Origin: an uncultured Fibrobacter sp.
GTDB taxonomy: Bacteria; Fibrobacterota; Fibrobacteria; Fibrobacterales; Fibrobacteraceae
DNA length: 64,000 bases
Assembly (NCBI GenBank): GCA_947306305.1
Contig: CAMZGI010000001.1
Span: 1,973-65,972 of the forward strand
Direction of reading: 5' to 3'
The notes beneath the pieces were generated by a model. It worked only from the letters and a program-made list of their open reading frames with translations. It had not been told where the DNA came from and did no database searches. Positions 1-64,000 of this stretch are shown here, piece by piece. The translations under genes were made by a program, and so were the position numbers. Within the stretch, counting starts at the first letter, position 1, and each line of letters starts with the position of its first letter.

Positions 1-2790
1 GGTTCGACGACCGGGATCACCTATCAGATGAAAACCGCCGACGACAAGGAGCTTGAAACCAACGCGACATCGGCGGTGACGATAAGCCCGACGCAAAAGA
101 CGGTCGGCGGCGTGGTTTACCTGGTTTACGACTGGACGGGAACAGACCTTGCCGGGAAGTTCATCGGGATTAAAACCTGTGTTCCGTCGAACGACCCGGA
201 CTACGTTTCCTCGAATTGGGCTGTCAACCAAGTCCCGGTGATAGAACCGCCCGCCGACCCGGAGGATGAAGAGACGCCCGTTACGATTGTGACGAACCGC
301 CGCGAACTGATGGCGATTCCGTATATGCCGAGCGTCCCGGTGGAACAGATCGGATATTACGATTCCGACCTTATCACGAAAGAATACGGGGACGCGCATT
401 ACCTGCGTTCGGATGGTGAGGGGGGCGCGATTATCCCGACGACCTCTCTCCCGTGGGCGGTGTACGGCGAGACAGCCGATACCAGCACGACGACGGTTAT
501 CAATCCCTCCTATCTGAAAAGCGCGATTGAAGCCCTTGACCTTGCCTATACGATTACCGAGATTGCGGTATCGGGCGATTCGGGGGCGGATAACTTCGGC
601 GGGGTGACGACCGATATTGCAACGGCTTCCGCCGACAACGGCCTTGCGAATGAAACGTATCTTGTCCCGACGACGAAAGCGGTTTACGACTTCGTTACGG
701 CTCCCGGCAATCTTCCGAAAGCGAAAGCGGGGGGCGGCGCGACTAATGCGGGTATCGTCTATATCAGCGCGGCGAACGGCGAGAACGGTCACGGACTGAC
801 GATCAGCGGGCAGAACGACGGGCTTCTGGAAGTCAACTTTGCGACGTTCGCAAGCAGCGATCTTTCTTCAAGCTCGGTGGGGACATCAAAGGCTCTCTAC
901 CAGGTTGTCAATCCCGGCTACATTTACAGCCTAGTCGACTATCTCGGCGTCGCAAAATCGGCGACTTCTTTTTCGTCGAACGACAGCAATCAAGCCGGAT
1001 ATTTCGTAAAACTTGCTTCGGGCGGGAAGATTGATTCAAGCCTTCTGCCGGAGGTTTCGCTGACGAGAACGATACTCGACACGACGGCGAGAACATACGG
1101 CACGGGTTCCGGGTACACTTATGCGACGCGGCAGGCGGCGATTGAAGCCCTGCTTTCCAACTACTCCTCGACGGTTGAGCAGGGAGACTTTATTATTGTC
1201 GCGCCGAGCGTGACGAGCGAAACGAGCGAATACACCCTGCAAGGGACGTTCGCCGTTACCGAGTCAGGCAGTCCTCCCGTCAAGTCGCTGGTTGAGATCA
1301 ACACCCCGGAATGGGCTGTCACAAGCGTCAACGGGCATACCGGGATTATCACGCAGGCCGAGCTTGGGCTGGTAACGAGCATTAGGCTTCCGGCTGCTGC
1401 GACTGACACGAACTTTCCTTCTGAAAAGGCGGTCAGCACGGCTTTAAGCAATCTTGACAGTACCAAGCTTGACACGAGCGATTTTGAGACGTTGCTTGAA
1501 GGGTATTATTCAATCACAACAACCGTTGCGGGGCTTGCCGATGACGGCGGTATTGTTATCGGGCAGAACCTTGCCAGCATTTTTAGCGACTTTGAAACGT
1601 CGTTAAATCTCGGCACGGCGTCTACCTACGGCGTTGCAAGCTCGATAGCCGACAATGAGAGTGGCCTTGTTACCGGGGATCAGGTTTACGATTACGCGGC
1701 CCCGGTGACGCACTATCACGGTCTTGGTGATATTACCTATACGACAAGCGGCTCGACGCGAACGGGCTATTCTGCGGGAACGTCGATCACTTCGAGTTCG
1801 ACGGACGGTGAGCTTGCAACGGCTCTGGCGGTTTACAATTACACGCCGCTGATTACGCGGATTAAGGCTGACTCGACCAACCTGTTCGGCGGAACGCGAA
1901 CGTCGCTATCGGACTACACTTCGGAATCAACCGAGGACTATTATGTTCCGACCGCCTACGCGGTTAAGGAGTATGTTGACTCTCACGCCTTCGACGTGTC
2001 GCAGATACCTGCCGCATCGTGGACGGCGGGGACTTCCGACTGGACTGACACGGGGACGGGAATTGTCAACCTGACCTATCTCGCCGCCGCTCTTGCGGAT
2101 TATGACAGCGATCTGACCGTTGCGAGTTCCAAAGTTTCCGGGATTCAGACGGTTTCCGACCCCTCGGCGAGTTCGTCGTTCGGCAAGGTTGTTAAGACGC
2201 TGAGTGATTGGGGACAGATTGACGGGAGCCTGATTCCGATTGACGAGGATTCGATTGTCAACGTGACAGGTGCGCTGTCGGTTTCAAATACCTGGTTCAA
2301 TACGACAGGGGACAACCGCTACCTGAAAAAATCAGACGCGCCTACGCAGTATGTCAAGATGACGAACACGGGCGCGGGAGCCTGGACTACCGGCGTTTCG
2401 TATGAAGTGGGCGATCTGGTTTATGCGACGGACGGCAAGCTGTGGCGGTGCATACAGGCGAACACGTCAACGGCTAATCCGTTAGGCAACGGCCCCGAAG
2501 GTGCGGGGAACATTGGCAACGGGGACAATTACGTTTACTGGGTTCCCGCCAAGCTTGCCGTTGACAAGCGGTATGAAACGACGATTACCGGGGACGGGAA
2601 TTCGACCGAGTTCGTGGTGACTCACAACCTGGGAACGCGGTTCGTGCAGGTCACGCTTGTGGACGCGGACGGGGATGAAGTTTATCCCGCCGTGCGGTTT
2701 ATTTCAACATCGCAGGTTCAGATCGGGTTCGGCAATCCCCCGGCAGGGGGGCAGACGCCGGACGTGTATTCTGTCGTTGTGAGGGCCTGA
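1..2790 (+). CDS. Tail fibre-like protein, 5'-truncated by window
   Basis: Frame open from base 1; Ser/Thr/Gly-rich; repeated PTxxAVxxYV and G(K/Q)IDxSLxP motifs; CBM12/ChiC-like WTTGVSYEVGDLV...WRCIQANTS; C-terminal THNLG domain typical of phage fibres. Confidence 0.7.
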   Translation, partial: GSTTGITYQMKTADDKELETNATSAVTISPTQKTVGGVVYLVYDWTGTDLAGKFIGIKTCVPSNDPDYVSSNWAVNQVPVIEPPADPEDEETPVTIVTNRRELMAIPYMPSVPVEQIGYYDSDLITKEYGDAHYLRSDGEGGAIIPTTSLPWAVYGETADTSTTTVINPSYLKSAIEALDLAYTITEIAVSGDSGADNFGGVTTDIATASADNGLANETYLVPTTKAVYDFVTAPGNLPKAKAGGGATNAGIVYISAANGENGHGLTISGQNDGLLEVNFATFASSDLSSSSVGTSKALYQVVNPGYIYSLVDYLGVAKSATSFSSNDSNQAGYFVKLASGGKIDSSLLPEVSLTRTILDTTARTYGTGSGYTYATRQAAIEALLSNYSSTVEQGDFIIVAPSVTSETSEYTLQGTFAVTESGSPPVKSLVEINTPEWAVTSVNGHTGIITQAELGLVTSIRLPAAATDTNFPSEKAVSTALSNLDSTKLDTSDFETLLEGYYSITTTVAGLADDGGIVIGQNLASIFSDFETSLNLGTASTYGVASSIADNESGLVTGDQVYDYAAPVTHYHGLGDITYTTSGSTRTGYSAGTSITSSSTDGELATALAVYNYTPLITRIKADSTNLFGGTRTSLSDYTSESTEDYYVPTAYAVKEYVDSHAFDVSQIPAASWTAGTSDWTDTGTGIVNLTYLAAALADYDSDLTVASSKVSGIQTVSDPSASSSFGKVVKTLSDWGQIDGSLIPIDEDSIVNVTGALSVSNTWFNTTGDNRYLKKSDAPTQYVKMTNTGAGAWTTGVSYEVGDLVYATDGKLWRCIQANTSTANPLGNGPEGAGNIGNGDNYVYWVPAKLAVDKRYETTITGDGNSTEFVVTHNLGTRFVQVTLVDADGDEVYPAVRFISTSQVQIGFGNPPAGGQTPDVYSVVVRA

Positions 2791-3540
2791 ATGTTACGCC
2801 GGAATTTAGCTGAGACTTCCTCGCCGGATTATACGACGACGCTGACAAGCGACGTTATCCCGCTGACGCGGAACGGCGAAACCTTCCTGCGGCGCGACCC
2901 CGGAGCTATGACGCTTAACGCTTCGGGATATACGCCGGGGGCGGGTGAGATAGTCACCTTCAAGCTGATTCTGGTTTGTACCGGGGCTTCGGTTCCGTCG
3001 CTCCCGTTCTCCTGGATTTGGGACGGGGACAACGCACCGGAATTTGTCAACCCCGGAATCTACGTCATCTCTGTTACGCAACCGCAGGAAGCGGTGGACG
3101 GGACAACCTGGCTGGCGTCACTCGACCAGTTTTACCCGTACAGCGAACAGATGCTAGGACAGATCGAATACCGGAGAATGACGGGCGCGGGAACGCCCGT
3201 CGCTTCGGGATTGCGGCTTGCCCTGGACGAAGAATACCGTGCGTATGACGTGGATTTGAATGACAGCCGTTTCGACGGCGAAACCGAGTTTGTGTTCACC
3301 GTTATGCCCCCGTCGGGGACGGACGGCGACAATTATCAGAAACGCGGGTTTATCGCCGAAGTGACGTTCTATACGACCGGGACGGACGACATTAGCTTGA
3401 CGTTCCATTCCGACATTAAAAATCTGGATTTCGAGGGGCTTTGGCGGAAGATCGTTCCCGGCAAGAAGTGCGTGGTGCAGTTCTTTTCGTTTGACGCGGG
3501 ACAGACCATTTTCGCCAGCCTTTGCGGAGAATTTCAATGA
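2791..3540 (+). CDS. Tail fibre-associated structural protein (two related beta domains)
   Basis: Abuts upstream stop; FKLIL...WIWDGDNAPEF motif similar to the next gene. Confidence 0.55.
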   Translation: MLRRNLAETSSPDYTTTLTSDVIPLTRNGETFLRRDPGAMTLNASGYTPGAGEIVTFKLILVCTGASVPSLPFSWIWDGDNAPEFVNPGIYVISVTQPQEAVDGTTWLASLDQFYPYSEQMLGQIEYRRMTGAGTPVASGLRLALDEEYRAYDVDLNDSRFDGETEFVFTVMPPSGTDGDNYQKRGFIAEVTFYTTGTDDISLTFHSDIKNLDFEGLWRKIVPGKKCVVQFFSFDAGQTIFASLCGEFQ

Positions 3541-3917
3541 GCGTAAAAAATACGATTTGGTTCGGGGTCGCCGATGAAATATCGGCGTCCACCGCCGCGA
3601 CGACCATCGTTCTCCAAGACGATGTGTATGTCTATCCCGTTTCGCTGGAAGCAGACACCGTTCTTTCGTTTGACTATTCGCAGATGAATCAGGTGCGGGC
3701 GCAGAGCGAGAATTGGGGGAAACAGTTTATCCTGCTCCTGAAAATGGGAGCGACGGTGCGGAGCGTTACGTTCCCGACCGGGGTTAAGTGGAATTGCGGG
3801 ATTACACCGACGATGAACGCGGCCAGCAAGAATTACCTGGTGCGGTTCGATATGTACGGCGCGGCGAGTCCCGCGACGCCTACGCTTTTGGGAGCTTACG
3901 ATGGCAGCTTTAACTAG
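3537..3917 (+). CDS. Tail fibre-associated protein
   Basis: ATGA overlap; FILLLKMGATVRSVTFPTGVKW...TPT motif seen in phage fibre domains. Confidence 0.55.
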   Translation: MSVKNTIWFGVADEISASTAATTIVLQDDVYVYPVSLEADTVLSFDYSQMNQVRAQSENWGKQFILLLKMGATVRSVTFPTGVKWNCGITPTMNAASKNYLVRFDMYGAASPATPTLLGAYDGSFN

Positions 3918-4158
3918 ATACGGGAAAATCGAGGGGGGCGAGTTCGTCTCCGCTCCGCTGAATCTGGAAGTTGACGGGCGCGTGATATGCAACGTGTTCA
4001 CCCGCCCGGATATACTTGGGCAGTTCGGGTATAAGCCCGTGCGTTCGGACGCGATGCCGCCGTTTGAGGACGGGCAATCCCTATTGTCGGAGTACTCCGA
4101 CGAGGGGGATTATATCCGCGAGTCGTTCACGGTGATTGACGGAGAGGGGGTGGACTGA
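3901..4158 (+). CDS. Small tail-fibre assembly-type protein
   Basis: LGQFGYKPV...PP motif common in small fibre-chaperone genes; coupled to neighbours. Confidence 0.45.
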   Translation: MAALTRYGKIEGGEFVSAPLNLEVDGRVICNVFTRPDILGQFGYKPVRSDAMPPFEDGQSLLSEYSDEGDYIRESFTVIDGEGVD

Positions 4159-5201
4159 TGCCGCTTGGAAGAAGCATAGTCAAGGGCCTGGTCTACACCA
4201 TCGACCTGAGCAAGATCGCCGACCGTGAAAACCCGCGAACGGTCGAGGCGCCGTTCAAGTTAAACGCCTACACGGAGCCAGTGATAGTAGACTGGGGAGA
4301 CGGAACGAGCGAGACGATGACTTCAGGCGCTTTCCCTGTTCATACCTACGCCGAAGGAATAGGGGACGTTTTTCGCGTAACGGTGCGGAACTCGACAGGG
4401 CATATTCCAGAAATGTCATTCTCGAACGACCAGAACGCGACAGTGGTACACAATCTGACGCTGGCGGTTACTTCGGTCGACCATTTCGGCGGCTGGACGG
4501 GCGGCGCAACAGTCGGCCTTGCCAACGCCTTCCGCAACACGGCGAATCTGCAATTCTGCGACCCGCATATATCGGGAGTAGCGAACTCGACCTCGTTTTC
4601 AAATGTTTTCAGCGGTTCTGGAATATCGCAACCGTTACACGCGCTGAATTTCGAGTTTTGCACACAGGCAACATATTTTTCCTCGTGTTTCAACGGGTGT
4701 GTCAATGCTATCGGTTCAACGCCGAAGCTTCCCGAATCGGCAATAGGAATTATTAGCGCGTTTCAGGGGTGTGTAAATTTGGACGGGGAGATCACGCCGC
4801 TACCGTCTTCGATAACCGCCGCGGGATATGCATTTTATAACTGCCGCAATTTGACCGGGAACTATCCGAGTTTTCCGAGCGCGACTGGTTCGCTGGCGTT
4901 CGCTTTTTACGAGTGTAACAAACTAAACGGAAAGATCCCGGATATTGCAGACGGAGTAACATCTATACAAAACACATTCTACCAAAACCGGGCGGCGTCC
5001 GCTTTCCCGGACAATATCGCGGCGAGCATTACAGACGTTCGGAACGCTTTTTATAATTGTCAAACGCTGAACGTATCGACCAACGCCGCGCCCGAATTAT
5101 GGGACACCGGGGACTATCCGAGCATATCTCAATCTTCCGGGTGCTTTTACGGGCTGACGAACCTCTCGAACTACGCCGATATTCCGAGCGGGTGGAAGTA
5201 G
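4158..5201 (+). CDS. PKD-like + BspA/DUF285-like leucine-rich-repeat adhesin (receptor-binding candidate)
   Basis: VDWGDG motif; ~23-aa repeats (AFxNCxNLxG); C-terminal LSNYADIPSGWK. Confidence 0.7.
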   Translation: MPLGRSIVKGLVYTIDLSKIADRENPRTVEAPFKLNAYTEPVIVDWGDGTSETMTSGAFPVHTYAEGIGDVFRVTVRNSTGHIPEMSFSNDQNATVVHNLTLAVTSVDHFGGWTGGATVGLANAFRNTANLQFCDPHISGVANSTSFSNVFSGSGISQPLHALNFEFCTQATYFSSCFNGCVNAIGSTPKLPESAIGIISAFQGCVNLDGEITPLPSSITAAGYAFYNCRNLTGNYPSFPSATGSLAFAFYECNKLNGKIPDIADGVTSIQNTFYQNRAASAFPDNIAASITDVRNAFYNCQTLNVSTNAAPELWDTGDYPSISQSSGCFYGLTNLSNYADIPSGWK

Positions 5202-5229
5202 CCTACGGCGGGACGATGACGGTGAGCTG

Positions 5230-5325
5230 ATGACCGAAAAAATCGCAATCGGTATTTTTATCGCGTTCGGGGTGGTTGTTATACTCGCGTGTTTTTTGGA
5301 TATTTGGGAGATGGAAAATGATTAA
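5230..5325 (+). CDS. 31-aa single-TM peptide
   Basis: MTEKIAIGIFIAFGVVVILACFLDIWEMEND; overlaps next start. Confidence 0.4.
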   Translation: MTEKIAIGIFIAFGVVVILACFLDIWEMEND

Positions 5326-5479
5326 CTTTCTTACGATCTGCAATACGATTATGACGTTCGGCATCTTGGTCGGCGTGTGGGTCGGCGTTCTTACCACGGA
5401 CACCGAACTCAAAGAGGCAATCTCGAAACTTAACAAATTTCTGAAAGAGAAAATCGACAATCTGACTGACGGAAAATGA
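5318..5479 (+). CDS. 53-aa single-TM protein
   Basis: GGAG RBS; hydrophobic N-half, charged tail. Confidence 0.5.
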   Translation: MINFLTICNTIMTFGILVGVWVGVLTTDTELKEAISKLNKFLKEKIDNLTDGK

Positions 5480-5538
5480 TTAGGATATTTGTTTTTCTGA
5501 CGCTTGCGCTTGCCCTCATCGGCGGCGCGGCGAAATAA
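5476..5538 (+). CDS. 20-aa signal-peptide-like micro-ORF
   Basis: ATGA coupling; MIRIFVFLTLALALIGGAAK duplicates the leader of the next gene. Confidence 0.3.
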   Translation: MIRIFVFLTLALALIGGAAK

Positions 5539-5560
5539 CGAAACAGGCGAGAGGGCGAAA

Positions 5561-6079
5561 ATGGTCTGTTTTTTGATACTGCTTGCGCTTGCCCTGATAG
5601 GCGGGTGCGGCGCGGATGTTCCGGTAGCGGAGCCTCTTGATTTTTCGGTCGGATTTCCGGCGCGTCCGGCTGCGGAAATGGAGCTTGGCGCATCGGTGCC
5701 GGTGCCGGAGGCTGAACCGGAGAAAGGAGAGTGCAGCGTGGCTTACGGTGTTTTACTGACCCCTTCGGCGGAAGATACGCTCGGCAGTATGATCTCGGCC
5801 GCCGATGTCGCGGTCGTCGAGTTTACCGCCGACTGGTGCGGCCCGTGCCAAGCTCTCCTGCCGGAACTTGAAAAACTCGCCGCCGAACACGAGGCGGTGG
5901 CGTTTTGGCAGGTCAATATCGACGCGAGGCCCGGTCTCTGCCAGGAGGCGGGCGGAATTGTGTCGCTTCCGACGGTCAAGGTCTATTCGGGGGTGAACGA
6001 GGTCGGGCAAGTGACGGGTAACTACCCTGTCCGGCTGCGGGGGCTGCTCCTTTCCGTTTTAAGGGAGAGAGGTGAGTAG
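5561..6079 (+). CDS. Thioredoxin-domain lipoprotein
   Basis: Signal peptide with lipobox-like LIGGC; FTADWCGPC active site; cis-Pro SLPT motif. Confidence 0.85.
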   Translation: MVCFLILLALALIGGCGADVPVAEPLDFSVGFPARPAAEMELGASVPVPEAEPEKGECSVAYGVLLTPSAEDTLGSMISAADVAVVEFTADWCGPCQALLPELEKLAAEHEAVAFWQVNIDARPGLCQEAGGIVSLPTVKVYSGVNEVGQVTGNYPVRLRGLLLSVLRERGE

Positions 6080-6606
6080 TGGGGGTCTTGACCGGGAGCG
6101 CGATTGCTTCGGCGGTGAGCCGGGGCGACATTGAGATTGACCCGTTCAATCGGCGTCAGCTTAATCCGAACAGCTACAACGTGAAGCTCGGACGGAAGCT
6201 GATCATCTATACGGAGAAGATACTGGACGTTAAGAATCCGAACGAATACCAGTATCTTGACATCCCGGAAGAGGGGATTGTCTTGGAGCCGGGACGCCTG
6301 TACCTGGGCGCGACGGTCGAAAGGACGTGGACGGATAAGTATGTTCCGATGATTGAGGGGCGGTCGAGTCTCGCACGGCTCGGCCTGTTCGTTCACGTCT
6401 CGGCGGGATTCGGAGACATCGGGTTCCGGGGGCATTGGACGCTGGAATTTTCCGCCGTCCATCCGATACGGATATACCGGAATACGGAGATTGCCCAGGT
6501 TTATTTCCATACGCCGGAAGGGAAGATTGACCGGCTCTACGCATCGAGGAAGTATCAGGACAATTACGGGGTGCAGCAGTCGCTTTCGTGGTTCGACTAT
6601 CTATGA
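6079..6606 (+). CDS. dcd: dCTP deaminase
   Basis: QLNPNSYN, EGRSSLARLGL, AGFGDIGFRGHWTLE, KYQ motifs. Confidence 0.93.
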   Translation: MGVLTGSAIASAVSRGDIEIDPFNRRQLNPNSYNVKLGRKLIIYTEKILDVKNPNEYQYLDIPEEGIVLEPGRLYLGATVERTWTDKYVPMIEGRSSLARLGLFVHVSAGFGDIGFRGHWTLEFSAVHPIRIYRNTEIAQVYFHTPEGKIDRLYASRKYQDNYGVQQSLSWFDYL

Positions 6607-6668
6607 CGCGGTTTTCCGTCCCGCAGGGGTGCGCGGGTTTATAATTTTTTCAATGAGAGGGATTGGCT

Positions 6669-7274
6669 ATGGCATCGAAAAAGAAGAATACGGCGGTGAA
6701 ACAGGAGCCGAAAGAGGAAAAGAAAACGGTTAAGCGGAAGCGTCCGTTTGTGAAGATTCTCGTTTACGGCGTGATAATCTTTTTCCTGTTTCCCGTCGCC
6801 GTGAACGGTATTCGGTATATCGGCGGGAAAGCGGTTGACTACTACCGGTTTATGCTCACGCCGAAGAAGATCATCCCGGATATTATGCCGGACTTCAAGA
6901 AGGAGGACGGGCGGAAGGACAGGGGAATAAACTGGTCGTTCGCCTCGGCGTATAACGGCGTCGGCAAGTGGGTGGAGGGGAACATTCCGGGCGGCGCGGA
7001 CGCTGCGACGGTCAAGGCTCTCGCCGACTGCTTCTACGACGCCGCCGACGCGGTGATTGACGGCCAGACCCCGACTCCGGGGCGGTCGCTCGCTTTTTTG
7101 AAAAAGAAGATTCTCCTTGCCGCCGACGATTCGTGGGAGGACTTTTTCAAAGGGCTGACGAACGAAGTGGCGGGTCTGGAGATCGGGTCGATGGACGAGG
7201 TTGCCGCTCTGTATGAGGTTATCGGGAACGCCTTTTCGGACGCCTCGAAGAAGCTGAAAGGGGGCGCGGAATGA
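6669..7274 (+). CDS. Membrane-anchored helical protein
   Basis: Basic N-terminus, one TM (ILVYGVIIFFLFPVAV), helical C-domain; ATGA-coupled to the protease. Confidence 0.65.
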   Translation: MASKKKNTAVKQEPKEEKKTVKRKRPFVKILVYGVIIFFLFPVAVNGIRYIGGKAVDYYRFMLTPKKIIPDIMPDFKKEDGRKDRGINWSFASAYNGVGKWVEGNIPGGADAATVKALADCFYDAADAVIDGQTPTPGRSLAFLKKKILLAADDSWEDFFKGLTNEVAGLEIGSMDEVAALYEVIGNAFSDASKKLKGGAE

Positions 7275-8236
7275 CTGAGCTTGTATGCGGCCTTGTCACG
7301 CTGGACGACGAGGGGCGGCTCGCCCAGGCGCGGGCGGTGGCGTCGGCGGTTCCGATTAAATATCTGTGGGATAACCCGGACGAACAGCCCATTATCGCCG
7401 ACGACTCGGTGTTTCAGGACTGGATTGACGAACGGATAGAATTTTTCGCCGCTCTGCGGAAGAAAGGGTACTGTTTCTATCCGTGGCTTATCAATCGGGA
7501 AGTCCCCGCGAAGTGGCGGCGGAGCGATATTGTCGTCTGGAACCAGGGGCCGATACCGTCGTGCGGATCGACCGCCACGGCTCACGCTCTGGAATACCAT
7601 ACGCTCATTTCGATTGCCGAAGGGAACCCGGTGGAATATACCGCGTTCAATCCGATATATTCCCATTACGGCGCGACGGGCGGTTGGACGAACCAGGGCG
7701 TTACGATGTTTCAGTCGGGCGAGCTTCTGAACGGGATCGGCGCGTTTTCGGTGGAGGATGTCGGCTCGGATAACCGGTCGACGCCCCGCGATTACAGCGA
7801 AAAGAAGCCGGACGCCGGGAAGTTCAAGGCGGCGATCTGCTATATCGCCGACAATACGCCCGATATGTGGTTCCGGTTGTCCCGCGCCTGCGTTCCGTTT
7901 GCGTTCGGCTCGGCGCAGTTTTACGCCTCGGCGGAGAAGGACAAAAACGGAATGGCCGCAGCCGGGAGGGTGACGACGGGAGGACACGCGGAATGTGCCG
8001 CGGGGTGCTGGACGGAAGTGAATGGAGAAGAGTATATCTACATTCAGAACTCGCACGGCGACATTTACGAATCGGACTCGACCGGCAAGCCGAAGTCGGG
8101 GTATTGGGTGACAAAGAGACAATGTGAGCTTTTCTGCTCGACTGCCGAAAACTACGGCAAGCCTTTTGTTCCCCTTCCCCGGTGCTGGCGGCAGGACGAC
8201 GCGAGTTTTGCGATGGAATTGAAATTGAAAGGATAA
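7271..8236 (+). CDS. Papain-like (C1 family) cysteine peptidase
   Basis: NQGPIPSC (Gln oxyanion/Cys), GGHA (His), IQNSHG (Asn) catalytic motifs in papain order. Confidence 0.8.
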   Translation: MTELVCGLVTLDDEGRLAQARAVASAVPIKYLWDNPDEQPIIADDSVFQDWIDERIEFFAALRKKGYCFYPWLINREVPAKWRRSDIVVWNQGPIPSCGSTATAHALEYHTLISIAEGNPVEYTAFNPIYSHYGATGGWTNQGVTMFQSGELLNGIGAFSVEDVGSDNRSTPRDYSEKKPDAGKFKAAICYIADNTPDMWFRLSRACVPFAFGSAQFYASAEKDKNGMAAAGRVTTGGHAECAAGCWTEVNGEEYIYIQNSHGDIYESDSTGKPKSGYWVTKRQCELFCSTAENYGKPFVPLPRCWRQDDASFAMELKLKG

Positions 8237-8244
8237 GGAGCGGT

Positions 8245-8667
8245 ATGTTCAATCTGTTGCTGTGGGCGGTTGAAGAAGGGGCGGCGGAATCGGTCGGCGC
8301 GGCGGGCGAAGCGGTCAGCGCAGTCGCACGCGAGAGGGAGTGGGGCTTGATCGTCCTGCTGGTCGTGGTCGTCCTGATATGGTTCAGAATGACCGTCTCA
8401 ACGGTGATGAAAGCGATGCGCGACCGGGACAAGGTGAGCGGCGAACGGGAGGAGCGGATGATCCGCGTCCTCGTCGGATTTTCGGAAACGATACCTTCCC
8501 TGGCAAGCGCGATCAACGATTTGCGAAGCTGGCTCGGCGAACGGTTCAAGGACGTTGACGAAGGGCTAGGCGAGATCAAGGCGAAGCAGGACTCGATTGC
8601 GGAGCAGGTGGACGGCCACGAAAAGCGGATAGGGGCGTTGGAGGAACATCAGAAGGATGGGCAGTAG
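8245..8667 (+). CDS. Holin/spanin-like membrane protein with coiled coil
   Basis: AAGGAG RBS; TM GLIVLLVVVVLIWF; C-terminal coiled coil ending HEKRIGALE. Confidence 0.5.
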   Translation: MFNLLLWAVEEGAAESVGAAGEAVSAVAREREWGLIVLLVVVVLIWFRMTVSTVMKAMRDRDKVSGEREERMIRVLVGFSETIPSLASAINDLRSWLGERFKDVDEGLGEIKAKQDSIAEQVDGHEKRIGALEEHQKDGQ

Positions 8668-8848
8668 CAAAGGGGAGAACATCTACAAGACGCCGGAAGA
8701 TATGGCGGAATGGATTGCGAAGGAAAGCGGAATGAAAGTCGATCCGAAAGCGATCCGAAAGGCGTCCCTGGAAGGGAATTTAATCAACGAAAACGGGGAG
8801 ATCGGATTTTACGAGCTTCTCGCGTATATGGCGGTGTTTGTGAAATGA
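8657..8848 (+). CDS. Small protein before TerL, putative terminase small subunit/DNA-binding
   Basis: Position; GEIGFYELLAYM resembles TerL N-terminal GKLNLPRYAAWL. Confidence 0.45.
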   Translation: MGSSKGENIYKTPEDMAEWIAKESGMKVDPKAIRKASLEGNLINENGEIGFYELLAYMAVFVK

Positions 8849-11214
8849 CGGCGGCGGCGGAGCTTAAACCCGGAATGGATATGGAGCCGAAAGCCTTTCT
8901 CAAAGAGGTTGAACGGACGGGGACTCCTACGCCCATTTCGGCCTATAAGCTCCGTATGCACGTCCGGGCGGCGCGTGAGAAGATTTCGGTTGTCAGCGGA
9001 AAGCTCAACCTTCCCCGCTATGCCGCTTGGCTTGTCGGGGAGTATGTGAGGCAGGACAAGAAGGCCGCGAACTACGAACGGCTCAAAGTGCTTGTCAAGG
9101 CGAAGGCCGCCGCCGAAGCCCGCGCCGCGTCGGAGATCGGCGAACTTCCCGAAGTCGTCAATCCCGAACGGAAAGAGAGATGCCGAAACGATTTTGGGCT
9201 GTTCTGCAAGGAATATTTCCCCTACGTTTTTGTCCTTCCCTGGTCGGACGATCACCTGAAAGCGATTAAGAAGATTCAGGAGGCCGTTCTTTTCGGCCTG
9301 CTTTTTGCGCTTGCGATGCCTCGCGGGAGCGGCAAGTCGTCCTTAACGAAAGTCGGATTGCTGTGGGCGGCCCTTTACGGTCATTGTCTGTTTTCGGTCT
9401 ATATCGCCGGGTCGAGCGAAAAGGCGCGGGACGGGCTTGAAGATATTAAGACGTGGATTGAAACGAACCCGCTTCTCGCCGAAGATTTCCCCGAAGTCTG
9501 TTATCCCGTTAAGAAGCTCGAACGGATAGCGACGCGGCAGAGGTCGCAGCGGTATAACGGCGAATTTACGCGGATTGACTGGACGAGCGATCATCTTGTG
9601 TTTCCGACGATTGCGGGGAGCGTGTGTTCGGGGTGCGTGATTTCCTCTTCCGGGATGAAGGGGAGCGAGATTCGGGGTCAGCAGATTTCGACCCCGGACG
9701 GGCGCGTTATGCGCCCTTCCCTGGCTCTGGTGGACGATCCGCAGACGACCGATTCGGCGTGGTCGAACTCCCAATGCGAGCGGCGGTTTCAGGTCATTAC
9801 GGGGGACATCCTCGGTATGGCGGGGCCGGGAAAGAAGATTGCCGGCCTGATAACGTGTACGGTTATCCGCGCCGGCGATTTGGCGGATATGATTCTCGAC
9901 CGCGAGAAAAACCCCGACTGGAAGGGGGAGCGGTTCAAGATGATGTATTCATTCCCGCGCAACGAGAAGCTGTGGGACGAATACAACCGGATTCGCGTCG
10001 CCGATTTGCGGAACGACGGAACGGGGAAAGCCGCGACCGACTTCTATATCGAACACCGGGAAGAGATGGATTTGGGGGCGCGTCCCGCCTGGGAGCAGCG
10101 TTACAACTTCGACGAGGTTTCGGCGGTTCAGCACGCGATGAATTTGAAGTTTCGCAACGAGGCCGCCTTTTTTGCGGAATACCAGAACGAGCCGCTCCGC
10201 CAGGAGTCGGAGAACGAGTGCCTCACCGAGTCGGAGATAATGGAGAAGGTAAACGGGACGCCGCATAAGAGAGTTCCCGAACACGTCCAACATCTGACCT
10301 GTTTTATCGACGTTCAGAAAGACGTTCTCTTCTGGATGGTCTGCGCCTGGGAGAGCAACTTCACGGGCTACATTATCGACTACGGAGCCTATCCCGATCA
10401 GAAACGGACGCGGTTCACGCTGCGGAGCCTGTCGATGCCGCTGTCGAAGAAATATCCCGGCAAGGGGCTGGAAGGGTGGCTCTATGCGGGACTGCAAGAC
10501 CTGACGGAAGATATACTCACGCGGGTCTATCACGGCGTTATCAAGGGCGCGGAATACAAGGTTTCGCAACTGATGATCGACGCGAACTGGGGCGACTCGA
10601 CCGACGTGATCTATCAGTTTTGCAGGCAGAGCCGGTTTTCTCAGCTTATCCTTCCGTCGCACGGGAAATATATCGGCGCGTCGTCGATACCGTTTTCGGA
10701 ATACAGGAAAGCGAAAGGGGACGTGTTCGGGTTTCACTATCTGATACCGAGCCTGAAAGGGAAACGGGCGATACGGCACGTTCTGGTTGACACGAATTAC
10801 TGGAAGAGCTTTGTGCAGGCGCGTCTTGCCACGCCGATGGGGGACAAGGGATGCCTTTCGCTCTACGGTCACGAACCGACAGCCCACATTATGCTTGCCG
10901 AACAGCTTTCGGCGGAGTATTTCGTGCCGGTTACGGCGAAAGAGCGCGTCGTCAATGAATGGAAGCTGAAACCGGGAGCCTACGACAACCATTGGCTCGA
11001 TTGCCTGGTGGGCTGTGCGGTTGGCGCGAGTATGCTTGGCGCGAGCCTGAAAACCGTCGCCGATCCGAGGGCGTTCAGTTCGTCGGTTCAGGCGGTGAGT
11101 TTTTCGGAAATGCAGAAAGCAAGGCGCGAGGCGAAACAGAACGAGGAAGCAAGGGACGACAGGCCGGTGAGTTTTTCATCGTTGCAGAAGAGGAACGGGA
11201 GAAGCGATGGATAA
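8845..11214 (+). CDS. Terminase large subunit (GpA-like)
   Basis: Walker A MPRGSGKS, Walker B LVDDPQ, nuclease FIDVQ, MIDANWG, DNHWLDC; precedes portal. Confidence 0.92.
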   Translation: MTAAAELKPGMDMEPKAFLKEVERTGTPTPISAYKLRMHVRAAREKISVVSGKLNLPRYAAWLVGEYVRQDKKAANYERLKVLVKAKAAAEARAASEIGELPEVVNPERKERCRNDFGLFCKEYFPYVFVLPWSDDHLKAIKKIQEAVLFGLLFALAMPRGSGKSSLTKVGLLWAALYGHCLFSVYIAGSSEKARDGLEDIKTWIETNPLLAEDFPEVCYPVKKLERIATRQRSQRYNGEFTRIDWTSDHLVFPTIAGSVCSGCVISSSGMKGSEIRGQQISTPDGRVMRPSLALVDDPQTTDSAWSNSQCERRFQVITGDILGMAGPGKKIAGLITCTVIRAGDLADMILDREKNPDWKGERFKMMYSFPRNEKLWDEYNRIRVADLRNDGTGKAATDFYIEHREEMDLGARPAWEQRYNFDEVSAVQHAMNLKFRNEAAFFAEYQNEPLRQESENECLTESEIMEKVNGTPHKRVPEHVQHLTCFIDVQKDVLFWMVCAWESNFTGYIIDYGAYPDQKRTRFTLRSLSMPLSKKYPGKGLEGWLYAGLQDLTEDILTRVYHGVIKGAEYKVSQLMIDANWGDSTDVIYQFCRQSRFSQLILPSHGKYIGASSIPFSEYRKAKGDVFGFHYLIPSLKGKRAIRHVLVDTNYWKSFVQARLATPMGDKGCLSLYGHEPTAHIMLAEQLSAEYFVPVTAKERVVNEWKLKPGAYDNHWLDCLVGCAVGASMLGASLKTVADPRAFSSSVQAVSFSEMQKARREAKQNEEARDDRPVSFSSLQKRNGRSDG

Positions 11215-11407
11215 TGATATTCTGGAAATTATTAAAAATGTTCTGGCGAATCCGAAGAGGGTTAAAGGCGATGAGGGGGAAGTCGAAACGCACTCGATAA
11301 ACGACCTCCTGAAAGCCGCCGAATACCTGCGGAAACAGGAGCAGGCCGACGAGAAGGGCCTGGGAGTCACGTTCAAAAAGCTCAGACCTGACGGGAGTAT
11401 TGACTGA
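11207..11407 (+). CDS. gpW-like head-tail joining protein
   Basis: 66 aa between TerL and lambda-type portal; PKRVKGDEGEVETHSINDL. Confidence 0.6.
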   Translation: MDNDILEIIKNVLANPKRVKGDEGEVETHSINDLLKAAEYLRKQEQADEKGLGVTFKKLRPDGSID

Positions 11408-12870
11408 TGTTTGTTCTTAACGGCGACGCCGGTGACTTGAATGTAAGTGTCGGGCGGGCAGTTGCGGTTCCGCCCTCTGGCCGCGCTGTTCGTCCGGCAC
11501 GTTTTTCCGAAAACGCCGGTATCGTCCGGGCGCGGTACGACTCGGCGATGACGACCCCGGAAAACGCGAGACATTGGAGGCTGACGGATCCGTTTTCGGC
11601 TGACGCGGCGGCGAATCCCGCCGTGAGAAAGATACTCCGCGAGCGGGCGCGTTATGAGATTGCCAATAATACCTACGCGAAGGGGCTGGTGCTGACCTAC
11701 GCCTCGGACACTATCGGCACGGGGCCGCGCTTGCAGCTTTTCGGCGCACCCTCGGAGAAGTGGGAGAACCGCCTGGAAAGCGCGTTCGGCGATTGGGCGG
11801 AAGAGACCGGGCTTGTCGAAAAGCTCACGACGATGGCGCAGGCGAAAGTGGGGGACGGCGAGGCTTTCGGGCTTCTCGTGCTCAATCCCGACCTGGCGGG
11901 GCCGGTGAAGTTCGAGCTTGTGCCGGTCGAGTGCGACCGGGTATGCGCCAGCTATGAAATGTTGCCAAGTCCGAACAATGTGGACGGGGTTATAATCGAC
12001 TCTGTGGGCAATCCGGTCTCATACGAGTGTATGAACGAACACCCAGGAAGTCAGAATTGCGCTTCAGCCGCTCCGGTATGGGATCGGGTTTCGGCACGCT
12101 GGATGGTGCATTGGTTCCGCAAAGACCGTCCCGAACAGCATCGGGGCGTATCGGAAATATCCTCCGCGCTTCCGCTTTTCGCTCAGCTTCGGCGTTACAC
12201 CCTTGCGACGATTGCGGCGGCGGAAACGGCGGCTGATTACGCGGCGATCCTTTACACCGACAATCCCGCGACGCAAACGGCGGTTAAAGCCGTCCCGTTC
12301 GATATGGTTGATATTACCAAACGGACGATGACGGTTCTGCCGGACGGGTGGAAGATGGGGCAGTTCAACCCGGAACAGCCCGTAACGACCTACGCGGAGT
12401 TCAAGCGGGAGGTTTTGGGCGAGATTGCGCGGTGTCTGCAAGTTCCGGTCAACGTCATTTCGGGCGATTCGTCCCGGCATAACTACGCTTCCGGGCGGCT
12501 CGATCACCAGACGTATCACCGGGCGATACGGATTAACCAACAATCCTGCTCGCGGGCGATACTCAACCGGGTATTCACGGAATGGCTGGCGGAGTATTCC
12601 CTGGCAAACGGATTCTCGCCCGGCAAGTTCGCCGATGTGAGGCCGTGCTGGATGTACGACGGATTTGAACACGTCGACCCGAAAAAAGAGGCCGACGCCC
12701 AGGCGGTCAGGCTTGCGAATATGTCGACGAGCTACGCCGCCGAATACGCGAAACAGGGACGAGATTGGGAAGTCGAGTTCCGGCAGATCGCAAAGGAAAG
12801 GGAATTGATGGACGAGCTTGGGCTTGCGCCCGCAGACGTTCAGACAAGCGGAGATACAGAAGATGAGTGA
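11407..12870 (+). CDS. Portal protein, lambda family
   Basis: LRERARYEIANN, DGEAF, RPEQHRGVS, GDSSRHNYASGR, HVDPKKEA. Confidence 0.93.
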   Translation: MFVLNGDAGDLNVSVGRAVAVPPSGRAVRPARFSENAGIVRARYDSAMTTPENARHWRLTDPFSADAAANPAVRKILRERARYEIANNTYAKGLVLTYASDTIGTGPRLQLFGAPSEKWENRLESAFGDWAEETGLVEKLTTMAQAKVGDGEAFGLLVLNPDLAGPVKFELVPVECDRVCASYEMLPSPNNVDGVIIDSVGNPVSYECMNEHPGSQNCASAAPVWDRVSARWMVHWFRKDRPEQHRGVSEISSALPLFAQLRRYTLATIAAAETAADYAAILYTDNPATQTAVKAVPFDMVDITKRTMTVLPDGWKMGQFNPEQPVTTYAEFKREVLGEIARCLQVPVNVISGDSSRHNYASGRLDHQTYHRAIRINQQSCSRAILNRVFTEWLAEYSLANGFSPGKFADVRPCWMYDGFEHVDPKKEADAQAVRLANMSTSYAAEYAKQGRDWEVEFRQIAKERELMDELGLAPADVQTSGDTEDE

Positions 12871-14824
12871 CGAATTGTTTTTTGACGGCAAGGTGGACTT
12901 GGTGGAGTTTTCCGGCGAGTCCGGCACCGAAAACAAAGTCCCGACTTTCACGATGACCGCATATACCGGAATTCCGATTCATCAGAGGAATTTTTCCAAT
13001 CCGGTAGTGGTTGACCTGGCGGGTATGGAAATCACGCAGCGGATTCCTATTCGCCTCGACCATAACCCGGAACAGAGGATCGGTCATACGACAGAGGTTA
13101 TCGTCGCAGACGGGCATTTGATAGCCAACGGGCTTATCTCGCACGACAACGAGTTTTCACGGACGGTTGCGAGTTCGGGTAAACTTGGGTTTCCGTGGCA
13201 GGCGTCCATCGGGGCGTATGTCACGCAGAAGGAGTATATCCCCGAAGGAAAGACGGTTGAGGTGAACGGCGCGGTTTTTGAGGGGCCGCTGACCGTTGCC
13301 CGGAAAAGTAACTTGAAGGAGATCAGTTTCGTGGACTACGGGGCTGATCCGAACACCGCCGCGATTGTGGCGAAGGAGACCAATGAGATGGATGATAACA
13401 CCAAAGTTATCGAGCCGGAGACGGTTGACACGGCGGTAACGCCCGTTCAGGCAGCCGAACCGGCTGAACCGGTGCAGGCCGCCGATCCCGCACCGGCTAT
13501 CGACATTCAGGCGCAGCGGGAAGAGTATGCCCGCGAGCTTGAACGTATCGGCAAAATCCGCTCCGTTGCGATGCCGGGGACTGACGAGCTTCAGGCCCAG
13601 GCCGTGCGCGAAGGGTGGACGCCGGAAAAATTTGAACTGACGATGCTCAAAGCGGTTAAGCCCCAGGCTGCTCCCGCTCCGGCGATTCACGCCAAAGAGG
13701 ATCGTGAGTTTAACCAGCGCACCGGCGAGATTATCGCCCTGCGCTCCTGCGGGCTTTTCTCGACGAAAGACGAGAAGAAGTATTCCGACCAGGAATTGAC
13801 CGCCGCCGACGATCACGCCCGGTGCGGCCTGCGCGAGTATTTTGAACTCTGCGCGGGAATGGGCCGTCATCAGCACCTTCCGAACGCACGGCAGGACACC
13901 CGCGAATGGCTCCACGCGGCGTTTGACGCGACTTCCCTTCCGGGGATTCTGTCGAACAACGCGAACAAGGTTCTTCTGCAGGGGTATGAAGCCGTTGACG
14001 ACTGCTGGCGCGAGTGCTTCAAGGTCGGCGCGGTTTCCGATTTCAAGGTTCATACCCGGTATCGGATGAACTCCGACTTTGTGTTTGAGAAGGTTCCGCG
14101 AGGCGGCGAGCTTAAACACGGGAAGGTTTCGGAAGAGTCCTACACCCAGAAGATCGACACCTACGGGATTATGTTCAGCCTCACCCGTCAGATGATTATT
14201 GACGACGACCTCGGTGCGCTGTTCGATATTCCGTTCCAGATCGGTCTCGGCGCGGGACAGGCGATTTCGGACGCGATTTGGGGGCTGGTTCTCGATCCGG
14301 CCCTCACCGGCAACGGCAAGTTTTTCAGCCCTGGGAACGGCTCGTATCTTGCGAACAATCCGCTTTCGATCAACGGGCTTACCGCCGCCGAAGTCGTGTT
14401 CCGCAAAAAGACCGGCCCGAACGGACGGCCCATTGTTGCGCGTCCTGAAATTCTGCTCGTTCCGCCTGAGCTTCTGACCCAGGCCGAGCTTCTGATGACC
14501 GCCACGATGGTGAACGAAGTCACCCCGTCGAATAAACCCTCCCCGAACAAGAACCCGCATCAGGGGAAATACAAGGTCTGCTGCTCGCCGTATCTGTCGA
14601 GTTCGGCTCTTACGGGCAGTTCGACGACCGCGTATTACCTGATTGCGAACCCCGTCCGTATTCCGTCGTTCGAGATTGCGTTCCTGGGCGGTATCGACCG
14701 TCCGACCGTCGAACGTGCGGAAGCCGACTTCAACACCCTCGGCGTTCAGTTCCGGGGCTATCTCGACTTCGGCGTGAAGGAACAGGATTATCGCGGCATC
14801 CTCAAAGTTGCGGGTGACGCCTGA
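12863..14824 (+). CDS. Fused prohead protease + major capsid protein
   Basis: N-terminal LDHN...IGH, WQASIG, EISFV.GAD protease motifs; AP-rich linker; C-terminal capsid (FSLTRQMIIDDDLGA, YLDFGV...DYRG). Confidence 0.88.
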   Translation: MSDELFFDGKVDLVEFSGESGTENKVPTFTMTAYTGIPIHQRNFSNPVVVDLAGMEITQRIPIRLDHNPEQRIGHTTEVIVADGHLIANGLISHDNEFSRTVASSGKLGFPWQASIGAYVTQKEYIPEGKTVEVNGAVFEGPLTVARKSNLKEISFVDYGADPNTAAIVAKETNEMDDNTKVIEPETVDTAVTPVQAAEPAEPVQAADPAPAIDIQAQREEYARELERIGKIRSVAMPGTDELQAQAVREGWTPEKFELTMLKAVKPQAAPAPAIHAKEDREFNQRTGEIIALRSCGLFSTKDEKKYSDQELTAADDHARCGLREYFELCAGMGRHQHLPNARQDTREWLHAAFDATSLPGILSNNANKVLLQGYEAVDDCWRECFKVGAVSDFKVHTRYRMNSDFVFEKVPRGGELKHGKVSEESYTQKIDTYGIMFSLTRQMIIDDDLGALFDIPFQIGLGAGQAISDAIWGLVLDPALTGNGKFFSPGNGSYLANNPLSINGLTAAEVVFRKKTGPNGRPIVARPEILLVPPELLTQAELLMTATMVNEVTPSNKPSPNKNPHQGKYKVCCSPYLSSSALTGSSTTAYYLIANPVRIPSFEIAFLGGIDRPTVERAEADFNTLGVQFRGYLDFGVKEQDYRGILKVAGDA

Positions 14825-14843
14825 TAGGAAAGGAGCATAAAGA

Positions 14844-15209
14844 ATGGCTAGGTTGATTCAGAAAGGCGACATTCTCGACTGGACGAACGGGGACACGTCT
14901 ACCGTGGCCGCCGGAACTGTCGTTGTCGCCGGAACTTTTGTCGGCGTCGCGCAGAACGATATTCCCGCTGGTGAACTCGGCGCGATTGCCATTACAGACG
15001 TTTGGGAAATCCCGGTCAATACCGGCGTTACCTTTACCCAGGGCGCACCCGTCTACTGGAATAAGGGGGCCGGATATGCTGTCGCCGAAGGCGGTTCCGG
15101 CACCTTTTACGCCGGACGCGCCGCTTATGCGGCTGGCGAAGGGTCAACGACCGTGAAAGTCCGTCTCGAACCTGGCGGCGACGCCGGTTATGCGAACGCC
15201 ACGGGCTGA
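14844..15209 (+). CDS. DUF2190-like capsid cement/decoration protein
   Basis: QKGD..D, GVAQNDIPAGELG, GAPVYW, VKVRL; follows capsid gene. Confidence 0.8.
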   Translation: MARLIQKGDILDWTNGDTSTVAAGTVVVAGTFVGVAQNDIPAGELGAIAITDVWEIPVNTGVTFTQGAPVYWNKGAGYAVAEGGSGTFYAGRAAYAAGEGSTTVKVRLEPGGDAGYANATG

Positions 15210-15226
15210 TAGAGGAGTTGGGCTGT

Positions 15227-15598
15227 ATGAATCTGATGGAGTCCGGGCTTCGATGGCTGACGTTAAAACGGATCGAGACAAGCTCCGTTGAGGCTGTCTA
15301 CCGGAACGAGTCCGGGCAATATCAGATTCGAGCCGTCCCCTGCAAGACGGATCGTGTCGCAAGCAACGACGAGCTTGACCTGACCGTTGAGGACGGGTCG
15401 CTCGACTTCATCGTGCCTGCGGAGGATTTGCCGGTCGATCCTGTGGCCGGAGACCGCATCACGGCGAGAGGGAAAGTTTACGAAGTGAACAATTTTTCGA
15501 GCCGTTACTACGCCGGTATTGTGGCGTGGAGATGGTGCGAGGGATGTTACGAAGTGGCGAGAAGGATTCACGTTAAATTCGTGGGTGACGCGGAATGA
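15227..15598 (+). CDS. Head-tail joining protein
   Basis: DFIV...L..P..GDRI motif; position. Confidence 0.65.
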   Translation: MNLMESGLRWLTLKRIETSSVEAVYRNESGQYQIRAVPCKTDRVASNDELDLTVEDGSLDFIVPAEDLPVDPVAGDRITARGKVYEVNNFSSRYYAGIVAWRWCEGCYEVARRIHVKFVGDAE

Positions 15599-16041
15599 GC
15601 GTAGCGGTTGATATTGCCAAAGACCTGGTAAACGCGCTGGCGGCGAAAAACGATTTTTCGATGCCGTTCGTCCCGGTTTTTGAGCCTGTTCCGCGCACCG
15701 ACATCCAGAACGTGAGGAGCCTGGAGGTTTTCGTGACGCCCGACTCTGTGGCCCGCGTTCGTGCGAGCCGCGATATGTGGGAATGGAACGTAACCGTCCA
15801 GGTAGGGATAGTAAAGCATATCGACAAGCTGAACCGCGTCGCTGAAATCGACGCGATGACGACGCTTGCCGATGAAATCGCTGTTTTTGTGGCCGACGCG
15901 CCTCTGCCGAACGTGCGGGGGGCGATACCCGTCAGCTTTCAAAACGCGCCGCTTTACTACTTTGAGCATATCAACCAGTTTTCCGCGTTTACCTGCGTGT
16001 TGAGCGTGGTGTATAAGTTGGGAGTCCGGCGAAGTGCTTAA
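15595..16041 (+). CDS. Tail terminator/completion protein
   Basis: Position and size; FTCVLSVVYK end. Confidence 0.55.
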   Translation: MSVAVDIAKDLVNALAAKNDFSMPFVPVFEPVPRTDIQNVRSLEVFVTPDSVARVRASRDMWEWNVTVQVGIVKHIDKLNRVAEIDAMTTLADEIAVFVADAPLPNVRGAIPVSFQNAPLYYFEHINQFSAFTCVLSVVYKLGVRRSA

Positions 16042-16810
16042 TCCTGTATTCAATAAGCTGAGAGCGAAGGGGCTTCCGCCTGTTACGAATCTGCCCGATC
16101 TGAATTTTTCGGTCGGGTTTGTCGTTAAGGATTGGTTTTTTAACAGCGACAATGTTAAGAAGCGAGTCCGTGACATTGACCGGATCGTGCTGGCGAAATT
16201 CGGCGGATATACGCGGAAAGTGGCGCGGCGTTCAATGAAGAACGTACCGCCCACCCGGAGAGCGAATTACAAGAATTACGCCTCCGCTCCTGGCCGCCCC
16301 CCTCACGCTCACGCGCTGGAAGGTTCCGGCTCCGGCGGCCTGAAATACGGGCCGTCAAATATCGTTTTCGGATTTGATCCGAGCCGCAACTCCGTCGTTA
16401 TCGGCCCCCGAAAAATGCCGGGACGGAGCGATTACGTTCCGTTCAAGCTTGAATACGGCTCCCATCTGACGAATGTTCCGAATCCCAGGCGGAGAGACCG
16501 GAAGATCGGCGATACGGGAGCGATCCGCTACGGCGATCCCAGGCCGGGAACCGAAGGGAAACGCGGCCTGAAAAAAGTCCGTGCCGTGAACGGGCATTAC
16601 TATGATGTCGTTTTTGCGCGGATCAGAACGCCCGAACAGCTGCGGCGCGTCGAGGCGAACGAAACCTTTTTGTGGGGGCCGAAGTTTATCGGTTCGGTCA
16701 CTCTGGCTGAACGTCCGTATATGCGTCCCGCTTTCTGGATTGCGCGGGGTCAGCTTGCGCGGTTTTGGGAGCAGGCGCAAAAACAGAAGGTTTACTTTAC
16801 CGGGGGCTAG
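16034..16810 (+). CDS. HK97 gp10-like neck/tail completion protein
   Basis: SAPGRPP, LEYG, RPYMRPA motifs. Confidence 0.7.
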   Translation: MLNPVFNKLRAKGLPPVTNLPDLNFSVGFVVKDWFFNSDNVKKRVRDIDRIVLAKFGGYTRKVARRSMKNVPPTRRANYKNYASAPGRPPHAHALEGSGSGGLKYGPSNIVFGFDPSRNSVVIGPRKMPGRSDYVPFKLEYGSHLTNVPNPRRRDRKIGDTGAIRYGDPRPGTEGKRGLKKVRAVNGHYYDVVFARIRTPEQLRRVEANETFLWGPKFIGSVTLAERPYMRPAFWIARGQLARFWEQAQKQKVYFTGG

Positions 16811-16839
16811 TCCCCCTCTAAACTGAAAGGAATATTGCT

Positions 16840-17334
16840 ATGGCAATTATTGAAGGTGTTTATCTTGGTATGAACGCCAAGCTGTATGTCGAAGGGAAGG
16901 AGTTTCAGAACGTCAAGGACGTTACCCTGAACTTCTCCCGCGCAACGGCTGACGTGACGACCCGGCGCAACGACGGATGGCGTGCCAACGTCGGGACGCT
17001 GCGCGAGGCGACCGCCTCGTTTCAGATGATTAAATTCAAGGGCGATACCGACGCCGGTATCATTCTTGACAACTTCCTGAACGCTTCGGGCGACCTTATC
17101 GGCGCGGCTTTCCTGGACGCTTCCAAAGCGGATGGCGGCGAGGGGATCGTCGGCGAATGGTCGGTTACTTCCTGCAACCGCGGCGAAGCTCTGGAAGATG
17201 CGATTACCTATGACGTTGAATTGAGCCTGACTCAATCCTACGGATGGTACCCGGACAAGACTTCAGAAGGTTCGAGCGAACAGTCTCGGATTAGCCAAAT
17301 TCTCGGTTCGTCCGGCAGCGGTTCCGGCACCTGA
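16840..17334 (+). CDS. Major tail tube protein
   Basis: VKDVTLN..ADVTTR..GW, EALEDAITYDVEL. Confidence 0.75.
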   Translation: MAIIEGVYLGMNAKLYVEGKEFQNVKDVTLNFSRATADVTTRRNDGWRANVGTLREATASFQMIKFKGDTDAGIILDNFLNASGDLIGAAFLDASKADGGEGIVGEWSVTSCNRGEALEDAITYDVELSLTQSYGWYPDKTSEGSSEQSRISQILGSSGSGSGT

Positions 17335-17369
17335 TGATCTAAAATCCTGGAAAAGAAAGAGGGCTAGAT

Positions 17370-17852
17370 ATGGGATTTTATGTTGACAAGAAAGACCGTA
17401 AATGGACGTTCACGCTCAATTATGGTCTCATTCTCTATCTCAAAGACTCGATGAATATTGACCTGCTGGAACCGTACACCAACGGGAATACGACCTTGCA
17501 GGACATTATTCAGAACCGCTACAAAATGCTTGAAGTGCTGTATCAGATCGTGAAATACAGCAACAAGCAGGCGAGCGAAAATGAGATTTGGGAGTCGTTT
17601 TCCGGCGATGCGATTATCGCCGCGCAGGAGGCGTTTTTTACGGATTGGGTAAATTTTTCCCGCGAGAGCGGACGACCGGACACGGCCGCCGCCATTCAAA
17701 AAGCGCAGGAACTGATCCAAGCCGGAATAAGGGCGGCGGAGGCGGAGATAAACGCACTCGACTCGAAAGGGGCTATCGAGAGGATTTCCCGCAGCGTTCG
17801 GAGCGAATTGGCGACGCTCACGACCTCATCTGGCGGCTCGCAGGAAGGTTAG
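17370..17852 (+). CDS. Tail assembly chaperone (G-like)
   Basis: Between tail tube and tape measure. Confidence 0.7.
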   Translation: MGFYVDKKDRKWTFTLNYGLILYLKDSMNIDLLEPYTNGNTTLQDIIQNRYKMLEVLYQIVKYSNKQASENEIWESFSGDAIIAAQEAFFTDWVNFSRESGRPDTAAAIQKAQELIQAGIRAAEAEINALDSKGAIERISRSVRSELATLTTSSGGSQEG

Positions 17853-18115
17853 GCGTCTCCCCCTTCCCGTTCACGATGCGGCAGTTGGTGACGATGGCGG
17901 AAGCCCAGAGGGAGAGAGATTGGGAAACCATATCCAACCTTATGGCTCTAATCGCAAACGTCAACAATACGCGGAAGGGAAAAACATATACAGCCGCGCA
18001 GTTCAATCCCGTCGCAAAACAGGACGAGAAACGCAGAAGGGTCTTGCCGTATTCACGCGAGTCGCTTGATATGGCAAAGGCCCTTTTCAGTTCAAAGGGG
18101 CAGAAAAGCAAATGA
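17822..18115 (+). CDS. Tail assembly chaperone extension (T-like), -1 frame overlap
   Basis: WRLAGRLGVSP..FTMRQL..MAE, AQFNP; overlaps the 3' end of the chaperone in the -1 frame. Confidence 0.6.
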   Translation, partial: DLIWRLAGRLGVSPFPFTMRQLVTMAEAQRERDWETISNLMALIANVNNTRKGKTYTAAQFNPVAKQDEKRRRVLPYSRESLDMAKALFSSKGQKSK

Positions 18116-21100
18116 GCGGAAGTGTCGGAAGCAATATCGGCGGAATGAAAGCGGCGAAAGCCTGGGTCGAGCTTGTCGTCGATGACAGCAAGCTTACACG
18201 CGGGCTTGCGCGTTGCGAGCTTGAAATGCGGGCGTTTGCCAATAAGCTCACGAACATCGGCTCTCAAATGTTCGGTATGGGCGCGGCGATGCTCGCCCCT
18301 ATCGTGTATGCTGTCCGGCAGTTCGCCGAATTGGACGACACCCTCCGTCTCGTTCGCGCCGTGACGCGGGCAAGCTCGAAGGAGTTTGAACAGCTTTCTG
18401 ACAAGGCAAGGCTCATAGGCAAGACAACCTCGTTTACCTCACAGCAGGTCGCCGAAGCGATGGCGAACCTGGGACGCGCTGGTTTTGATCCGAAACAGAT
18501 CGACGGAATGATTAAGCACGTTATGAACCTCGCCCGTGCGACTCAAACGAACGTGTCGACCGCCGCCGAGATTACCGGGAACGCGATGCGGCAGTTCGGG
18601 TTGCAAGCGAAGGATACGCAGCGGATCGTCGATGTGATGACCGCCGCCGCAAACAACTCGTCGCAAACTCTGGAAGATATTGCCGTTTCGTTCAAATACG
18701 CCGCGCCTGTTGCCAAAGAGTTCGGAATGGCGATTGAGGAAGTCGCGTATTATGTCGGCGTCCTTGCGAACCAGGGGCTTAAAGGCGAAATGGCGGGTAC
18801 CTCCCTGCGAAACATTCTCGCCCGATTGGGCGGTGCTGACGTTCAGAAGCAGTTTGCAAGTCTCGGTATCGACCTGCGAGACCGCGCCAGCGGCAAGGTT
18901 AAAAGTTTGAGAACGCTTCTTGCGGAGGCTAACGCGGAAATGAACCGTCGCGGATGGGATGCGCTGACGCGGCAGGAATGGCTCCATAAGACGTTCGGGT
19001 TGCGTTCAATGTCCGGGGGTGCGAAACTGACCTCGGCGGGGGATCAGTATGTTAAGCTGTTCGAGGCAATTATGAACAGCGCGGGCGAAGCCGAACGAAC
19101 CGCGAAACAGATGGATGAAGGGATCGGCGGTGCTATCCGTATCACGATCTCCGCCTTGCAGGAGCTTGGGAACGTCATCGCGGAGTCGGTGACGGAAGAG
19201 CTTAAGGCTCTCGGCAAGTGGATTCAGCAGACCGCTAACCATCTGATAACTTTTTTCAAGTTCAATAAGCAGATTGTGGTTCAGTATGTCAAGCTCGGCG
19301 CGTCCCTTGCTCTTGTCGGCGCAAAGTTCTTTATGCTCGGCGCGGTCTTGCGCGTTATCGCCTCGATGTGGAATGGGATGAATTTCACGATTGCCGCGAC
19401 GATTGCCATTAACAAGAAGCTCGTGACCGCGTTCGGTTCAACGGTTATCGCCGTGCGCGGAATGACACGGGCGTTTATGCTTTCCCAGGGGGCGTCCGCC
19501 GTTTTTGCCCGTTCCGCCGCAGTTGTCACCGGGACGCTGACCGCGTGGCTCCCCGTGATCGGAGCCGTGACTCTTGCCCTCGGCGGGCTGTTCTATCTGT
19601 TCAAGCGGAACCGCGACTTGCGGCTCGAAACCGGGTCGCAGGAAAAGGCCGATGAACTGAAACGGGGATTTGCGGAGGACGAGCAGCAGTTGAGGAGACT
19701 TGCTGAAATTCAGAGGATGCAGGAGAAGTCAAACGACGATCTTGAAGAGGCGTCGAACATTATCTCCGACCTTCAAAAGAAGTACGGCGATCTCGGTCTG
19801 TCTGTCAACCGTGCGACGCGGGAAGTCGAAGGGCTTGTCGATGAGCAGAAGAAGCTGAACGAATTGAGGGATGAACAGAATCGGCGGGCTTACGCGGCGA
19901 ACAGCGCGGCCCTGGACGAGTTGGATGAGAATATCGAAAAGACGGAGAAAAAGCTTCAAGAAAAGTTCAATCATCTCGGTTTAAAGATAGACTGGTCTGT
20001 TCTCGGCGTGACGGAGAACGGAAGTTGGGACTACTTCAGGCCGAGCTTTGAGTTATTCAAAAAGGGGTTTGACGCGACAAAGGTTCTCGATAAATACGGC
20101 GAGGGATTTTTCGAGCGGGATGACTGGTTCGACATAATGGAGAAAGAGGGGGCGTTCCCCCTTCCCGCTTATCCCGGAAAGACGAGGTTCGTTCCCGACG
20201 TTTGGCATCACCGAAAAGACCTTCTCAAAAAGATGAGCGAGAAGGGGCAGCACCCGATCACGATAACTGACGCCAACGGGAATAGGATGGTTGTTCCTAT
20301 CGAGAATGAGGGGGACTGGAAAGACCTTGCCGGTTCTATGCAGGACTTGTATTTTAACTTAAAGGATATGCGTCAGAGACAGTTCGACATTCGCGGAGAG
20401 CAACGGCTCCGTAATTCCGGCGGATTCGTCGACCTGGACGACAGCGGCCTTGCGTCGGTCTCCCAGGAATACCCGGACAGGAGTTACCTTGCGCCGATCA
20501 ACATAAAGTCGGTCAGCGACGTTTTGAGAGAGGTGTACAGTCACCCGTACACGGGAATGAATGAGGGTAATTTCAGGGAGTACCGCTGGAATGTTTCTAA
20601 CGCGCTGACCCAGGTGCAGGATGAGCGGATAGCCAACGGTGAGGTTCTCTCGCAGATACAGGATAAAATGTCGGACGAGCATCCCGACCTTTACGCGAAA
20701 GGCGCGGGGTTCGCCGATGCTGATAATACCCGATATGGGCTGTTTGGTCAGCTAGGGTATCTCGGTGAGAACCGGCTCGGCGAAAGCCGGATCGGTAGCG
20801 CGGGCGACTTCACGCAGGCCGTTCAAAACCTCCGCTTCAGTCTTATCAGCAAGGCTGACGAGGGAGGCGAGGCGGAAAAGACGATGCGCCGCCTTATGCT
20901 CACGCGCCTGGATGAGTTCGAGCAGGCATACTTAAAAGCTCTTATGGACGGAACCGCCGTTGACTTTGATTTTTCAAAATGGAGTGATCTTGCCAGCTAT
21001 GAAGCGACGACCATTATCAAAGACCGTATTAAAGAGCTTTCCGACCAGTACAAGAAAACACAGAATGATATTCTGAACGGCTATATCGACGCGATTGACG

Positions 21101-23454
21101 AGGCGGGAAACAATGGATTTAAGATTTACGACGGAAAAGAGGATGGGAACGGAAACAAGACGTTCGTAAAGGACGAGACCGGCAAGGACAGGATTTTTAC
21201 CGAAGATGAACGGAAGTCCTATCTGAACGCAAAGGCGAACGAGGCGACGGAAAGCCTCGAAGAGATGATTAGCCTCCTTGCGCGGATCGGCGATGTTGTG
21301 ACAGCCCAAGAGCGGTTTTCGGAAAGCGTATCGAGCGAGGAAACTTTGCGACGCACGCAGAACCGTACGCACGAGGACTTGTTGGAAATCATACGGAAGA
21401 TGGATCGCAACTATGAACTTGCGAAGTATCAGATTGAAAGCCAGGACGGTTTAGGAAACGAATATGAGGATAGCCGGAATAGGCTTCTGGATAGGCGGCA
21501 GGCCGCACTTAACACGATTGACAAGAGAGCCGAAGAGAAAATACAAGCAGGCGAAGATCGTGAGGAAGTCGAACGGTGGCGCAGACGCGAACGGGCCAAG
21601 ACTGCAAAGGAATACGAAGAGCTTGAAAAGGCGAAAGATTGGGAATACGGAATTTTCCGTAGCTCGGCTCCGAAAGAGGAGGCTCCCGAATGGTATGAGG
21701 ATTTGAAGGACGACGCAAAAGAACGGAAATATAATAAGAAAAATAAAGCAAAAGAGGAAGCTCTGAAAGAGGATCAGGAATATTTCGGCAAGGTTGCCGA
21801 CAGGCCGTTCCGTATTGAAGGAACCGATGAGGCAATCGGCGACTATGTTGAAAATCCGTCGTTCTCCGATGCGACTGAAAAACAGTATGAAGAAGAACGC
21901 AAAAAGGCGGAGATGCCGCTTTTGAATATGAAGAAGGGGGATATTCTTTCCGCGCTGAAAGACGGGCTGTTAGACAAGAGCGCGTTCTCTAGCGGTCTTA
22001 TGCAGAAGCAGAGCGGCGATTTTGCGATTGAAGATGTCGTTGCCTATCGCGGGCAGACTTACAATCTTGCGCCGGACGGCGTTTACCGTCCGTTAGCGGA
22101 GCCGTGGGAGGAGCGCGTTCTGTCTCACGATACGCATAAGAATCATATCACCGAGCGCGAGGATGCGGTCGAGGAGATTGTTAAGCCGGAAAAACCGTCG
22201 AGCATTAAACCGACCGAACCTGTTGGGATTGACGTTCAGGAAGTCGCCGAAGATATAGGATCGAACGCCGTTCAGGCCGCAGAGGAAATTGATGATAACA
22301 AAAAGCTTTCCGAAAAGGAAGCTGCCCGTATGTTCCCCTGGGAAGAACTCATTGACAAGGCGAACCTGCCGGAAGAACTCGACAATATGGCAAAACTCTA
22401 TTTCGGCGGGAATATCGCAAAGCGGATCGAGGCGAATCCGACCGCCGCAAACGTCCGTGACTACCGGAAGCTTCTCGACGATTTTTTGAGAATATACAAA
22501 GAGGCTGATGAGAGCGACGAATACGGCGTTTATGCCCAGGAGTATCTTGAAACCTTAATGTCGAGAACGCCTATCGTTTCGTCGAACGAGCCGAAGGTTG
22601 TGAACGGCATTAAACGCAAGGAGGCGGCACGGGACTTTGAGGGCAAGCTTGTCGAAGAGGTCTACAAGTCGCAGTCGCACGGCAGGAAACTTGCCGACCG
22701 GGAAGATCGGCTCCAGATCGGGCAGTCGGTAGAGGCGAGTCCTTTCGGCGAAGGAATGAATATCCGATATTGGCCTGGGGGTGCAGGGAAAACCCGGAAG
22801 GAAATTCTCCGCAGAGCGCGGATGGAGAAGAACGACCGCCGATACCGAACCAATACGACTGGATGGGACGAGGAGAACGCCCGTATTCAGCAGGAGATCA
22901 ATCAGAAGGAATACGAAAAAAGCGTTGCAAGCCGTGTTGGCAACGAAGGTATGGCGAAGTCTCTGGACGCTGACATTAAAAGTCTCGAACGGGACAAGGT
23001 TGCCAATGAATACGGCAAAGCCGTCTCTAATATCAACCGACTGGAAAAGCGCAGAAGGATCGACGCACGGCAGTACGAAAAGGATTCGCGCAAACTCCGC
23101 GTGGCAGAGAGGAAGCTTGCCCGTGCCGAACGAAAAGGCGATGAGGATAAGATCAAGAAGGCAGAGGCGGAAGTTCAGGCTTTGAAAGATAAAAGGCAGC
23201 AGTCGCTTGAAAGTGCGTGGAAGTCTAATAAAGATTACACCGACGCCGCTCTAATGATAAACGCCTATCAAACGGCGGGTATTCGCCCGTTATGGGACGT
23301 AAACCAGAGCCTATCGTCAAGAGGCACGTTCGACGCCTACGAAACGCAGGGTCAGGGGCTTTCGACGATGACATCGGAAATGAAAGAGCAGACGACGATC
23401 CTCTCCAATATCGAGGACTACGTTGCGGATATGGCAAACGGGGAGTATTTGTAA
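18112..23454 (+). CDS. Tail tape measure protein (TP901 family core)
   Basis: 1780 aa; TTSFT..QVAEAM..LGRAGF, FKYAAP, GEMAGTSLR; hydrophobic mid-segment. Confidence 0.93.
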   Translation: MSGSVGSNIGGMKAAKAWVELVVDDSKLTRGLARCELEMRAFANKLTNIGSQMFGMGAAMLAPIVYAVRQFAELDDTLRLVRAVTRASSKEFEQLSDKARLIGKTTSFTSQQVAEAMANLGRAGFDPKQIDGMIKHVMNLARATQTNVSTAAEITGNAMRQFGLQAKDTQRIVDVMTAAANNSSQTLEDIAVSFKYAAPVAKEFGMAIEEVAYYVGVLANQGLKGEMAGTSLRNILARLGGADVQKQFASLGIDLRDRASGKVKSLRTLLAEANAEMNRRGWDALTRQEWLHKTFGLRSMSGGAKLTSAGDQYVKLFEAIMNSAGEAERTAKQMDEGIGGAIRITISALQELGNVIAESVTEELKALGKWIQQTANHLITFFKFNKQIVVQYVKLGASLALVGAKFFMLGAVLRVIASMWNGMNFTIAATIAINKKLVTAFGSTVIAVRGMTRAFMLSQGASAVFARSAAVVTGTLTAWLPVIGAVTLALGGLFYLFKRNRDLRLETGSQEKADELKRGFAEDEQQLRRLAEIQRMQEKSNDDLEEASNIISDLQKKYGDLGLSVNRATREVEGLVDEQKKLNELRDEQNRRAYAANSAALDELDENIEKTEKKLQEKFNHLGLKIDWSVLGVTENGSWDYFRPSFELFKKGFDATKVLDKYGEGFFERDDWFDIMEKEGAFPLPAYPGKTRFVPDVWHHRKDLLKKMSEKGQHPITITDANGNRMVVPIENEGDWKDLAGSMQDLYFNLKDMRQRQFDIRGEQRLRNSGGFVDLDDSGLASVSQEYPDRSYLAPINIKSVSDVLREVYSHPYTGMNEGNFREYRWNVSNALTQVQDERIANGEVLSQIQDKMSDEHPDLYAKGAGFADADNTRYGLFGQLGYLGENRLGESRIGSAGDFTQAVQNLRFSLISKADEGGEAEKTMRRLMLTRLDEFEQAYLKALMDGTAVDFDFSKWSDLASYEATTIIKDRIKELSDQYKKTQNDILNGYIDAIDEAGNNGFKIYDGKEDGNGNKTFVKDETGKDRIFTEDERKSYLNAKANEATESLEEMISLLARIGDVVTAQERFSESVSSEETLRRTQNRTHEDLLEIIRKMDRNYELAKYQIESQDGLGNEYEDSRNRLLDRRQAALNTIDKRAEEKIQAGEDREEVERWRRRERAKTAKEYEELEKAKDWEYGIFRSSAPKEEAPEWYEDLKDDAKERKYNKKNKAKEEALKEDQEYFGKVADRPFRIEGTDEAIGDYVENPSFSDATEKQYEEERKKAEMPLLNMKKGDILSALKDGLLDKSAFSSGLMQKQSGDFAIEDVVAYRGQTYNLAPDGVYRPLAEPWEERVLSHDTHKNHITEREDAVEEIVKPEKPSSIKPTEPVGIDVQEVAEDIGSNAVQAAEEIDDNKKLSEKEAARMFPWEELIDKANLPEELDNMAKLYFGGNIAKRIEANPTAANVRDYRKLLDDFLRIYKEADESDEYGVYAQEYLETLMSRTPIVSSNEPKVVNGIKRKEAARDFEGKLVEEVYKSQSHGRKLADREDRLQIGQSVEASPFGEGMNIRYWPGGAGKTRKEILRRARMEKNDRRYRTNTTGWDEENARIQQEINQKEYEKSVASRVGNEGMAKSLDADIKSLERDKVANEYGKAVSNINRLEKRRRIDARQYEKDSRKLRVAERKLARAERKGDEDKIKKAEAEVQALKDKRQQSLESAWKSNKDYTDAALMINAYQTAGIRPLWDVNQSLSSRGTFDAYETQGQGLSTMTSEMKEQTTILSNIEDYVADMANGEYL

Positions 23455-24438
23455 ATGAAGTTTAAAGACGTGTTCCAAGATGGGATGAATGTTGACTCCC
23501 CTCAATTCGAGGTTTCGTATAATCAGAACCCGAAAGAGGCGGGCGGGAAGTCAACGGCGACAATCGACCTTAAAATCGCCTACGAGCTTACCAATCCTCC
23601 CGACGTGTCGGCGGCGGATATGACCGCCGTAAAGAACCTTGCCTATCAATGGCTCCGGGATCAGAACAAGCTCTATCTTCCCGTCATAGGCGATGTGGGC
23701 GGTATGGGAATGAGCCTTAAATCCATTTCCGCAAAGCCGATCCCCGGCACCGATATTTGGGAAGTCTCCTGCAAATACGACGACTCGCGGAGCAGTAACG
23801 GGTCGGATCAGGAGCTTCAGCTTAAAAACTTCCAATTCTCTACGCAGGGGCGCACGTCCCATATTCAGCAGTCGCTTTATACCGTTGAAAGTCACGACGC
23901 CTGGGGAGGCACGGGGTGGGATTTCGCGGGCGGTATCGGCTGGAATGACGGGGAGTTTTCCGGGGTCGATGTGAAACGGCCCAATCTCACGTTTCAGCGG
24001 GACATCTGGATTCTGGAAGGCAATCTCGATTTTTCGCTTATCCGCAGTCTCGCCGAGTTTACCGGCAGCGTGAACGAAGATTATTTCTACGGTTTCGAGC
24101 CGGGAACGGTTCTCTTTACCGGGGTCTCCCAGGGGCAGAGAGCGACGCTGAATTTCGGCGACTCGAAGATTCTCTACTGGAATATCACCCTCGCGTTTGA
24201 GACTTCTCCGGGCGCGTGGATCACGTTCGGATCGTCCGAGTTCTATAAGCGCGGATGGGACTATATCTGGTATTTGCAGAACAAAACCGTATTGTCGTCC
24301 GACTACGGCAAGATCGTCGCAAGGACTCCTGTTCAGGCGACCGTCGAACAGGTCTATCCGTACAGGCCGTTCGTTCCCTATTTCGGTTTCGGCTATGATG
24401 ATTCCCTGGTGACGGGAGAGGGCTTCTTCAATGGGTGA
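23455..24438 (+). CDS. Tail tip/hub protein
   Basis: Directly after TMP; GSVN..FYGFEPGTVLF, KRGWDYIW. Confidence 0.6.
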   Translation: MKFKDVFQDGMNVDSPQFEVSYNQNPKEAGGKSTATIDLKIAYELTNPPDVSAADMTAVKNLAYQWLRDQNKLYLPVIGDVGGMGMSLKSISAKPIPGTDIWEVSCKYDDSRSSNGSDQELQLKNFQFSTQGRTSHIQQSLYTVESHDAWGGTGWDFAGGIGWNDGEFSGVDVKRPNLTFQRDIWILEGNLDFSLIRSLAEFTGSVNEDYFYGFEPGTVLFTGVSQGQRATLNFGDSKILYWNITLAFETSPGAWITFGSSEFYKRGWDYIWYLQNKTVLSSDYGKIVARTPVQATVEQVYPYRPFVPYFGFGYDDSLVTGEGFFNG

Positions 24439-25147
24439 GAGAATTAAACGTGCTGATGTTGCCAGTTTTATCCGCAGTTGGAAAGGAGGGGAGTTTGACG
24501 CCCTGGGAGGTGGAGTAGTCCGACCGACCGTTAAAAAAATCTATGTCAAGATTTCTGGCAATTCCATTGACGTAGGCGATCCGATACAAATTACAGGTAT
24601 CACAAGTGACAATCTTTCCGTTGATGAATTTTTACAATATTATCTGACGAATGGTTTTCTTTTAAAAGGCTCCAAGCTTACTACTTCTCTTAGCTTAAAT
24701 ACCGTTGTTGCTATTGCAGAAGAACCAGCCAATGCAGAAGGAGTTTGTGAAGCATCAATACAAGGATTATATTTCGGACGCTACAACCATAGTGGAAATG
24801 AAACTTTGTCTCGTGTTTCGTTGGGAACGTCTAGTAAATTTAAATACGATCCGCTTGGCAATTATATTGTTGTAGATAAATCAAGCAAAGATGAAGAAAA
24901 TAACGGGTACGCTGTTTTGCTATATGACCCATTGATAGGGCCGTTTGAAGGAGTGTACAGAATAGGGACTCACAACTCTTGCACGGAATCAACGAACCAC
25001 GTTCATTTGGACGGATTGCCTAACGTGATTATTAAAAGCGTTACTGTTCCTCTCGGAAGTCTGGAAAGCGGAACGAATGTGTTGATTATGAAAAACCGCA
25101 CGACTGACGGATGGATGGTTACTGAAGCGGCGTGTCCGAGCGAGTAA
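24431..25147 (+). CDS. Putative tail tip protein
   Basis: Coupled ORF; ends W.V.EAAC; AT-rich. Confidence 0.5.
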   Translation: MGERIKRADVASFIRSWKGGEFDALGGGVVRPTVKKIYVKISGNSIDVGDPIQITGITSDNLSVDEFLQYYLTNGFLLKGSKLTTSLSLNTVVAIAEEPANAEGVCEASIQGLYFGRYNHSGNETLSRVSLGTSSKFKYDPLGNYIVVDKSSKDEENNGYAVLLYDPLIGPFEGVYRIGTHNSCTESTNHVHLDGLPNVIIKSVTVPLGSLESGTNVLIMKNRTTDGWMVTEAACPSE

Positions 25148-25150
25148 ACT

Positions 25151-26182
25151 ATGGCATATAGGTTTTCTGTTGGTTGCTGTTGTGACAAGGAAATTAAAAC
25201 CTGCGAAGAGCTAATTGAAGCAGGCGGCCCGTTCCCTAACATAACCTGGGGTGACGCTACCACGGTTATGGAAGAAGGGAAGTTGCAAACTGGGTCTGAC
25301 AATCAGTATGGGTTTTTATGGCTATGTAGCACGGAAAGTTGGATATATGAACAGGATTTTCAAGGTGTATCAACAAGTCCGTTTGCCACTCAACAGTATC
25401 GTACATATTTTTCAGACGGCGTTGCAGAGCTTCGTGAGAACGGAAACCTGTTGGCATCATATTCTTACGGGCAAGGCCCTGATGGATACACTTTATTTGC
25501 AGACGAAGATATTGCACGTTTCGAAGCTATCGGGAGAACGATGTACGCAACGTGGGTTAAGTGTTCAGATAAACGACAAACGTATTATATAGACGCAAGC
25601 CAAGTTCAGAATAAACGCTATGCAGTTACCGTTACCGGGGTTCGGTATGAAATTACACTTGACTCTGTGTCAACTGACCAAAACAATCGTTATCCTGTTC
25701 CCAGACAAAATGGTGAAACTGAAACTCAATGGGTCAATAGGGCTGTTGCTGGACACAGTAGTGTGTGGGTCGGTTACGGTGTTAGATTATACGGACATAT
25801 TGATTTAGAAGTAACGCCGTGTGATTTTTCACAGTTTGTTCCCAACGCAACAATATATAAACGATGGATCAAAATTGTTGTACTCAACCAAGATTTTCAA
25901 TATAATACCTGGTCTGTATTAGGAGACGACGGCAGTTGGCACGACAGGATTCGCCAATGGTTTTTGGTTGACGAAAACGGATTATGCGTCACGGAATGGT
26001 CTGCCAGGTTTTCGACATTATGGCATAAAGTCCATTTATACAATTCAGAGGGCCATAATTATGAAACATACAAAACTATTAGCGAAGAACAGGCTGAATC
26101 AGATTTGATTACCGAAGTTGCAAAGGTGAACGAAAACCCTAGACCGCCAATGGTATCAGAATTTGTAATGTATAATGATTAG
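25151..26182 (+). CDS. Putative tail/receptor-binding protein with N-terminal CCC motif
   Basis: 343-aa ORF, VGCCC, aromatic-rich, AT-rich. Confidence 0.45.
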   Translation: MAYRFSVGCCCDKEIKTCEELIEAGGPFPNITWGDATTVMEEGKLQTGSDNQYGFLWLCSTESWIYEQDFQGVSTSPFATQQYRTYFSDGVAELRENGNLLASYSYGQGPDGYTLFADEDIARFEAIGRTMYATWVKCSDKRQTYYIDASQVQNKRYAVTVTGVRYEITLDSVSTDQNNRYPVPRQNGETETQWVNRAVAGHSSVWVGYGVRLYGHIDLEVTPCDFSQFVPNATIYKRWIKIVVLNQDFQYNTWSVLGDDGSWHDRIRQWFLVDENGLCVTEWSARFSTLWHKVHLYNSEGHNYETYKTISEEQAESDLITEVAKVNENPRPPMVSEFVMYND

Positions 26183-26432
26183 TACGTTATGTAAATACGC
26201 CGAACCAACTAAACACGAGTGGTTGCCGACCGCCAGGAAATGCCAGGTTTGGCATTGTTATAGGCCATTAGACGATCAGCAGGTAGCCCACGGTCACGTC
26301 CGATACGCTACCGTAAACGATGAACCGAACGGGCAAATAATAAATGACGCGGGCTATATATGCGTCAGGCATATATATTGTAATCCGTCTTGCTATTGCT
26401 ATGAACAGACTAACGATTCAGCCGCCCGCTGA
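26175..26432 (+). CDS. Small Cys-rich protein
   Basis: Coupled ORF with several Cys. Confidence 0.45.
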   Translation: MISTLCKYAEPTKHEWLPTARKCQVWHCYRPLDDQQVAHGHVRYATVNDEPNGQIINDAGYICVRHIYCNPSCYCYEQTNDSAAR

Positions 26433-26461
26433 ACAGCCGTTCCATACACGGAGACCAACCA

Positions 26462-28165
26462 ATGAAAATAACCGATTTTAAAATCTACCTCATTAACCTC
26501 GACCGCAGACCTGACCGATACGAGAGTTTTTTGAAAAGCGTCGAACCGCTCGGCCTGCCGGAAATTGAACGTGTCTCGGCGGTTGACGGAAAAGCCGTTG
26601 AACTGCCCAAAGACTGGCGGAACGGCTCACCGGGCGGATGGGGGTGCTTAAAGTCGCATTGGAATATCATCGAAAAAGCCTATGCCGAAAACATCTCGTA
26701 TATTATGATCTTTGAGGACGACGCGGAGCTTCTTGCCGACCGCGAGGCTCTCGATCAGACCCTTGCCGAACTGCCCGAAGATTGGGAACAATTCTATCTG
26801 GGATGTCAGCATTTCTACCAGTCAAAAAAACCGCCTGTCCGAATATCCGATCATCTTGTTATCCCATATAACGCTAACAGGACGCACGCGTACGCCTTAT
26901 CGCGCACGGGTATGGAGAAAGCTCTTGGGCTGTTAAACGATTATCCTAACTGGCAGAAGGGGTGGCATATTGATTGGGCTTATGGCTCCCTGCACGAAAG
27001 CGGAAAAATTAAAGCCTATGCGGCCTATCCGCCTCTGTTCGGTCAGGCTGCCGGATTAAGCGATATTAACGGCGCGGATAATAATAAACTCGCATGGAAG
27101 CCGGTTAAAATCCGCGACACCCGGACAGGAAGCGTTGCGGTTGTTTCAGATCGTGTAGGTTACGGCAAATTCGATATAAAGATTCCCGATATTTTTGACC
27201 GTGAAATTTACGACGGGTTCTTCGCTCACGCGCCTAGCGAGGTGAAGATCATCGTCAGCGAGCCGACAGAAGTTTTCGCCGCGCACGGGGTTAAGGAGAC
27301 TTCCTGGAAACCTTCTTTTGCGGTTATCGACGAGAAGAGTATCGGATGGGTTACAGCTAAGGGTGAAACGACTCAAACTTATGCTCTCGAACCGGGCGAG
27401 CATACCCTCGAATTTGTCACTAGCGACAACCGCGCCGCTCATACCTACTGGATTTTCCGGCCGCTTTCCCGACTCCCGTATCGTGAAGGTGCGTTATTTG
27501 AAATTTTCTCGAATGGAAAATGCAATAGAAAATGCCCGTGTTGTAATCAGCAAAAGACTATGGCGGATATGCCGGAGTATGAATATACTGCCCAAAACGC
27601 GGAGAGGCTTGTTTCCGTCTTGACCAGGAACATCAGCCTGATTTTCAGCGGCGGGGAACCGTCCCTGCTCGGCATCAAAGAGTGGACGCCGATTCTTGAC
27701 GTGTTCCGAAACTCCGGCAAAATCGACCGGATTGAGATTACAACCAGCAACGACAATGAAAACTGGATCGCGTTCGCGTTAAAGAATTTCGACAAGATTC
27801 ATCTTTCGCACCGCCCGTCAATGGGCTGGACTCTGAACGACCGTCCCGATTACCTGAAAGGTGTTGAAGTGTGGAATACCGACAATCATTGTATCTGGCC
27901 GGTGACGCGGTTCAGCGAATTTCCTAAATGCTGCTGCACCAACGTCGGAGTTCACGCCGCGATATTCGGAGACACCGTTGCTCCGTGCGTTCTCGCTCAC
28001 GAGCTTGCGATTAGAAAGCCCGATACCGTTCCCGCCCCAATCCCGCTTGAAGATTATTTCACCGGGAAGAGGTCGTTTACTCCCATCGGAACATACGAGG
28101 CTTGCCGGTGGTGCGTCAACAATGACCGTTACCGGGAGAAAACAAGGAAAGTTCCGACTGTGTAG
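26462..28165 (+). CDS. Glycosyltransferase family 25 fused to radical-SAM-like domain
   Basis: INLDRRPDR, SAVDG, GCLKSH, IFEDDA, HAYALS (GT25); CNRKCPCC, SGGEP and C-terminal Cys cluster (radical SAM/SPASM-like). Confidence 0.8.
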   Translation: MKITDFKIYLINLDRRPDRYESFLKSVEPLGLPEIERVSAVDGKAVELPKDWRNGSPGGWGCLKSHWNIIEKAYAENISYIMIFEDDAELLADREALDQTLAELPEDWEQFYLGCQHFYQSKKPPVRISDHLVIPYNANRTHAYALSRTGMEKALGLLNDYPNWQKGWHIDWAYGSLHESGKIKAYAAYPPLFGQAAGLSDINGADNNKLAWKPVKIRDTRTGSVAVVSDRVGYGKFDIKIPDIFDREIYDGFFAHAPSEVKIIVSEPTEVFAAHGVKETSWKPSFAVIDEKSIGWVTAKGETTQTYALEPGEHTLEFVTSDNRAAHTYWIFRPLSRLPYREGALFEIFSNGKCNRKCPCCNQQKTMADMPEYEYTAQNAERLVSVLTRNISLIFSGGEPSLLGIKEWTPILDVFRNSGKIDRIEITTSNDNENWIAFALKNFDKIHLSHRPSMGWTLNDRPDYLKGVEVWNTDNHCIWPVTRFSEFPKCCCTNVGVHAAIFGDTVAPCVLAHELAIRKPDTVPAPIPLEDYFTGKRSFTPIGTYEACRWCVNNDRYREKTRKVPTV

Positions 28166-28174
28166 GCCGTATCG

Positions 28175-28501
28175 TTACTCAAGCTTGCCATAGTCCTCCG
28201 GGTTCCTTCTCCATTCCCGGAGCCAGCCGTTATTGAAAATAAATCTCATATACTCGCAAAATCCGGCGTGGACTTCGGTGCAAAACTCATCATCGTCCAG
28301 CCTTCCGATTCTTTCGAGTTCCTTCCTGATTCCGTCCTGAAAGCAGTCCATTGTTTTTTGAATGACCTGTTCAGCTTCAATCACACATTCTTTTTTCGTC
28401 CGAGATTCATCGGAATAGATTGTGATTGAACCAAAATAGTGCATAGGCTCTCCGGTGTAATCAGAGGCTTGTTTTGCAACGTGACGAGTGTTCTTACTCA
28501 T
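28175..28501 (-). CDS. Hypothetical protein
   Basis: Coupled to MT-A70 gene. Confidence 0.55.
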   Translation of the reverse strand: MSKNTRHVAKQASDYTGEPMHYFGSITIYSDESRTKKECVIEAEQVIQKTMDCFQDGIRKELERIGRLDDDEFCTEVHAGFCEYMRFIFNNGWLREWRRNPEDYGKLE

Positions 28502-29055
28502 ACCTCATCTCCCCAACAATCCCAACCTTCCGCCTCTCTTCGCGCAAACAGTTCTATCCGTTTCGTCCCCGCTCCGAACAGTCTTTCGATCCGTTCCATA
28601 ACCTCAAACGGTTTGACGGAATGACCGCGCCGGGGGGCGGTTACGATCTGCGGAACCGTCTTATCGGCCGACTTGATGTGGCCGCGCATCCCCAGGAGAC
28701 AAAGCTCGGCGTTCGCTTTGGTATATGACCCCATCCCGGCAATCGGCTGACCGTCTTTCCTCACTTTCACCCAGGTGAACGCGCACGTCTTATACTTGAA
28801 CCCCCAGGCGTCCATCACTTTAAAGGCGTTCGGCAGACACGGCATCGTGATCCACAAAAACAGGGCGCAGTTTTTGTTCCGCAGGCGTTTAATCACCGGC
28901 CCCATCGCGCAAATTTCCTCGACGCTCATCGTCTTGTAGTGCTTTTCCGGGCAGAAGTTACCGCCGTGCTTTCCTTTGCCCCATAGATATGCCCAGGGGG
29001 GATCGGCGTAAATTATATCGTAGGAGTGGGCTGTTTGGAATATATCAATCTTCAT
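28498..29055 (-). CDS. MT-A70 family DNA adenine methyltransferase
   Basis: IYADPPW, LFLW, WGFKYKT, HSVKP, IELFAR, GWDCWGDE. Confidence 0.92.
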   Translation of the reverse strand: MKIDIFQTAHSYDIIYADPPWAYLWGKGKHGGNFCPEKHYKTMSVEEICAMGPVIKRLRNKNCALFLWITMPCLPNAFKVMDAWGFKYKTCAFTWVKVRKDGQPIAGMGSYTKANAELCLLGMRGHIKSADKTVPQIVTAPRRGHSVKPFEVMERIERLFGAGTKRIELFARREAEGWDCWGDEV

Positions 29056-30001
29056 CCTGCCCCCTCATAATTTTAACCGGGTCGAACCCGTCGTAGCCTT
29101 CCGGGAATGGGATAAGGCGGTCTGCTTTTTCCAAAAATTCGTCCCGCTCCCGGCAATTCTCCTGTTTCCATTCGTCCGGTATAAACTTGAACAACCGGCG
29201 CATAATCGTCTTGTGTGATGATAAGTCTTTGTCAGGGAGTTCCGTTTTCAGCACGGCATAAATGACATTCAGAAGCAAATACGATGCTGCCATCTGATCC
29301 CGCAAAGAAAACGTGATCGCCTCCTTCTGATATTCAACGAACGCCCGCCAGGTCAGCGGGAACAGGACTTTAATCATATCAAAGATAATATCGGCGTAGG
29401 CTCTGATCTCCTTTTGCGCGTGCTTGTCGCAACGGAGGCGGAGGAAGTTCAAAAGGTTTTTCAGATCGATCTTCCAGTATGCTTGTGTGAATGTCGAAAG
29501 AGGAAGGTCTTTCCGCGCCTGCTCCCGTGCGACTCCCATTTTAATCCGCTCGTCATACAGTTCCCGCGCCGCCTTGTGGAACGCCTCTTCCTTTTCGGAG
29601 AGCATTTCCGCGTCCTCTTCGCTTAACAGCCCATCGCTGCCTTGCTTGTTGTTCTGATCTTGCAGTCTCCATTCCGTCGCTTCATACATCTGGTCGATTG
29701 CAACCGAGTAGCGGGTCGAGTATTCGTTGATACTCGCCGTTCGATGCCGCACCCATTGTCTCCATACGTCCATCGGAACGTAAACCATAAACTTTAATTC
29801 CGCCATTTCAAACGGACTTGTGTGACCGTGGCGCATAAGATAGCGGATAAGGTGTTCGTCCTTGCTGGTGTCTTTCTCACTTTTGCCGTAGCTCGTGCGT
29901 GCGGCTTCGGCTATGTCGTGATCGCTCCCCATAACATCGCAGAGCATAATCCATCCCTGACTGTTGACGGGGATTTTTCTTCCAATATAATAGTTATTCA
30001 T
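29045..30001 (-). CDS. thyX: FAD-dependent thymidylate synthase
   Basis: HTSPFE, RQWVRHR.ASINEYSTRY, REQAR, LRCDKHAQ.EIR. Confidence 0.95.
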   Translation of the reverse strand: MNNYYIGRKIPVNSQGWIMLCDVMGSDHDIAEAARTSYGKSEKDTSKDEHLIRYLMRHGHTSPFEMAELKFMVYVPMDVWRQWVRHRTASINEYSTRYSVAIDQMYEATEWRLQDQNNKQGSDGLLSEEDAEMLSEKEEAFHKAARELYDERIKMGVAREQARKDLPLSTFTQAYWKIDLKNLLNFLRLRCDKHAQKEIRAYADIIFDMIKVLFPLTWRAFVEYQKEAITFSLRDQMAASYLLLNVIYAVLKTELPDKDLSSHKTIMRRLFKFIPDEWKQENCRERDEFLEKADRLIPFPEGYDGFDPVKIMRGQDED

Positions 30002-30017
30002 AGCGGCCCTCAACGCC

Positions 30018-30266
30018 TGTTGGGCGTTTTGTTGGGCGCAGGTGGTTTTGGATGCTTAAAATAAGGTGTTGCGTTACTCCGGTAGGGGGTATTTGAGCCT
30101 CTTGCGGTATTACCCGCGAGAGGTCTTTTTTTATGCGTTTTCCTTGTTTTTAAGCGTCAAAACGTCCTGCGCGGTGTTGGGTGATTTAACGTAAATTAAC
30201 GTGAATTAACGGTCTTTGTTGGGTGAAATGTTGGGTGATCGGCGCAAAGCCGAAAATCGCCCAACA
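30018..30266. other. attP: tRNA 3'-end core with arm-type and Xis-type repeats
   Basis: Core ACT-CCGGT-AGGGGGT-A (30076-30091); TGTTGGG(C/T)G at 30018, 30030, 30175, 30217, 30229, inverted at 30258; TTAACG x3 at 10-bp spacing (30186/96/206); adjacent to integrase. Confidence 0.8.
30095..30132 (+). terminator. Rho-independent terminator after att core
   Basis: CCTCTTGCGG/CCGCGAGAGG stem followed by T7. Confidence 0.75.
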
Positions 30267-30274
30267 CGAATACC

Positions 30275-31384
30275 CTACTTTGTGAAGTTTACGCCTTTTT
30301 GATAATCCTCCTCTCTTGCAAAGACGTAATGTTTCTGTTCCGTGCGGATGGAATGACCCATCCAGGCTGAAACGACGTGAGCGGGGAACGCTTCAAGCAA
30401 GTCCATTTCACGGCTCGCTCTCATATTCTGAAAGAGCTTGTCCCAGGGGCGCAGACCCGCACGGAAAATGATGCGGTACAACTGCTGGCGGCTGTTCTTG
30501 TTGCGGAAGTTCGGCAGAACATAATCGCTTTCGCCGCTTTCCGACCGCTGATAGCGGAGTTCCTTTCGGAGTTCAGGAAAGAGCGGAATGATCCGTTTGT
30601 CCTTGCCGGGGTATCGCTCCGTTTTAGGGGAGCGCACCGTCAGCAGCCTGTTCTCGAAGTCCACGTCGGCCCATTTCAGAGCCGAGGTTTCGGAGTCGAC
30701 GCGCAAACCGCCGATTCGGGCGAGGGTTATCAGCGTTCGCCAATCCTGGGACGGACACGCGCTTATCAGGCGCGGGTACCATTCCGGCTTAACGTAGAAG
30801 CGGCGGTCGTCGTTCGTCATCGGATCGCATTTCACCCCTTCAAATGGGCTGTTTTCAACCAGTCCGAGTTTCCGTCCGAGCGCGAACCATCCGCTTAACT
30901 TGCGGAAAATGCCCGTGATCGTCGCGGGCGCGTAGTTCCGCGCTTGAAGGAATTTTTTGAACCGGAGCGCGTCCTCTTCGGTGATGGAAGAGACCGGCAG
31001 GGCGGGCGGAAAGAAGTCCGTGACCCGCTTGAACGCCGTTCGGTGGTTCAGAAGGGTGTTCTCCTTCCGGTCAACCGGATAATCTACCCATTTTTCGTAG
31101 AGTTCCGCGATTGTGATTTGTCCCGGCTGCGCCGAAACGAGACCGAGGGCTTCGAGCCGTGAATAGAGCTTATTGTCAAGGTTCTCCAACCAGGCCGTGA
31201 GATAGGCGGGAGGCGGTGAAGAGTCCTTTTGCGACTGAAGGAGACGCGAAAACATCTCAAAGACGATTCCGGCGTCGTCCCGCTGTCCGAGAAAGAGCGT
31301 TTTTCGCTTCCGGTTCATTATGAACCGTATCTCGAAAGACTCTCCGCCCCCCCGCTTCTTTGTAACCAAGCTAGGCATAATCAA
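30275..31384 (-). CDS. int: Tyrosine integrase
   Basis: SAM-like N domain; GGLR, SPKT, FQNMRASRE, WMGHS, HY catalytic residues. Confidence 0.93.
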   Translation of the reverse strand: MIMPSLVTKKRGGGESFEIRFIMNRKRKTLFLGQRDDAGIVFEMFSRLLQSQKDSSPPPAYLTAWLENLDNKLYSRLEALGLVSAQPGQITIAELYEKWVDYPVDRKENTLLNHRTAFKRVTDFFPPALPVSSITEEDALRFKKFLQARNYAPATITGIFRKLSGWFALGRKLGLVENSPFEGVKCDPMTNDDRRFYVKPEWYPRLISACPSQDWRTLITLARIGGLRVDSETSALKWADVDFENRLLTVRSPKTERYPGKDKRIIPLFPELRKELRYQRSESGESDYVLPNFRNKNSRQQLYRIIFRAGLRPWDKLFQNMRASREMDLLEAFPAHVVSAWMGHSIRTEQKHYVFAREEDYQKGVNFTK

Positions 31385-31590
31385 TTCTCCTCGTGACTAC
31401 ACCCGGACTTGCGTTGAGGGCCGGTTTCAATTTTACTCAACCAGTCCAAAACCGCAAGCCGGGAAAAAAGATACCGCCTGCCGACCTTCCGGCACGGAAT
31501 CTTGCCCGAAACGGCATAGTTCCGCAGCGTCTGACGGCATACCCGCAGGAATTTGGCGGTCTCCTCAAGCGTCATTACGTCGTTCATCAC
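31381..31590 (-). CDS. xis: Excisionase (HTH_17)
   Basis: MTLEETAKFLRV...GKIPCRKVGRRYLF; coupled to int. Confidence 0.85.
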   Translation of the reverse strand: MMNDVMTLEETAKFLRVCRQTLRNYAVSGKIPCRKVGRRYLFSRLAVLDWLSKIETGPQRKSGCSHEEN

Positions 31591-32753
31591 GCCAGGGGCA
31601 TTAAAATGAAGTTTGAAACGGCCTTGTCAACGTCCAAAGACTCGAACAGGAGGGAGGAAGCGTCGTCTTCCAGGAAAACGGAGACTTCCGAATCTTCCGG
31701 CAGAGCCGAAAGGTACTGAATGGCGAGCGACGGGTCGATCTTTGACTTGATTTCGGCGTCGCCGAGGCTGTCCTGCACCGGCGCGATGGCGATTTCAACC
31801 GATCCGCTGTTGGCGTCAGGGACGGAAAGCGTGAGCCTCTTTCCGCCGGTGAACCAGAGCTTAACCCCTGGGCAGTTATCGGAGGTCAGGACTGACGCCT
31901 GTTTTAACGCCGTCAGGAGCGTGTCGGCTCTGAACGTCTGATAAACCCGTTCCGTCTTTTTCGGCATAATCTTCTCCCAGGCGGGGAACCGCCCATCGAG
32001 GAGGCGGGAATGGAGCCGGACGTCGCCGAAGTCGAAGTAGACAAGGTTGTTGTTGAGATAAACCTTCACGTCGACGGCTCCGCTCCGGGCGATCTGCTGC
32101 GCGAGAGCGAAAGTCTTTGTCGGAATGATGAACGGCTTTTTGTCGGGCGTTCCCAGGACGGCTGTATCGAGTTCAAGCTGAGAGAGCCTCCGCCCGTCGG
32201 TCGTGACGAGGTTCACGATATCCTTGCCGGTTTCGGCCGTTCCGCTCTGAAAGTGAATCCCGCCCAACGCATAGCGGAAGTTCTCCGTATCGACGGCGAA
32301 GCTGGTGCAGTTGTAGCCGTCCACAATCTCCGGCGCGGTAAAGACGAAACAGTTTTCAGGTTCGGCAGCCGGGAGACTCGGAAAGGAATTCGCGTCGTTG
32401 GTTGCGATCTTGTAGAAGGAGCCGTCGCAGCGGATTTCAACGCTGTTTTCATCGTCGCCGGTTTGAAGGTCAATGACGCCTGACCCCTTGTTCGCCGCGA
32501 GGATTTTTGAGAAGAGCTTAACCGGCAGTAAAACCTTGCCGGGGTTGACCACATCAGCATCATCAAGCTGAAGGCGGATGCCGCGTTCGGTGTCGGTCGC
32601 CTCCATAATGACGGTGTTACCCTTTTGGGCTGTTACCAGCACGCAGGTCAGCGCGGGCGAGAAGTCGGACGACGCCGCCCCCTTCGAGACAAGCGAAAAC
32701 CCTGCTGCAAACCGTTTCATATCAATGGTGAATCTCATTTTTAAACCTTTCAT
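31587..32753 (-). CDS. dnaN: DNA polymerase III beta sliding clamp
   Basis: EATDTE, RYALGG, TTDGRRLS, RLLDGRFP, C-terminal ILMPL. Confidence 0.9.
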   Translation of the reverse strand: MKGLKMRFTIDMKRFAAGFSLVSKGAASSDFSPALTCVLVTAQKGNTVIMEATDTERGIRLQLDDADVVNPGKVLLPVKLFSKILAANKGSGVIDLQTGDDENSVEIRCDGSFYKIATNDANSFPSLPAAEPENCFVFTAPEIVDGYNCTSFAVDTENFRYALGGIHFQSGTAETGKDIVNLVTTDGRRLSQLELDTAVLGTPDKKPFIIPTKTFALAQQIARSGAVDVKVYLNNNLVYFDFGDVRLHSRLLDGRFPAWEKIMPKKTERVYQTFRADTLLTALKQASVLTSDNCPGVKLWFTGGKRLTLSVPDANSGSVEIAIAPVQDSLGDAEIKSKIDPSLAIQYLSALPEDSEVSVFLEDDASSLLFESLDVDKAVSNFILMPLA

Positions 32754-33345
32754 TGTTAAGACGTTTCCAGTTTTTTATCTTTGCGGCCCGTATCTCTTCG
32801 AGCCGTTTTCTTTCCTCTTCTTCGAGTTCAAAGGAGTCGTTGACCGGGAACGCTTCGCGGGGTGCGAGGGCGTCCAGGTCAATGCCGGTGTCTGTGCGTT
32901 CGCGCTTGTCGCGCTGTATGCCGTGTTTTTGGACGATTTCTTCAATCGTTTTTCGCGCCACGCCAAGCTCTTTGATGATCGAGATGGTCTTGTCGCCTGC
33001 GATGTACCGTCTGCAAATTTCATCTTCGAGCGGCGTTCCCTGCACGCGCTTCCGGTGGCTTCGGATTGCGTTTCCGTTTCGCAGTATGCGTTTAACGGTT
33101 TCTTTGCTCCGTCTAAACATCTCTGCGATCCTGGCAATGCTCTCCCCCTGGTTTCTCGCTTCGAGAATGGCGTTCCGTTCGCCTTGCGTCGTATACTGAA
33201 CCCGGACTATTCCGTGGTTGGTGCATATCTTGCCGGCCGAATCACGGCTGATGCCGAATTTTTCAGCGATCTCGGCTATCCTTGCGCCGCTTTTTCGCAT
33301 TTCGACGATCTCTTCGATCACGCTCTCTGGCAGTTTTTTCTTCAT
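32722..33345 (-). CDS. Multi-HTH protein
   Basis: Three HTH-like repeats (IAEIAEKFGIS; IARIAEMFRRS; IIKELGVAR). Confidence 0.7.
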   Translation of the reverse strand: MKKKLPESVIEEIVEMRKSGARIAEIAEKFGISRDSAGKICTNHGIVRVQYTTQGERNAILEARNQGESIARIAEMFRRSKETVKRILRNGNAIRSHRKRVQGTPLEDEICRRYIAGDKTISIIKELGVARKTIEEIVQKHGIQRDKRERTDTGIDLDALAPREAFPVNDSFELEEEERKRLEEIRAAKIKNWKRLNNERFKNEIHH

Positions 33346-33760
33346 TCTGTTTGTTGTATTTTCTGACTTTCGCCTCCCGCAGTTTTTCGAGCCTCTTGCG
33401 GTGTTCGGGCCGAAGCTGAAAGCTGTCGGTCTGCGGAAACGGCGGGTGCGGTATGATTTCAATGTCGGAGAGCCGGTCGAGTCGGAGATGCCTCATAAGG
33501 ATGCGTTTCACCCAATCGACCGACACTCCCGTTTCCTGCGCGATAACCTGGGCGGTTTTCCCTTCCTGGTGCATCCGCAGGACTTTGAGCCTTGTTTCGC
33601 GTGCGGGAACGAACAGCCCAAGCCGGAGGAGAACATCCCGAACGTAACGGACGGGCATACCAAGCTCCTTTGCCGTGGCGTAAATGTCACGGATGGAGGT
33701 ATAGTACAATTTGATAAAGTCAGCGTCCTGCCTGTACTGTTCGTTCCTGCGGTGCATCAA
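33263..33760 (-). CDS. Multi-HTH protein, paralogue of previous gene
   Basis: TAKELGM, IAQETGVS; shared FP..DSF.L..E.RKRLE motif. Confidence 0.65.
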   Translation of the reverse strand: MMHRRNEQYRQDADFIKLYYTSIRDIYATAKELGMPVRYVRDVLLRLGLFVPARETRLKVLRMHQEGKTAQVIAQETGVSVDWVKRILMRHLRLDRLSDIEIIPHPPFPQTDSFQLRPEHRKRLEKLREAKVRKYNKQNEEKTARERDRRDRRNAKKRRKDSRDR

Positions 33761-33767
33761 TGCTCTC

Positions 33768-34073
33768 TTACTTGCCGATGTAGCCGAATTCCTTGACCTT
33801 TGCGAAAAATTCGGAGTCGATCTCGTCGGCCTTTGCCAGCTTCTTGCAAAGCGGGCAGTTCGGCTTGATGTCGCCCCGTGCGATCAGCGCGACCCGGAGC
33901 GCACCGATGGCTCCGTTCGCACTAACGACGGCCCGTGCCGCCGCGCTTGCAAGCATCCTCACCTCCTTCTTGTTCGGGACTTTCAGAGCCGATTTCATTT
34001 CCGGCTCACCCTTTTTTGCGGCGGCCTTCTTGACGGGCGCGGCCTTGCCCTTGCAGGTTTTTTTCTCTGCCAT
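33768..34073 (-). CDS. Basic protein with K/A-rich N-terminus and CPLC
   Basis: AAAGGA RBS; histone-like KKAAAKK. Confidence 0.55.
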   Translation of the reverse strand: MAEKKTCKGKAAPVKKAAAKKGEPEMKSALKVPNKKEVRMLASAAARAVVSANGAIGALRVALIARGDIKPNCPLCKKLAKADEIDSEFFAKVKEFGYIGK

Positions 34074-34103
34074 TGGTAAATCCTTTCGTTAAAGGGTTAG
34101 TAT

Positions 34104-36662
34104 TTATGCGACCGCTTCGGCCGCCTCAAACTCTTCGCTGAATTCTTCCAGTTCGTCGTATTCTTCCGGCAGTTCTTCCGGTTTCGGCTTCGGGACGAAA
34201 TAGTATCTGACCGTCGGCTTGCCGTGCTTGTTCTTTTCGATCTTCTTTTTAACCGTCTCCCGGCGTTCAAGAAGGTGCGTACGCATAAAGTCAATGATGT
34301 CCCGTTTCGTGTGATGGCGGAAAACCTTGCCCATCAGTTCGCGGATTGACATTCCCTTATCTCCCGCATTTTCGAGCAGACGGACGATCTTATCTTCCAT
34401 AATCCCCTCCGTTGTGCCGCCCGAATAACAGCAGTACCGAACCAGCTTCTGAAAGACGCGATTGCAATACCTCACAATCTTGATCGCGCCTTCCATCGAC
34501 CTGGCGGATATAACGTCCTCGACGATCCCTTTTCCCGCCTTATCCATCACTTCCAGAAGGAGAGCGACGTCAAGCACCCGTTTGGTACTCTTGCTGTCCG
34601 TCGACATCATCGCGGAGTCGGCGGCGGTTTTTCTTGCGCCTAGCTTTCCGCGCATATTTAAATCTTCATTCGCCTCCGACTCGTATTGGCTGTACAGCAT
34701 TTCAGCCTCGTCGGAGAGCCTGAAGTCACGGACTTCGCTCTGGTTGTAAATATCCTCGATCTTGTCCCTGTATGCCTGTTTCAATTCGTCATATTCCCTC
34801 ATCTTCTCCTCGCTGATATTGACCGTACTCCCCTTTCTTTCAATGAACGGCGGGAACGCAAAATTGATCCTCTCGAAAAATCCCGTATAGAAAAACGATT
34901 CCTCATTCTTTGCGATTCTCCGCAGCGTTTCCTCCTGAACGCCCGCGATAAGTATTGTGTGCGAGTCGCTGAAGTGGCGGTTGCTACTTTCGCTTGCCCT
35001 TACAGTTCCGCCCTCTCCCCCGTCGAGGATTTGGAGATAAACGGCCTGGTCTTTGCTCGCCTTTTTGTAGGCGTCCATCCCTTCCAGAAGGAGGGAGGCT
35101 TCGTCATAAAACCAAACCGCGCCTTTTTTGTTGAACGCTATCGTCTCGCGCATCTTCCGCTGGTTCTCTTCGTCCAGGCTTTTGATACTGAAAGAAAGGT
35201 TTTTGTCGATTATCAAGGCGCGCTCGTATTTAGACCAATACTCGATAAGCCCCTCGCTCGTCGCGTCCGGGATTTTGTAGCACGGGACGAATTTCACGGG
35301 TTCCGGGTCGGGTGCGCCTCTTTTTTTCGTCCGTTTCTCCTCGTTGTACCGGTGCTGATCGCGGAGGAATTCCTCGTTTGCCCGGTTCTGCCGTTCAAAA
35401 ACGGGAAAGAGCATCTCCTTCATCGTCGGAGACTTGCCGCCGCCGGAGTAGAGGACAATCAGCGTATGGAACAGGGCGCGTTGACACCGGATAACGCCGC
35501 GGGAATATGTGGAAACGTAGCCGTTCGCAGCCGACGCGACGGAGAGCGCAAGATAGCCGGGGAGAGACTCGTCAACGGAAAGCGATTCCGAGACTTTTTG
35601 GCAGTAGTCACGGATTTCGGGAGGGAAATATTCCAGGGGGAATTTCTCCTGAAAGTCGTCGTCGTCCTCAAAACTGTTTTCCGTTTCGGCCCCGTTGATT
35701 TCGTCAAAGAGTTCGTCGACGATACGTTTGGCAGCCTCATAATCAAAGCCGCCGTCTCCCCCGATCCGTTTGTAGAGCCGTTTGCAGAGAGACCCCCTTT
35801 CAATCTTTGCCGGGGGCTTGTTCATCGTCTCGCTGTATTTGTGTTCGAGTTCCTTCTCGCTCCACTTCTCTTCGAGCTTGGCGTTCCATTCCGTGAAGAT
35901 CGGCCAGCCGTATTCTTTCGGGATGTCGAACCCCCAAAATATCGCGTTGCTGACGCGCAAAGCCTGGTCGTGTCCCTTGCTGCCCGATATTGCCGGGTCA
36001 AACTTTTCGGCGTAAAGGCGGCATAGATAAATTTTCCGTTCCAGGTCGCCGGTTGCGGCCGTTCTTATTGCGGGCTTCGGGGCTTCGTCCGCCTGTTTCG
36101 GCAGGAGGTCTATAAACTCTTTGGGCAGTTCTTCCAGTTCATCGACAGCCCATAACCCCCCCTCGCAAACGTATTCCCCGCCTTGCCCGTTTACGCATCC
36201 CGGCGCGACGACGTAACCGTTGCCAACCCGGATGTCGATGTTGGTCGTTACCTTCCGCCCGTCTTTAACGTAGGCGAGCTTCGTCTGGAGCTTAACCTTC
36301 TCTTCCGGTCTCTTGAAATAGTAGTGTCGCCCTCCGTTGCCGGTGACGACGGACGGATATTGAAGATGCCCGAATTGGTCGATGATGTCGTTCCAGTAGG
36401 AGAAAAACTCTTCGTCGTCCAGGATTCTCTCGACGCCCCCGGTCTTGATCTTCCGGTCGAGGTCGAACACAATGCAGTTTTTACAGACTATCCCCCAATT
36501 ACAGCCTGGGAATTGCTGCGCCCAGGCGTCGATCTGCGCCGGATCGCGTGAAGCAAGTTCGGGCCACTTTGCGATTAAGGCGGTCTTGTCCTTCTTCGGG
36601 TCGCTGCTCCGGCGCACGGGGATTAGATAATACCCCTTCCCGATCAGTTCGTGAGGATCCAT
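34104..36662 (-). CDS. Bifunctional primase-polymerase with DUF3987-like ATPase
   Basis: NWGI, FDLD, TGNGGRHYYF, GYVVAP (Prim-Pol); SGGGKS, FYDEA, GFFER. Confidence 0.88.
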   Translation of the reverse strand: MDPHELIGKGYYLIPVRRSSDPKKDKTALIAKWPELASRDPAQIDAWAQQFPGCNWGIVCKNCIVFDLDRKIKTGGVERILDDEEFFSYWNDIIDQFGHLQYPSVVTGNGGRHYYFKRPEEKVKLQTKLAYVKDGRKVTTNIDIRVGNGYVVAPGCVNGQGGEYVCEGGLWAVDELEELPKEFIDLLPKQADEAPKPAIRTAATGDLERKIYLCRLYAEKFDPAISGSKGHDQALRVSNAIFWGFDIPKEYGWPIFTEWNAKLEEKWSEKELEHKYSETMNKPPAKIERGSLCKRLYKRIGGDGGFDYEAAKRIVDELFDEINGAETENSFEDDDDFQEKFPLEYFPPEIRDYCQKVSESLSVDESLPGYLALSVASAANGYVSTYSRGVIRCQRALFHTLIVLYSGGGKSPTMKEMLFPVFERQNRANEEFLRDQHRYNEEKRTKKRGAPDPEPVKFVPCYKIPDATSEGLIEYWSKYERALIIDKNLSFSIKSLDEENQRKMRETIAFNKKGAVWFYDEASLLLEGMDAYKKASKDQAVYLQILDGGEGGTVRASESSNRHFSDSHTILIAGVQEETLRRIAKNEESFFYTGFFERINFAFPPFIERKGSTVNISEEKMREYDELKQAYRDKIEDIYNQSEVRDFRLSDEAEMLYSQYESEANEDLNMRGKLGARKTAADSAMMSTDSKSTKRVLDVALLLEVMDKAGKGIVEDVISARSMEGAIKIVRYCNRVFQKLVRYCCYSGGTTEGIMEDKIVRLLENAGDKGMSIRELMGKVFRHHTKRDIIDFMRTHLLERRETVKKKIEKNKHGKPTVRYYFVPKPKPEELPEEYDELEEFSEEFEAAEAVA

Positions 36663-36665
36663 TTT

Positions 36666-37238
36666 TCAGTCGGCGGGGTAGAGGGAGATGTTTCCGTTTT
36701 GGAGTTGGGCTGTGATGTCGCCGAGAGTCATTCCGGGCGAGTAGAACAGAATGAGTTTGCCGGCCGGAGCGGGTTCCTCCTTGCGTTCTTCGTGGCCGTC
36801 CCCGTAGAGGGCGAGCGTGAGAAGTATGCCGTAGCCGATATAGTCTTTAAGCGTGTCGATTTTCGATTCCCAGGTTCCGGTGCGCCGCATAAGGCTCTTG
36901 TATCTTGCAACCTTGTCGCTCATACGGACAAGGATCGCCGTTTCGACGGGGAGATTCGGCGCGTAGACGGGACGCGCAAAGACGGCTCCGCCGTAGTCGG
37001 CGTTTTTCGTGATGAGCATATCCTTAATTTCATTCAGCGTGGTTGAGATGAATTCCCGGTTGAACGGTTTGGACTGTTCTTTCGCCAATGCGTCGAGACA
37101 GGAGCGCAGAGCGGCGAAAAGGTCGGTTTCGAGGTTGAATTCGGACAGCCCAAACTCGGCGGGATGATCGGTCTGGCACTCGATAAAATCGGCGAACGGT
37201 TCGTAAAACACAAGGTCGTAGTCGGCTTTAATATCCAT
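36666..37238 (-). CDS. DUF1599-like nucleotide-modification-associated protein
   Basis: KNADYG, VRMSDKVAR, DTLKDYIGY. Confidence 0.7.
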   Translation of the reverse strand: MDIKADYDLVFYEPFADFIECQTDHPAEFGLSEFNLETDLFAALRSCLDALAKEQSKPFNREFISTTLNEIKDMLITKNADYGGAVFARPVYAPNLPVETAILVRMSDKVARYKSLMRRTGTWESKIDTLKDYIGYGILLTLALYGDGHEERKEEPAPAGKLILFYSPGMTLGDITAQLQNGNISLYPAD

Positions 37239-37252
37239 AAATCAATCTCCTT

Positions 37253-39058
37253 TCAAAAGGGTAAATCTTCAATGCTTAAACAAATTTGCGTGCAGGCGAT
37301 ACGGTCGGATTCCGTCCTCTGGCCGCTTTGCGTGCATCTGCCGGTTTCGCTGTAATAAAGGCAGTCGGAACAGGTGTAGGGTTTCGGCTCCTCCGGTTCC
37401 TCATACGGTGCGAATTCCGTCACTTCGACCCGCTTGAACTGTTCGCCTCCCGTTTCGGTGACTTTGATGTGCAGAGGCGTGGGGAACGTGCGGGACGCGC
37501 TGACAACGGCTTCGGCGGAAACGGGCGGCTCGGAAGCGCAGCGTCGGCTCCACCATCGCTTGAAGAAGCGGTAGGCTTTCGGGTTTTCGGGGGAGACCCA
37601 TTCCGATATGTATTGGAAGTTACTGTACCAGTAGTCGACCCGGACGGTGTTGAAACCGCTTTTGCTTTCCGTGACGCGGTATTTCACGTCCTGAACGTCA
37701 TACTCGGTGATCCGCTCCTCGCCTGAAAGGAGAATACCGTCCCCCGCCTCGCGTGAAATTCTGAAAGCGTTGGGGTGTTTCCGCTCCTGCTCTCTCGGAG
37801 GGAATACGAAACCGCACTCCGGGCATTTTGCGTAACCTAACAGGATAATTTCGTGACATTGGGGACATTCCTTCTGCCGCCGAATTTCCCGCTGTTTGCC
37901 CTTTTTGAATTTCGAGACCGTGATGTTGTCAATCGGCCCGTGGCGCATCACGTTTTCGCCGTAGTCGAGAATGAGGCAGTCCTTCTTTCCTTCGGCGATA
38001 CGCAAACCGCGCCCGATCATCTGAAGATAGAGAACCGGGGAGGCGGTCGGACGGAGAAGAACGACACAATCAATTCCCGGCGCGTCGAATCCCGTTGTGA
38101 GGACGTTCACGTTCGAGAGGAATTTGAGAGGATAGGTTTTTTCTCCCGTCAAGTCGGTCACTCCCCGGAACTCGGCGTTGATGCTGTCCCGCCTAGAGAC
38201 GGGGGTATCGCCGGTTACGACTTCGCACCGCTGACCGGAAAGGCGTTTGATTTCAGCCGATACCATATTCGCGTGCTTGACGCAGGACGTGAAGATTAAA
38301 ACTGATTTCCGATCTTGCGTCCGTTCGAGAATGTCGGTGCAGGAAGCCGTGATCGTTTCGGCGGTGATTAAATCCTCGACTTCGGAGGCGACGAATTCAC
38401 CGGCTCTGATGTGCAGTCCGGACGTGTCGATCTTGACTTTTGACCCCTTCATTTTCAGCGGAGAGAGATACCCCTCGTCAATCAGCTTTCGGACGGGTAT
38501 ATCGCAGGCGACGCCTGTGAGGAGCTTGTCCTCACCGACAATCGGGCCTGACCCCGTGCGGAACGGCGTGGCGGTGAACCCGATCAGCCGGACTTTCGGA
38601 TTGATTTTCTGCGCTTCGGAAAGGAACGTGCGGTACATTCCCTCCCCCTCGTCGGGGATAAGGTGCGCCTCGTCTACAAGAATGAGGTCGAATTTGCCAG
38701 CCTCTTCGGCGCGGCGGTAGACCGACTGAATCCCGGCAATCACAACGTCGGAGTTAAAGTCCTTCTCGCCGATACCCGCCGAATAGAACGTGAACCGGAC
38801 GTGAGGGAGATAGCTTTTCAGTTTTTCCCCCTCCTGTTCGAGAAGCTCTTTGACGTGAGCGAGAACCAGGACGCGGCCCTTCCATTGTTCGACGCAAAGG
38901 CGGATGACTTCGGAGATAAGGATAGCTTTCCCGCTGCCCGTGGGCGCGACGACGCACGGATTGCCGCTGTTCTCTTTCAGCCACTTGTAAAGGCTGTTAA
39001 TCGCGTCCTGCTGGTAGTTCCGTAGCTTCAACATCCGTGTAGTTTCCGTTGGTTGCAA
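37253..39058 (-). CDS. SF2 helicase (RadD/YejH-like) with zinc finger
   Basis: LRNYQ, PTGSGK, DEAH, TATP, TGFD, QMIGRGLR, CPQC/CPEC. Confidence 0.93.
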   Translation of the reverse strand: MQPTETTRMLKLRNYQQDAINSLYKWLKENSGNPCVVAPTGSGKAILISEVIRLCVEQWKGRVLVLAHVKELLEQEGEKLKSYLPHVRFTFYSAGIGEKDFNSDVVIAGIQSVYRRAEEAGKFDLILVDEAHLIPDEGEGMYRTFLSEAQKINPKVRLIGFTATPFRTGSGPIVGEDKLLTGVACDIPVRKLIDEGYLSPLKMKGSKVKIDTSGLHIRAGEFVASEVEDLITAETITASCTDILERTQDRKSVLIFTSCVKHANMVSAEIKRLSGQRCEVVTGDTPVSRRDSINAEFRGVTDLTGEKTYPLKFLSNVNVLTTGFDAPGIDCVVLLRPTASPVLYLQMIGRGLRIAEGKKDCLILDYGENVMRHGPIDNITVSKFKKGKQREIRRQKECPQCHEIILLGYAKCPECGFVFPPREQERKHPNAFRISREAGDGILLSGEERITEYDVQDVKYRVTESKSGFNTVRVDYWYSNFQYISEWVSPENPKAYRFFKRWWSRRCASEPPVSAEAVVSASRTFPTPLHIKVTETGGEQFKRVEVTEFAPYEEPEEPKPYTCSDCLYYSETGRCTQSGQRTESDRIACTQICLSIEDLPF

Positions 39059-39142
39059 TCATTTTCATACCGAACACAATGAACAGGATCGTCCAGAACG
39101 TGAGGACGATAACCATAATCGTGATCTGCCGGTCATCCGCTG

Positions 39143-42100
39143 TCATTGGGCTGTTTCCCTCTGCTGACCGGCGAGGCGGCGGATAAAGTTCCGCAGTTCA
39201 AGTCCGTCCTCAAACCCCATAACGTGATACTCCTTTGCGAGACTGGTTGTTCGCATCGCGCTTTCGAGAATCATACAGTCGACGACGTGTTCGATTTTGT
39301 CGGCAAGTTCGTTGAAGGTGTCCGCGCCGAGGATGACAGGAGAGGTTACTCTTTTTTGCTTCTGCATTGTTCCTCCTGCAATTTCATAATCGCGTGCTTA
39401 ACTTCATCCTGCAATTCGTAAAAGGCGGAGAGATTGGTATAGGTCAGCTTCTTCATCCACCAGGCGCACCACAAGACTCCGATAATGGCGGCGATGGAGA
39501 GAGCGACTGCAATCTCTGCTCCTGTTGTGTTGGTTGATAGTGTTTCGATCATAGGTCTAGTCCTTTCTAGTTGTTAGAAATGATGTATTCCCTTGTTTAC
39601 TCCAATTCTTCGCAAGCTTTGTTGTTTTCGTCAACTAGCTCGCTCTTTTTGAGACAGTATCCGATTCCGTCGTTGTAGAGACACCTAAAGAACCTGCAAG
39701 ACTTACATAAACGGTCTAATGTGCAAGTAGTTTTTTCGGTCTTATCTTCCTCTCCTTCTTCCCGCGTCATATCATTCACGACGGTTTCAACACAGTTAAG
39801 CGTTCCGTCCTCTTTGTTGGTGTGAATTTTCAAACTGTATTCAGGCGGGACGCCATACGCTGTTCTGCAGATACGAATAACTTCATCTACAACATTCATT
39901 ATCAGAATCTTGCCCCAACATCTGATTGACACAAGTTCGATGATGTAGTTCGACAATTCCGTGAGAACATCCTGCCGCTGTTTTTCAAGCTCATTGATCC
40001 GTGTCTGCTGACTGATGATCTGTTCAGCCTGTATAGTTTCCAGTGTCGGGGTCAATTCGGGCTTTACTTCTTCGTTCATTGTTCCTGTTCCTTATTACAC
40101 TTGAAATATTCTTTCAAACATTCCTGGGCAGGAACGCTTGCAACTATTTGGACTGGCAACGTGATCGCCGGAATCCGCTCGATTTTCCAGGTATCTTTCA
40201 GGCCGAACTTCGTCAGGTCAACGTCTGGTATCTGGTAGTCGGTATCGAAAAATCTGATATGGTAGTCGAATTTGCGCCGCAACTGTTCAAACCGAAACGA
40301 ATGACTGTCGGTGATGAATGATAACCGATCGCTCGGATTAAGGTTTTCATCGTCGGTCATTAGTCTTGCTCCTTATCTTTAATGTCTTGCATTATCTTCG
40401 CAATATACTGGTTCTGAATGTTGATCTGGTTTGCCATATCCAGAAAGACTGGTATGTTTTCGGGGAACATTGAACGTCCAACGTCACCCGCACGAAGCAT
40501 AGTGATGGAAAGCTTGTATGTTGCGGTAGCCAGGTCGATCAAATCGTTAAGGTGCAAGGCGAGAACCGCGCAGAATTTTTTGATTTCGTCGTCTGTCATT
40601 CCTGTTCCTCGTCAAATCGCTTCTTAAATTCTTCCGCCGCTTTCTTCTTTTGCTCGTTTACTTCTTCCTGAATTTTATTGTAAAGTTCGCGGGTATAATC
40701 TCCGATCTGCCCTAACAGAAGATTGGTGGTGTGACTTAGTTCGTTTGACTTCGCGACCATCCAGGACGGATCAATAACACCCGCCCTGGTTTGTACGCAA
40801 TCGCAATCAAAGAAAGCCTTGTCGCGTATCTCGTCGAATTTCGCTTTGATTAGGATTCTGTATTCTTCGTAGGTCATTCTTCTGCTCCCTTAAACGTCGT
40901 CTTGCTCTCCGTTGACTTCTTGAATTGAACCGTATTTGAGTCCTTGTCAACGGTGATCTCATATTTCGTTTCAGATTTATTTACGGGATTAAGTTTAAGC
41001 GCGACCGCGCCGCGCCACATTAGGAGAGCGAGAAAAAATAGCAATCCGACAAACCCAACAATCCCGCCGAGCATCCCGGCAACGCATTTACAATCTTCTA
41101 AAATATTCTCTATCATTCCTGTTGCCCTCACATATTGATAGGTTCGATTTCCTGCTGCGTTACGATTGAATACAACCGGAGCCAGGATCGGACGCGCCCG
41201 TGGAAGTTTTGGATGTCGTCCAGGAGCTTGTCGGACTCATCGTTGCGGAGCGAATTTTCGAGCTTTTCTTTCATCGCGGCAACGTCTTTGTGCAAGTGAC
41301 TGACAATGGCGTCGGTGTTCCAGTCAAGAGGGTCAAGCGGTGCAAAATCCGGTATGATTTTAGGTCTTTCGATTACCATTATTCCATCCTTTCTTTGTTC
41401 TTTTCGATATACTCGCGCAGGTTTGCGACGTGATAGCTTATGTCGATCAGCCGGTGATAGATTTCCGGGTGTTTGACGGTGATACTGTACTCGTCCGGGT
41501 GAAGGGACGTTATCTTGCAGAGTCCGACCGTGATTTCGCGCAGGCCGTTTCCGATCTGATCGAGCTTGACAAGTGCTTCATCGGGCGTCATCCGGGTACG
41601 CCTCCTTGTCGAGCAGCGTGATCGAGATTGCGCGGATTTCGTCCAGGCATTTCAGGCCCGTATCGCACGAATACGGCATTGCCTGTCTTGATAGCTTCGC
41701 TATCCGCTTCAAAGCGTTCAAAACTTCCTCGGCGGTCAGGATGTTAAAACCGTGTTCGTCAGGCATTATTCTTTCTCCTCCTCCCTTTCTGCTTTCGATT
41801 GAAGCTCCCACTCTACGTTAAGAAAACCTCGAAGCCTTTTAAGTTCTGTCTCGATAATGTTTGTGTATTGTTTTAGTAAAGCAATATCGCTAGTTCGCCA
41901 GGATGTTCCTGTTCTGTCGCTATCGAGCCGATGGGCTATTTGGAGTCCAAAATTTGAAAGTGCATAAGACACGCTGAAACACGACTTCATAGCGTCTATT
42001 GTTGCGAGATATTGGATGTCGTTCATTGGTCTTTCTCTTGCTCCTTTTTAATCTCACATAACGCTTCGCCGACGTTGCCCATCGCACGAGCGATTGGGCC

Positions 42101-42747
42101 GTAGGCGATATTGTCATACCCTTCGATCTTTGCCAATTCGTGCTGCATCAGGTCTAGCGACTCGGAAATATCTTTGAGAACCTTGTCCGCTTTCAGGATC
42201 GTCTTCTTGTTTTCGTCGGTCATTTCCTTCTCCGCAGGATTGTATTCTAAGACTTGCTTGCATTCGGGGGCGCATACAGACCTAATATGCTTAATTCCGC
42301 GCATCACGTCCTCTTGCAGCGTGTTGAACAGGGCAACATTTCCGCAGTTATCAAGCAAGTCGGCGGCGCGTTTCGCGTGAATTTCCGCGACTCGCATTTC
42401 AAAATCAACGGCTTTTTGCACGTCTCTTGTGAAGTTACAGGTGATGTCGCCGTATGGTGTTCCGGTCATTGATCTTGCTCCGCTTTCTTTTTGAGTTCCA
42501 AAAATCTAATCCATTCTTTACGCAACTTTTCAACCTGTTTTTCAATGTCGCGTATCTTGCCGCCGATTGTTCGTGCCGCTATATTGCGTTTTTCCCGGTC
42601 GATAAAATAGTCATTAAGCTTTGGGCAAAGCTCTTCCATCGCCCCGCAACGGCTACGGAACCAGGAGAATAGGTATTCGACTTCCATTCTCGATTCATCG
42701 AGGGCGCGTTCCGCATCGGTCATTGGACGATACCACTCGCGTCTCAT
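39143..42747 (-). other. Run of ~12 tightly coupled small hypothetical genes
   Basis: ORFs 39143-39367, 39346-39552, 39597-40079, 40076-40360, 40360-40599, 40596-40877, 40874-41131, 41128-41379, 41379-41591, 41766-42026, 42023-42469, 42466-42747; many overlap at ATGA/TAATG. Confidence 0.65.
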
Positions 42748-42883
42748 TCGCTCTGCTCCTCACTTTCCGATATGCCGATCAAAACAGGCCACGCCCCATA
42801 TCGTCAGCGCAAACCCGGTCAATATGCCGATGAAAAACCCGCATAGAACGGCTAAAACAACTGTCATTGTCTGCTCCTTATCC

Positions 42884-43450
42884 CTATCTCACCCTCAACG
42901 TCCAATACATCCCCGAAAACCCGACTCCGATAATCCTGCCGCCTCCGAGAAGGATAGCACGGTGTCCGCTACTGTTTAACCACATATTGACGACCGCTTC
43001 GGGGCTTCTAACCCCCATAGCGATACATTCCCTGCCGCCGATTCCGTAGGCGTGCTGAAAGCCGTTGCTCTGCATCCAGAGGGAATGATTATCACAGCCC
43101 AAACAGAGGGTCGAGTCCGCTTCCAGGGCCGGGAGACCGAGGGCTTTGCGGTGCGCGTTCACGAGTTCGATCACCCGCAAACAAAACGGCTTGATTTCAA
43201 TGGGCGCGATCTGCGGCGTTTCGTCTGCCGGTTCAGCCGGAGTAGCCGGTTCCTCCGCCGTTTGGGCTGTTTCCAGGGAGGGATTAGCCTCCTGTTTCGC
43301 CGGAGCTTGATTGCGCTGACATTGGCCGTTGGCGCATTGTGAGGTGTAGTTGTAGCCGAACCAGGGCCAGTAGTAGTACTGGGCATAGGCGGTTTCGGAG
43401 ATAATGCTAGTCAGCGCAAGTGCGAGAATGAACATCAATGTTCGTTTCAT
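42884..43450 (-). CDS. Secreted CAP/SCP-domain protein
   Basis: Signal peptide; VNAHR..GLPAL, HS..M, ECIA, WLNSSGHRAIL, IGVG. Confidence 0.88.
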   Translation of the reverse strand: MKRTLMFILALALTSIISETAYAQYYYWPWFGYNYTSQCANGQCQRNQAPAKQEANPSLETAQTAEEPATPAEPADETPQIAPIEIKPFCLRVIELVNAHRKALGLPALEADSTLCLGCDNHSLWMQSNGFQHAYGIGGRECIAMGVRSPEAVVNMWLNSSGHRAILLGGGRIIGVGFSGMYWTLRVR

Positions 43451-43466
43451 TGTGGATTCCTTTCGT

Positions 43467-43760
43467 TTAGTTGTTGTGTAAATTCGGCATCAGGCGGTTA
43501 TACTTCACGTTGTCAAACCGCTCAAAATAAAGGTCAAATTTTTCAAAGGACAAACCTTGCGACTTAACATAACGGTGGACTGTTTCGATGTGATTGTTGA
43601 AAGATTGCTCATTCCAACATAGAATGTTGATAATGCGGTCAGAATAATCGCCCGTGAGGATTTTGTAGTCGATCTGCCAATATGCTTTACCCAACTTTGC
43701 GATCAGCTTTCCCGCCCGTTCTATTTGAACGGTGTATTTTCCTGCCGGTATCTGCTGCAT
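43467..43760 (-). CDS. DUF669-like paralogue
   Basis: IPAGKYTVQI...GDYSDRI resembles IPTGDYVVTL...GQYKNRKL of 46946-47386. Confidence 0.5.
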   Translation of the reverse strand: MQQIPAGKYTVQIERAGKLIAKLGKAYWQIDYKILTGDYSDRIINILCWNEQSFNNHIETVHRYVKSQGLSFEKFDLYFERFDNVKYNRLMPNLHNN

Positions 43761-43846
43761 CTTTGCCCTCTTCTCTTATCTTTTTCAGTATCTTCTCAAC
43801 CTCTTCATCCGAAAGCTCCGGGAAGCTTGACCGGATCAGGTATTCC

Positions 43847-44050
43847 TCAAAACTCATTTCCCTCATTCTTCCCCCATCCTCCGCCGCTCTGCACTTCCGG
43901 GAACGCTGTCGTAAGCTTGTTATGGAGACTGTTCAAATAGTCTCGTTCCGTGCTGCGGTCTGACTTCTGAATCAGGTAGCTGATGATCGCCAGGACGATT
44001 TGGATTACCAGCAGCCAGGGGAAACCTACGGTCTCTTTTGCTTCGTTCAT
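43847..44050 (-). CDS. Small membrane protein
   Basis: TM FPWLLVIQIVLAIISYL; AAGGAG RBS. Confidence 0.5.
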   Translation of the reverse strand: MNEAKETVGFPWLLVIQIVLAIISYLIQKSDRSTERDYLNSLHNKLTTAFPEVQSGGGWGKNEGNEF

Positions 44051-44254
44051 TGTTTAGGCTCCTTGTTGAAACTGTGGATTGCTTTAAGCAATTTTTTCAG
44101 GCGCGTTTGCGCCGGATTGCTTCTGTCTTTCGCGTAAATGATCGCGTCGATGACCGGGCCTCTCCGCTCTGCCGGATAGTGCGTGTCGAACGCCAGGTTT
44201 CCGGCTGACCGGATGTAGGATTTGATGTATTCCTCGGACAGATAAAACGTCATA

Positions 44255-44476
44255 CTAAAACCCGATGATTTTTTCTTCCGTGCTTGCCGGAATTTCAACC
44301 GCGATCTTTTCGGCGGCGGTCTGCGCTGAATTGGCGTATCGCCATATCTCGTTGAAGTTTTCGCCGTGTTCCGCGTCGGGATTGGCGCGGATGAAGGCGA
44401 TGTTGCGGATAATCCCCTCGGATGCGTTCCGCAGCAGGAGGGCGTATGCTTCGATTTCTTTCAGGTTAGGTTTCAT
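44255..44476 (-). CDS. Hypothetical protein
   Basis: GGGAG RBS. Confidence 0.45.
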   Translation of the reverse strand: MKPNLKEIEAYALLLRNASEGIIRNIAFIRANPDAEHGENFNEIWRYANSAQTAAEKIAVEIPASTEEKIIGF

Positions 44477-44489
44477 TTTTCGAGTCTCC

Positions 44490-45926
44490 CTACTTTGTGT
44501 TGATCCGTTCGTAAAGAATCAGGAAGGCTGCGGCGGCGCAAGCGGGGACTTGACCGTTTCCAAGTGCTTTAATGCGGTCCACCCTATCGGCCACCCCATC
44601 AGCCACTCGACCCAATCCGGGTTCAGCTTCCCACCAGGCCACCCCCGGCGCATCGCTGTCCGTTCCTCGGCTGTTATCAGACCCCCATCCCTGAGCTTGT
44701 CCAGCTTCTGTCTCGACCCCGTGCATCCGCCCATCCCTGATTTCGTGACTGTCGGATAAATACATCTCTCGCTCTCCTGGAACTCCTTTGCGATTTTTCT
44801 GACTTCCTCTCTGCCGGGGTCTCCCGCGTTCGGGAATATTTCCGCGACGCTCCGCAAGTCCTGGGTGACTCTCCGCAGGCGCGATTTCACGTCCCCGTGC
44901 CTGTAATCCTGGGCTGTCGGAGTCGGGAATGTCACCGACCTCTCAATCAGCCTTTGTCTCTCCTCGTTCATCAATCCTCCTCTTAAACATCCTTTCGGCG
45001 CACCATCGGGAAGTATCTTCACAAAGTTCCGCAGGGTGAGGGTGCTTCTGGTTTTTGCGTCATCTATGTTGGGCGCGTGATGATCTTCCTTTGTCGGCGT
45101 CGGAAAGATTACTTTCCTTCCTGTTCCAAAACCGTTACCACCGTGTCGAGTTTCGGCGAGCGGCGGTTCTGATCGCTCGGCCCGACCGAATGGCAGTCCC
45201 GAACCGTCGGCGTCGGAAACATCACATTCCTCTCTCTCTCTCTCTCTCGGTGTAGGCGCGTTTCACGGCTTCGGAGGCGTAGTTATGATTTAGCGCGTCA
45301 ACATTGACTTCGGGATTGCCACCCATCGCTATCCGCTCCTCCTCGGTGATCTCACCCCGCTGAACCATCCGCAGCAGGGTCATCTCGGAGTGCGCCCCTC
45401 CCCGCATCCCGTTCGTTTTCGGCGTCAGAAAGACGGTCTTTGCAGAGGCACCACCATCGCTCTCTTCCGTGCCAAGCTCCAACATCGGCCGCCGATAGAC
45501 AGCACCATTCCGCATCGTACCCCATTTCGGCAATCTCGCAGAGAACGGCATCAAGTCCTCTGGAAATAATGAAAGGGCTGTTTTCAAGGAAGATGTAGCG
45601 GGGTCGTATGTTGCGACATATTCGCGTGAGTTCAAAGAATAAACCAGACCGCGCACCCGTGATGCCCCCCCGCGTCCAGCACTTGATATATCCTGGCAAG
45701 GAAACCCTCCGCAAACACAGTCCACTTTTTCCTTAATTTCGCTTCCATTAAAACTCCTCACGTCCTCGAAAATGGGAAACTTCGGCAGCCATCCCTCATC
45801 CTGTCTCATCTGAAGAACCTTGCGGCAGAACGGGTCGATCTCGACCGCGCCGACCGGCGTATGACCGAGAATCATATCCGCGATAATCCCGCCCCCGGCT
45901 CCGGCGAATAAATGTAACGTGTTCAT
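44490..45926 (-). CDS. DNA cytosine-C5 methyltransferase distributed over five overlapping ORFs (frameshifted or split)
   Basis: Motif I LFAGAGG and IV GFPCQ (45926-), ENSP/HGRERW (45714-45352), LNPDWVEWLMGWP (45022-44519), ALGNGQVP (44765-44490), plus micro-ORF 45222-45109. Confidence 0.8.
45231..45248. repeat. (TC)9 dinucleotide tract inside the methylase locus
   Basis: Direct read. Confidence 0.9.
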
Positions 45927-46056
45927 CTGTATGTGTTCGTTGTGTCAATCTCTCCGCGCCTGACGACGATCCGCCCCCAGGACGCGAACCAAACCAGAGG
46001 GGCTTTCCCGGCGTTGAACGGGAAGGAGGCAAGAAGAAGGTCGAGTCCGTAGTCCG

Positions 46057-46293
46057 TCATTCCTCCCCCTCCGGGTATCTCGCCGCGTTGGTTTCGAGTA
46101 TCTCTCGTTTTTTAAGTTCGGATTCCAGTTTCACAAGCGCGTCACGGGCCGTGAAGAACAGGACGGGGAGAAGATTGTCTCCGTTCCGTCTCCGGCAGAT
46201 GCCAAGCCCCCTTTTTTCGAGGGAGTCGATCATATCGTGAACGTGCCTCCGGCAAACATACAAGTCCCAGGCTGGGCGGTCATTCATTTTCAT
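46057..46293 (-). CDS. Hypothetical protein
   Basis: ORF with GAGG RBS. Confidence 0.5.
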   Translation of the reverse strand: MKMNDRPAWDLYVCRRHVHDMIDSLEKRGLGICRRRNGDNLLPVLFFTARDALVKLESELKKREILETNAARYPEGEE

Positions 46294-46444
46294 CCTCGCT
46301 TACCTTCAAAATCCTTTCGGCCCAGGCTTTTACCTCGTCAAAGTCGCTGACCGGCTTGCCGCCGTTCAATGCCGCCTGATAGAGATAGGAAAAATTGATC
46401 TCTTCAAAATCCATAGCGCATCCTTTCGCTTCAAAGTGTCCTAA

Positions 46445-46510
46445 AAGCGGTGCCGGAATCGAACCGGCTGGCAGGGGAGTTTTTGAAAACCTGCTGACAC
46501 CATCCCGCTT
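46445..46510 (-). other. tRNA-like remnant (T-arm + acceptor-like stem, no D-arm)
   Basis: GCCGG-TTCGATT-CCGGC T-arm; AAGCGG/CCGCTT closing stem. Confidence 0.45.
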
Positions 46511-46545
46511 CCCATTCAAAGGAGAATCAATACGACTCCGGCGAT

Positions 46546-46941
46546 TTAAGGGTCTAAACCGTTTCCCCGTTCCTGGCTACTAACGCCCCCTACGGAGGAA
46601 GGGGAATCGTCCTTGCCGGTGGAACCTATGATCTGCGCGAACCTCCGGGCGTCTTTGAGCCGTATAATGACAACCCATTCTTCGCGGCTTTTGCGGTGCA
46701 TAACACAGGGGATTTCATCTTCGCCCGCGTCGCGTATCGCCTGTTTCAAGGCTTTATAGAGGCTTAACGCCTCGACCCGCTTACATTCGATGTGCAGCCC
46801 TTCAAGGCTCGTCACTACGTCCGGGGAGTCGGGAGACCCGCTGTACTGCTGCCCTCGTCGGGCTTCGACGCCGAGAGTCTCGCGCAAAACCCGCGCAAGT
46901 TCGCGTTCTCCCGCGCTCCCCTTCTGTCTGCTGTTTGTCAT
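46546..46941 (-). CDS. Holliday junction resolvase-like nuclease
   Basis: NSRQKG..GERE, RRGQQYSG, PDV, IECKR. Confidence 0.8.
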   Translation of the reverse strand: MTNSRQKGSAGERELARVLRETLGVEARRGQQYSGSPDSPDVVTSLEGLHIECKRVEALSLYKALKQAIRDAGEDEIPCVMHRKSREEWVVIIRLKDARRFAQIIGSTGKDDSPSSVGGVSSQERGNGLDP

Positions 46942-46945
46942 ATCA

Positions 46946-47386
46946 TCACCAGGGGGCCGCGCTCGTGTCGACGGAAGGGGTCGAGAGGGACGGGACGGGC
47001 TTGTAGGACTTGATCGCGTTCCGCTCGTCGCCGTTGTAGGTCTCTTTCACGATGTGCGCGATAAACGCGCTCCCTTCGAGTTCGGCGGTGTCCCGAATCT
47101 GCGTCTTGCCGGTCGCAAGCACCATCTGGCTGATAAGCGACTTCGCATAGTTGACGCTCTTCGGCTTGCTCGTGTCGTAAATGTAGTACCGCTCCCAAAG
47201 CTTGCGGTTCTTATACTGCCCATCCGCTACGGTAAAGGCGAATTCAAGATACTCCGTCCCGCTTTTCGCGGTCTTTTTTTCGGTCTTGTCGAGGGTGACG
47301 ACATAATCGCCGGTCGGAATCGGCGCAAAGCCGGTTTGAGTTTCGGGTGCTTTCCAGTCGTTCGCGTTCAGGTTAAGCTCTGCCAT
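46946..47386 (-). CDS. DUF669 single-stranded DNA-binding-like protein
   Basis: IPTGDY, GQYKNRKLW, acidic/PW tail; follows AAA_24 gene. Confidence 0.8.
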   Translation of the reverse strand: MAELNLNANDWKAPETQTGFAPIPTGDYVVTLDKTEKKTAKSGTEYLEFAFTVADGQYKNRKLWERYYIYDTSKPKSVNYAKSLISQMVLATGKTQIRDTAELEGSAFIAHIVKETYNGDERNAIKSYKPVPSLSTPSVDTSAAPW

Positions 47387-47387
47387 T

Positions 47388-48134
47388 TCAGTTTCCTTTC
47401 AGTTCGCTCTGTTTTTTCGTCCAGCTATTTGCGATGCAATCTTCCAGGGATTTCCAGGACAGCGGGATCATCTCCGGCAGATCGTACCGCGATTTCGCGT
47501 AAAACGCTTCTGTTGATTTCGTCTTGAATACCAGTTCTCCCCCGGCTTTCTCCCCTTTGACGCTGCCGAAACGGCGCGTGATGAAGAGAACGGCGTCGCA
47601 CCATTCGCAGATAAGGTCTTTCGCTTTGATATGAATTTTTGGGCTGTATTGAAGGATAGGCTCCTCGTTTTCGGGCGTGCGGATGGGCGTGGTCTGCGTG
47701 TGGGAAATGAACACAACCGCCATACCCTTCTCGTGAAGTTCCTGGCAGGACGTTCGGACTTTCTCCCACCAGGAGAGGGCAAGCGCGTAACCCTTGCCGA
47801 ACCCCTTGCCGACCGAGTTGATGTCTTTGACGCCGTACTCCTTGCAGAGTTCGCCCCAAATAATCTTTTCCAACCAGTCAACCGTATCAATCACGACGGT
47901 CTTGTATTCGTGCTTTTCGGTTTTAAGGGCGGAAAGATTGTTCATCACTTCGGCAAACGTGCGTGCGACGGGGAAAGAGTCGCAGGGAATCTGACCGAGA
48001 CCGTCCTCCGTCGGAATGAAGATCGGGCTTCGGGACTGACTGGCGACGGTCGATTTCCCCTGACCGGCTCCGCCGTAAATGAATATGCGCGGGGGGCGCA
48101 TCTGCGTACCGTTCTTAACGATGTTCAAGCTCAT
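47388..48134 (-). CDS. AAA_24 ATPase (Sak4-like recombinase)
   Basis: YGGAGQGKST, TEDG, VIDTVDWLE, EWCD, AKSRY. Confidence 0.88.
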   Translation of the reverse strand: MSLNIVKNGTQMRPPRIFIYGGAGQGKSTVASQSRSPIFIPTEDGLGQIPCDSFPVARTFAEVMNNLSALKTEKHEYKTVVIDTVDWLEKIIWGELCKEYGVKDINSVGKGFGKGYALALSWWEKVRTSCQELHEKGMAVVFISHTQTTPIRTPENEEPILQYSPKIHIKAKDLICEWCDAVLFITRRFGSVKGEKAGGELVFKTKSTEAFYAKSRYDLPEMIPLSWKSLEDCIANSWTKKQSELKGN

Positions 48135-48931
48135 AAAATCCTCATATCTTCGTATCGTGTTGGGTAAATGCCGGTGCTTTTGCTTTGGATAAACTTCGGG
48201 ATAAACGTCTCGTTCTGATGACGCGCCTCGGCGAGAGTTGTCTCGGTGATACGGTAGACCCCGGTGCGGAACGGCTCGCTGACTTCGGCTGCGATGATGA
48301 ACACTTCCGGCTTTTCGCCGAAACGTGCGTTGAATACTTCCTGATAAAAGCTCAACTGATTGGCGTAAAGGTAGTCGATAAAGTCGAGGTGAAACCGGTC
48401 GATGTTGCGGCAGGTTTTCAGGTCGACGATGCCTTTTCTCGGATTGAACCAGTCCATCCGAATCTGGCAGGGCGTCCCCATATACTCGGCGCGTACGACC
48501 GCTTCCGGGAATCCCGCCATTAAAAGCCCGCTGGCGATAGCGTGGGCGGTGACGGACTTCCGGCAGGTGTCGATCAGCTCATAGTCCGTTTCGGAGAGAC
48601 CGGCTTTACCTTCCGCTCCGTTCTCGGCCAGCCATTCCCGGTACTTGATCGTGTCGGTTCCGTAGGGCTTGCCGGTGCGTTCGTTGATCGGGCCGCCGAC
48701 AATGTAGTTGGCGTTGAACACTTCCTCCCCTTCGAGGACTAACTGATGTACGGCGCGTCCGGTGAAGAAGGAGGCCGGTTCGGGCTTGTCCTTCGCGGCG
48801 TTCCGCTTGTACCAGTAGACATAGGGAGACTGGATGTAGTCGGTCAACTGATGGGAGGAAAGATAGTCAGCCGCCTGCGCGTGATACACATTGGAATCTT
48901 CCCAAATAAAATCGCTGCGTGTAAATTCCAT
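48131..48931 (-). CDS. PD-(D/E)XK exonuclease (RecE/DUF3799-like)
   Basis: YH...LSSH, GRAVH..VLEG, RMDW, DLKT, QLSFY. Confidence 0.88.
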   Translation of the reverse strand: MEFTRSDFIWEDSNVYHAQAADYLSSHQLTDYIQSPYVYWYKRNAAKDKPEPASFFTGRAVHQLVLEGEEVFNANYIVGGPINERTGKPYGTDTIKYREWLAENGAEGKAGLSETDYELIDTCRKSVTAHAIASGLLMAGFPEAVVRAEYMGTPCQIRMDWFNPRKGIVDLKTCRNIDRFHLDFIDYLYANQLSFYQEVFNARFGEKPEVFIIAAEVSEPFRTGVYRITETTLAEARHQNETFIPKFIQSKSTGIYPTRYEDMRIL

Positions 48932-48932
48932 T

Positions 48933-49088
48933 TCAGGCGGCCTTTCTTTCCTTCTTGTGTTTCTTCCCGCTTTTTTCCGCTTCCTTCTGTGATTGAAGGA
49001 GTGCGCTTGCTACACTAGCGACAACCAGTTTGTCGCGTTTGGTGAGGCTCTTGACCTCTTTGAAGATTTTTTCGGTGGTAGTTGGCAT
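48933..49088 (-). CDS. 51-aa first gene of the leftward operon (Cro position)
   Basis: GAGGA RBS; MPTTTEKIFKEVKSLTKRDKLVVASVASALL... Confidence 0.55.
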   Translation of the reverse strand: MPTTTEKIFKEVKSLTKRDKLVVASVASALLQSQKEAEKSGKKHKKERKAA

Positions 49089-49135
49089 TGGATTTCCTCT
49101 CGATAGGTCTGTTGTTCTCTGTTGGAACGTCTACC

Positions 49136-49243
49136 ATTTTACAGATTTATATTTGACTGTCAACAACAATTACGCAGAAAATTTAGATTTTTCCCGATTT
49201 TTTTGAAAAAAGTAGTAGACAATCAAACATTCTACATTATAAT
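49136..49243. promoter_or_regulatory. Divergent promoters of the lysis-lysogeny switch
   Basis: Leftward TTGACA-16-TAAAAT (49163-49136); rightward TAGACA-16-TATAAT (49216-49243); GTCTAC/GTAGAC half-sites. Confidence 0.65.
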
Positions 49244-49276
49244 AGGGCTAATGGAAAAGATAGGAGGACTGCCTTT

Positions 49277-49660
49277 ATGAAAAATAATGAGATTAAAGAC
49301 CGGGTGACGCTTGTGAGAAAGGCTCTCAAGCTGAGCGGACGCAAGTTCGCCATACAATTAGGCTACAATCCGGCGACATTATCGACAATCGAGAACGGGC
49401 TTTCCGCTGTGACTGACCGGCTGATCGCCAGCATCTGCGCTAAATTCAACGTCAATGAGGATTGGCTCCGCACCGGCAAGGGGGATATGTTCCTGCCGAG
49501 AGAGACAGCCCAAGCTGATGAGGCAGATGTTGTGACCGACTTTCTTCAATCCGTGATCGACGACCTCTCCGAAAAGAACCGCGCCATCGTGCTGCGCGTG
49601 ATCCGAAATTTGAAGAGACAAAATTTTTTTGAAGAAAATCCCGAACAAGGCTTTGATTAG
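49277..49660 (+). CDS. XRE/CI-like repressor
   Basis: HTH RKFAIQLG..TLSTIENG, VNEDWLRTGKGDMF; sole + strand gene in the arm. Confidence 0.9.
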   Translation: MKNNEIKDRVTLVRKALKLSGRKFAIQLGYNPATLSTIENGLSAVTDRLIASICAKFNVNEDWLRTGKGDMFLPRETAQADEADVVTDFLQSVIDDLSEKNRAIVLRVIRNLKRQNFFEENPEQGFD

Positions 49661-49693
49661 GGAGATCGAAAGGCGGTTAAAGCATAATCAATC

Positions 49694-49722
49694 TTGACAT
49701 ATCCGTGATTGTGTGATAAATT
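49694..49722 (+). promoter_or_regulatory. Sigma70-like promoter downstream of repressor
   Basis: TTGACA-17-TAAATT with extended TG. Confidence 0.5.
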
Positions 49723-49764
49723 AAAAGTGTTCCGAGGGGAAAACTCCTTTTGGAAGTGGTTGTT

Positions 49765-49806
49765 ACCCCCGTATCTGATTTTTCAGGTGCGGGGGTTTAT
49801 TTTTTC
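49765..49806 (+). terminator. Rho-independent terminator
   Basis: ACCCCCGTATCTGA/TCAGGTGCGGGGGT stem + T-rich tail. Confidence 0.75.
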
Positions 49807-50258
49807 TCCCTCTTCCATTCCCAAAATTCGGCGATGGTGAGACCGATGGTAAACGCATAATCCTCTTCGGCAAACTGACGGAAATGAGGAATCGCGTCAT
49901 CGGGAAAACCGGCGTTTGAAAGTTCGGTGACTGCGGGATTGATGTAGTGGGCTGTCAAACTTCGGACGACCTTTGAAAGCTCTTCCGACTCCTTGTCGGT
50001 CGGGAGCGTCTCGCGCTTCCAGTTATGCTCTAAAATTTCGAGAAGGTTCTGGCGGTTGACCGGATCGAACGGGCCGGAGATCGTCCATTCCACTTGGTTC
50101 AGTCCGGCTGATTTGAGCATAAGCGCGGCGGTCTCTCCATTGTCGGGCCAGGGGATGACTGGGGCGATTCGGAGTTTGTACTCGCGCCCCTGCATACCCT
50201 CTATTTCAAGCTGACAATGGACGCCTTCTATCGAGAGTTCGCGGATGTAGTCGATCAT
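49797..50258 (-). CDS. Hypothetical protein
   Basis: ATGA-coupled to upstream gene. Confidence 0.55.
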   Translation of the reverse strand: MIDYIRELSIEGVHCQLEIEGMQGREYKLRIAPVIPWPDNGETAALMLKSAGLNQVEWTISGPFDPVNRQNLLEILEHNWKRETLPTDKESEELSKVVRSLTAHYINPAVTELSNAGFPDDAIPHFRQFAEEDYAFTIGLTIAEFWEWKREKK

Positions 50259-51013
50259 AGTTTCTGTTCCGCGATGACAGACCAATCTACTCCGCAAAAA
50301 CCGGCGAAAAACCAGATATAGTTGCGCCTGTTCAGGCGCGTCGTGATTAGCGTCTGCGGAACAGCCTCATAAAGTCTGCCGATATCTTCGGTGTATTTGT
50401 ATGAGGCGATCAGGGATTTTTTCAGGGAGGTGAGCTTCTTCCCCGGCACGTCAAAGAGATACCCCTCAAAGCTGATGTTGCCTAGAATTTCGTACTCCTT
50501 CGCCGCGATTTGGCCGAGAATGTATGAATACCGGTTCGCGTTGTTCGCCGCCTTTGCCGGTATCTTCTTTTTTCCGGCCTCATTCTCGTTTAACCAGTTG
50601 ATAATGATGGTTTCGGTCAGTCCCGTGATCGTGAGTCCCCGTTTTTTCGCCGCCTTTACCATCATATTCCGAACGTCGGCGCGGGTGTTCAGCATCCAGG
50701 ACATTTTTTTCGGGTTCTTTTCTTCGGTGTTCAGTTCTGCGGTGCAGGATTCCCCCTTCCCTCTCCATCCTCCGTACTTCGGCTTCGGCGCGGATTCGAT
50801 TTTTTCGATCCATTTTTTCAGGTCGGAGTCCTTCGGTTTGTTCGACGGTTCGGGAAAGGACGCAACGGGGAAAGCGCGGCTGAATTTTTTGGCGGTGTAT
50901 GCGGTGAGCGAACGTCGGTCGGGCGAGAGTTCGTTGGCGTGCTGCGCGGAACATTCGTAAACAACGGCGTCGAGCAGCTTGCCGTCCTTGCGCTTGGTGA
51001 GGATTGAAAACAT
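50255..51013 (-). CDS. Protein with ribbon-helix-helix-like central domain
   Basis: AAGGAG RBS; GGWRGKG then AAKKRGLTITGL; own promoter TTGACT-17-TATATT at 51088-51060. Confidence 0.55.
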   Translation of the reverse strand: MFSILTKRKDGKLLDAVVYECSAQHANELSPDRRSLTAYTAKKFSRAFPVASFPEPSNKPKDSDLKKWIEKIESAPKPKYGGWRGKGESCTAELNTEEKNPKKMSWMLNTRADVRNMMVKAAKKRGLTITGLTETIIINWLNENEAGKKKIPAKAANNANRYSYILGQIAAKEYEILGNISFEGYLFDVPGKKLTSLKKSLIASYKYTEDIGRLYEAVPQTLITTRLNRRNYIWFFAGFCGVDWSVIAEQKL

Positions 51014-51134
51014 AAAAACTCCTTGTCGGTATGGAAAATTTAATTTTATTCTAAAAATAAATATAAACCCGCCTAACATAAAAGTCAAGCGGGGTCACTT
51101 TTTTGGTTTCGGCGATTCCTAACGGGTGCGCGAG

Positions 51135-54100
51135 CTAGTCGGCGGCGGGGTAGATGTCATTAGTCGGGGTAAACTGACCGACAAAAACGGTTGTTCCGGC
51201 GAAACTGTCGTTACCGGCGATTTTAAGTCCCGCCGCTGCCGATTCACGATAAATCTGCGGGAGAACATCAGAGGTAAAAAAACGATACCCTTCCCTGTCG
51301 AGTCCCCATCTTCTGAAAAACTCCTGCTGCGCGTCTGTCGGCGCGTGCATTAGATTGTGAGCTACTCTATAAATGATCCAGGGATGCCCGTCTGCCTTGT
51401 CAAAACTGAACGTGAGTCCTGCGCGTTTAAGGTCTTGAAAATAACCTAAGTTGTGTCCTTCTTCGATAAAGGCAAGCGCGTCTCTATCGGGATAAATGAA
51501 CGTGCAGAGGCGGCGGGGTTTCCATTGTCGCCGATAAAATTCTAGTGCTTCTGCCGGTGCTTCGTCCAGTTTTTTCGTTGCGTCCTGCTGGCAAGTTATA
51601 ATAACTTCTCTCATTTTTTTGGTCTCCTGTTTTATTCGGCGGCCTCATTCTCCTTCAATTATCTTTTGGTCTACTTCGTGGAGCGCGTCAAAAACAAGGT
51701 TGCTGGCCTTATTAACTATTATTTTAATCTCATTGAAAGAAGAATCTTCCCTTTGAGCTAAAACGCCTAGAGCGATAACGGCGTTTTCAAGTGCCTGGTG
51801 TGCGTCTACAAGATGATCGTGCGCACCTTTGATCGAAAGTACGGCTGTCGTCATTTTTTTGGTCTCCTGTTTCGGTTGTTGTTCGGGTGTGTTTTGATTC
51901 TAGTTTTTTCGCCGTTATCGGTCAAGTATTTGGCGGTTCAAAAAACCATTTTAAGCGCGGTCAAGAGGTCGGGGCGGTCGTTGATACGGTCGCCGATATT
52001 GGCGAGCATTTCCGTCTGTTCGGCTTTTGTGAGGCATCCATCGTCAGATTCGGCATCGTCGGCGGTTACGAGCAGCCCCCATAGCTTGTCGATCAATTCG
52101 AGCCTTTTTTTCAGCCCGTTTATCCGGTGCGCTATTTGGACCGTTCCGATTCGCTGGTCGGGGATATTTGCCTCTTTCGAGACAATTTCAAGTTGCTTCT
52201 GAATTGCCTTGTAAATCAGGTCGCTGTTTACTTCGGTTTCTTTTTGGATGGTGATAATCATTGTTTTTTCTCCTGTTCTAGTTGTTTTTTTGGTTTAACA
52301 GCATCCGTGATTCTGTTTAATCCAGTCCCATTTATACCATCTCGGATTATTGATATATTTACAGAGGATTTTGTGCGCCTCTCGGCTGATCTCCTCTCCT
52401 TCCTTGTTCCCGTGAAGCTGATTGTGGAGAACGTCCGTCCAGCATAACAGGCGGGCAATTTCAAGAGAGGATTCCTTCCGGCTGCTTCCGCCGCCGTAGT
52501 TCCCTACTGCGTCTCTCAAACGGATTGTAACGTGAAATTCGGCCTGGTCTCTAATCCAGTCCTGGCGGCTTTTTTCGGCTTCTGCGGTGGCATTGGTGTT
52601 GGTTTCGGTGTTCATTGTTTTTTCCTTTCATTCAAGACTTTTTTGATTTGCTTCTGATAATGCTTCGTCAGGGCTTCTCTAATGAGACTCTCCTGCGCTT
52701 CGCACATTTCCCCGATGAAATAGTCGGGGATTTTTTTCAATGCCATCTCGGCGTGTTCTGCGGCTTCCTGTCGGATCGTCCCGTGATCGGCTGCCAATAT
52801 GACGGGGAGTTTAATTTGGGCTGTCAAATAGGTACCGTCAACGGGGCTGACCGACGAAAAATGAAAGACTGCCCATTCTTCGGAGCGGGGTTTAAAGATA
52901 TTCGCTTCCGTCCAGAGTCCGTTTTTAAGGTAGCATTTTACAATAGATGTCATTGTTCATTCTCCTTTTTTCAGGTTCGTTTCAATTCTCGTGATGTCGT
53001 CGCCGATCCGGTTGTAAATGCTTCGGAGCGCGCCGGCGTAGTCCTGGGGGTGCTGTTCCCGTCCCTCGGCGGTTTCCTGTGCAAATTGATTAAGGAACAT
53101 TTCAGAGGCAAGTCTGACCGCCTCCAGAGTTTGCGCGGTTGCGCTTCTGACCCATCCGGCTTTGGTGACGGGCTTTCCGGGTGTGAAAGTATTTTCAAGT
53201 ACTGCCTTGTATTCGGTGCTGGTGATAGTGTTCATTGGTTACTCTCCTTTTTTCGTGATATTGGCAAGTGCGGTCTCTCTGACGTACTGACCGAGTTTTT
53301 TGATACCGTTCCTGGCTTGTTTGCGTTCAAGATACTGGCGGAAAAGGAAGCCGTCAATTTCCGCTTTCAGGATTTCCGCAGCATCGTCGGGGGCGCGGTG
53401 AATTTTATAGTTCGTCTGTCCGCTCTTCGCGTCCCGTCCATATCCATAGAGCTTTGAGTTCAAGTTTTTGATGTGCTGGCGGGCTTCTTCGTCGCTCTCG
53501 CTGTCGTCAATATATTTTGCTCCATAGTCGGCGTCGATATAGTTGTCGTACTCTACTTCCGGCGTCGTGATGATCCAAATAAACCGGCGTTGCGGCTGTG
53601 CGGGCTGGTCTCCTTCCCAGTACTCAAGCGTGCTTCCGTCTTTCAAATTGATGATCTTGTGGTCTGTCATTGGTTTGGTCTCCTTATGTTTTTTTGGTTC
53701 AAGGGTGCGAATAAAAATAAATCTTCTCTTTCGTCCAGTCGATCCGGCTTTTCCAGTAGGTCAGCTTCTTTACGGCGTACTCGATATGCCCCCAAAAACA
53801 GGGTTCATATTCGTCCATATCTTTATATTCCATCCCTTCCGGGATTGTTCTTGTTGTCAAAGCTGTTTTGCAAGTTTCCAGAAGCTGGTTATATTCCGCT
53901 TCGCCGATCTCTCCGAAACGGATGTCGGGGTCGTCTTGCCCTTCCTTCATACTGGCAAGGTTCTCTGTAATCCAGTAGTAGATACCCCAAGCTTTGTGAA
54001 GAATGAACACAGCGTTTTTTGCTTCCCATTTCCGGTAAGCTTTGATCCAAGCTTTCGGGTTCTTTCTGTCCGGGTATGGGGTCGATTTATCATAGTCGCG

Positions 54101-57100
54101 TGAAAATTCTTCCATTGTCGTCCAGTCTTTGCCGGTGCGGTTGATGTAAAGATTCATTTGATATGACATTTTTCTGTTTCTTTTCTGTTTTCTCTCTGTT
54201 CGGCTTCGTCGGTCAAAAATGCCTCAATGATCGGGGCAAGAATTTTAACTGCGTCTTTCGGCGCGTACAGTTTTCTTATCCGGTTCCCCTTTTCGTCAAG
54301 CTGATTGACAAGACTTGCGGAAGCGTGCGCGATTCCCTTTATTGTCGATTTTTTGCTTTGACTGTTATCAATGCAAGCGGCTGCGTAGTTTTTCCCGACA
54401 CAATTAAAAAACTTTGTTCCTGATACTGTGTCGATAAACCATACAAGGGCCGGGATTCCGTCGTTCGTCACCTTAAAATTATGTTCAAACCATACTGACA
54501 GCTTGGCGTCTCCTTCAAGCCGTTCCGTTCTTACGATTCCCGTGTTGTTCATTTTTTGGTCTCCTTCGGTTGCGTTTTTTTTTTTTGACTGCCCATTGTG
54601 GGCTGTTTTTTAATCTGTTTCGGCCTGACGGATCGCCTCTCTGAAGTTCCCTTCCCATTTTTTGAGGTCTGGCAAGAGGTTTGCGGTGCTGATCTCTCCT
54701 GCGGTTCCGGCTTCCATAGCGCGTCGGATCAAATTGTGTGTGTCCTTCGCGTAGATTTTGAGGTAAAAGAAAAACTGCTCCAGTTCTGCTGCGGTGTCGG
54801 TCGTCATTTTTTTGGTCTCCTTTTCAGACTGTGGTTTTTTCAAGGTGCTTTTTGATAAACTTGAGAATTTGCGGATAAACGTAAGCTTTCCCCTCTTCGG
54901 TCAGCTTTCCGGCGTGGTGCATATAGTGGTTATAATTGCAATTCCCCCTGTGCGTTCCGTCAATCCAGTCTGCAGGATCGGTGAGGTTAAAATAATTTTT
55001 CACGTTGATAAAGGATTGCGTGCAGGCGTGGCCAAATACTTCTGTTTCGGTGTTCGGGTTCCATTCCGAAAAAATGAAATAGTGGTTGTTCTCTTCCTTC
55101 TTAAAAGCGGTGAAGTACCAAATTTCATTCCCGTTTTTCAGGTGCTTGCATCGTTTTTTGGTGCTGCGCGTCCATTTGATTTTTTTGGCTCTTGTCATTG
55201 TTCTGATCTCCGTTTTTTTGATTCCAGTTTTTTGACGGGGGGCGCGTTGCCCCCCTCGATCTCTAATAGCTTATCGCCTCTTTTCAATCCTGTCAATAGG
55301 GTTTTTAGATATTTTTTTAAAATTCCTATTGAAACAGGGGGAAGGAAGAGTTTAAGCTTCGTTGTTCCAATACTCCGTGAAGAGCGTTTTTTTCAGTTCG
55401 GGAGAGGCGTTCTTATAATCTTCCTCGTTGCTGATCCCGTCCTCTCTACTCGGAAGGAAGGAATAAAAAAATTCGATCCGGTGAAGTTCGTAAACGGAGC
55501 GGAGGACGTGGCCGATCTCTCTGTGCAAGTTCTTTTTTTCGGCGTCCTGGTCGATTATCCAGTCGGGCGCGTACTTCCAGTTCGCCGCGGTCTCGGCGTC
55601 GATCTCTGCGGTCAATCCGCTTTCATCTCCGTCGATAAACTGACGCAAAGCTGCCTCTTCTTCGACAAGACTGATCTCCCATTTTTTCTGAAGCTCTGCG
55701 AGGTCATCGATCTCGTCCAGTATTTCGGCCAGCTTATCCCGTTCGGGTTCGGTCGCCTCGTTCGCTGCGTCCTCTTCCTGTGCGGCCGCTTCGGGGTTGC
55801 GCTGCGCGTATTGTTCCCATTTTTCCGCCGATGTATCAAGTGATGACATAAGCCGATGCGCTTGGGAATGGAGAGAGGCGAGCTTTGTCGGGATCGCCGT
55901 GACAATTACGGCAGGGGCGCGGTACTCGGCGGCCTCATAGTTGATTGTGTTGGTTCCTTCGGTGGTGTAGTCCAGGGTGTAGCTGATGTTTTCGGTCGTC
56001 ATTGTTCTGTTTCCTTTCGGGTTTTTGAAGTGATTTTTTAAAATTGTGCGTCCCTAACAGGCGCGTACGATGTTGGTTTGGTTGTTCCGGCGGGGGCGTT
56101 TCGTGCCCCCTTTCCGGCGCGGTCTGCGGCCGTTCCTAGTGGTTTATCATTTCAAGGAACATAACCAACAGCTTGAGGATTTCAATGAATTGATCCATTT
56201 TTTCGGCTTCCTTTCCGGTGGTGGGGGTGGTTAAAATGTGCGGTGGGTGAAAGCTGCCTCGATCCGCTGGCGTTCTTCGGTCAATGTGCTGCGGGCTTTT
56301 TCGATCTCGGCTGCAAGTTCGTCGGTTTCGTCCTGGCGGTTCTCGGCGTGGGTTTTTTCTCGCCAATAGATTATGGATTCCGCCTCTTCGATTAGCCCCC
56401 TGGCAAGTACTAACAGGGTGACGGGCCAGCTTAGGGGTCTGTAGTCGGCGTCTCCTTCGCTGTCACCCTTTGCGCCTCTCTTAAAGCCTTTCGCCTCTTT
56501 TTCCAGAGTCAATAGAGCTTGGTAGGAGCGGTACGCCTCGTGACTGTGCTGCAGTTCTAATGTCGATCTCATTTTTCCGGGTTCCTTTCTACGGTGTTCT
56601 AGTCGTCGATTTCAACGGTTTCAACGTCGAAACAGTGAAGATAATACTTTTTCAGTTCGGGGAAAATAACCGCTTCCGCCTCTCGGCTGAAGTCCTGGCG
56701 GTTATGCGTCCAGAAGCTGAGATTGCGCTGTAGGGCGTGCGCTGCCTCTTCAACGGCTCTCCGCCTTTCCCATTGATTCCGGCTGCGCTTCTCAATATAT
56801 GTGTTATAGTCGTATATATAACCGAGCTTGAGTTCGGTTCCGGTTCCGTCTCGGTCTGCGGGGGTTCCGGTCTCTCTGACGACTAAAGCCCCCGTTTCGT
56901 AAAATCCCCTGGCTTCGGGATCGTACTGGATTGTGACTTTTCCGCCGTTGGGGAGCTTGTAGGTCAATCCTTTGCGGATCGTTCTATAATAGCGGTCTCG
57001 GCTGCGCTGCTCTTCTTTTGTGCGATTGGTGTAGGTTCCATCGGGATAAAACATTTTTTTTGACTCCTTGCCCCCTTCCGGGGGGGGTTGCTTGGTGGTT

Positions 57101-58239
57101 GTTTTTGACTGCCCAGCTTGGGGTGGGCGGTCTATAAAAGAAAGATTTGGCCGTTCTGCTTCCAGTCGTCTCGCTCTCGGTCAAGGGCTTCGGCAGCCTT
57201 GTTTACGGCGTCTAAATTTTTCTCGGCGTCGCGTTCTTTTTTGGGGTTCTCCTCGATCTGCGCGGCCTCTATAACGGCTTTCCAGTATTCACGCGCCCAG
57301 CTTGCCTCTTCAAGTCTGGCGGGGATATAAGCCTCTAGGTACCATTTAACCGCCGTGTCAATTTCGGGGGATTCGTCGCCGGTTCGGGCGGTGTAAAGGT
57401 GTACGATTTGCGCGGCTGTCATTCGTTGCCCCCTTCCTCGTCGTCGCCGATGGCGATAATAACGGCGCGGGAATAGTCCGCAAGGATCGCCGTACGGAGT
57501 TCATCGGGGGCGTCGGTCGCCGGTGGGAAGGAACGGAAGCTTTCCGTGATCTTATAGGTGGCTTCTGTTTTTAAGTCGTTGTAGAGTTGCCAAAGCTGGC
57601 GGTTCGCCTCTCCTGGGGTCTCGTCCTCTCTTACGGAGCGGGCGTACTCGGTGATGGCGGGAAGGTTTGTCAAGGTGATTTTTTTGGCGGCCTGTCGTCC
57701 CGTCCGATAGTGGGCGGTATAGTCTCCTAGTGTGGTGACGGTACTATAAAATCGGGGGTTCCCGATTGCGGTTCTGGTTGCGGTTGCGGGTGTCATTTTT
57801 CGGGGTCTCCTTTTTAGTTGCTGGCGGTCGTTTCATAGTATTCGGGGAAGTTCTGACGGAGCGCAACTTCTATCTCCGGCTTCCAGTCGTCCAGTACTTT
57901 TTTCACGTTCTGGAGGACGTTGTAGTACACCTTCGGCGTGTCTGCGCGTTTCTTTTCGGCGATAATTCCGGGCGTCCAGAGGATTTTTTTAACCGCCTCA
58001 AGTGCGGTCTCTTTCGCCGTCCTGATTGCTGCGGCCGTCCAGAAGTTTGGGTCTGGCGTGGGGCTGTCAAGGAGAGAGGAAGCTGCCTCCAGATAAATTG
58101 CCTGTTTGGGAAGGATCGGCGTACTGCTTTCGCCGTTCGCCGGATCGTAAAAGAGTACCTCCGACAAAAAAGCGGAGTCGCCGTTCTCTCCGGTGCGGGT
58201 GTAAAGGTGATCGCCGTACTGTTTAATCTGGTCTGTCAT
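51135..58239 (-). other. Array of ~17 small early genes of unknown function
   Basis: ORFs ending at 51135, 51645, 51938, 52295, 52612, 52957, 53239, 53699, 54154, 54610, 54824, 55352, 56231, 56599, 57132, 57419, 57814, most with strong AGGA(G) RBS. Confidence 0.7.
55268..55296 (-). promoter_or_regulatory. Early sigma70-like promoter
   Basis: TTGACA-17-TAAGCT with AT-rich upstream. Confidence 0.65.
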
Positions 58240-58319
58240 TGTCGTTTTTCTCCTGGTGGGTGGTTGTTCGGGAAGGTTGCCCCCCTTTCGGGGGGCGTTG
58301 TGGGCGGTCTGTGGGAAGA

Positions 58320-59741
58320 TTAAAAGGGTACTTCCTCCAGTTCTTCCTCGTGGTAGGTCAAGATACTGACCTTTTCTCCGGTTTCACGGTCGAAAGAAGC
58401 TAGCTCGTAGTCGCCGCTTTCCCCTTCCAGTTTCATCAACGGACTAAACCGGCGCGGGGTATCTTCGGCGGTCTCGGTCTCTTCTGCGGTCTCTTGTGCG
58501 GTTTCGGGTTCAGCTTCGGGTTCATAGTCGGGGAAGAAGCTGCGCGTCCTGGGGGCGTCCTGGGTGGCTTCCTGCGGTTCCTGGGTATCAACGGGGAGCG
58601 CGTTCGCTGCGGTGGTTTCTGGGGCGGTCTCGGTGGCTTCCGTCTCCCCCTTCCGTCTGATTGCGTAAGCTTTCCAGCTGTCACGGCTGATTTTCTGACC
58701 GGTCTCGATTGCCGATAAAATCAGGTGTGCAAGAGTCTGTACGTCGTTGCCGAGCTTGTAGATTTTATCGTAGTCACCGCCGCTCCAGCTTTCTAAATAG
58801 ATAAAGTTCATATCTTTGGTGTCGATCCCTAAGGCGTTTAAAACGACGAAAGCTGTTGAGTCTGCGCGGATTTCTTTTATCTGCCTTTCGTCCTGGTTCG
58901 GGTTCTGCTTCCAGTCTGCGATGCTGTGCGCGATTTCGTGAACAAGCGTCGCAAGCTTGTCAAGGTCTGCGGCGTTGGCGTTGATCTTGATTCCCTCGAT
59001 CGGTCTGGTGTAAGCTTCAGGGTTTACGATGTTCGCCGTGTTGGTCTGCCAATAGTACCCCTTGCTGTCGTCCGTCCAGACTGTAAGCTCTTCAACGATA
59101 ACAGGCGCGACAGCTTCCAGTTTGGTGACAAGACTGCGGTACCGCTCTCCGCTCTCCGGTAAGCTCCAGGGATCGGGGGGGAGCGGTTCGCCTTCGGTCT
59201 GTTCATAGCTGAAGATAGGGACAAGCTTGTACCGGTTGATCCAGTCGGGGCGGATGTAAACTTCCTTTTTGGTCTCTTCCGTTTCTTCTCCGGTGGCGGG
59301 ATCGGTGGTTTTCACTTTCGTTGATTTGGTGCCGATCCATAAGGGCGCGTAAACATAATAAGCTTTGCTGCCTTTTTTAACAGTCCTGTGAAATTCGTCC
59401 GTCCATCGTTTGAAAGAATTGAAGTAGCTGACCGTCTCGGCGCGTTCTTTCGCCTGTTCGTAAAGCAGGATCGTATTTTTGAAGCTGTAGTTGTGGAATT
59501 TGGAAAGAAAGAGGAGGTGCTTCTTCAGTCCTTCCTTGCCTTTCAGTTCTTCCAGTCCTTTCTTCAGCTTCTCCTGCGCTGCTTTGATCTTTTCGTCGCG
59601 TTCGGCGGTCGCCTCTTCCGCCGTTTTCAGCTTCCAGTTCTGGCGCGGTTTGGCGGTCGTGGCGGTCGTACTGCGCGTTCGGCGCGTGGTCTTGTTGCTC
59701 TTTGATTCCAGAGCTTTGCGGTACTGTCTGTAGGTTGTCAT
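58320..59741 (-). CDS. ArdC-like ssDNA-binding + zincin metallopeptidase protein (anti-restriction candidate)
   Basis: FHNYSFKNTILL, FKRW...VKKGSKA..VYAP, HEIAH, EIRADSTAFVV, YLESW; acidic tail. Confidence 0.82.
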   Translation of the reverse strand: MTTYRQYRKALESKSNKTTRRTRSTTATTAKPRQNWKLKTAEEATAERDEKIKAAQEKLKKGLEELKGKEGLKKHLLFLSKFHNYSFKNTILLYEQAKERAETVSYFNSFKRWTDEFHRTVKKGSKAYYVYAPLWIGTKSTKVKTTDPATGEETEETKKEVYIRPDWINRYKLVPIFSYEQTEGEPLPPDPWSLPESGERYRSLVTKLEAVAPVIVEELTVWTDDSKGYYWQTNTANIVNPEAYTRPIEGIKINANAADLDKLATLVHEIAHSIADWKQNPNQDERQIKEIRADSTAFVVLNALGIDTKDMNFIYLESWSGGDYDKIYKLGNDVQTLAHLILSAIETGQKISRDSWKAYAIRRKGETEATETAPETTAANALPVDTQEPQEATQDAPRTRSFFPDYEPEAEPETAQETAEETETAEDTPRRFSPLMKLEGESGDYELASFDRETGEKVSILTYHEEELEEVPF

Positions 59742-59784
59742 TGTTTGGTACTCCTTCGGTGGTTGTGGTTGTTGGCGGTGGTTG

Positions 59785-60042
59785 TTACTTGGTGACGGTC
59801 TCGGCACAAGCTTTGCGGAGGGCGCGTTTCATTGTCGGATGGTAGCTGACATTCCATCGGGATAAACTGTTAACGATCTCAACGGCCCAGCTGTACGCCT
59901 CTTCCGCCGTCTGGAAATTCATTCCGATAATGTCAAAGCTGAAGCTGTCGGTTCGGCTTTTAATGCTGATCCGGGCAACATTCTCGGCGGGGTCGAAACC
60001 ATCTTTATAGATTTCGTACTCGGTTCTGGTTTTCTCGGTCAT
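59785..60042 (-). CDS. Hypothetical protein
   Basis: AGGAG RBS, downstream of promoter. Confidence 0.6.
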   Translation of the reverse strand: MTEKTRTEYEIYKDGFDPAENVARISIKSRTDSFSFDIIGMNFQTAEEAYSWAVEIVNSLSRWNVSYHPTMKRALRKACAETVTK

Positions 60043-60100
60043 TGTTTGGTACTCCTGTTTTTTGTGTTGCTGTTCTTCTTTCCCTCTTGGGATATTTGTT

Positions 60101-60128
60101 ATTATAGTTATGTTTTCGGCTTGGTCAA
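60101..60128 (-). promoter_or_regulatory. Early sigma70-like promoter
   Basis: TTGACC-16-TATAAT. Confidence 0.65.
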
Positions 60129-60279
60129 TACCTATCCTTAATATTTTTTAAGATTTTATTTATAACAAGTAAGTTAAAAAGCGGTTTCGCTCTTGTTTTA
60201 TAGGGGTTTCGCGTGAAAAAAATTTTTTAAAATTTTTCTGCGTGGAGTGGTTTTCTGGTCGTTTTTGGGTGGTTTCGTG

Positions 60280-60462
60280 GGTTCCGGCGGGGCTATTTTT
60301 TTAGTTTGGCGCGGTTCTAACGTGCGGGCGCGATATGTTCCGGCGGTGGTTCCGGCGGGGCTGATTTTTTAATTTTCGGCGGTTCTAATAGGCGCGTGTG
60401 ATATGATGCTGCGGGGGTGATTTTTTTAATTTCGTTTTGTTCTAACAGGCGCGTACGATAGG
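60280..60462. repeat. Three degenerate ~60-bp tandem repeats (fourth copy at 56029-56072)
   Basis: GCGGGG..ATTTTTT(T)A...GTTCTAACAGGCGCGTACGAT consensus. Confidence 0.75.
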
Positions 60463-60895
60463 GTGGGATCGGCGTTTTTTCGGGCGTGCTGCGCTTCGCG
60501 TGTTTGGTTTTTTCGGCGGTTTTTTCGGGTGCTTTTTTCGGTCTCCCCTCTCCCCCTCTACCCTCTCTTTTTTCGGTGGCTTGTCGCGTTCCTTCCCCCC
60601 TCTACCCTCTCCCCTTGTTGCGCCTCTTGTCGCGCCTCTTGCCTCTCTCCGTTCCTTCCCCTGTTCCTACTTGCCACTAGTGGCAAGAGAGAACAGAGAA
60701 CAGGAGAGAGGGAAGGAAGGAACAGAGAACAGAGAACAGGAGAGAGGGGGCTATATTGCCCCCTAGAATGAGAACAGAGAACAGGGGGTATATTATCACC
60801 TATCGGCGGTTAAAACGCATAGGGGGCAATATTGGCAAGATTAGAGGGTATCGGATCGAAACAGGAGAACAGGAGAACAGAGAACAGGAGAACAC

Positions 60896-60923
60896 AAAAA
60901 AAGCCCCCTCTATGAGAGGGGGC
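60896..60923 (-). terminator. Rho-independent terminator
   Basis: GCCCCCTC/GAGGGGGC stem followed by T7 on - strand. Confidence 0.8.
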
Positions 60924-60962
60924 AAGAGTAACGAGTAGGAAGGGGGAGAGGCGTTCTATTCC

Positions 60963-62117
60963 CTATTGCTGATTAAAGTAAGCAATCGCGTTTTTAAGGG
61001 CTTCCCTTCCCCTCTCCCCTTTAGCTCCATATCGGAAAACTCCCCCTAAATCAGCGCGGAAGCTCCAGTTATGGGAAGTCAAAAAGGCGTGATATTTTTC
61101 GGGGGTATCGGCAAATATAAGGTATTTTTTATCGCTGATGTCGTGATAAACCTTTACCCCCTTGCCACTATTGCTATATAGTTCTATTGCCCCCCTAGTA
61201 TCTTGCCGAAAAGACTGTTTCGGAGTCTTTCGTTTCCGCGCCTTTTCTGCCTCTCTTGCCTCTTTATCAATAGCTTTCTGGAGCGCGGTTTTAGGGGCTT
61301 TTATTGCCTTGTCGCGTGCCTCTTTCCGCGCTTGCCTCTCTCTGATTAGAGTCTCAAGCTCAGAGTCTTTAACCGCCGAAAAATTCCAGTAAAACGGGGG
61401 TGTATAATCGTCGGAGTACTTGCCCCTCAGCTTCTCTAACTGAATAGAGGTATCTTTATATCGGAGGGGGGAAGGTATAGCAGGGATCGTTAGTCCAGGT
61501 ACTAACCTTGCCGATAATGTTCTATTCTCTCCCACTAACAGGTTAGTGGGATTGTGTGTTAGTTCTAGTTGGTCGAATAATTCCAGATTGTAGCAATACT
61601 GGATTTCAGTACCAACAAGCTCAACGTCGAAACAGGATCGATCGTAAGGCAGGAGAGAAGCTTTCTCTTCAGCTTCCCTCTGATACCGCGCCTCTATCCC
61701 CCTGTATATCGTTTCGTACTCCGTTTGACTAATTGCCCCCTCTTCAAGTTTATCGGCAAGCTCGGTTATATCTTTTTGATACTCTTCCGAAAAGCAATAG
61801 GAGAGATTTGATGCGCGCTCTTTCCGCTCTCTTCCTAATCGGAAATCCTCTCTAATCCTCTTGTAAACCGTATCAAGAGAGCCTAAACAGATCGGTACGG
61901 TCAGCTTGGAACAGTCAAGATCGACAAGCTCGTACTCTACCTTGCCTCTGAGGCGTGCCTTGTCTCTTGTCTCCCCGTGTTTGCAATACGGATCGGATAT
62001 AGCAACAAGCTGATAATTAGGGGTGATAAAGAGGTACACCCCGTGTACCTTTTCGCCCCTTTTAACCGCCGATTTTAGCGTACTCAGCTTCTTGAAAAAT
62101 GATTGCATACTTTCCAT
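60963..62117 (-). CDS. Hypothetical 384-aa protein in motif-depleted terminal block
   Basis: Long ORF bounded by promoter and terminator; no recognised domain. Confidence 0.75.
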   Translation of the reverse strand: MESMQSFFKKLSTLKSAVKRGEKVHGVYLFITPNYQLVAISDPYCKHGETRDKARLRGKVEYELVDLDCSKLTVPICLGSLDTVYKRIREDFRLGRERKERASNLSYCFSEEYQKDITELADKLEEGAISQTEYETIYRGIEARYQREAEEKASLLPYDRSCFDVELVGTEIQYCYNLELFDQLELTHNPTNLLVGENRTLSARLVPGLTIPAIPSPLRYKDTSIQLEKLRGKYSDDYTPPFYWNFSAVKDSELETLIRERQARKEARDKAIKAPKTALQKAIDKEAREAEKARKRKTPKQSFRQDTRGAIELYSNSGKGVKVYHDISDKKYLIFADTPEKYHAFLTSHNWSFRADLGGVFRYGAKGERGREALKNAIAYFNQQ

Positions 62118-62139
62118 TATCGGTACCCTCTCTTTCTAA

Positions 62140-62421
62140 TTAGCAATACTTGTTAGCGAAAAGCTCTAGAGCTTCTCTAAGCTCTTCTTTATCGTAAGTT
62201 TTACCCTCTCCGATAAATCGGGAAGCAAGCTGAGCCTCTGCCCCTTCTATCCTGTTTTGAATATCGGGGGGAGTCAAAAAGCCTAGCTTCTTGTCTTGCT
62301 TAAGCTGTTCAATAGTGGCAAGGGGGCAATTTTCCGTATAGCGCGTTTCGGAGTCAAACCATTCCAGATAAATCGTACCCTTTACTTCCGCAACATCAAA
62401 ACCATAAACATCAAACATCAT
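62140..62421 (-). CDS. Hypothetical acidic protein
   Basis: AGGAG RBS, first gene after promoter. Confidence 0.7.
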   Translation of the reverse strand: MMFDVYGFDVAEVKGTIYLEWFDSETRYTENCPLATIEQLKQDKKLGFLTPPDIQNRIEGAEAQLASRFIGEGKTYDKEELREALELFANKYC

Positions 62422-62477
62422 TTTTAAAACTCCTATGGTTAGAATTTAATCCCCCTCTCCCCTATGCGCGTACCTAG

Positions 62478-62506
62478 AGTATATACTATTCTTTCGGTAT
62501 TGTAAA
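62478..62506 (-). promoter_or_regulatory. Sigma70-like promoter
   Basis: TTTACA-17-TATACT. Confidence 0.6.
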
Positions 62507-63552
62507 GAGGTTTTCTTAATAAAATCTAAAAAATGTTAAAAAACTTTTTAGGGGGGTATATTGCCCCCTTGCCTCTCTCTACCCTCTCCCCCTGTTCCTA
62601 GTCCAGTCTCGGGAAGGAGAACAGAGAACAGGGATCGGATCGGAGAGGGGGCAAGAGGGGAGTACCCCCTTGCCTCTGTTCCTTGCCTCTGTTCCTTCCC
62701 CCTGTTTCGGTCATCGGTCATCGGTCATCGGTATCGGGAAGGAGAACAGGAGAGAATATCGGGGGCAATAGTGGCAAGAGCGAAAAACAGGCTAAAAACA
62801 GCCCATCCCGTACGCTTAAGCTGAAATAGTACTTAAGCTATATATTAAAAATAATATATTAGGGTCTCCTGTTTCCGCAGCCTCGCGTACGCGTGCGCGT
62901 ACTATATAATGAGTAAAAACGCGAAATCGGCTTGCCCCTGGGCTATTTTACCTATTTTCCGCAAGCGTTTGAGCCTTTAAAACAAGGGGTTTCGAGGGTC
63001 TTATGATATACACCAAGCGCGGAAACGCCTTGTTTTCAGCAGTCTGAGAAACCTATCGGCGCGTAGGGTAAAAAAGTTTAGGCGGGGCAAAACTACCCAG
63101 AGTCTAGGGCGGGTCGCTTTTTTGCGCTTTCCGTGTTGCAAGGAACGGTCGAAACGGCGGTCGAAAAGCGGTCAGAGCCTTGAAAACAAGGCACTTGCGC
63201 GATGTTTAGGCTTTCCTAAACATTTTAGGTTCTCCGCGTGCAAAAATTCGGCGGGGGGCGGGCGAAAAGGTCACAAAGGGCGAAAAATTTTTGTTTGCTA
63301 GGATCGGGCGGGGTTTTCGGGCCTCCTGGGGCGGTCGTGACGACGGAAAACGGTGCCGGAACGCGCCGGGATGGGCCGTTTTTACCCCTCTGAAACCTGG
63401 GAATTTCCGGGGCAATCAGGGGCATTATCGGATATTTTCGAGGTATTCCTTTATATATATGGCGAAAAACGGAGTAAAAACGTGGGGCGTGAATATGGGT
63501 AGTTTACGGCGGTTCGGTAATGGAGATCGTGGTGGTGAGGGCGCGTTCCGGG

Positions 63553-63925
63553 TTATTGCTTTATTGCTGCATAATGCTTCAGAGGCGGTGATGCAATATT
63601 CGCTTTCGGGAGGGCAGAAGTTTATTGCTGCAGACCGGCGTGAGGCATTATTGAGGCATTATCGGGGCATTATCGCGTGAAGTTAGGTAACGTAGTGGAA
63701 TTGGGGAAATATTTTTAGGCGCAAAAGACGGTTCTGACCTGCGAAAGTTTATTGCTACAGGGTAATGTGAGGCAATAATGATGCAATATGAGGCAATAAA
63801 GCCTTTTTTGAGAGGGCAAAAGTTTATTGCTACAGGGCAATAAACTCTGTCTGTAGCAATAAAAACGGGGGTTTGAGTCTTTAAAATAAGGGGTTTGAGA
63901 GTTTATTGCTTTATTGTTATTGCAT
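63553..63925. repeat. Iteron-like direct and inverted (AAGT)TTATTGCT(ACAG) repeats
   Basis: Copies at 63553, 63561, 63618, 63745, 63820, 63900; inverted CTGTAGCAATAAA at 63851. Confidence 0.8.
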
Positions 63926-64000
63926 CACTATAGATATAATTTTTTTAAAATCTCTCTCTATATGGGTGTATTTTGCAATATTTACCTTAAGGGGCTGTAG

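What the first reader, a model, noticed from the sequence alone, without database searches (positions are those of the whole stretch)
5230..8667. Candidate endolysin-free lysis/envelope-breaching module: thioredoxin lipoprotein + papain-like protease + membrane proteins
Seen: in the late operon, where lysis genes could sit, there are three micro TM peptides, a lipoprotein carrying a reducing-type WCGPC thioredoxin, a TM-anchored helical protein translationally coupled to a C1 cysteine protease, and a holin/spanin-like protein. I recognise no lysozyme, amidase or M15/M23 endopeptidase anywhere in the window. Known: planctomycete envelopes have been described as rich in cystine-crosslinked protein. 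Inference: the phage may exit by reducing disulfides (exported thioredoxin) and proteolysing the wall (papain fold), a lysis chemistry distinct from the holin-endolysin-spanin paradigm.
Basis: partly seen in the sequence, partly recalled or inferred. Interest (0 to 1): 0.85.

Follow-up and report, generated by a model that had tools for sequence, protein, structure and literature searches.

The report
Phage papain-like protease lysis candidate
A complete 66-kb phage from ruminant gut has no recognisable cell-wall-cutting enzyme but carries a conserved three-gene set (exported docking protein, signal-less papain-type protease, small membrane protein) that may be how it bursts its host; the proposed planctomycete host and thioredoxin-assisted chemistry are not supported.

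Summary
The ORFs are real. There are three micro TM ORFs, an exported WCGPC thioredoxin with a lipobox, a TM-anchored helical protein overlapping (ATGA) a 321-aa protein, and a TM/coiled-coil protein. All lie just upstream of TerL.

The 321-aa protein misses Pfam, but its AF2 model (pLDDT 89) and family profile match only papain-family C1 peptidases, and Gln/Cys/His/Asn are conserved. The contig is a complete circular ~66.2-kb phage. No lysozyme, amidase, M15/M23, CHAP or NlpC family was found anywhere in it.

The conserved unit is a trio: exported partner, leaderless protease, small 1-TM protein. It recurs in relatives down to 29% identity, at different places among late genes. The partner is TM-anchored, a lipoprotein or Sec-secreted, and is predicted to bind the protease. 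Thioredoxin and dCTP deaminase accompany the trio only in close relatives.

The bin is Fibrobacter and the habitat ruminant gut. Nothing supports a planctomycete host, and the true host is unproven.

Best reading (~0.45): a holin-dependent lysis cassette whose lytic enzyme is a new papain-like peptidase. This is circumstantial, with no assay. This scan has not found the trio on other DNA.

The parts
5230..5325 (+). Micro-ORF of 31 aa with one strong TM segment; holin/antiholin-type candidate.
   Evidence: hydropathy 3.06 over 19 aa. An analogous 49-aa TM ORF sits in L094. No family above noise.
5318..5479 (+). 53-aa protein (ORF listed from TTG 5276): N-terminal TM plus an amphipathic/coiled helix. 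It overlaps both neighbouring micro-ORFs.
   Evidence: Its homologue in L002 is 75% identical, and a 53-aa counterpart lies in L094.
5476..5538 (+). 20-aa hydrophobic micro-ORF. Its start overlaps the previous stop (ATGA). Its sequence echoes the thioredoxin signal peptide (LALALIGG).
   Evidence: Coding status is unproven.
5504..6079 (+). Exported (lipobox) thioredoxin with WCGPC; likely start at ATG 5561. A neighbour gene, not a core part of the trio.
   Evidence: PF00085 at E 1.7e-16. TIGR01068 at E 4.9e-16, below the equivalog cut-off. Export signal kept in the window, L002, L006 and L094.
6079..6606 (+). dCTP deaminase (cytoplasmic nucleotide metabolism); its GTG start overlaps the thioredoxin stop. 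Not a lysis gene.
   Evidence: PF22769 at E 1.1e-39 and phrog_1663 at E 1.3e-42. Junction shown. The phage also has ThyX at 29045-30013.
6663..7274 (+). Partner protein (likely start ATG 6669): basic N-tail, one TM, then a ~100-aa helical extracytoplasmic domain of no known fold. Predicted to dock the protease.
   Evidence: The same domain is found behind a TM anchor (L096, hhalign prob 95.7%) and behind a lipoprotein signal (L097, prob 89.6%). Complex prediction.
7271..8236 (+). Leaderless papain-like (C1-like) cysteine peptidase with Q92, C98, H239, N260 and an NSHG motif. Candidate lytic enzyme.
   Evidence: AF2 pLDDT 89.2. Foldseek top hits are chymopapain, cathepsins and xylellain at E ~1e-7. 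The family profile hits only C1 peptidases in the PDB. Catalytic residues are kept in 69-76 of 77 members. No TM or signal segment.
8245..8667 (+). 140-aa protein (ORF listed from GTG 8182): acidic N-tail, one TM, basic juxtamembrane stretch, C-terminal coiled coil. Holin-type candidate, probably N-out/C-in.
   Evidence: Homologues lie directly after the protease in L002, L005, L007 and L095. Only a weak hit to phrog_1009, of unknown function.
8657..8848 (+). Conserved 63-aa soluble protein immediately before TerL, function unknown (possibly packaging-related). Context only.
   Evidence: homologues in L002 and L007. No family.
8710..11214 (+). Large terminase, gpA type; the true start is probably near 8860. 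Marks the start of the head genes. Context only.
   Evidence: PF20454 at E 7.5e-25, phrog_38 and phrog_15. Alignment to relatives starts at residue ~39-55.

Best explanation
The core of the finding is a mobile three-gene late cassette: an exported partner (6663-7274), a leaderless papain-like cysteine peptidase (7271-8236) and a small single-TM protein (8245-8667). I read it as a holin-dependent lysis cassette in which the papain-like peptidase takes the place of a muralytic endolysin.

Proposed sequence of events (all steps inferred):
1. The peptidase folds in the cytoplasm.
2. At the end of infection one or more of the small TM proteins (the 140-aa protein and/or the 31/53-aa pair) permeabilise the inner membrane.
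3. The peptidase reaches the periplasm and is captured by the helical domain of the partner, which is tethered to the outer face of the membrane.
4. It then cuts a load-bearing peptide component of the envelope, either peptidoglycan cross-links/stems or envelope tether proteins.

The exported thioredoxin and the dCTP deaminase are neighbouring accessory genes of this phage lineage, not parts of the core. At most, the thioredoxin might keep the catalytic thiol reduced outside the cytoplasm (speculative).

Shown: the genes, the fold, the intact catalytic residues, the conserved trio, the export signals on the partner, and the absence of known endolysin families. Inferred: timing, substrate and lysis itself.
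For: 1. The contig is a complete circular phage: a 55-bp terminal overlap gives ~66.2 kb. Pfam scans of all called ORFs, PHROG scans and six-frame searches with Phage_lysozyme, Amidase_2, SLT and Amidase_3 find no endolysin family on it. The same searches hit SLT and Amidase_2 on other contigs of the bin.
2. The 321-aa protein has a papain fold. Its profile matches only C1 peptidases. Gln/Cys/His/Asn are conserved across 77 family members.
3. The trio partner-protease-1TM protein recurs down to 29% protease identity (L002, L005, L007, L094, L095, L096, L097, L099, L102). Its position varies: before TerL, after the cement gene, or among tail genes. That behaviour fits a self-contained cassette.
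4. The partner is always exported: TM anchor (window, L096), lipoprotein (L097) or Sec signal (L099, L102). The shared helical domain is detected by hhalign (prob 95.7 and 89.6). The protease never has a signal.
5. Complex prediction of protease with partner residues 96-203 gives a score of 0.85, against a best of 3 controls of 0.17. That mark was reached by 58 of 80 solved complexes and 2 of 110 mismatched pairs (counts are rough here because my own alignments were used). The runs share at least 94% of contacts, and the partner's pLDDT is at least 90. The model supports binding but does not show it.
6. The head-maturation role is already filled. The N-half of the 668-aa capsid protein resembles S78 prohead proteases (ESM feature score 0.96).
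7. Some BFVD structural neighbours are phage proteins named 'Peptidoglycan binding-like', 'N acetylmuramidase', 'Lysin A' or 'Endolysin'. This is a lead only.
Against: - No member of the papain/cathepsin branch (cluster I in PMC10318531) is known to cut peptidoglycan. The known cysteine-peptidase lysins are CHAP, NlpC/P60 and Amidase_5 (cluster II).
- There is no cell-wall-binding domain.
- No holin or spanin family matches, and there is no o-spanin-type small lipoprotein gene.
- A divergent endolysin could hide among the many unknown ORFs. Only two proteins were folded. The family lists for the early block were truncated at 25 rows.
- The cassette is interrupted upstream by cytoplasmic metabolic genes, so gene position alone is weak evidence.
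- The host and its envelope are unknown.
- No homologue exists in 50,697 GenBank phage records, so nothing has been tested experimentally.
Confidence: 0.45

Rival explanations
1. First reader's model. An exported thioredoxin reduces cystine cross-links of a proteinaceous planctomycete wall, and the papain-like protease then digests it. This would be a two-enzyme, peptidoglycan-independent exit.
For: The thioredoxin is really exported and has the classical WCGPC motif. The protease is real. No endolysin was found. Thioredoxin and the trio are adjacent in four close relatives: the window, L002, L006 and L094.
Against: - The bin is Fibrobacter and the habitat is goat/bovine gut. Nothing points to a planctomycete.
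- Planctomycetes do have peptidoglycan (PMC4432640).
- The thioredoxin is not seen in the fetched stretches of L096, L097, L099 and L102, which all keep the trio.
- The thioredoxin is translationally coupled to cytoplasmic enzymes: dCTP deaminase here, PAPS reductase in L006.
- An exported thioredoxin has no obvious electron source.
Confidence: 0.05
2. The trio acts on the envelope but not to lyse. It could be a late-expressed receptor- or surface-protein-destroying system. It could equally be a spanin substitute that cuts outer-membrane-to-wall tethers, with wall breakdown done by another enzyme (unrecognised, or of the host).
For: The exported partner, leaderless protease and TM protein point to the envelope. 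The C1 branch normally cuts proteins rather than peptidoglycan (PMC10318531). No spanin is recognisable.
Against: A leaderless enzyme can reach the periplasm only once the membrane is breached, that is, at lysis. No second lytic enzyme was found in the complete genome.
Confidence: 0.2
3. The protease is a morphogenetic enzyme that matures head or tail proteins. This would explain why it lies among structural genes.
For: In L097 and L102 the trio lies between the cement gene and the head-tail joining genes. In L099 it lies among tail genes. Here it lies next to TerL. Inteins sit in its active-site motifs in some relatives, as seen in indispensable phage genes.
Against: Its predicted binding partner is exported in every lineage, and its other neighbour is a membrane protein. 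Its position is not fixed relative to portal or capsid. The capsid gene already carries an S78-like prohead protease half.
Confidence: 0.08
4. A canonical but highly divergent endolysin exists elsewhere in the genome, and the protease has an unrelated accessory role (anti-defence or host takeover).
For: Dozens of ORFs have no family. Only two proteins were folded. The family lists for the early block were cut at 25 rows.
Against: Six-frame searches with the four commonest lysin families were negative on this contig. The strongest unlisted Pfam hit in the early block would have E above about 1e-4. The membrane and periplasm context of the protease argues against a cytoplasmic accessory role.
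Confidence: 0.15

Closest known systems
Canonical holin-endolysin(-spanin) cassettes (lambda S/R/Rz-Rz1; T4 t/e)
   Same: Late genes. A leaderless enzyme flanked by small single-TM proteins. It sits just upstream of the terminase, as in lambda. The partner has the T4 holin-T-like topology: short cytoplasmic tail, one TM, periplasmic domain.
   Different: The enzyme is not a lysozyme, transglycosylase, amidase or known endopeptidase. None of the TM proteins matches a holin family. There is no o-spanin. An exported protein predicted to bind the enzyme has no counterpart in those systems.
Cysteine-peptidase endolysin domains CHAP, NlpC/P60 and Amidase_5 (papain-like cluster II; PMC10318531, PMC8586454)
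   Same: Papain-like superfamily with Cys-His catalysis. Phage-encoded lytic enzymes, whose thiol can need reducing conditions.
   Different: Those are minimal alpha+beta domains. This protein has the full two-lobe papain/cathepsin architecture with Gln19- and Asn175-equivalent residues and an NS(H/W)G motif. No Pfam hit to CHAP or NlpC/P60.
Papain family C1 (papain, cathepsins, xylellain of Xylella fastidiosa, PDB 3ois)
   Same: Fold, the Gln-x5-Cys spacing, the His and Asn-Ser-(Trp/His)-Gly motifs, and an N-terminal helical extension reminiscent of a pro-region.
   Different: 12-20% identity. Below the Pfam PF00112 threshold (2 of 54 members reach only E 0.0025). No signal peptide. Phage-specific clade (Atlas clusters 85-100% viral). 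Paired with a dedicated exported partner.
Baculovirus V-cath (viral cathepsin) with chitinase
   Same: A virus-encoded C1 protease used at the end of infection to break down host structures and release progeny (established knowledge). V-cath is among the BFVD structural neighbours.
   Different: Eukaryotic host. Secretory-pathway proenzyme. Liquefies tissue rather than breaching a cell envelope.
Membrane-tethered periplasmic thioredoxins (TlpA, ResA, DsbE/CcmG) and disulfide-controlled lysis proteins (P1 Lyz SAR endolysin, Rz-Rz1 disulfides)
   Same: A thioredoxin fold exported and tethered by an N-terminal anchor or lipid. The L006 homologue has the TlpA-type WCVPC motif. Thiol chemistry is known to regulate some phage lysis proteins (established knowledge).
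   Different: The domain scores best as classical thioredoxin (TIGR01068, E 4.9e-16) and only weakly as TlpA or DsbE. No DsbD/CcdA-type electron supplier is encoded. A link to lysis is untested.

Membership tests
Peptidase family C1 (papain) | Two-lobe papain fold | tested here: met
   AF2 model at pLDDT 89.2. Foldseek PDB top hits are all C1 peptidases, at E ~1e-7, prob 1.00 and TM-score (target-normalised) up to 0.68. Atlas TM 0.60-0.73.
Peptidase family C1 (papain) | Catalytic Cys-His dyad with a Gln oxyanion residue six positions before the Cys, and Asn in an NSWG-type motif | tested here: met
   Q92, C98, H239 and N260 are invariant in 9 close homologues. They are kept in 70, 75, 76 and 69 of 77 members. 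They align to the Cys, His and Asn motifs of xylellain.
Peptidase family C1 (papain) | Score above the Pfam PF00112 gathering threshold | tested here: not met
   No Pfam hit for the window protein. Only 2 of 54 family members touch PF00112, at E 0.0025. It is best called a distant C1-like family.
Peptidase family C1 (papain) | Proteolytic activity | not testable with these tools
   Needs an enzyme assay.
Phage endolysin | Catalytic domain of a known muralytic family | tested here: not met
   no lysozyme, amidase, M15, M23, CHAP or NlpC match.
Phage endolysin | Sole candidate lytic enzyme of a complete genome, next to holin-type genes | tested here: inconclusive
   No other lysin family was found. 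Many ORFs remain unknown, and the TM neighbours match no holin family.
Phage endolysin | Degrades host cell wall | not testable with these tools
   Needs sacculus, zymogram and muropeptide assays.
Holin (31-aa, 53-aa and 140-aa proteins) | Small protein with at least one TM and a charged tail, adjacent to the lytic enzyme | tested here: met
   Hydropathy and sequence; positions.
Holin (31-aa, 53-aa and 140-aa proteins) | Membership of a described holin family | tested here: not met
   No Pfam or NCBIfam hit. Only weak PHROG hits to families of unknown function.
Two-component spanin | A type II inner-membrane protein with a periplasmic coiled coil, plus a small outer-membrane lipoprotein gene that is embedded, overlapping or adjacent | tested here: not met
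   No lipobox ORF lies in or after 8182-8848. Charge distribution suggests the 140-aa protein is N-out/C-in (inference). The only lipoprotein is the 172-191-aa thioredoxin, four genes upstream of the 140-aa protein.
Thioredoxin (PF00085) | Thioredoxin fold domain above threshold with a CxxC motif | tested here: met
   PF00085 at 60.5 bits against a cut-off of 23.5, with WCGPC. It is below the TIGR01068 equivalog cut-off (58.7 against 96.8 bits).
Bacterial lipoprotein | N-terminal hydrophobic segment ending in a lipobox Cys | tested here: met
   IGGC in the window, LCGC in L006 (regex), and IFGC in L002, read by eye from the printed N-terminus because the regex missed it. L094 has a TM anchor without a lipobox. 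The n-region lacks Lys/Arg if translation starts at ATG 5561. Lipidation itself is untestable here.
dCTP deaminase (PF22769) | Full-length domain above threshold | tested here: met
   136.4 bits against a cut-off of 27; phrog_1663 at E 1.3e-42.

The most novel reading that the evidence does not exclude
A previously unrecognised class of phage lysis system. A leaderless enzyme of the papain/cathepsin (C1-like) branch is released by a holin. A dedicated exported partner protein docks it at the outer face of the inner membrane. It replaces the muralytic endolysin in a lineage of uncultured gut siphoviruses. The family (more than 100 clusters at 50% identity, almost all viral) would then be a new endolysin catalytic type with a new accessory component.
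Probability: 0.3. Interest if true: 0.8.

Novelty: new variant of a known kind. Interest (0 to 1): 0.6.

Why it matters
Endolysin catalytic types are a short, well-catalogued list, and they are mined as antibacterials. A papain/cathepsin-type enzyme that does the job with a dedicated exported docking protein would add a new chemistry and a new regulatory layer to phage lysis. It would also explain at least part of the 'Peptidase C1A' proteins scattered through viromes that have no assigned role. The case is directly testable with three small genes. Even if lysis is not the function, a conserved, phage-specific complex of a protease and an exported partner that targets the envelope is new biology.

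Tried and rejected
Searches that found nothing:
- phmmer of the protease against PDB sequences gave only a chance hit.
- The search for related loci with the close alignment A1 found one IMG/VR contig and nothing in 185,579 species genomes.
- The broad alignment A5 was too diverse for that tool.
- No protease homologue exists in 50,697 GenBank phage records, and TerL is at most 28% identical to any of them.
- Fold search of the partner protein gave no PDB match better than E 1.6.

Host-linking attempts that failed:
- The phage contig and the rest of the bin share no word of 22 bases or more, so there is no CRISPR spacer match.
- The integrase-flanking region gave no att-like match.
- The protease family is absent from the other 295 Fibrobacterota genomes apart from two weak hits.
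- The attP core proposed by another first-reader note is absent from 100 same-genus genomes.
- The phage DnaN is only 22-28% identical to Fibrobacter DnaN.

The host is therefore unresolved in either direction.

Other points:
- Records behind L094, L097 and L002 are not held, so relatives' whole genomes could not be checked for endolysins.
- A terminator-like hairpin plus TATAAT at 6620-6650, between the dCTP deaminase and the partner gene, is no better than shuffles.
- Sequencing runs with small word shares (X5-X20) were not used as habitat evidence.
- A Tat-type hitchhiking export of the protease was considered, because of a KRKRPFVK stretch in the partner. It was dropped because the motif is not conserved.
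- Earlier scan notes by sequence or relatives gave nothing relevant.

Full report
WHAT IS THERE.
- On the + strand between a BspA-type LRR tail-fibre-region gene (4158-5201) and TerL (8710-11214), the ORF list shows a tight co-directional string.
- It begins with three overlapping micro-ORFs: 31 aa (5230-5325), 53 aa (5318-5479) and 20 aa (5476-5538). The first two each have a strong TM segment.
- A thioredoxin follows (5504-6079; PF00085 E 1.7e-16; WCGPC). Its N-terminus is a hydrophobic segment ending in IGGC.
Its GTG start overlaps the thioredoxin stop.
- A 203-aa protein (6663-7274) has a basic tail, one TM and a helical C-domain.
- A 321-aa protein (7271-8236) starts inside the previous stop, as ATGA.
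- A TM plus coiled-coil protein follows. Its probable start is ATG 8245, just after an AAGGAG.
- Last is a conserved 63-aa protein (8657-8848).

THE PROTEASE.
- Pfam, NCBIfam and direct PDB sequence search give nothing. PHROGs gives only a faint 'peptidase' hit.
- With nine homologues, AlphaFold2 gives a confident model (pLDDT 89.2, pTM 0.90).
- Its Foldseek matches are exclusively papain-family enzymes: chymopapain, cathepsins K, S, B and H, and xylellain, at E ~1e-7 and prob 1.00.
- A profile of 54 family members against PDB sequences again finds only C1 peptidases (ficin 1.6e-4, xylellain 4.9e-4). The alignment runs through the Cys motif and the His...Asn-Ser-(Trp/His)-Gly motifs.
- Q92, C98, H239 and N260 are invariant among close homologues. 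They are kept in 70, 75, 76 and 69 of 77 members.
- An exhaustive profile search finds 113 clusters at 50% identity. Only 2 of 54 tested members touch PF00112, at E 0.0025.
- ESM-Atlas neighbours, by features and by shape, are clusters that are 85-100% viral. Some are auto-named 'Peptidase C1A'.
The protein belongs to a distant, phage-specific family outside Pfam, and no relative occurs in 50,697 GenBank phage records.

NO ENDOLYSIN, IN A COMPLETE GENOME.
- The contig is 66,279 bp, and its first 55 bases recur at its end. That is the signature of a circular assembly of ~66.2 kb. The window misses only ~2.2 kb.
- I scanned all called ORFs, including those outside the window, against Pfam and PHROGs.
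- I also ran six-frame searches of the whole bin with Phage_lysozyme, Amidase_2, SLT and Amidase_3.
- Nothing muralytic lies on the phage contig. SLT and Amidase_2 do hit other contigs of the bin.
- Caveats: the two lists for the early-gene block were cut at 25 rows, and many ORFs have no family.

WHAT THE CONSERVED UNIT IS.
- Four close relatives (L002, L006, L007, L094) show the same order up to TerL. L006 adds a PAPS reductase between thioredoxin and deaminase.
- In relatives at 50% to 29% protease identity, only three genes stay together: an upstream partner, the protease, and a small single-TM protein (L005, L095, L096, L097, L099, L102).
- The trio's position varies. It lies before TerL here, between the cement and head-tail-joining genes in L097 and L102, and among tail genes in L099.
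- The partner is always exported: by a TM anchor (window, L096), a lipoprotein signal LFGC (L097), or a Sec-type signal (L099, L102).
- Its C-terminal helical domain is shared (hhalign prob 95.7%, E 1e-8 for L096; 89.6%, E 1.9e-6 for L097).
- The protease never has a signal or TM segment.
- The partner's domain has no structural match in the PDB.

PARTNER BINDING.
- The complex prediction of protease plus partner residues 96-203 scored 0.85, against 0.17 for the best of 3 controls.
- That mark was reached by 58 of 80 solved complexes and 2 of 110 mismatched pairs. These counts are only rough here because my own alignments were used.
- The runs agree in at least 94% of contacts, and the partner's pLDDT is at least 90. 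The model supports binding but does not show it.
- The interface uses the protease's N-terminal helices (33-65), residues 117-120 and the C-terminal tail (307-320). On the partner it uses the conserved TPGRS...LKK...W..FF.GLT helices (138-169). It does not use the catalytic cleft.

MECHANISM.
- An enzyme made without a signal, whose predicted partner sits outside the cytoplasmic membrane, can meet that partner only once the membrane is breached. That is the logic of holin-dependent endolysins.
- Add the late-operon position, the flanking small TM proteins and the absence of any other lysin. The best-supported reading is then a lysis cassette with a new kind of lytic enzyme (confidence about 0.45).
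- The substrate is open. It could be peptidoglycan peptides, which would be new for the papain/cathepsin branch because known cysteine-peptidase lysins are CHAP, NlpC/P60 or Amidase_5 (PMC10318531, PMC8586454). It could instead be envelope tether proteins.
- A head-maturation role is unlikely. The partner is exported, the position is not fixed, and the N-half of the 668-aa capsid protein already resembles S78 prohead proteases.

THE THIOREDOXIN.
- Export is credible. The N-terminal hydrophobic segment is kept in all four homologues, and three have a lipobox-position Cys.
- The domain is closest to classical thioredoxin.
- However, it is coupled to cytoplasmic nucleotide or sulfur enzymes, not to the trio. 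It does not appear in the fetched neighbourhoods of distant trio-bearing phages.
- A supporting role, such as keeping the catalytic thiol reduced outside the cell, remains possible but is speculative.

THE HOST.
- RpoB from another contig of the bin is 87% identical to Fibrobacter sp. UBA7003 and 80% to a Fibrobacteraceae MAG.
- Contigs about 96% identical to the module occur in goat and bovine gut metagenomes from at least three studies.
- The link between phage and bin rests on binning alone. GC is 52.8% for the phage against 48% for the rest. There are no shared spacers and no related prophage in 295 Fibrobacterota genomes. The proposed attP core is absent from 100 congeners, and DnaN is only ~25% identical.
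- The host is therefore unknown. Nothing supports a planctomycete, and planctomycetes have peptidoglycan anyway (PMC4432640).

VERDICT.
- It is wrong or unsupported on the host rationale and on the thioredoxin partnership.
- The real novelty is the conserved trio of exported partner, leaderless C1-like peptidase and TM protein.

Noticed in passing
Relatives P0017, P0023, P0047 (after the catalytic His: WAHA|C...GN|T) and P0029 (at GGQ|C...AN|S): Homologues of 508-708 aa carry insertions of roughly 300-350 residues with an HNH_3 endonuclease domain. The insertions start with Cys and end in Asn followed by Thr or Ser, so they look like inteins. They sit in two different conserved active-site motifs of the protease. 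This suggests a gene the phages cannot lose.
   Followed up: partly
Whole contig G000:C1 (window = 1973-65972): The contig's first 55 bases recur at its end, so it is a complete circular ~66.2-kb phage genome. It was binned into a 70%-complete Fibrobacter MAG. GC is 52.8% against 48% for the rest of the bin.
   Followed up: yes
window 5476-5538 (+): A 20-aa micro-ORF echoes the thioredoxin signal peptide 85 bases downstream (both contain LALALIGG). It may be a duplicated signal-peptide remnant or a third small membrane peptide.
   Followed up: partly
L006:321-1543: In a relative, the lipobox thioredoxin (WCVPC, the TlpA-type motif) overlaps the start of a PAPS-reductase-family gene. That is an odd coupling of an exported reductant with a cytoplasmic thioredoxin-dependent enzyme type.
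   Followed up: no
window 12818-14824 (+): The 668-aa 'capsid' protein appears to be a fusion. Its N-half resembles S78 (HK97-type) prohead protease by ESM features (0.96). Its C-half is Phage_capsid_4.
   Followed up: partly
window 42884-43450 (-): A 188-aa early-block protein carries a CAP/SCP (YkwD-like) domain (PF00188, E 1.6e-9). This is unusual in a phage, and its function is unknown.
   Followed up: no
window 26462-28165 (+): A GT25 glycosyltransferase is fused to a radical-SAM domain at the end of the tail block (Pfam and PHROG hits). This agrees with another first-reader note.
   Followed up: partly
window 30018-30266: The tRNA-like attP core proposed in another note (CTCCGGTAGGGGGTA) occurs in none of 100 same-genus genomes and in only one other of 295 same-phylum genomes. 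Either the reading of the core or the Fibrobacter host is wrong.
   Followed up: partly
window 29045-30013 (-) and 6079-6606 (+): The phage encodes both ThyX and dCTP deaminase, a dTTP-supply pair. The two genes are split between the early block and the late operon.
   Followed up: no

What the first reader, a model, noticed from the sequence alone, without database searches (positions are those of the whole stretch)
60356..63318. ~3 kb terminal block apparently purged of restriction motifs, encoding a self-contained two-gene operon
Seen: by eye, no CCGG or GGCC between ~60356 and ~63318 and no GCWGC from ~60493 to 62876, although these words are abundant elsewhere. The 384-aa protein has no Met after residue 4 and no Ala-Ala dipeptide (which would force GCNGC). 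The block has its own promoter (62478-62506) and terminator (60896-60923). Known: first-injected DNA of T7 and T5 is poor in restriction sites and carries anti-defence genes. Inference: this is the first-entering end, and the two orphan proteins (60963-62117, 62140-62421) are candidate novel anti-restriction/anti-defence factors acting before the downstream ArdC-like gene.
Basis: partly seen in the sequence, partly recalled or inferred. Interest (0 to 1): 0.8.

Follow-up and report, generated by a model that had tools for sequence, protein, structure and literature searches.

The report
Restriction-site-free early operon in gut phage
A 3-kb stretch at the head of the early genes of an uncultured 66-kb gut phage has been kept free of three common restriction-enzyme target words by natural selection and carries two proteins of unknown kind, but the data do not show that this DNA enters the cell first or that the proteins block restriction.

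Summary
CCGG (413 copies in the window) is absent from 60353-63355, GGCC from 59885-63319 and GCNGC from 60489-62876. The block's own composition predicts about 10 CCGG and 9 GGCC, while CGCG (23) and GCGC (19) are plentiful. Three relatives about 80% identical in DNA also have none, and chance placement of their substitutions would have made about 7 sites (P=0.001). A 46%-identical homologue elsewhere carries many sites, so the protein does not force the depletion.

"Terminal" is an assembly artefact: the contig closes into a 66,224-bp circle. It is a phage with an integrase and a CI-like repressor (so probably temperate) and a lambda-type terminase. The block lies beside a roughly 2-kb non-coding region, at the head of a 12.6-kb leftward array of small genes that includes an ArdC-like gene.

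The block is one sigma-70 promoter-to-terminator operon with two orphan proteins under purifying selection, flanked by conserved repeat and hairpin DNA. It is also the phage's strongest compositional outlier and shows mosaic breakpoints in relatives.

My best reading is an exchangeable immediate-early accessory module, possibly counter-defence. First entry and anti-restriction activity remain untested. Notes from this scan describe similar purged early blocks in other phages.

The parts
60353..63355 (.). CCGG-free span. The GGCC-free span is 59885-63319 and the GCNGC-free span is 60489-62876. The compositional island core is about 60500-63300, with a sharp right border.
62478..62506 (-). Sigma-70-type promoter TTTACA-17-TATACT. 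It is conserved in L002/L003, less well in L001 (different -10 region), and loosely resembled by a TTGACT-17-TATACT promoter upstream of the distant homologue in L004.
62140..62421 (-). Gene for a 93-aa acidic orphan protein (pI 4.5). dN/dS is 0.14-0.33. The predicted fold is confident (pLDDT 94) and has no match in PDB, BFVD or the ESM Atlas.
60963..62117 (-). Gene for a 384-aa basic orphan protein (pI 8.9). Met occurs only at residues 1 and 4, and there is no Ala-Ala. The only homologues are P0002 (70%) and P0006 (46%). dN/dS is 0.17.
60893..60923 (-). Intrinsic terminator: a 9-bp G+C-rich stem followed by a T-run.
60500..60892 (.). Untranslated purine/pyrimidine repeat array downstream of the terminator (GAGAACAG and CCCTCTCC words). 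It folds into a long hairpin (z = -3.6).
62545..62789 (.). Untranslated repeat and hairpin array upstream of the promoter, using the same word set as the downstream array (z = -4.6 for 62420-62900).
62790..62865 (.). About 75 nt identical in the window, L001 and L002, although the flanking DNA differs.
62866..63300 (.). Conserved untranslated region. Identity to L001 is 87%, slightly higher than in the coding part. It is free of CCGG and GGCC.
60280..60472 (.). Three tandem repeats of 57-68 nt at the left edge of the depleted zone. CCGG and GCNGC reappear inside them.
60101..60128 (-). Second promoter, TTGACC-16-TATAAT, heading the next unit (85-aa gene and ArdC-like gene).
58320..59807 (-). 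ArdC-like gene: ArdcN domain plus an HExxH metallopeptidase-like region. It is the downstream neighbour and is not part of the depleted block.

Best explanation
The block is an exchangeable, immediate-early accessory module of a circularly assembled 66.2-kb phage that has an integrase and a CI-like repressor and is therefore probably temperate.

Inferred mechanism: host RNA polymerase starts at the sigma-70 promoter (62506-62478, minus strand). It transcribes a 93-aa acidic protein and a 384-aa basic protein and stops at the intrinsic terminator (60923-60903). The operon and its conserved untranslated flanks (about 60.35-63.32 kb) are kept free of CCGG, GGCC and GCNGC by ongoing purifying selection, and they also avoid most of the roughly 27 words that the whole phage avoids. 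Few type II enzymes should therefore be able to cut this 3-kb segment, so it could still be transcribed in a new host while the about 930 such sites in the rest of the genome are exposed or not yet protected. The products most likely act on host defence or host takeover.

Shown: the depletion, the selection, the operon anatomy, purifying selection on both genes, and the position at the head of the leftward early arm next to an ArdC-like gene.

Inferred: early timing, the reason for the purge, and the function of the proteins.
For: - Depletion goes beyond composition. CCGG is 0 against 10.3 expected and GGCC 0 against 9.3, while CGCG is 23 and GCGC 19.
- Relatives L001-L003 have none of the three words. 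Placing the 251 window-to-L001 substitutions at random creates 7.2 sites on average, with P(0)=0.001.
- The 46% homologue locus L004 has CCGG 10, GGCC 4 and GCNGC 18, so the protein does not force the depletion.
- The island shares the backbone's avoidance. It has 5 copies of the 27 avoided motifs against 24.7 expected; L001 has 1 against 14; L004 has 55 against 57.
- A relative in run X1 carries an insertion with 2 CCGG and 1 GGCC at 63348, just outside the island, so the right border is kept in relatives.
- The promoter and terminator are found, and dN/dS is 0.14-0.33.
- The block heads a 12.6-kb minus-strand array of small unknown genes plus an ArdC-like gene.
- No sequence like the repeats of the repressor region is seen at the island promoter.
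- It behaves as a module. It is the strongest 4-mer outlier (r=0.33 against a median of 0.86). Contigs of two other runs match to the right of 62511 but differ to the left of it.
Against: - No expression data were available.
- No similarity to any known anti-restriction or anti-defence family was found.
- Known phage inhibitors mostly target type I systems, whereas the purged words are type II targets.
- A site-free operon does not save a genome that is cut at hundreds of other sites, unless entry is staged or the rest is otherwise protected. That step is not shown.
- The island tolerates CTCAG, which the backbone avoids. This argues for a partly separate history rather than purely local selection.
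- The architecture (own promoter, own terminator, odd composition) equally fits a moron expressed from the prophage.
Confidence: 0.4

Rival explanations
1. First-entering segment with staged DNA entry, as in T5. A physical genome end lies near the sharp right border (about 63.3 kb). The island is injected first and its two pre-early proteins are made. The repeat and hairpin region at 60.05-60.9 kb pauses entry, and the rest follows once it is protected.
For: - Sites are absent in the segment and abundant elsewhere, as reported for T5 first-step-transfer DNA. T5 also has large, conserved, repeat- and palindrome-rich untranslated regions at the inner border, next to poorly conserved ORFs (bioRxiv 10.1101/866236).
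- Here the untranslated flanks are conserved at least as well as the genes (87% against 85%) and are rich in repeats and hairpins.
- The compositional border at about 63.3 kb is sharp. TTATTGC iterons lie 0.2-0.6 kb beyond it, on the late-gene side. That is where lambda's cosB would sit if cosN were at the border; this is inference.
Against: - The contig is a closed circle and no end is mapped.
- The terminase (GpA-type) and portal are lambda-type, and the phage has an integrase and a repressor.
- No PHROG family at all is matched at E <= 0.1 by either protein, so no recognisable A1, A2 or dmp-like protein is detected.
- Staged injection is documented only for T5-like phages, and transcription-driven entry for T7-like phages (own knowledge).
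- CTCAG is tolerated in the island but avoided in the backbone.
Confidence: 0.17
2. A moron or lysogeny cassette with an inherited composition. The operon is an independently transcribed insert swapped in from a sibling phage. It is expressed from the prophage for the benefit of the lysogen, for example exclusion or defence against other phages, or a toxin-antitoxin-like pair of a small acidic and a large basic protein. Its lack of sites records the restriction systems met by the donor lineage and not a local need.
For: - It has its own promoter and terminator.
- GC is 47% against 53% for the phage, and it is the strongest 4-mer outlier of the genome.
- Many non-palindromic words differ as well: GACG 2 against 41 expected, and AGAG and CCCC are in excess.
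- CTCAG is tolerated.
- Relatives show breakpoints at 62511 and 63109.
- The homologue in L004 is paired with an unrelated small upstream gene.
- The phage has an integrase and a repressor, and no repressor-region motif is seen at the island promoter.
- Relative L007 avoids a different set of words, so avoidance sets do differ between sibling phages.
Against: - Selection against new sites has continued through about 18% divergence in several lineages.
- The island shares 26 of the backbone's 27 avoided motifs.
- Relatives tolerate the sites immediately outside the island.
- No donor genome lacking the sites has been seen.
Confidence: 0.25
3. A regulatory module. The 384-aa basic protein is a DNA-binding early regulator that acts on the repeated words flanking its own operon (GAGAACAG, GGGGGCAAT..TGGCAAG). 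The odd composition follows from dense binding-site arrays.
For: - There is a basic, Lys/Arg-rich stretch at residues 250-330.
- The C-terminal 75 residues are modelled with pLDDT 75-85 and weakly resemble the DNA-binding C-terminal domain of T4 MotA (6k4y_M: Z 6.3, rmsd 2.9, 73 residues aligned; 5jlt_A: Z 5.7). These scores are tied with unrelated folds.
- All 12 plus-strand copies of GAGAACAG in the window lie in the two flanks. The same kind of words occurs around the L004 homologue.
Against: - Z below 8 is in the noise for this aligner, and the overall model is poor (pLDDT 49).
- Binding-site arrays do not explain the absence of CCGG and GGCC inside the coding sequence.
Confidence: 0.08

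Closest known systems
Phage T5 first-step-transfer (pre-early) region with its injection stop signal
   Same: - A short segment with host-promoter-driven early genes.
[quoted passage not shown]
- Restriction sites matter only in that segment, while sites elsewhere are tolerated (bioRxiv 10.1101/866236).
   Different: - T5 is virulent, has about 10-kb terminal repeats and known pre-early genes (A1, A2, dmp).
- Here the terminase and portal are lambda-type, an integrase and a repressor are present, neither protein matches any PHROG family, no terminal repeat is seen and the ends are unmapped.
Phage T7 early region with gene 0.3 (Ocr)
   Same: The anti-restriction gene is the first gene read by host RNA polymerase on the leading DNA. 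This rests on my own knowledge and was not tested here. The 93-aa protein is small and acidic, as Ocr is.
   Different: There is no sequence or fold match to Ocr or to other DNA mimics. Ocr targets type I and BREX systems, not type II sites. The phage type also differs.
Morons of lambdoid prophages (independent promoter-gene-terminator inserts of deviant composition; Juhala et al. 2000, cited from my own knowledge)
   Same: It has its own sigma-70 promoter, its own intrinsic terminator and deviant GC and word usage. Its genes are orphans, relatives show mosaic borders, and the host phage has an integrase and a repressor.
   Different: Morons are not known for selection-maintained absence of specific restriction words. 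This one carries about 1.5 kb of conserved structured flanks and heads the early arm instead of sitting among late genes.
Leading regions of conjugative plasmids (ArdA, ArdC, PsiB and SSB anti-defence islands; cited from my own knowledge)
   Same: An ArdC-like gene lies in an array of small early genes near the point where transcription starts, with hairpin-forming DNA nearby.
   Different: This is a tailed-phage genome with terminase, portal, capsid and tape-measure genes. No transfer genes were examined, and double-stranded DNA entry is expected.

Membership tests
T5-type first-step-transfer / pre-early region | Lies at the physical end that enters first (inside a terminal repeat) | not testable with these tools
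   The assembly is circular with a 55-nt overlap. Only contigs of older runs could be laid, and these cannot show molecule ends.
T5-type first-step-transfer / pre-early region | Restriction sites absent from the segment although frequent in the rest of the genome | tested here: met
   CCGG 0 against 425, GGCC 0 against 157, and GCNGC 3 (all at the edges) against 348 in the rest of the genome.
T5-type first-step-transfer / pre-early region | Large, conserved, untranslated repeat and palindrome region at the inner border (injection stop signal) | tested here: inconclusive
   A region of that form exists at 60043-60962 (tandem repeats and a long hairpin, z = -3.6). It has no homology to T5 and no DnaA-box analysis was done; function cannot be tested here.
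T5-type first-step-transfer / pre-early region | Homologues of the pre-early proteins A1, A2 and dmp | tested here: not met
   No PHROG or Pfam family is matched by either protein at E <= 0.1.
Moron (lambdoid prophage insert) | Own promoter and own factor-independent terminator | tested here: met
Moron (lambdoid prophage insert) | Nucleotide composition unlike the neighbouring phage genes | tested here: met
   GC is 47% against 53%. The 4-mer correlation with the rest is 0.33, the lowest of all 3-kb windows.
Moron (lambdoid prophage insert) | Present or absent (or replaced) between otherwise conserved neighbours in related phages | tested here: inconclusive
   Contigs of runs X1 and X5 match to the right of 62511 and differ to the left of it. 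An X3 contig keeps the ArdC-like gene and the 384-aa gene adjacent. No full-length relative was available.
Moron (lambdoid prophage insert) | Expressed from the repressed prophage | not testable with these tools
   No RNA run holds the sequence.
Known anti-restriction protein families (Ocr, ArdA, ArdB/KlcA, ArdC and others, as represented in Pfam and PHROGs) | Sequence membership of the 93-aa or the 384-aa protein | tested here: not met
   No match in Pfam, PHROGs or PADLOC at E <= 0.1, apart from chance-level rows below the cut-offs.
Known anti-restriction protein families (Ocr, ArdA, ArdB/KlcA, ArdC and others, as represented in Pfam and PHROGs) | Fold resemblance of the 93-aa protein to a solved anti-restriction protein | tested here: inconclusive
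   The model is confident (pLDDT 94). The best PDB match has Z 4.9, Foldseek E-values are at or above 0.01, and Atlas TM-scores are below 0.5.
ArdC (the neighbouring 495-aa gene) | ArdcN ssDNA-binding domain above Pfam's threshold, plus an HExxH metallopeptidase-like region | tested here: met
   PF08401 scores 36.3 bits (cut-off 22.6). HEIAH is present, with a weak Peptidase_M78 match. The homologues carry PF08401 and PF06114.

The most novel reading that the evidence does not exclude
A probably temperate, lambda-type gut phage uses T5-like logic. The site-free 3-kb island would be the first DNA to enter, the structured repeats at its inner border would pause entry, and the two orphan proteins (one with a confidently predicted fold that has no known match) would form a new counter-defence pair that shields the roughly 930 CCGG, GGCC and GCNGC sites of the rest of the genome from type II restriction.
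Probability: 0.12. Interest if true: 0.85.

Novelty: new variant of a known kind. Interest (0 to 1): 0.55.

Why it matters
Restriction-site avoidance confined to one region is a textbook curiosity of T5 and T7. It is rarely looked for elsewhere. Here it is demonstrable from sequence alone in an uncultured gut phage of a different type, and ongoing selection is shown across relatives.

If the purge marks DNA that must work before the genome is protected, then scanning for such islands would be a cheap way to find the first-acting genes of unknown phages. Those genes are prime candidates for new anti-defence proteins.

The two proteins here have 2 and 3 relatives respectively in the databases searched. 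One of them has a confident fold with no known match, which makes it a well-defined experimental target.

If the purge instead records the travels of a mobile module, it shows that mosaic phage modules keep their own restriction history. That would matter for host prediction from word usage.

Tried and rejected
- **Depletion explained by GC or local composition:** rejected.
- **Depletion forced by the protein sequence:** rejected, because L004 encodes a homologue with many sites.
- **Foreign DNA from an unrelated source:** rejected, because the island shares 26 of the 27 backbone-avoided motifs and is not like the rest of the MAG (r = 0.26).
- **A second motif-free block at 24.25-26.35 kb (CGCG, GCGC):** mostly explained by its own composition.
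- **Homologues of the 384-aa protein:** none in IMG/VR, JGI metagenome contigs, GTDB genomes, INPHARED phages or PLSDB plasmids.
- **Other relative searches that found nothing:** the ArdC-like protein in IMG/VR; the conserved 26-mer of the untranslated region in viral and metagenome contigs; the portal in GTDB contigs and in 150 genomes of the MAG's family.
- **Rfam:** only chance microRNA-precursor rows, caused by the long hairpins. No tRNA genes were found.
- **Structure of the 384-aa protein:** poor model (pLDDT 49), and only sub-threshold matches. The Atlas feature search scored 0.77 or less. The profile search against PDB sequences gave E of 0.16 or more.
- **Complex prediction of the two proteins:** no verdict.
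- **RNA evidence:** no RNA holder is listed among the public runs.
- **DNA of the contigs carrying P0002 and P0008:** could not be fetched because the sample file is too large.
- **Operator sharing with the repressor region:** none seen by eye.
Full report
**What the DNA is.** The window is positions 1973-65972 of contig C1 (66,279 bp) of a 388-contig metagenome bin. C1 has 52.8% GC against 46-50% for the other large contigs. Its two ends share an exact 55-nt overlap, the signature of a circular assembly path, which gives a 66,224-bp circle.

C1 encodes a GpA-type large terminase, a lambda-family portal, a capsid protein and a 1780-aa tape-measure-sized protein on the plus strand. The minus strand carries primase-helicase, a sliding-clamp-like protein, ThyX, a tyrosine integrase hit, a PDDEXK exonuclease and an opposed HTH_3 repressor-like gene. 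It is therefore a tailed phage and, given the integrase and repressor, probably temperate.

The plus-strand arm starts at C1:148. The minus-strand arm starts with the operon under study. About 2 kb of non-coding DNA lies between the two arms (window 62422-64000, then C1 65973-66224 and C1 1-147). "Terminal" in the finding's title therefore reflects where the assembler cut the circle and where the window ends.

**The observation.**
- CCGG occurs 413 times in the window but not between 60352 and 63356. GGCC is absent between 59884 and 63320, and GCNGC (336 copies) between 60488 and 62877.
- The CCGG gap is twice the next longest and has a corrected Poisson P of 1.6e-6.
- Within 60356-63318 the block's own composition predicts 9-14 CCGG and 9-15 GGCC, depending on the model. 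CGCG (23) and GCGC (19), which have the same base content, are if anything in excess. GC content is therefore not the explanation.
- The coding half and both non-coding flanks are each empty.
- Recoding the 384-aa gene with the phage's codon usage gives 5.4 CCGG, 4.4 GGCC and 3.0 GCNGC on average (P = 0.0015, 0.006 and 0.04 for zero). With the gene's own codons the figures are 2.5, 2.1 and 1.0. Codon choice and amino-acid choice have both moved.
So are the promoter and the terminator.

**Is it selection?** Four homologous contigs from other metagenomes could be read.
- L001, L002 and L003 are 79-82% identical in DNA. They contain no CCGG, GGCC, GCNGC or CATG.
- Distributing the 251 observed substitutions between the window and L001 at random creates 7.2 such sites on average, and zero in only 0.1% of trials. 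The CGCG+GCGC control stays at 20-21 sites.
- L004 encodes a 46%-identical homologue at 55% GC and has 10 CCGG, 4 GGCC, 18 GCNGC and 3 CATG.
- The depletion is therefore neither forced by the protein nor a frozen accident. It is being maintained in this lineage.
- Both genes are under purifying selection, with dN/dS of 0.14-0.33.

**Relation to the rest of the phage.** The backbone itself is heavily purged. At least 27 words are almost absent: CATG 2 against 117 expected, GGWCC 2/103, CYCGRG 0/64, GRGCYC 0/48, RGCGCY 2/57, CGCGCG 0/48, GAAGAC 3/40, and others.

The island shares this avoidance. It has 5 copies in all against 24.7 expected from its own composition. L001 has 1 against 14, whereas L004 (55 against 57) and other contigs of the bin do not avoid them. 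The island is therefore not foreign to this phage's restriction environment.

The island is nevertheless the most atypical 3 kb of the genome in 4-mer usage (r = 0.33-0.35 to the rest; median window 0.86). It differs in many non-palindromic words. It also tolerates CTCAG, with 6 copies against 13 in the other 61 kb, where 68 are expected.

Its avoidance set overlaps the backbone's but is not identical to it. This points to a partly separate history. A relative with a 72%-identical portal (L007) avoids yet another set (GCWGC, GATC, GGWCC), so avoidance sets do differ between sibling phages.

**Anatomy.** Reading the minus strand, the order is:
1. A conserved untranslated region, 63300-62510. 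It is 87% identical to L001, and about 75 nt are invariant in three sequences. It includes a purine/pyrimidine hairpin array.
2. The promoter, 62506-62478.
3. The 93-aa gene.
4. The 384-aa gene.
5. The terminator, 60923-60903.
6. A second hairpin array built from the same words. All 12 plus-strand GAGAACAG copies of the window lie in the two arrays.
7. Three tandem repeats of about 60 nt.
8. A second strong promoter, 60128-60101, which heads an 85-aa gene and the ArdC-like gene.

The right compositional border, at about 63.3 kb, is sharp. A relative in run X1 has an insertion at 63348 containing two CCGG and one GGCC, so the border is kept there too.

Logan contigs from goat-gut and other gut metagenomes show three further things. 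The ArdC-like gene and the 384-aa gene stay adjacent in one relative (X3). In two runs (X1, X5) the sequence matches to the right of 62511 and is replaced to the left of it. X1 has another breakpoint at 63109. The operon therefore behaves as a swappable unit.

**The proteins.**
- Neither protein matches Pfam, PHROGs or PADLOC.
- An exhaustive HMMER search of 1.84 billion representatives finds two relatives of the 384-aa protein. The 5.8-billion-protein index finds one of them (P0002), plus two further relatives and the window's own copy for the 93-aa protein.
- The 93-aa protein is acidic (pI 4.5). It folds with pLDDT 94 into three strands and three helices, with no convincing match in PDB, BFVD or the ESM Atlas.
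- The 384-aa protein is basic (pI 8.9) and models poorly (pLDDT 49). Its C-terminal 75 residues resemble the T4 MotA DNA-binding domain only at noise level (Z 6.3).
- The homologue in L004 is preceded by an unrelated 109-aa gene, so the pairing is not obligatory.

**How I read it.** Three things are established:
- There is a selection-maintained, restriction-word-free island.
- It coincides with a promoter-to-terminator operon plus structured, conserved flanks.
- It sits at the head of the leftward array of small genes, next to an ArdC-like gene.

The most economical account is an exchangeable immediate-early accessory module whose DNA must stay intact and transcribable in newly infected, restricting hosts. 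Its products probably act on defence or takeover (confidence 0.4).

That claim is coherent with the sharp border, the iterons just beyond it and the repeat-rich inner border. However, it lacks any evidence on genome ends, and it sits uneasily with a lambda-type packaging machinery and an integrase-and-repressor gene set (confidence 0.17).

A moron or lysogeny cassette whose pattern is inherited from a donor lineage explains the odd composition, the CTCAG exception and the breakpoints. It explains the continued, island-limited selection less well (confidence 0.25). A regulatory reading has only weak support (confidence 0.08).

**Context.** Earlier notes of this scan describe similarly purged early blocks in other phages (e1-5360372, e1-142970, e1-5407271). 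I did not check them, and they are not evidence here. They do suggest that the phenomenon may be recurrent.

Noticed in passing
window 1-64000 (whole contig C1): The phage backbone almost completely lacks at least 27 short words. Examples: CATG 2/117 expected, GGWCC 2/103, CYCGRG 0/64, GRGCYC 0/48, RGCGCY 2/57, GDGCHC 2/77, CGCGCG 0/48, GAAGAC 3/40, TCCGGA 1/33, CGATCG 3/38, AACGTT 0/24. This is an unusually broad restriction-avoidance footprint.
   Followed up: partly
G000, contigs other than C1: The rest of the bin does not avoid the phage's words (CATG O/E 0.97). It avoids GTCGAC, CTCGAG, GTATAC, CATATG and GATC instead. No related portal was found in 150 genomes of its family. The bin may therefore not be the phage's host.
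   Followed up: partly
window 62790-62865: About 75 nt of non-coding DNA are identical in the window, L001 and L002, while the surrounding sequence differs. The stretch contains a GCTTAAG...CTTAAGC hairpin and a small terminator-like hairpin, so it could be a small RNA or a protein-binding site.
   Followed up: no
window 60500-60892 and 62545-62789: Two arrays of about 250-400 nt, built from purine-rich words and their pyrimidine complements, flank the operon. They fold into long hairpins (z = -3.6 and -4.6). Rfam reports only chance microRNA-precursor matches there.
   Followed up: partly
window 63550-63920: A cluster of TTATTGC iterons (7 direct and 4 inverted) and three GGCATTAT copies. It is unique to this spot apart from two stray copies. 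It could be a packaging site or an origin.
   Followed up: no
L006 150-380 and L005 1-110 (C1 66050-66224 / 1-110): About 300 nt of very G-rich plus-strand sequence lie directly upstream of the first plus-strand gene at C1:148.
   Followed up: no
window 45433-45926 (-): Hits to a C5 cytosine methyltransferase fall in two different frames and cover only motif positions 1-163 of 324. The gene may be frameshifted or broken. Whether the phage methylates its own CCGG, GGCC or GCNGC sites is unknown.
   Followed up: no
window 24250-26350: A low-GC (44%) module after the tape-measure gene has 1 CGCG and 0 GCGC. This is largely explained by its own composition.
   Followed up: yes
L007 (IMGVR_UViG_3300049644_000068): This relative has a 72%-identical portal and 46.6% GC, and it avoids a different set of words: GCWGC 6, GATC 13 and GGWCC 1 in 16.8 kb.
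   Followed up: partly
window 6079-6606 and 26462-28165: A dCTP-deaminase-like gene, and a GT25 glycosyltransferase fused to a radical-SAM-like domain. DNA or virion modification is possible and would bear on how the other sites are protected.
   Followed up: no
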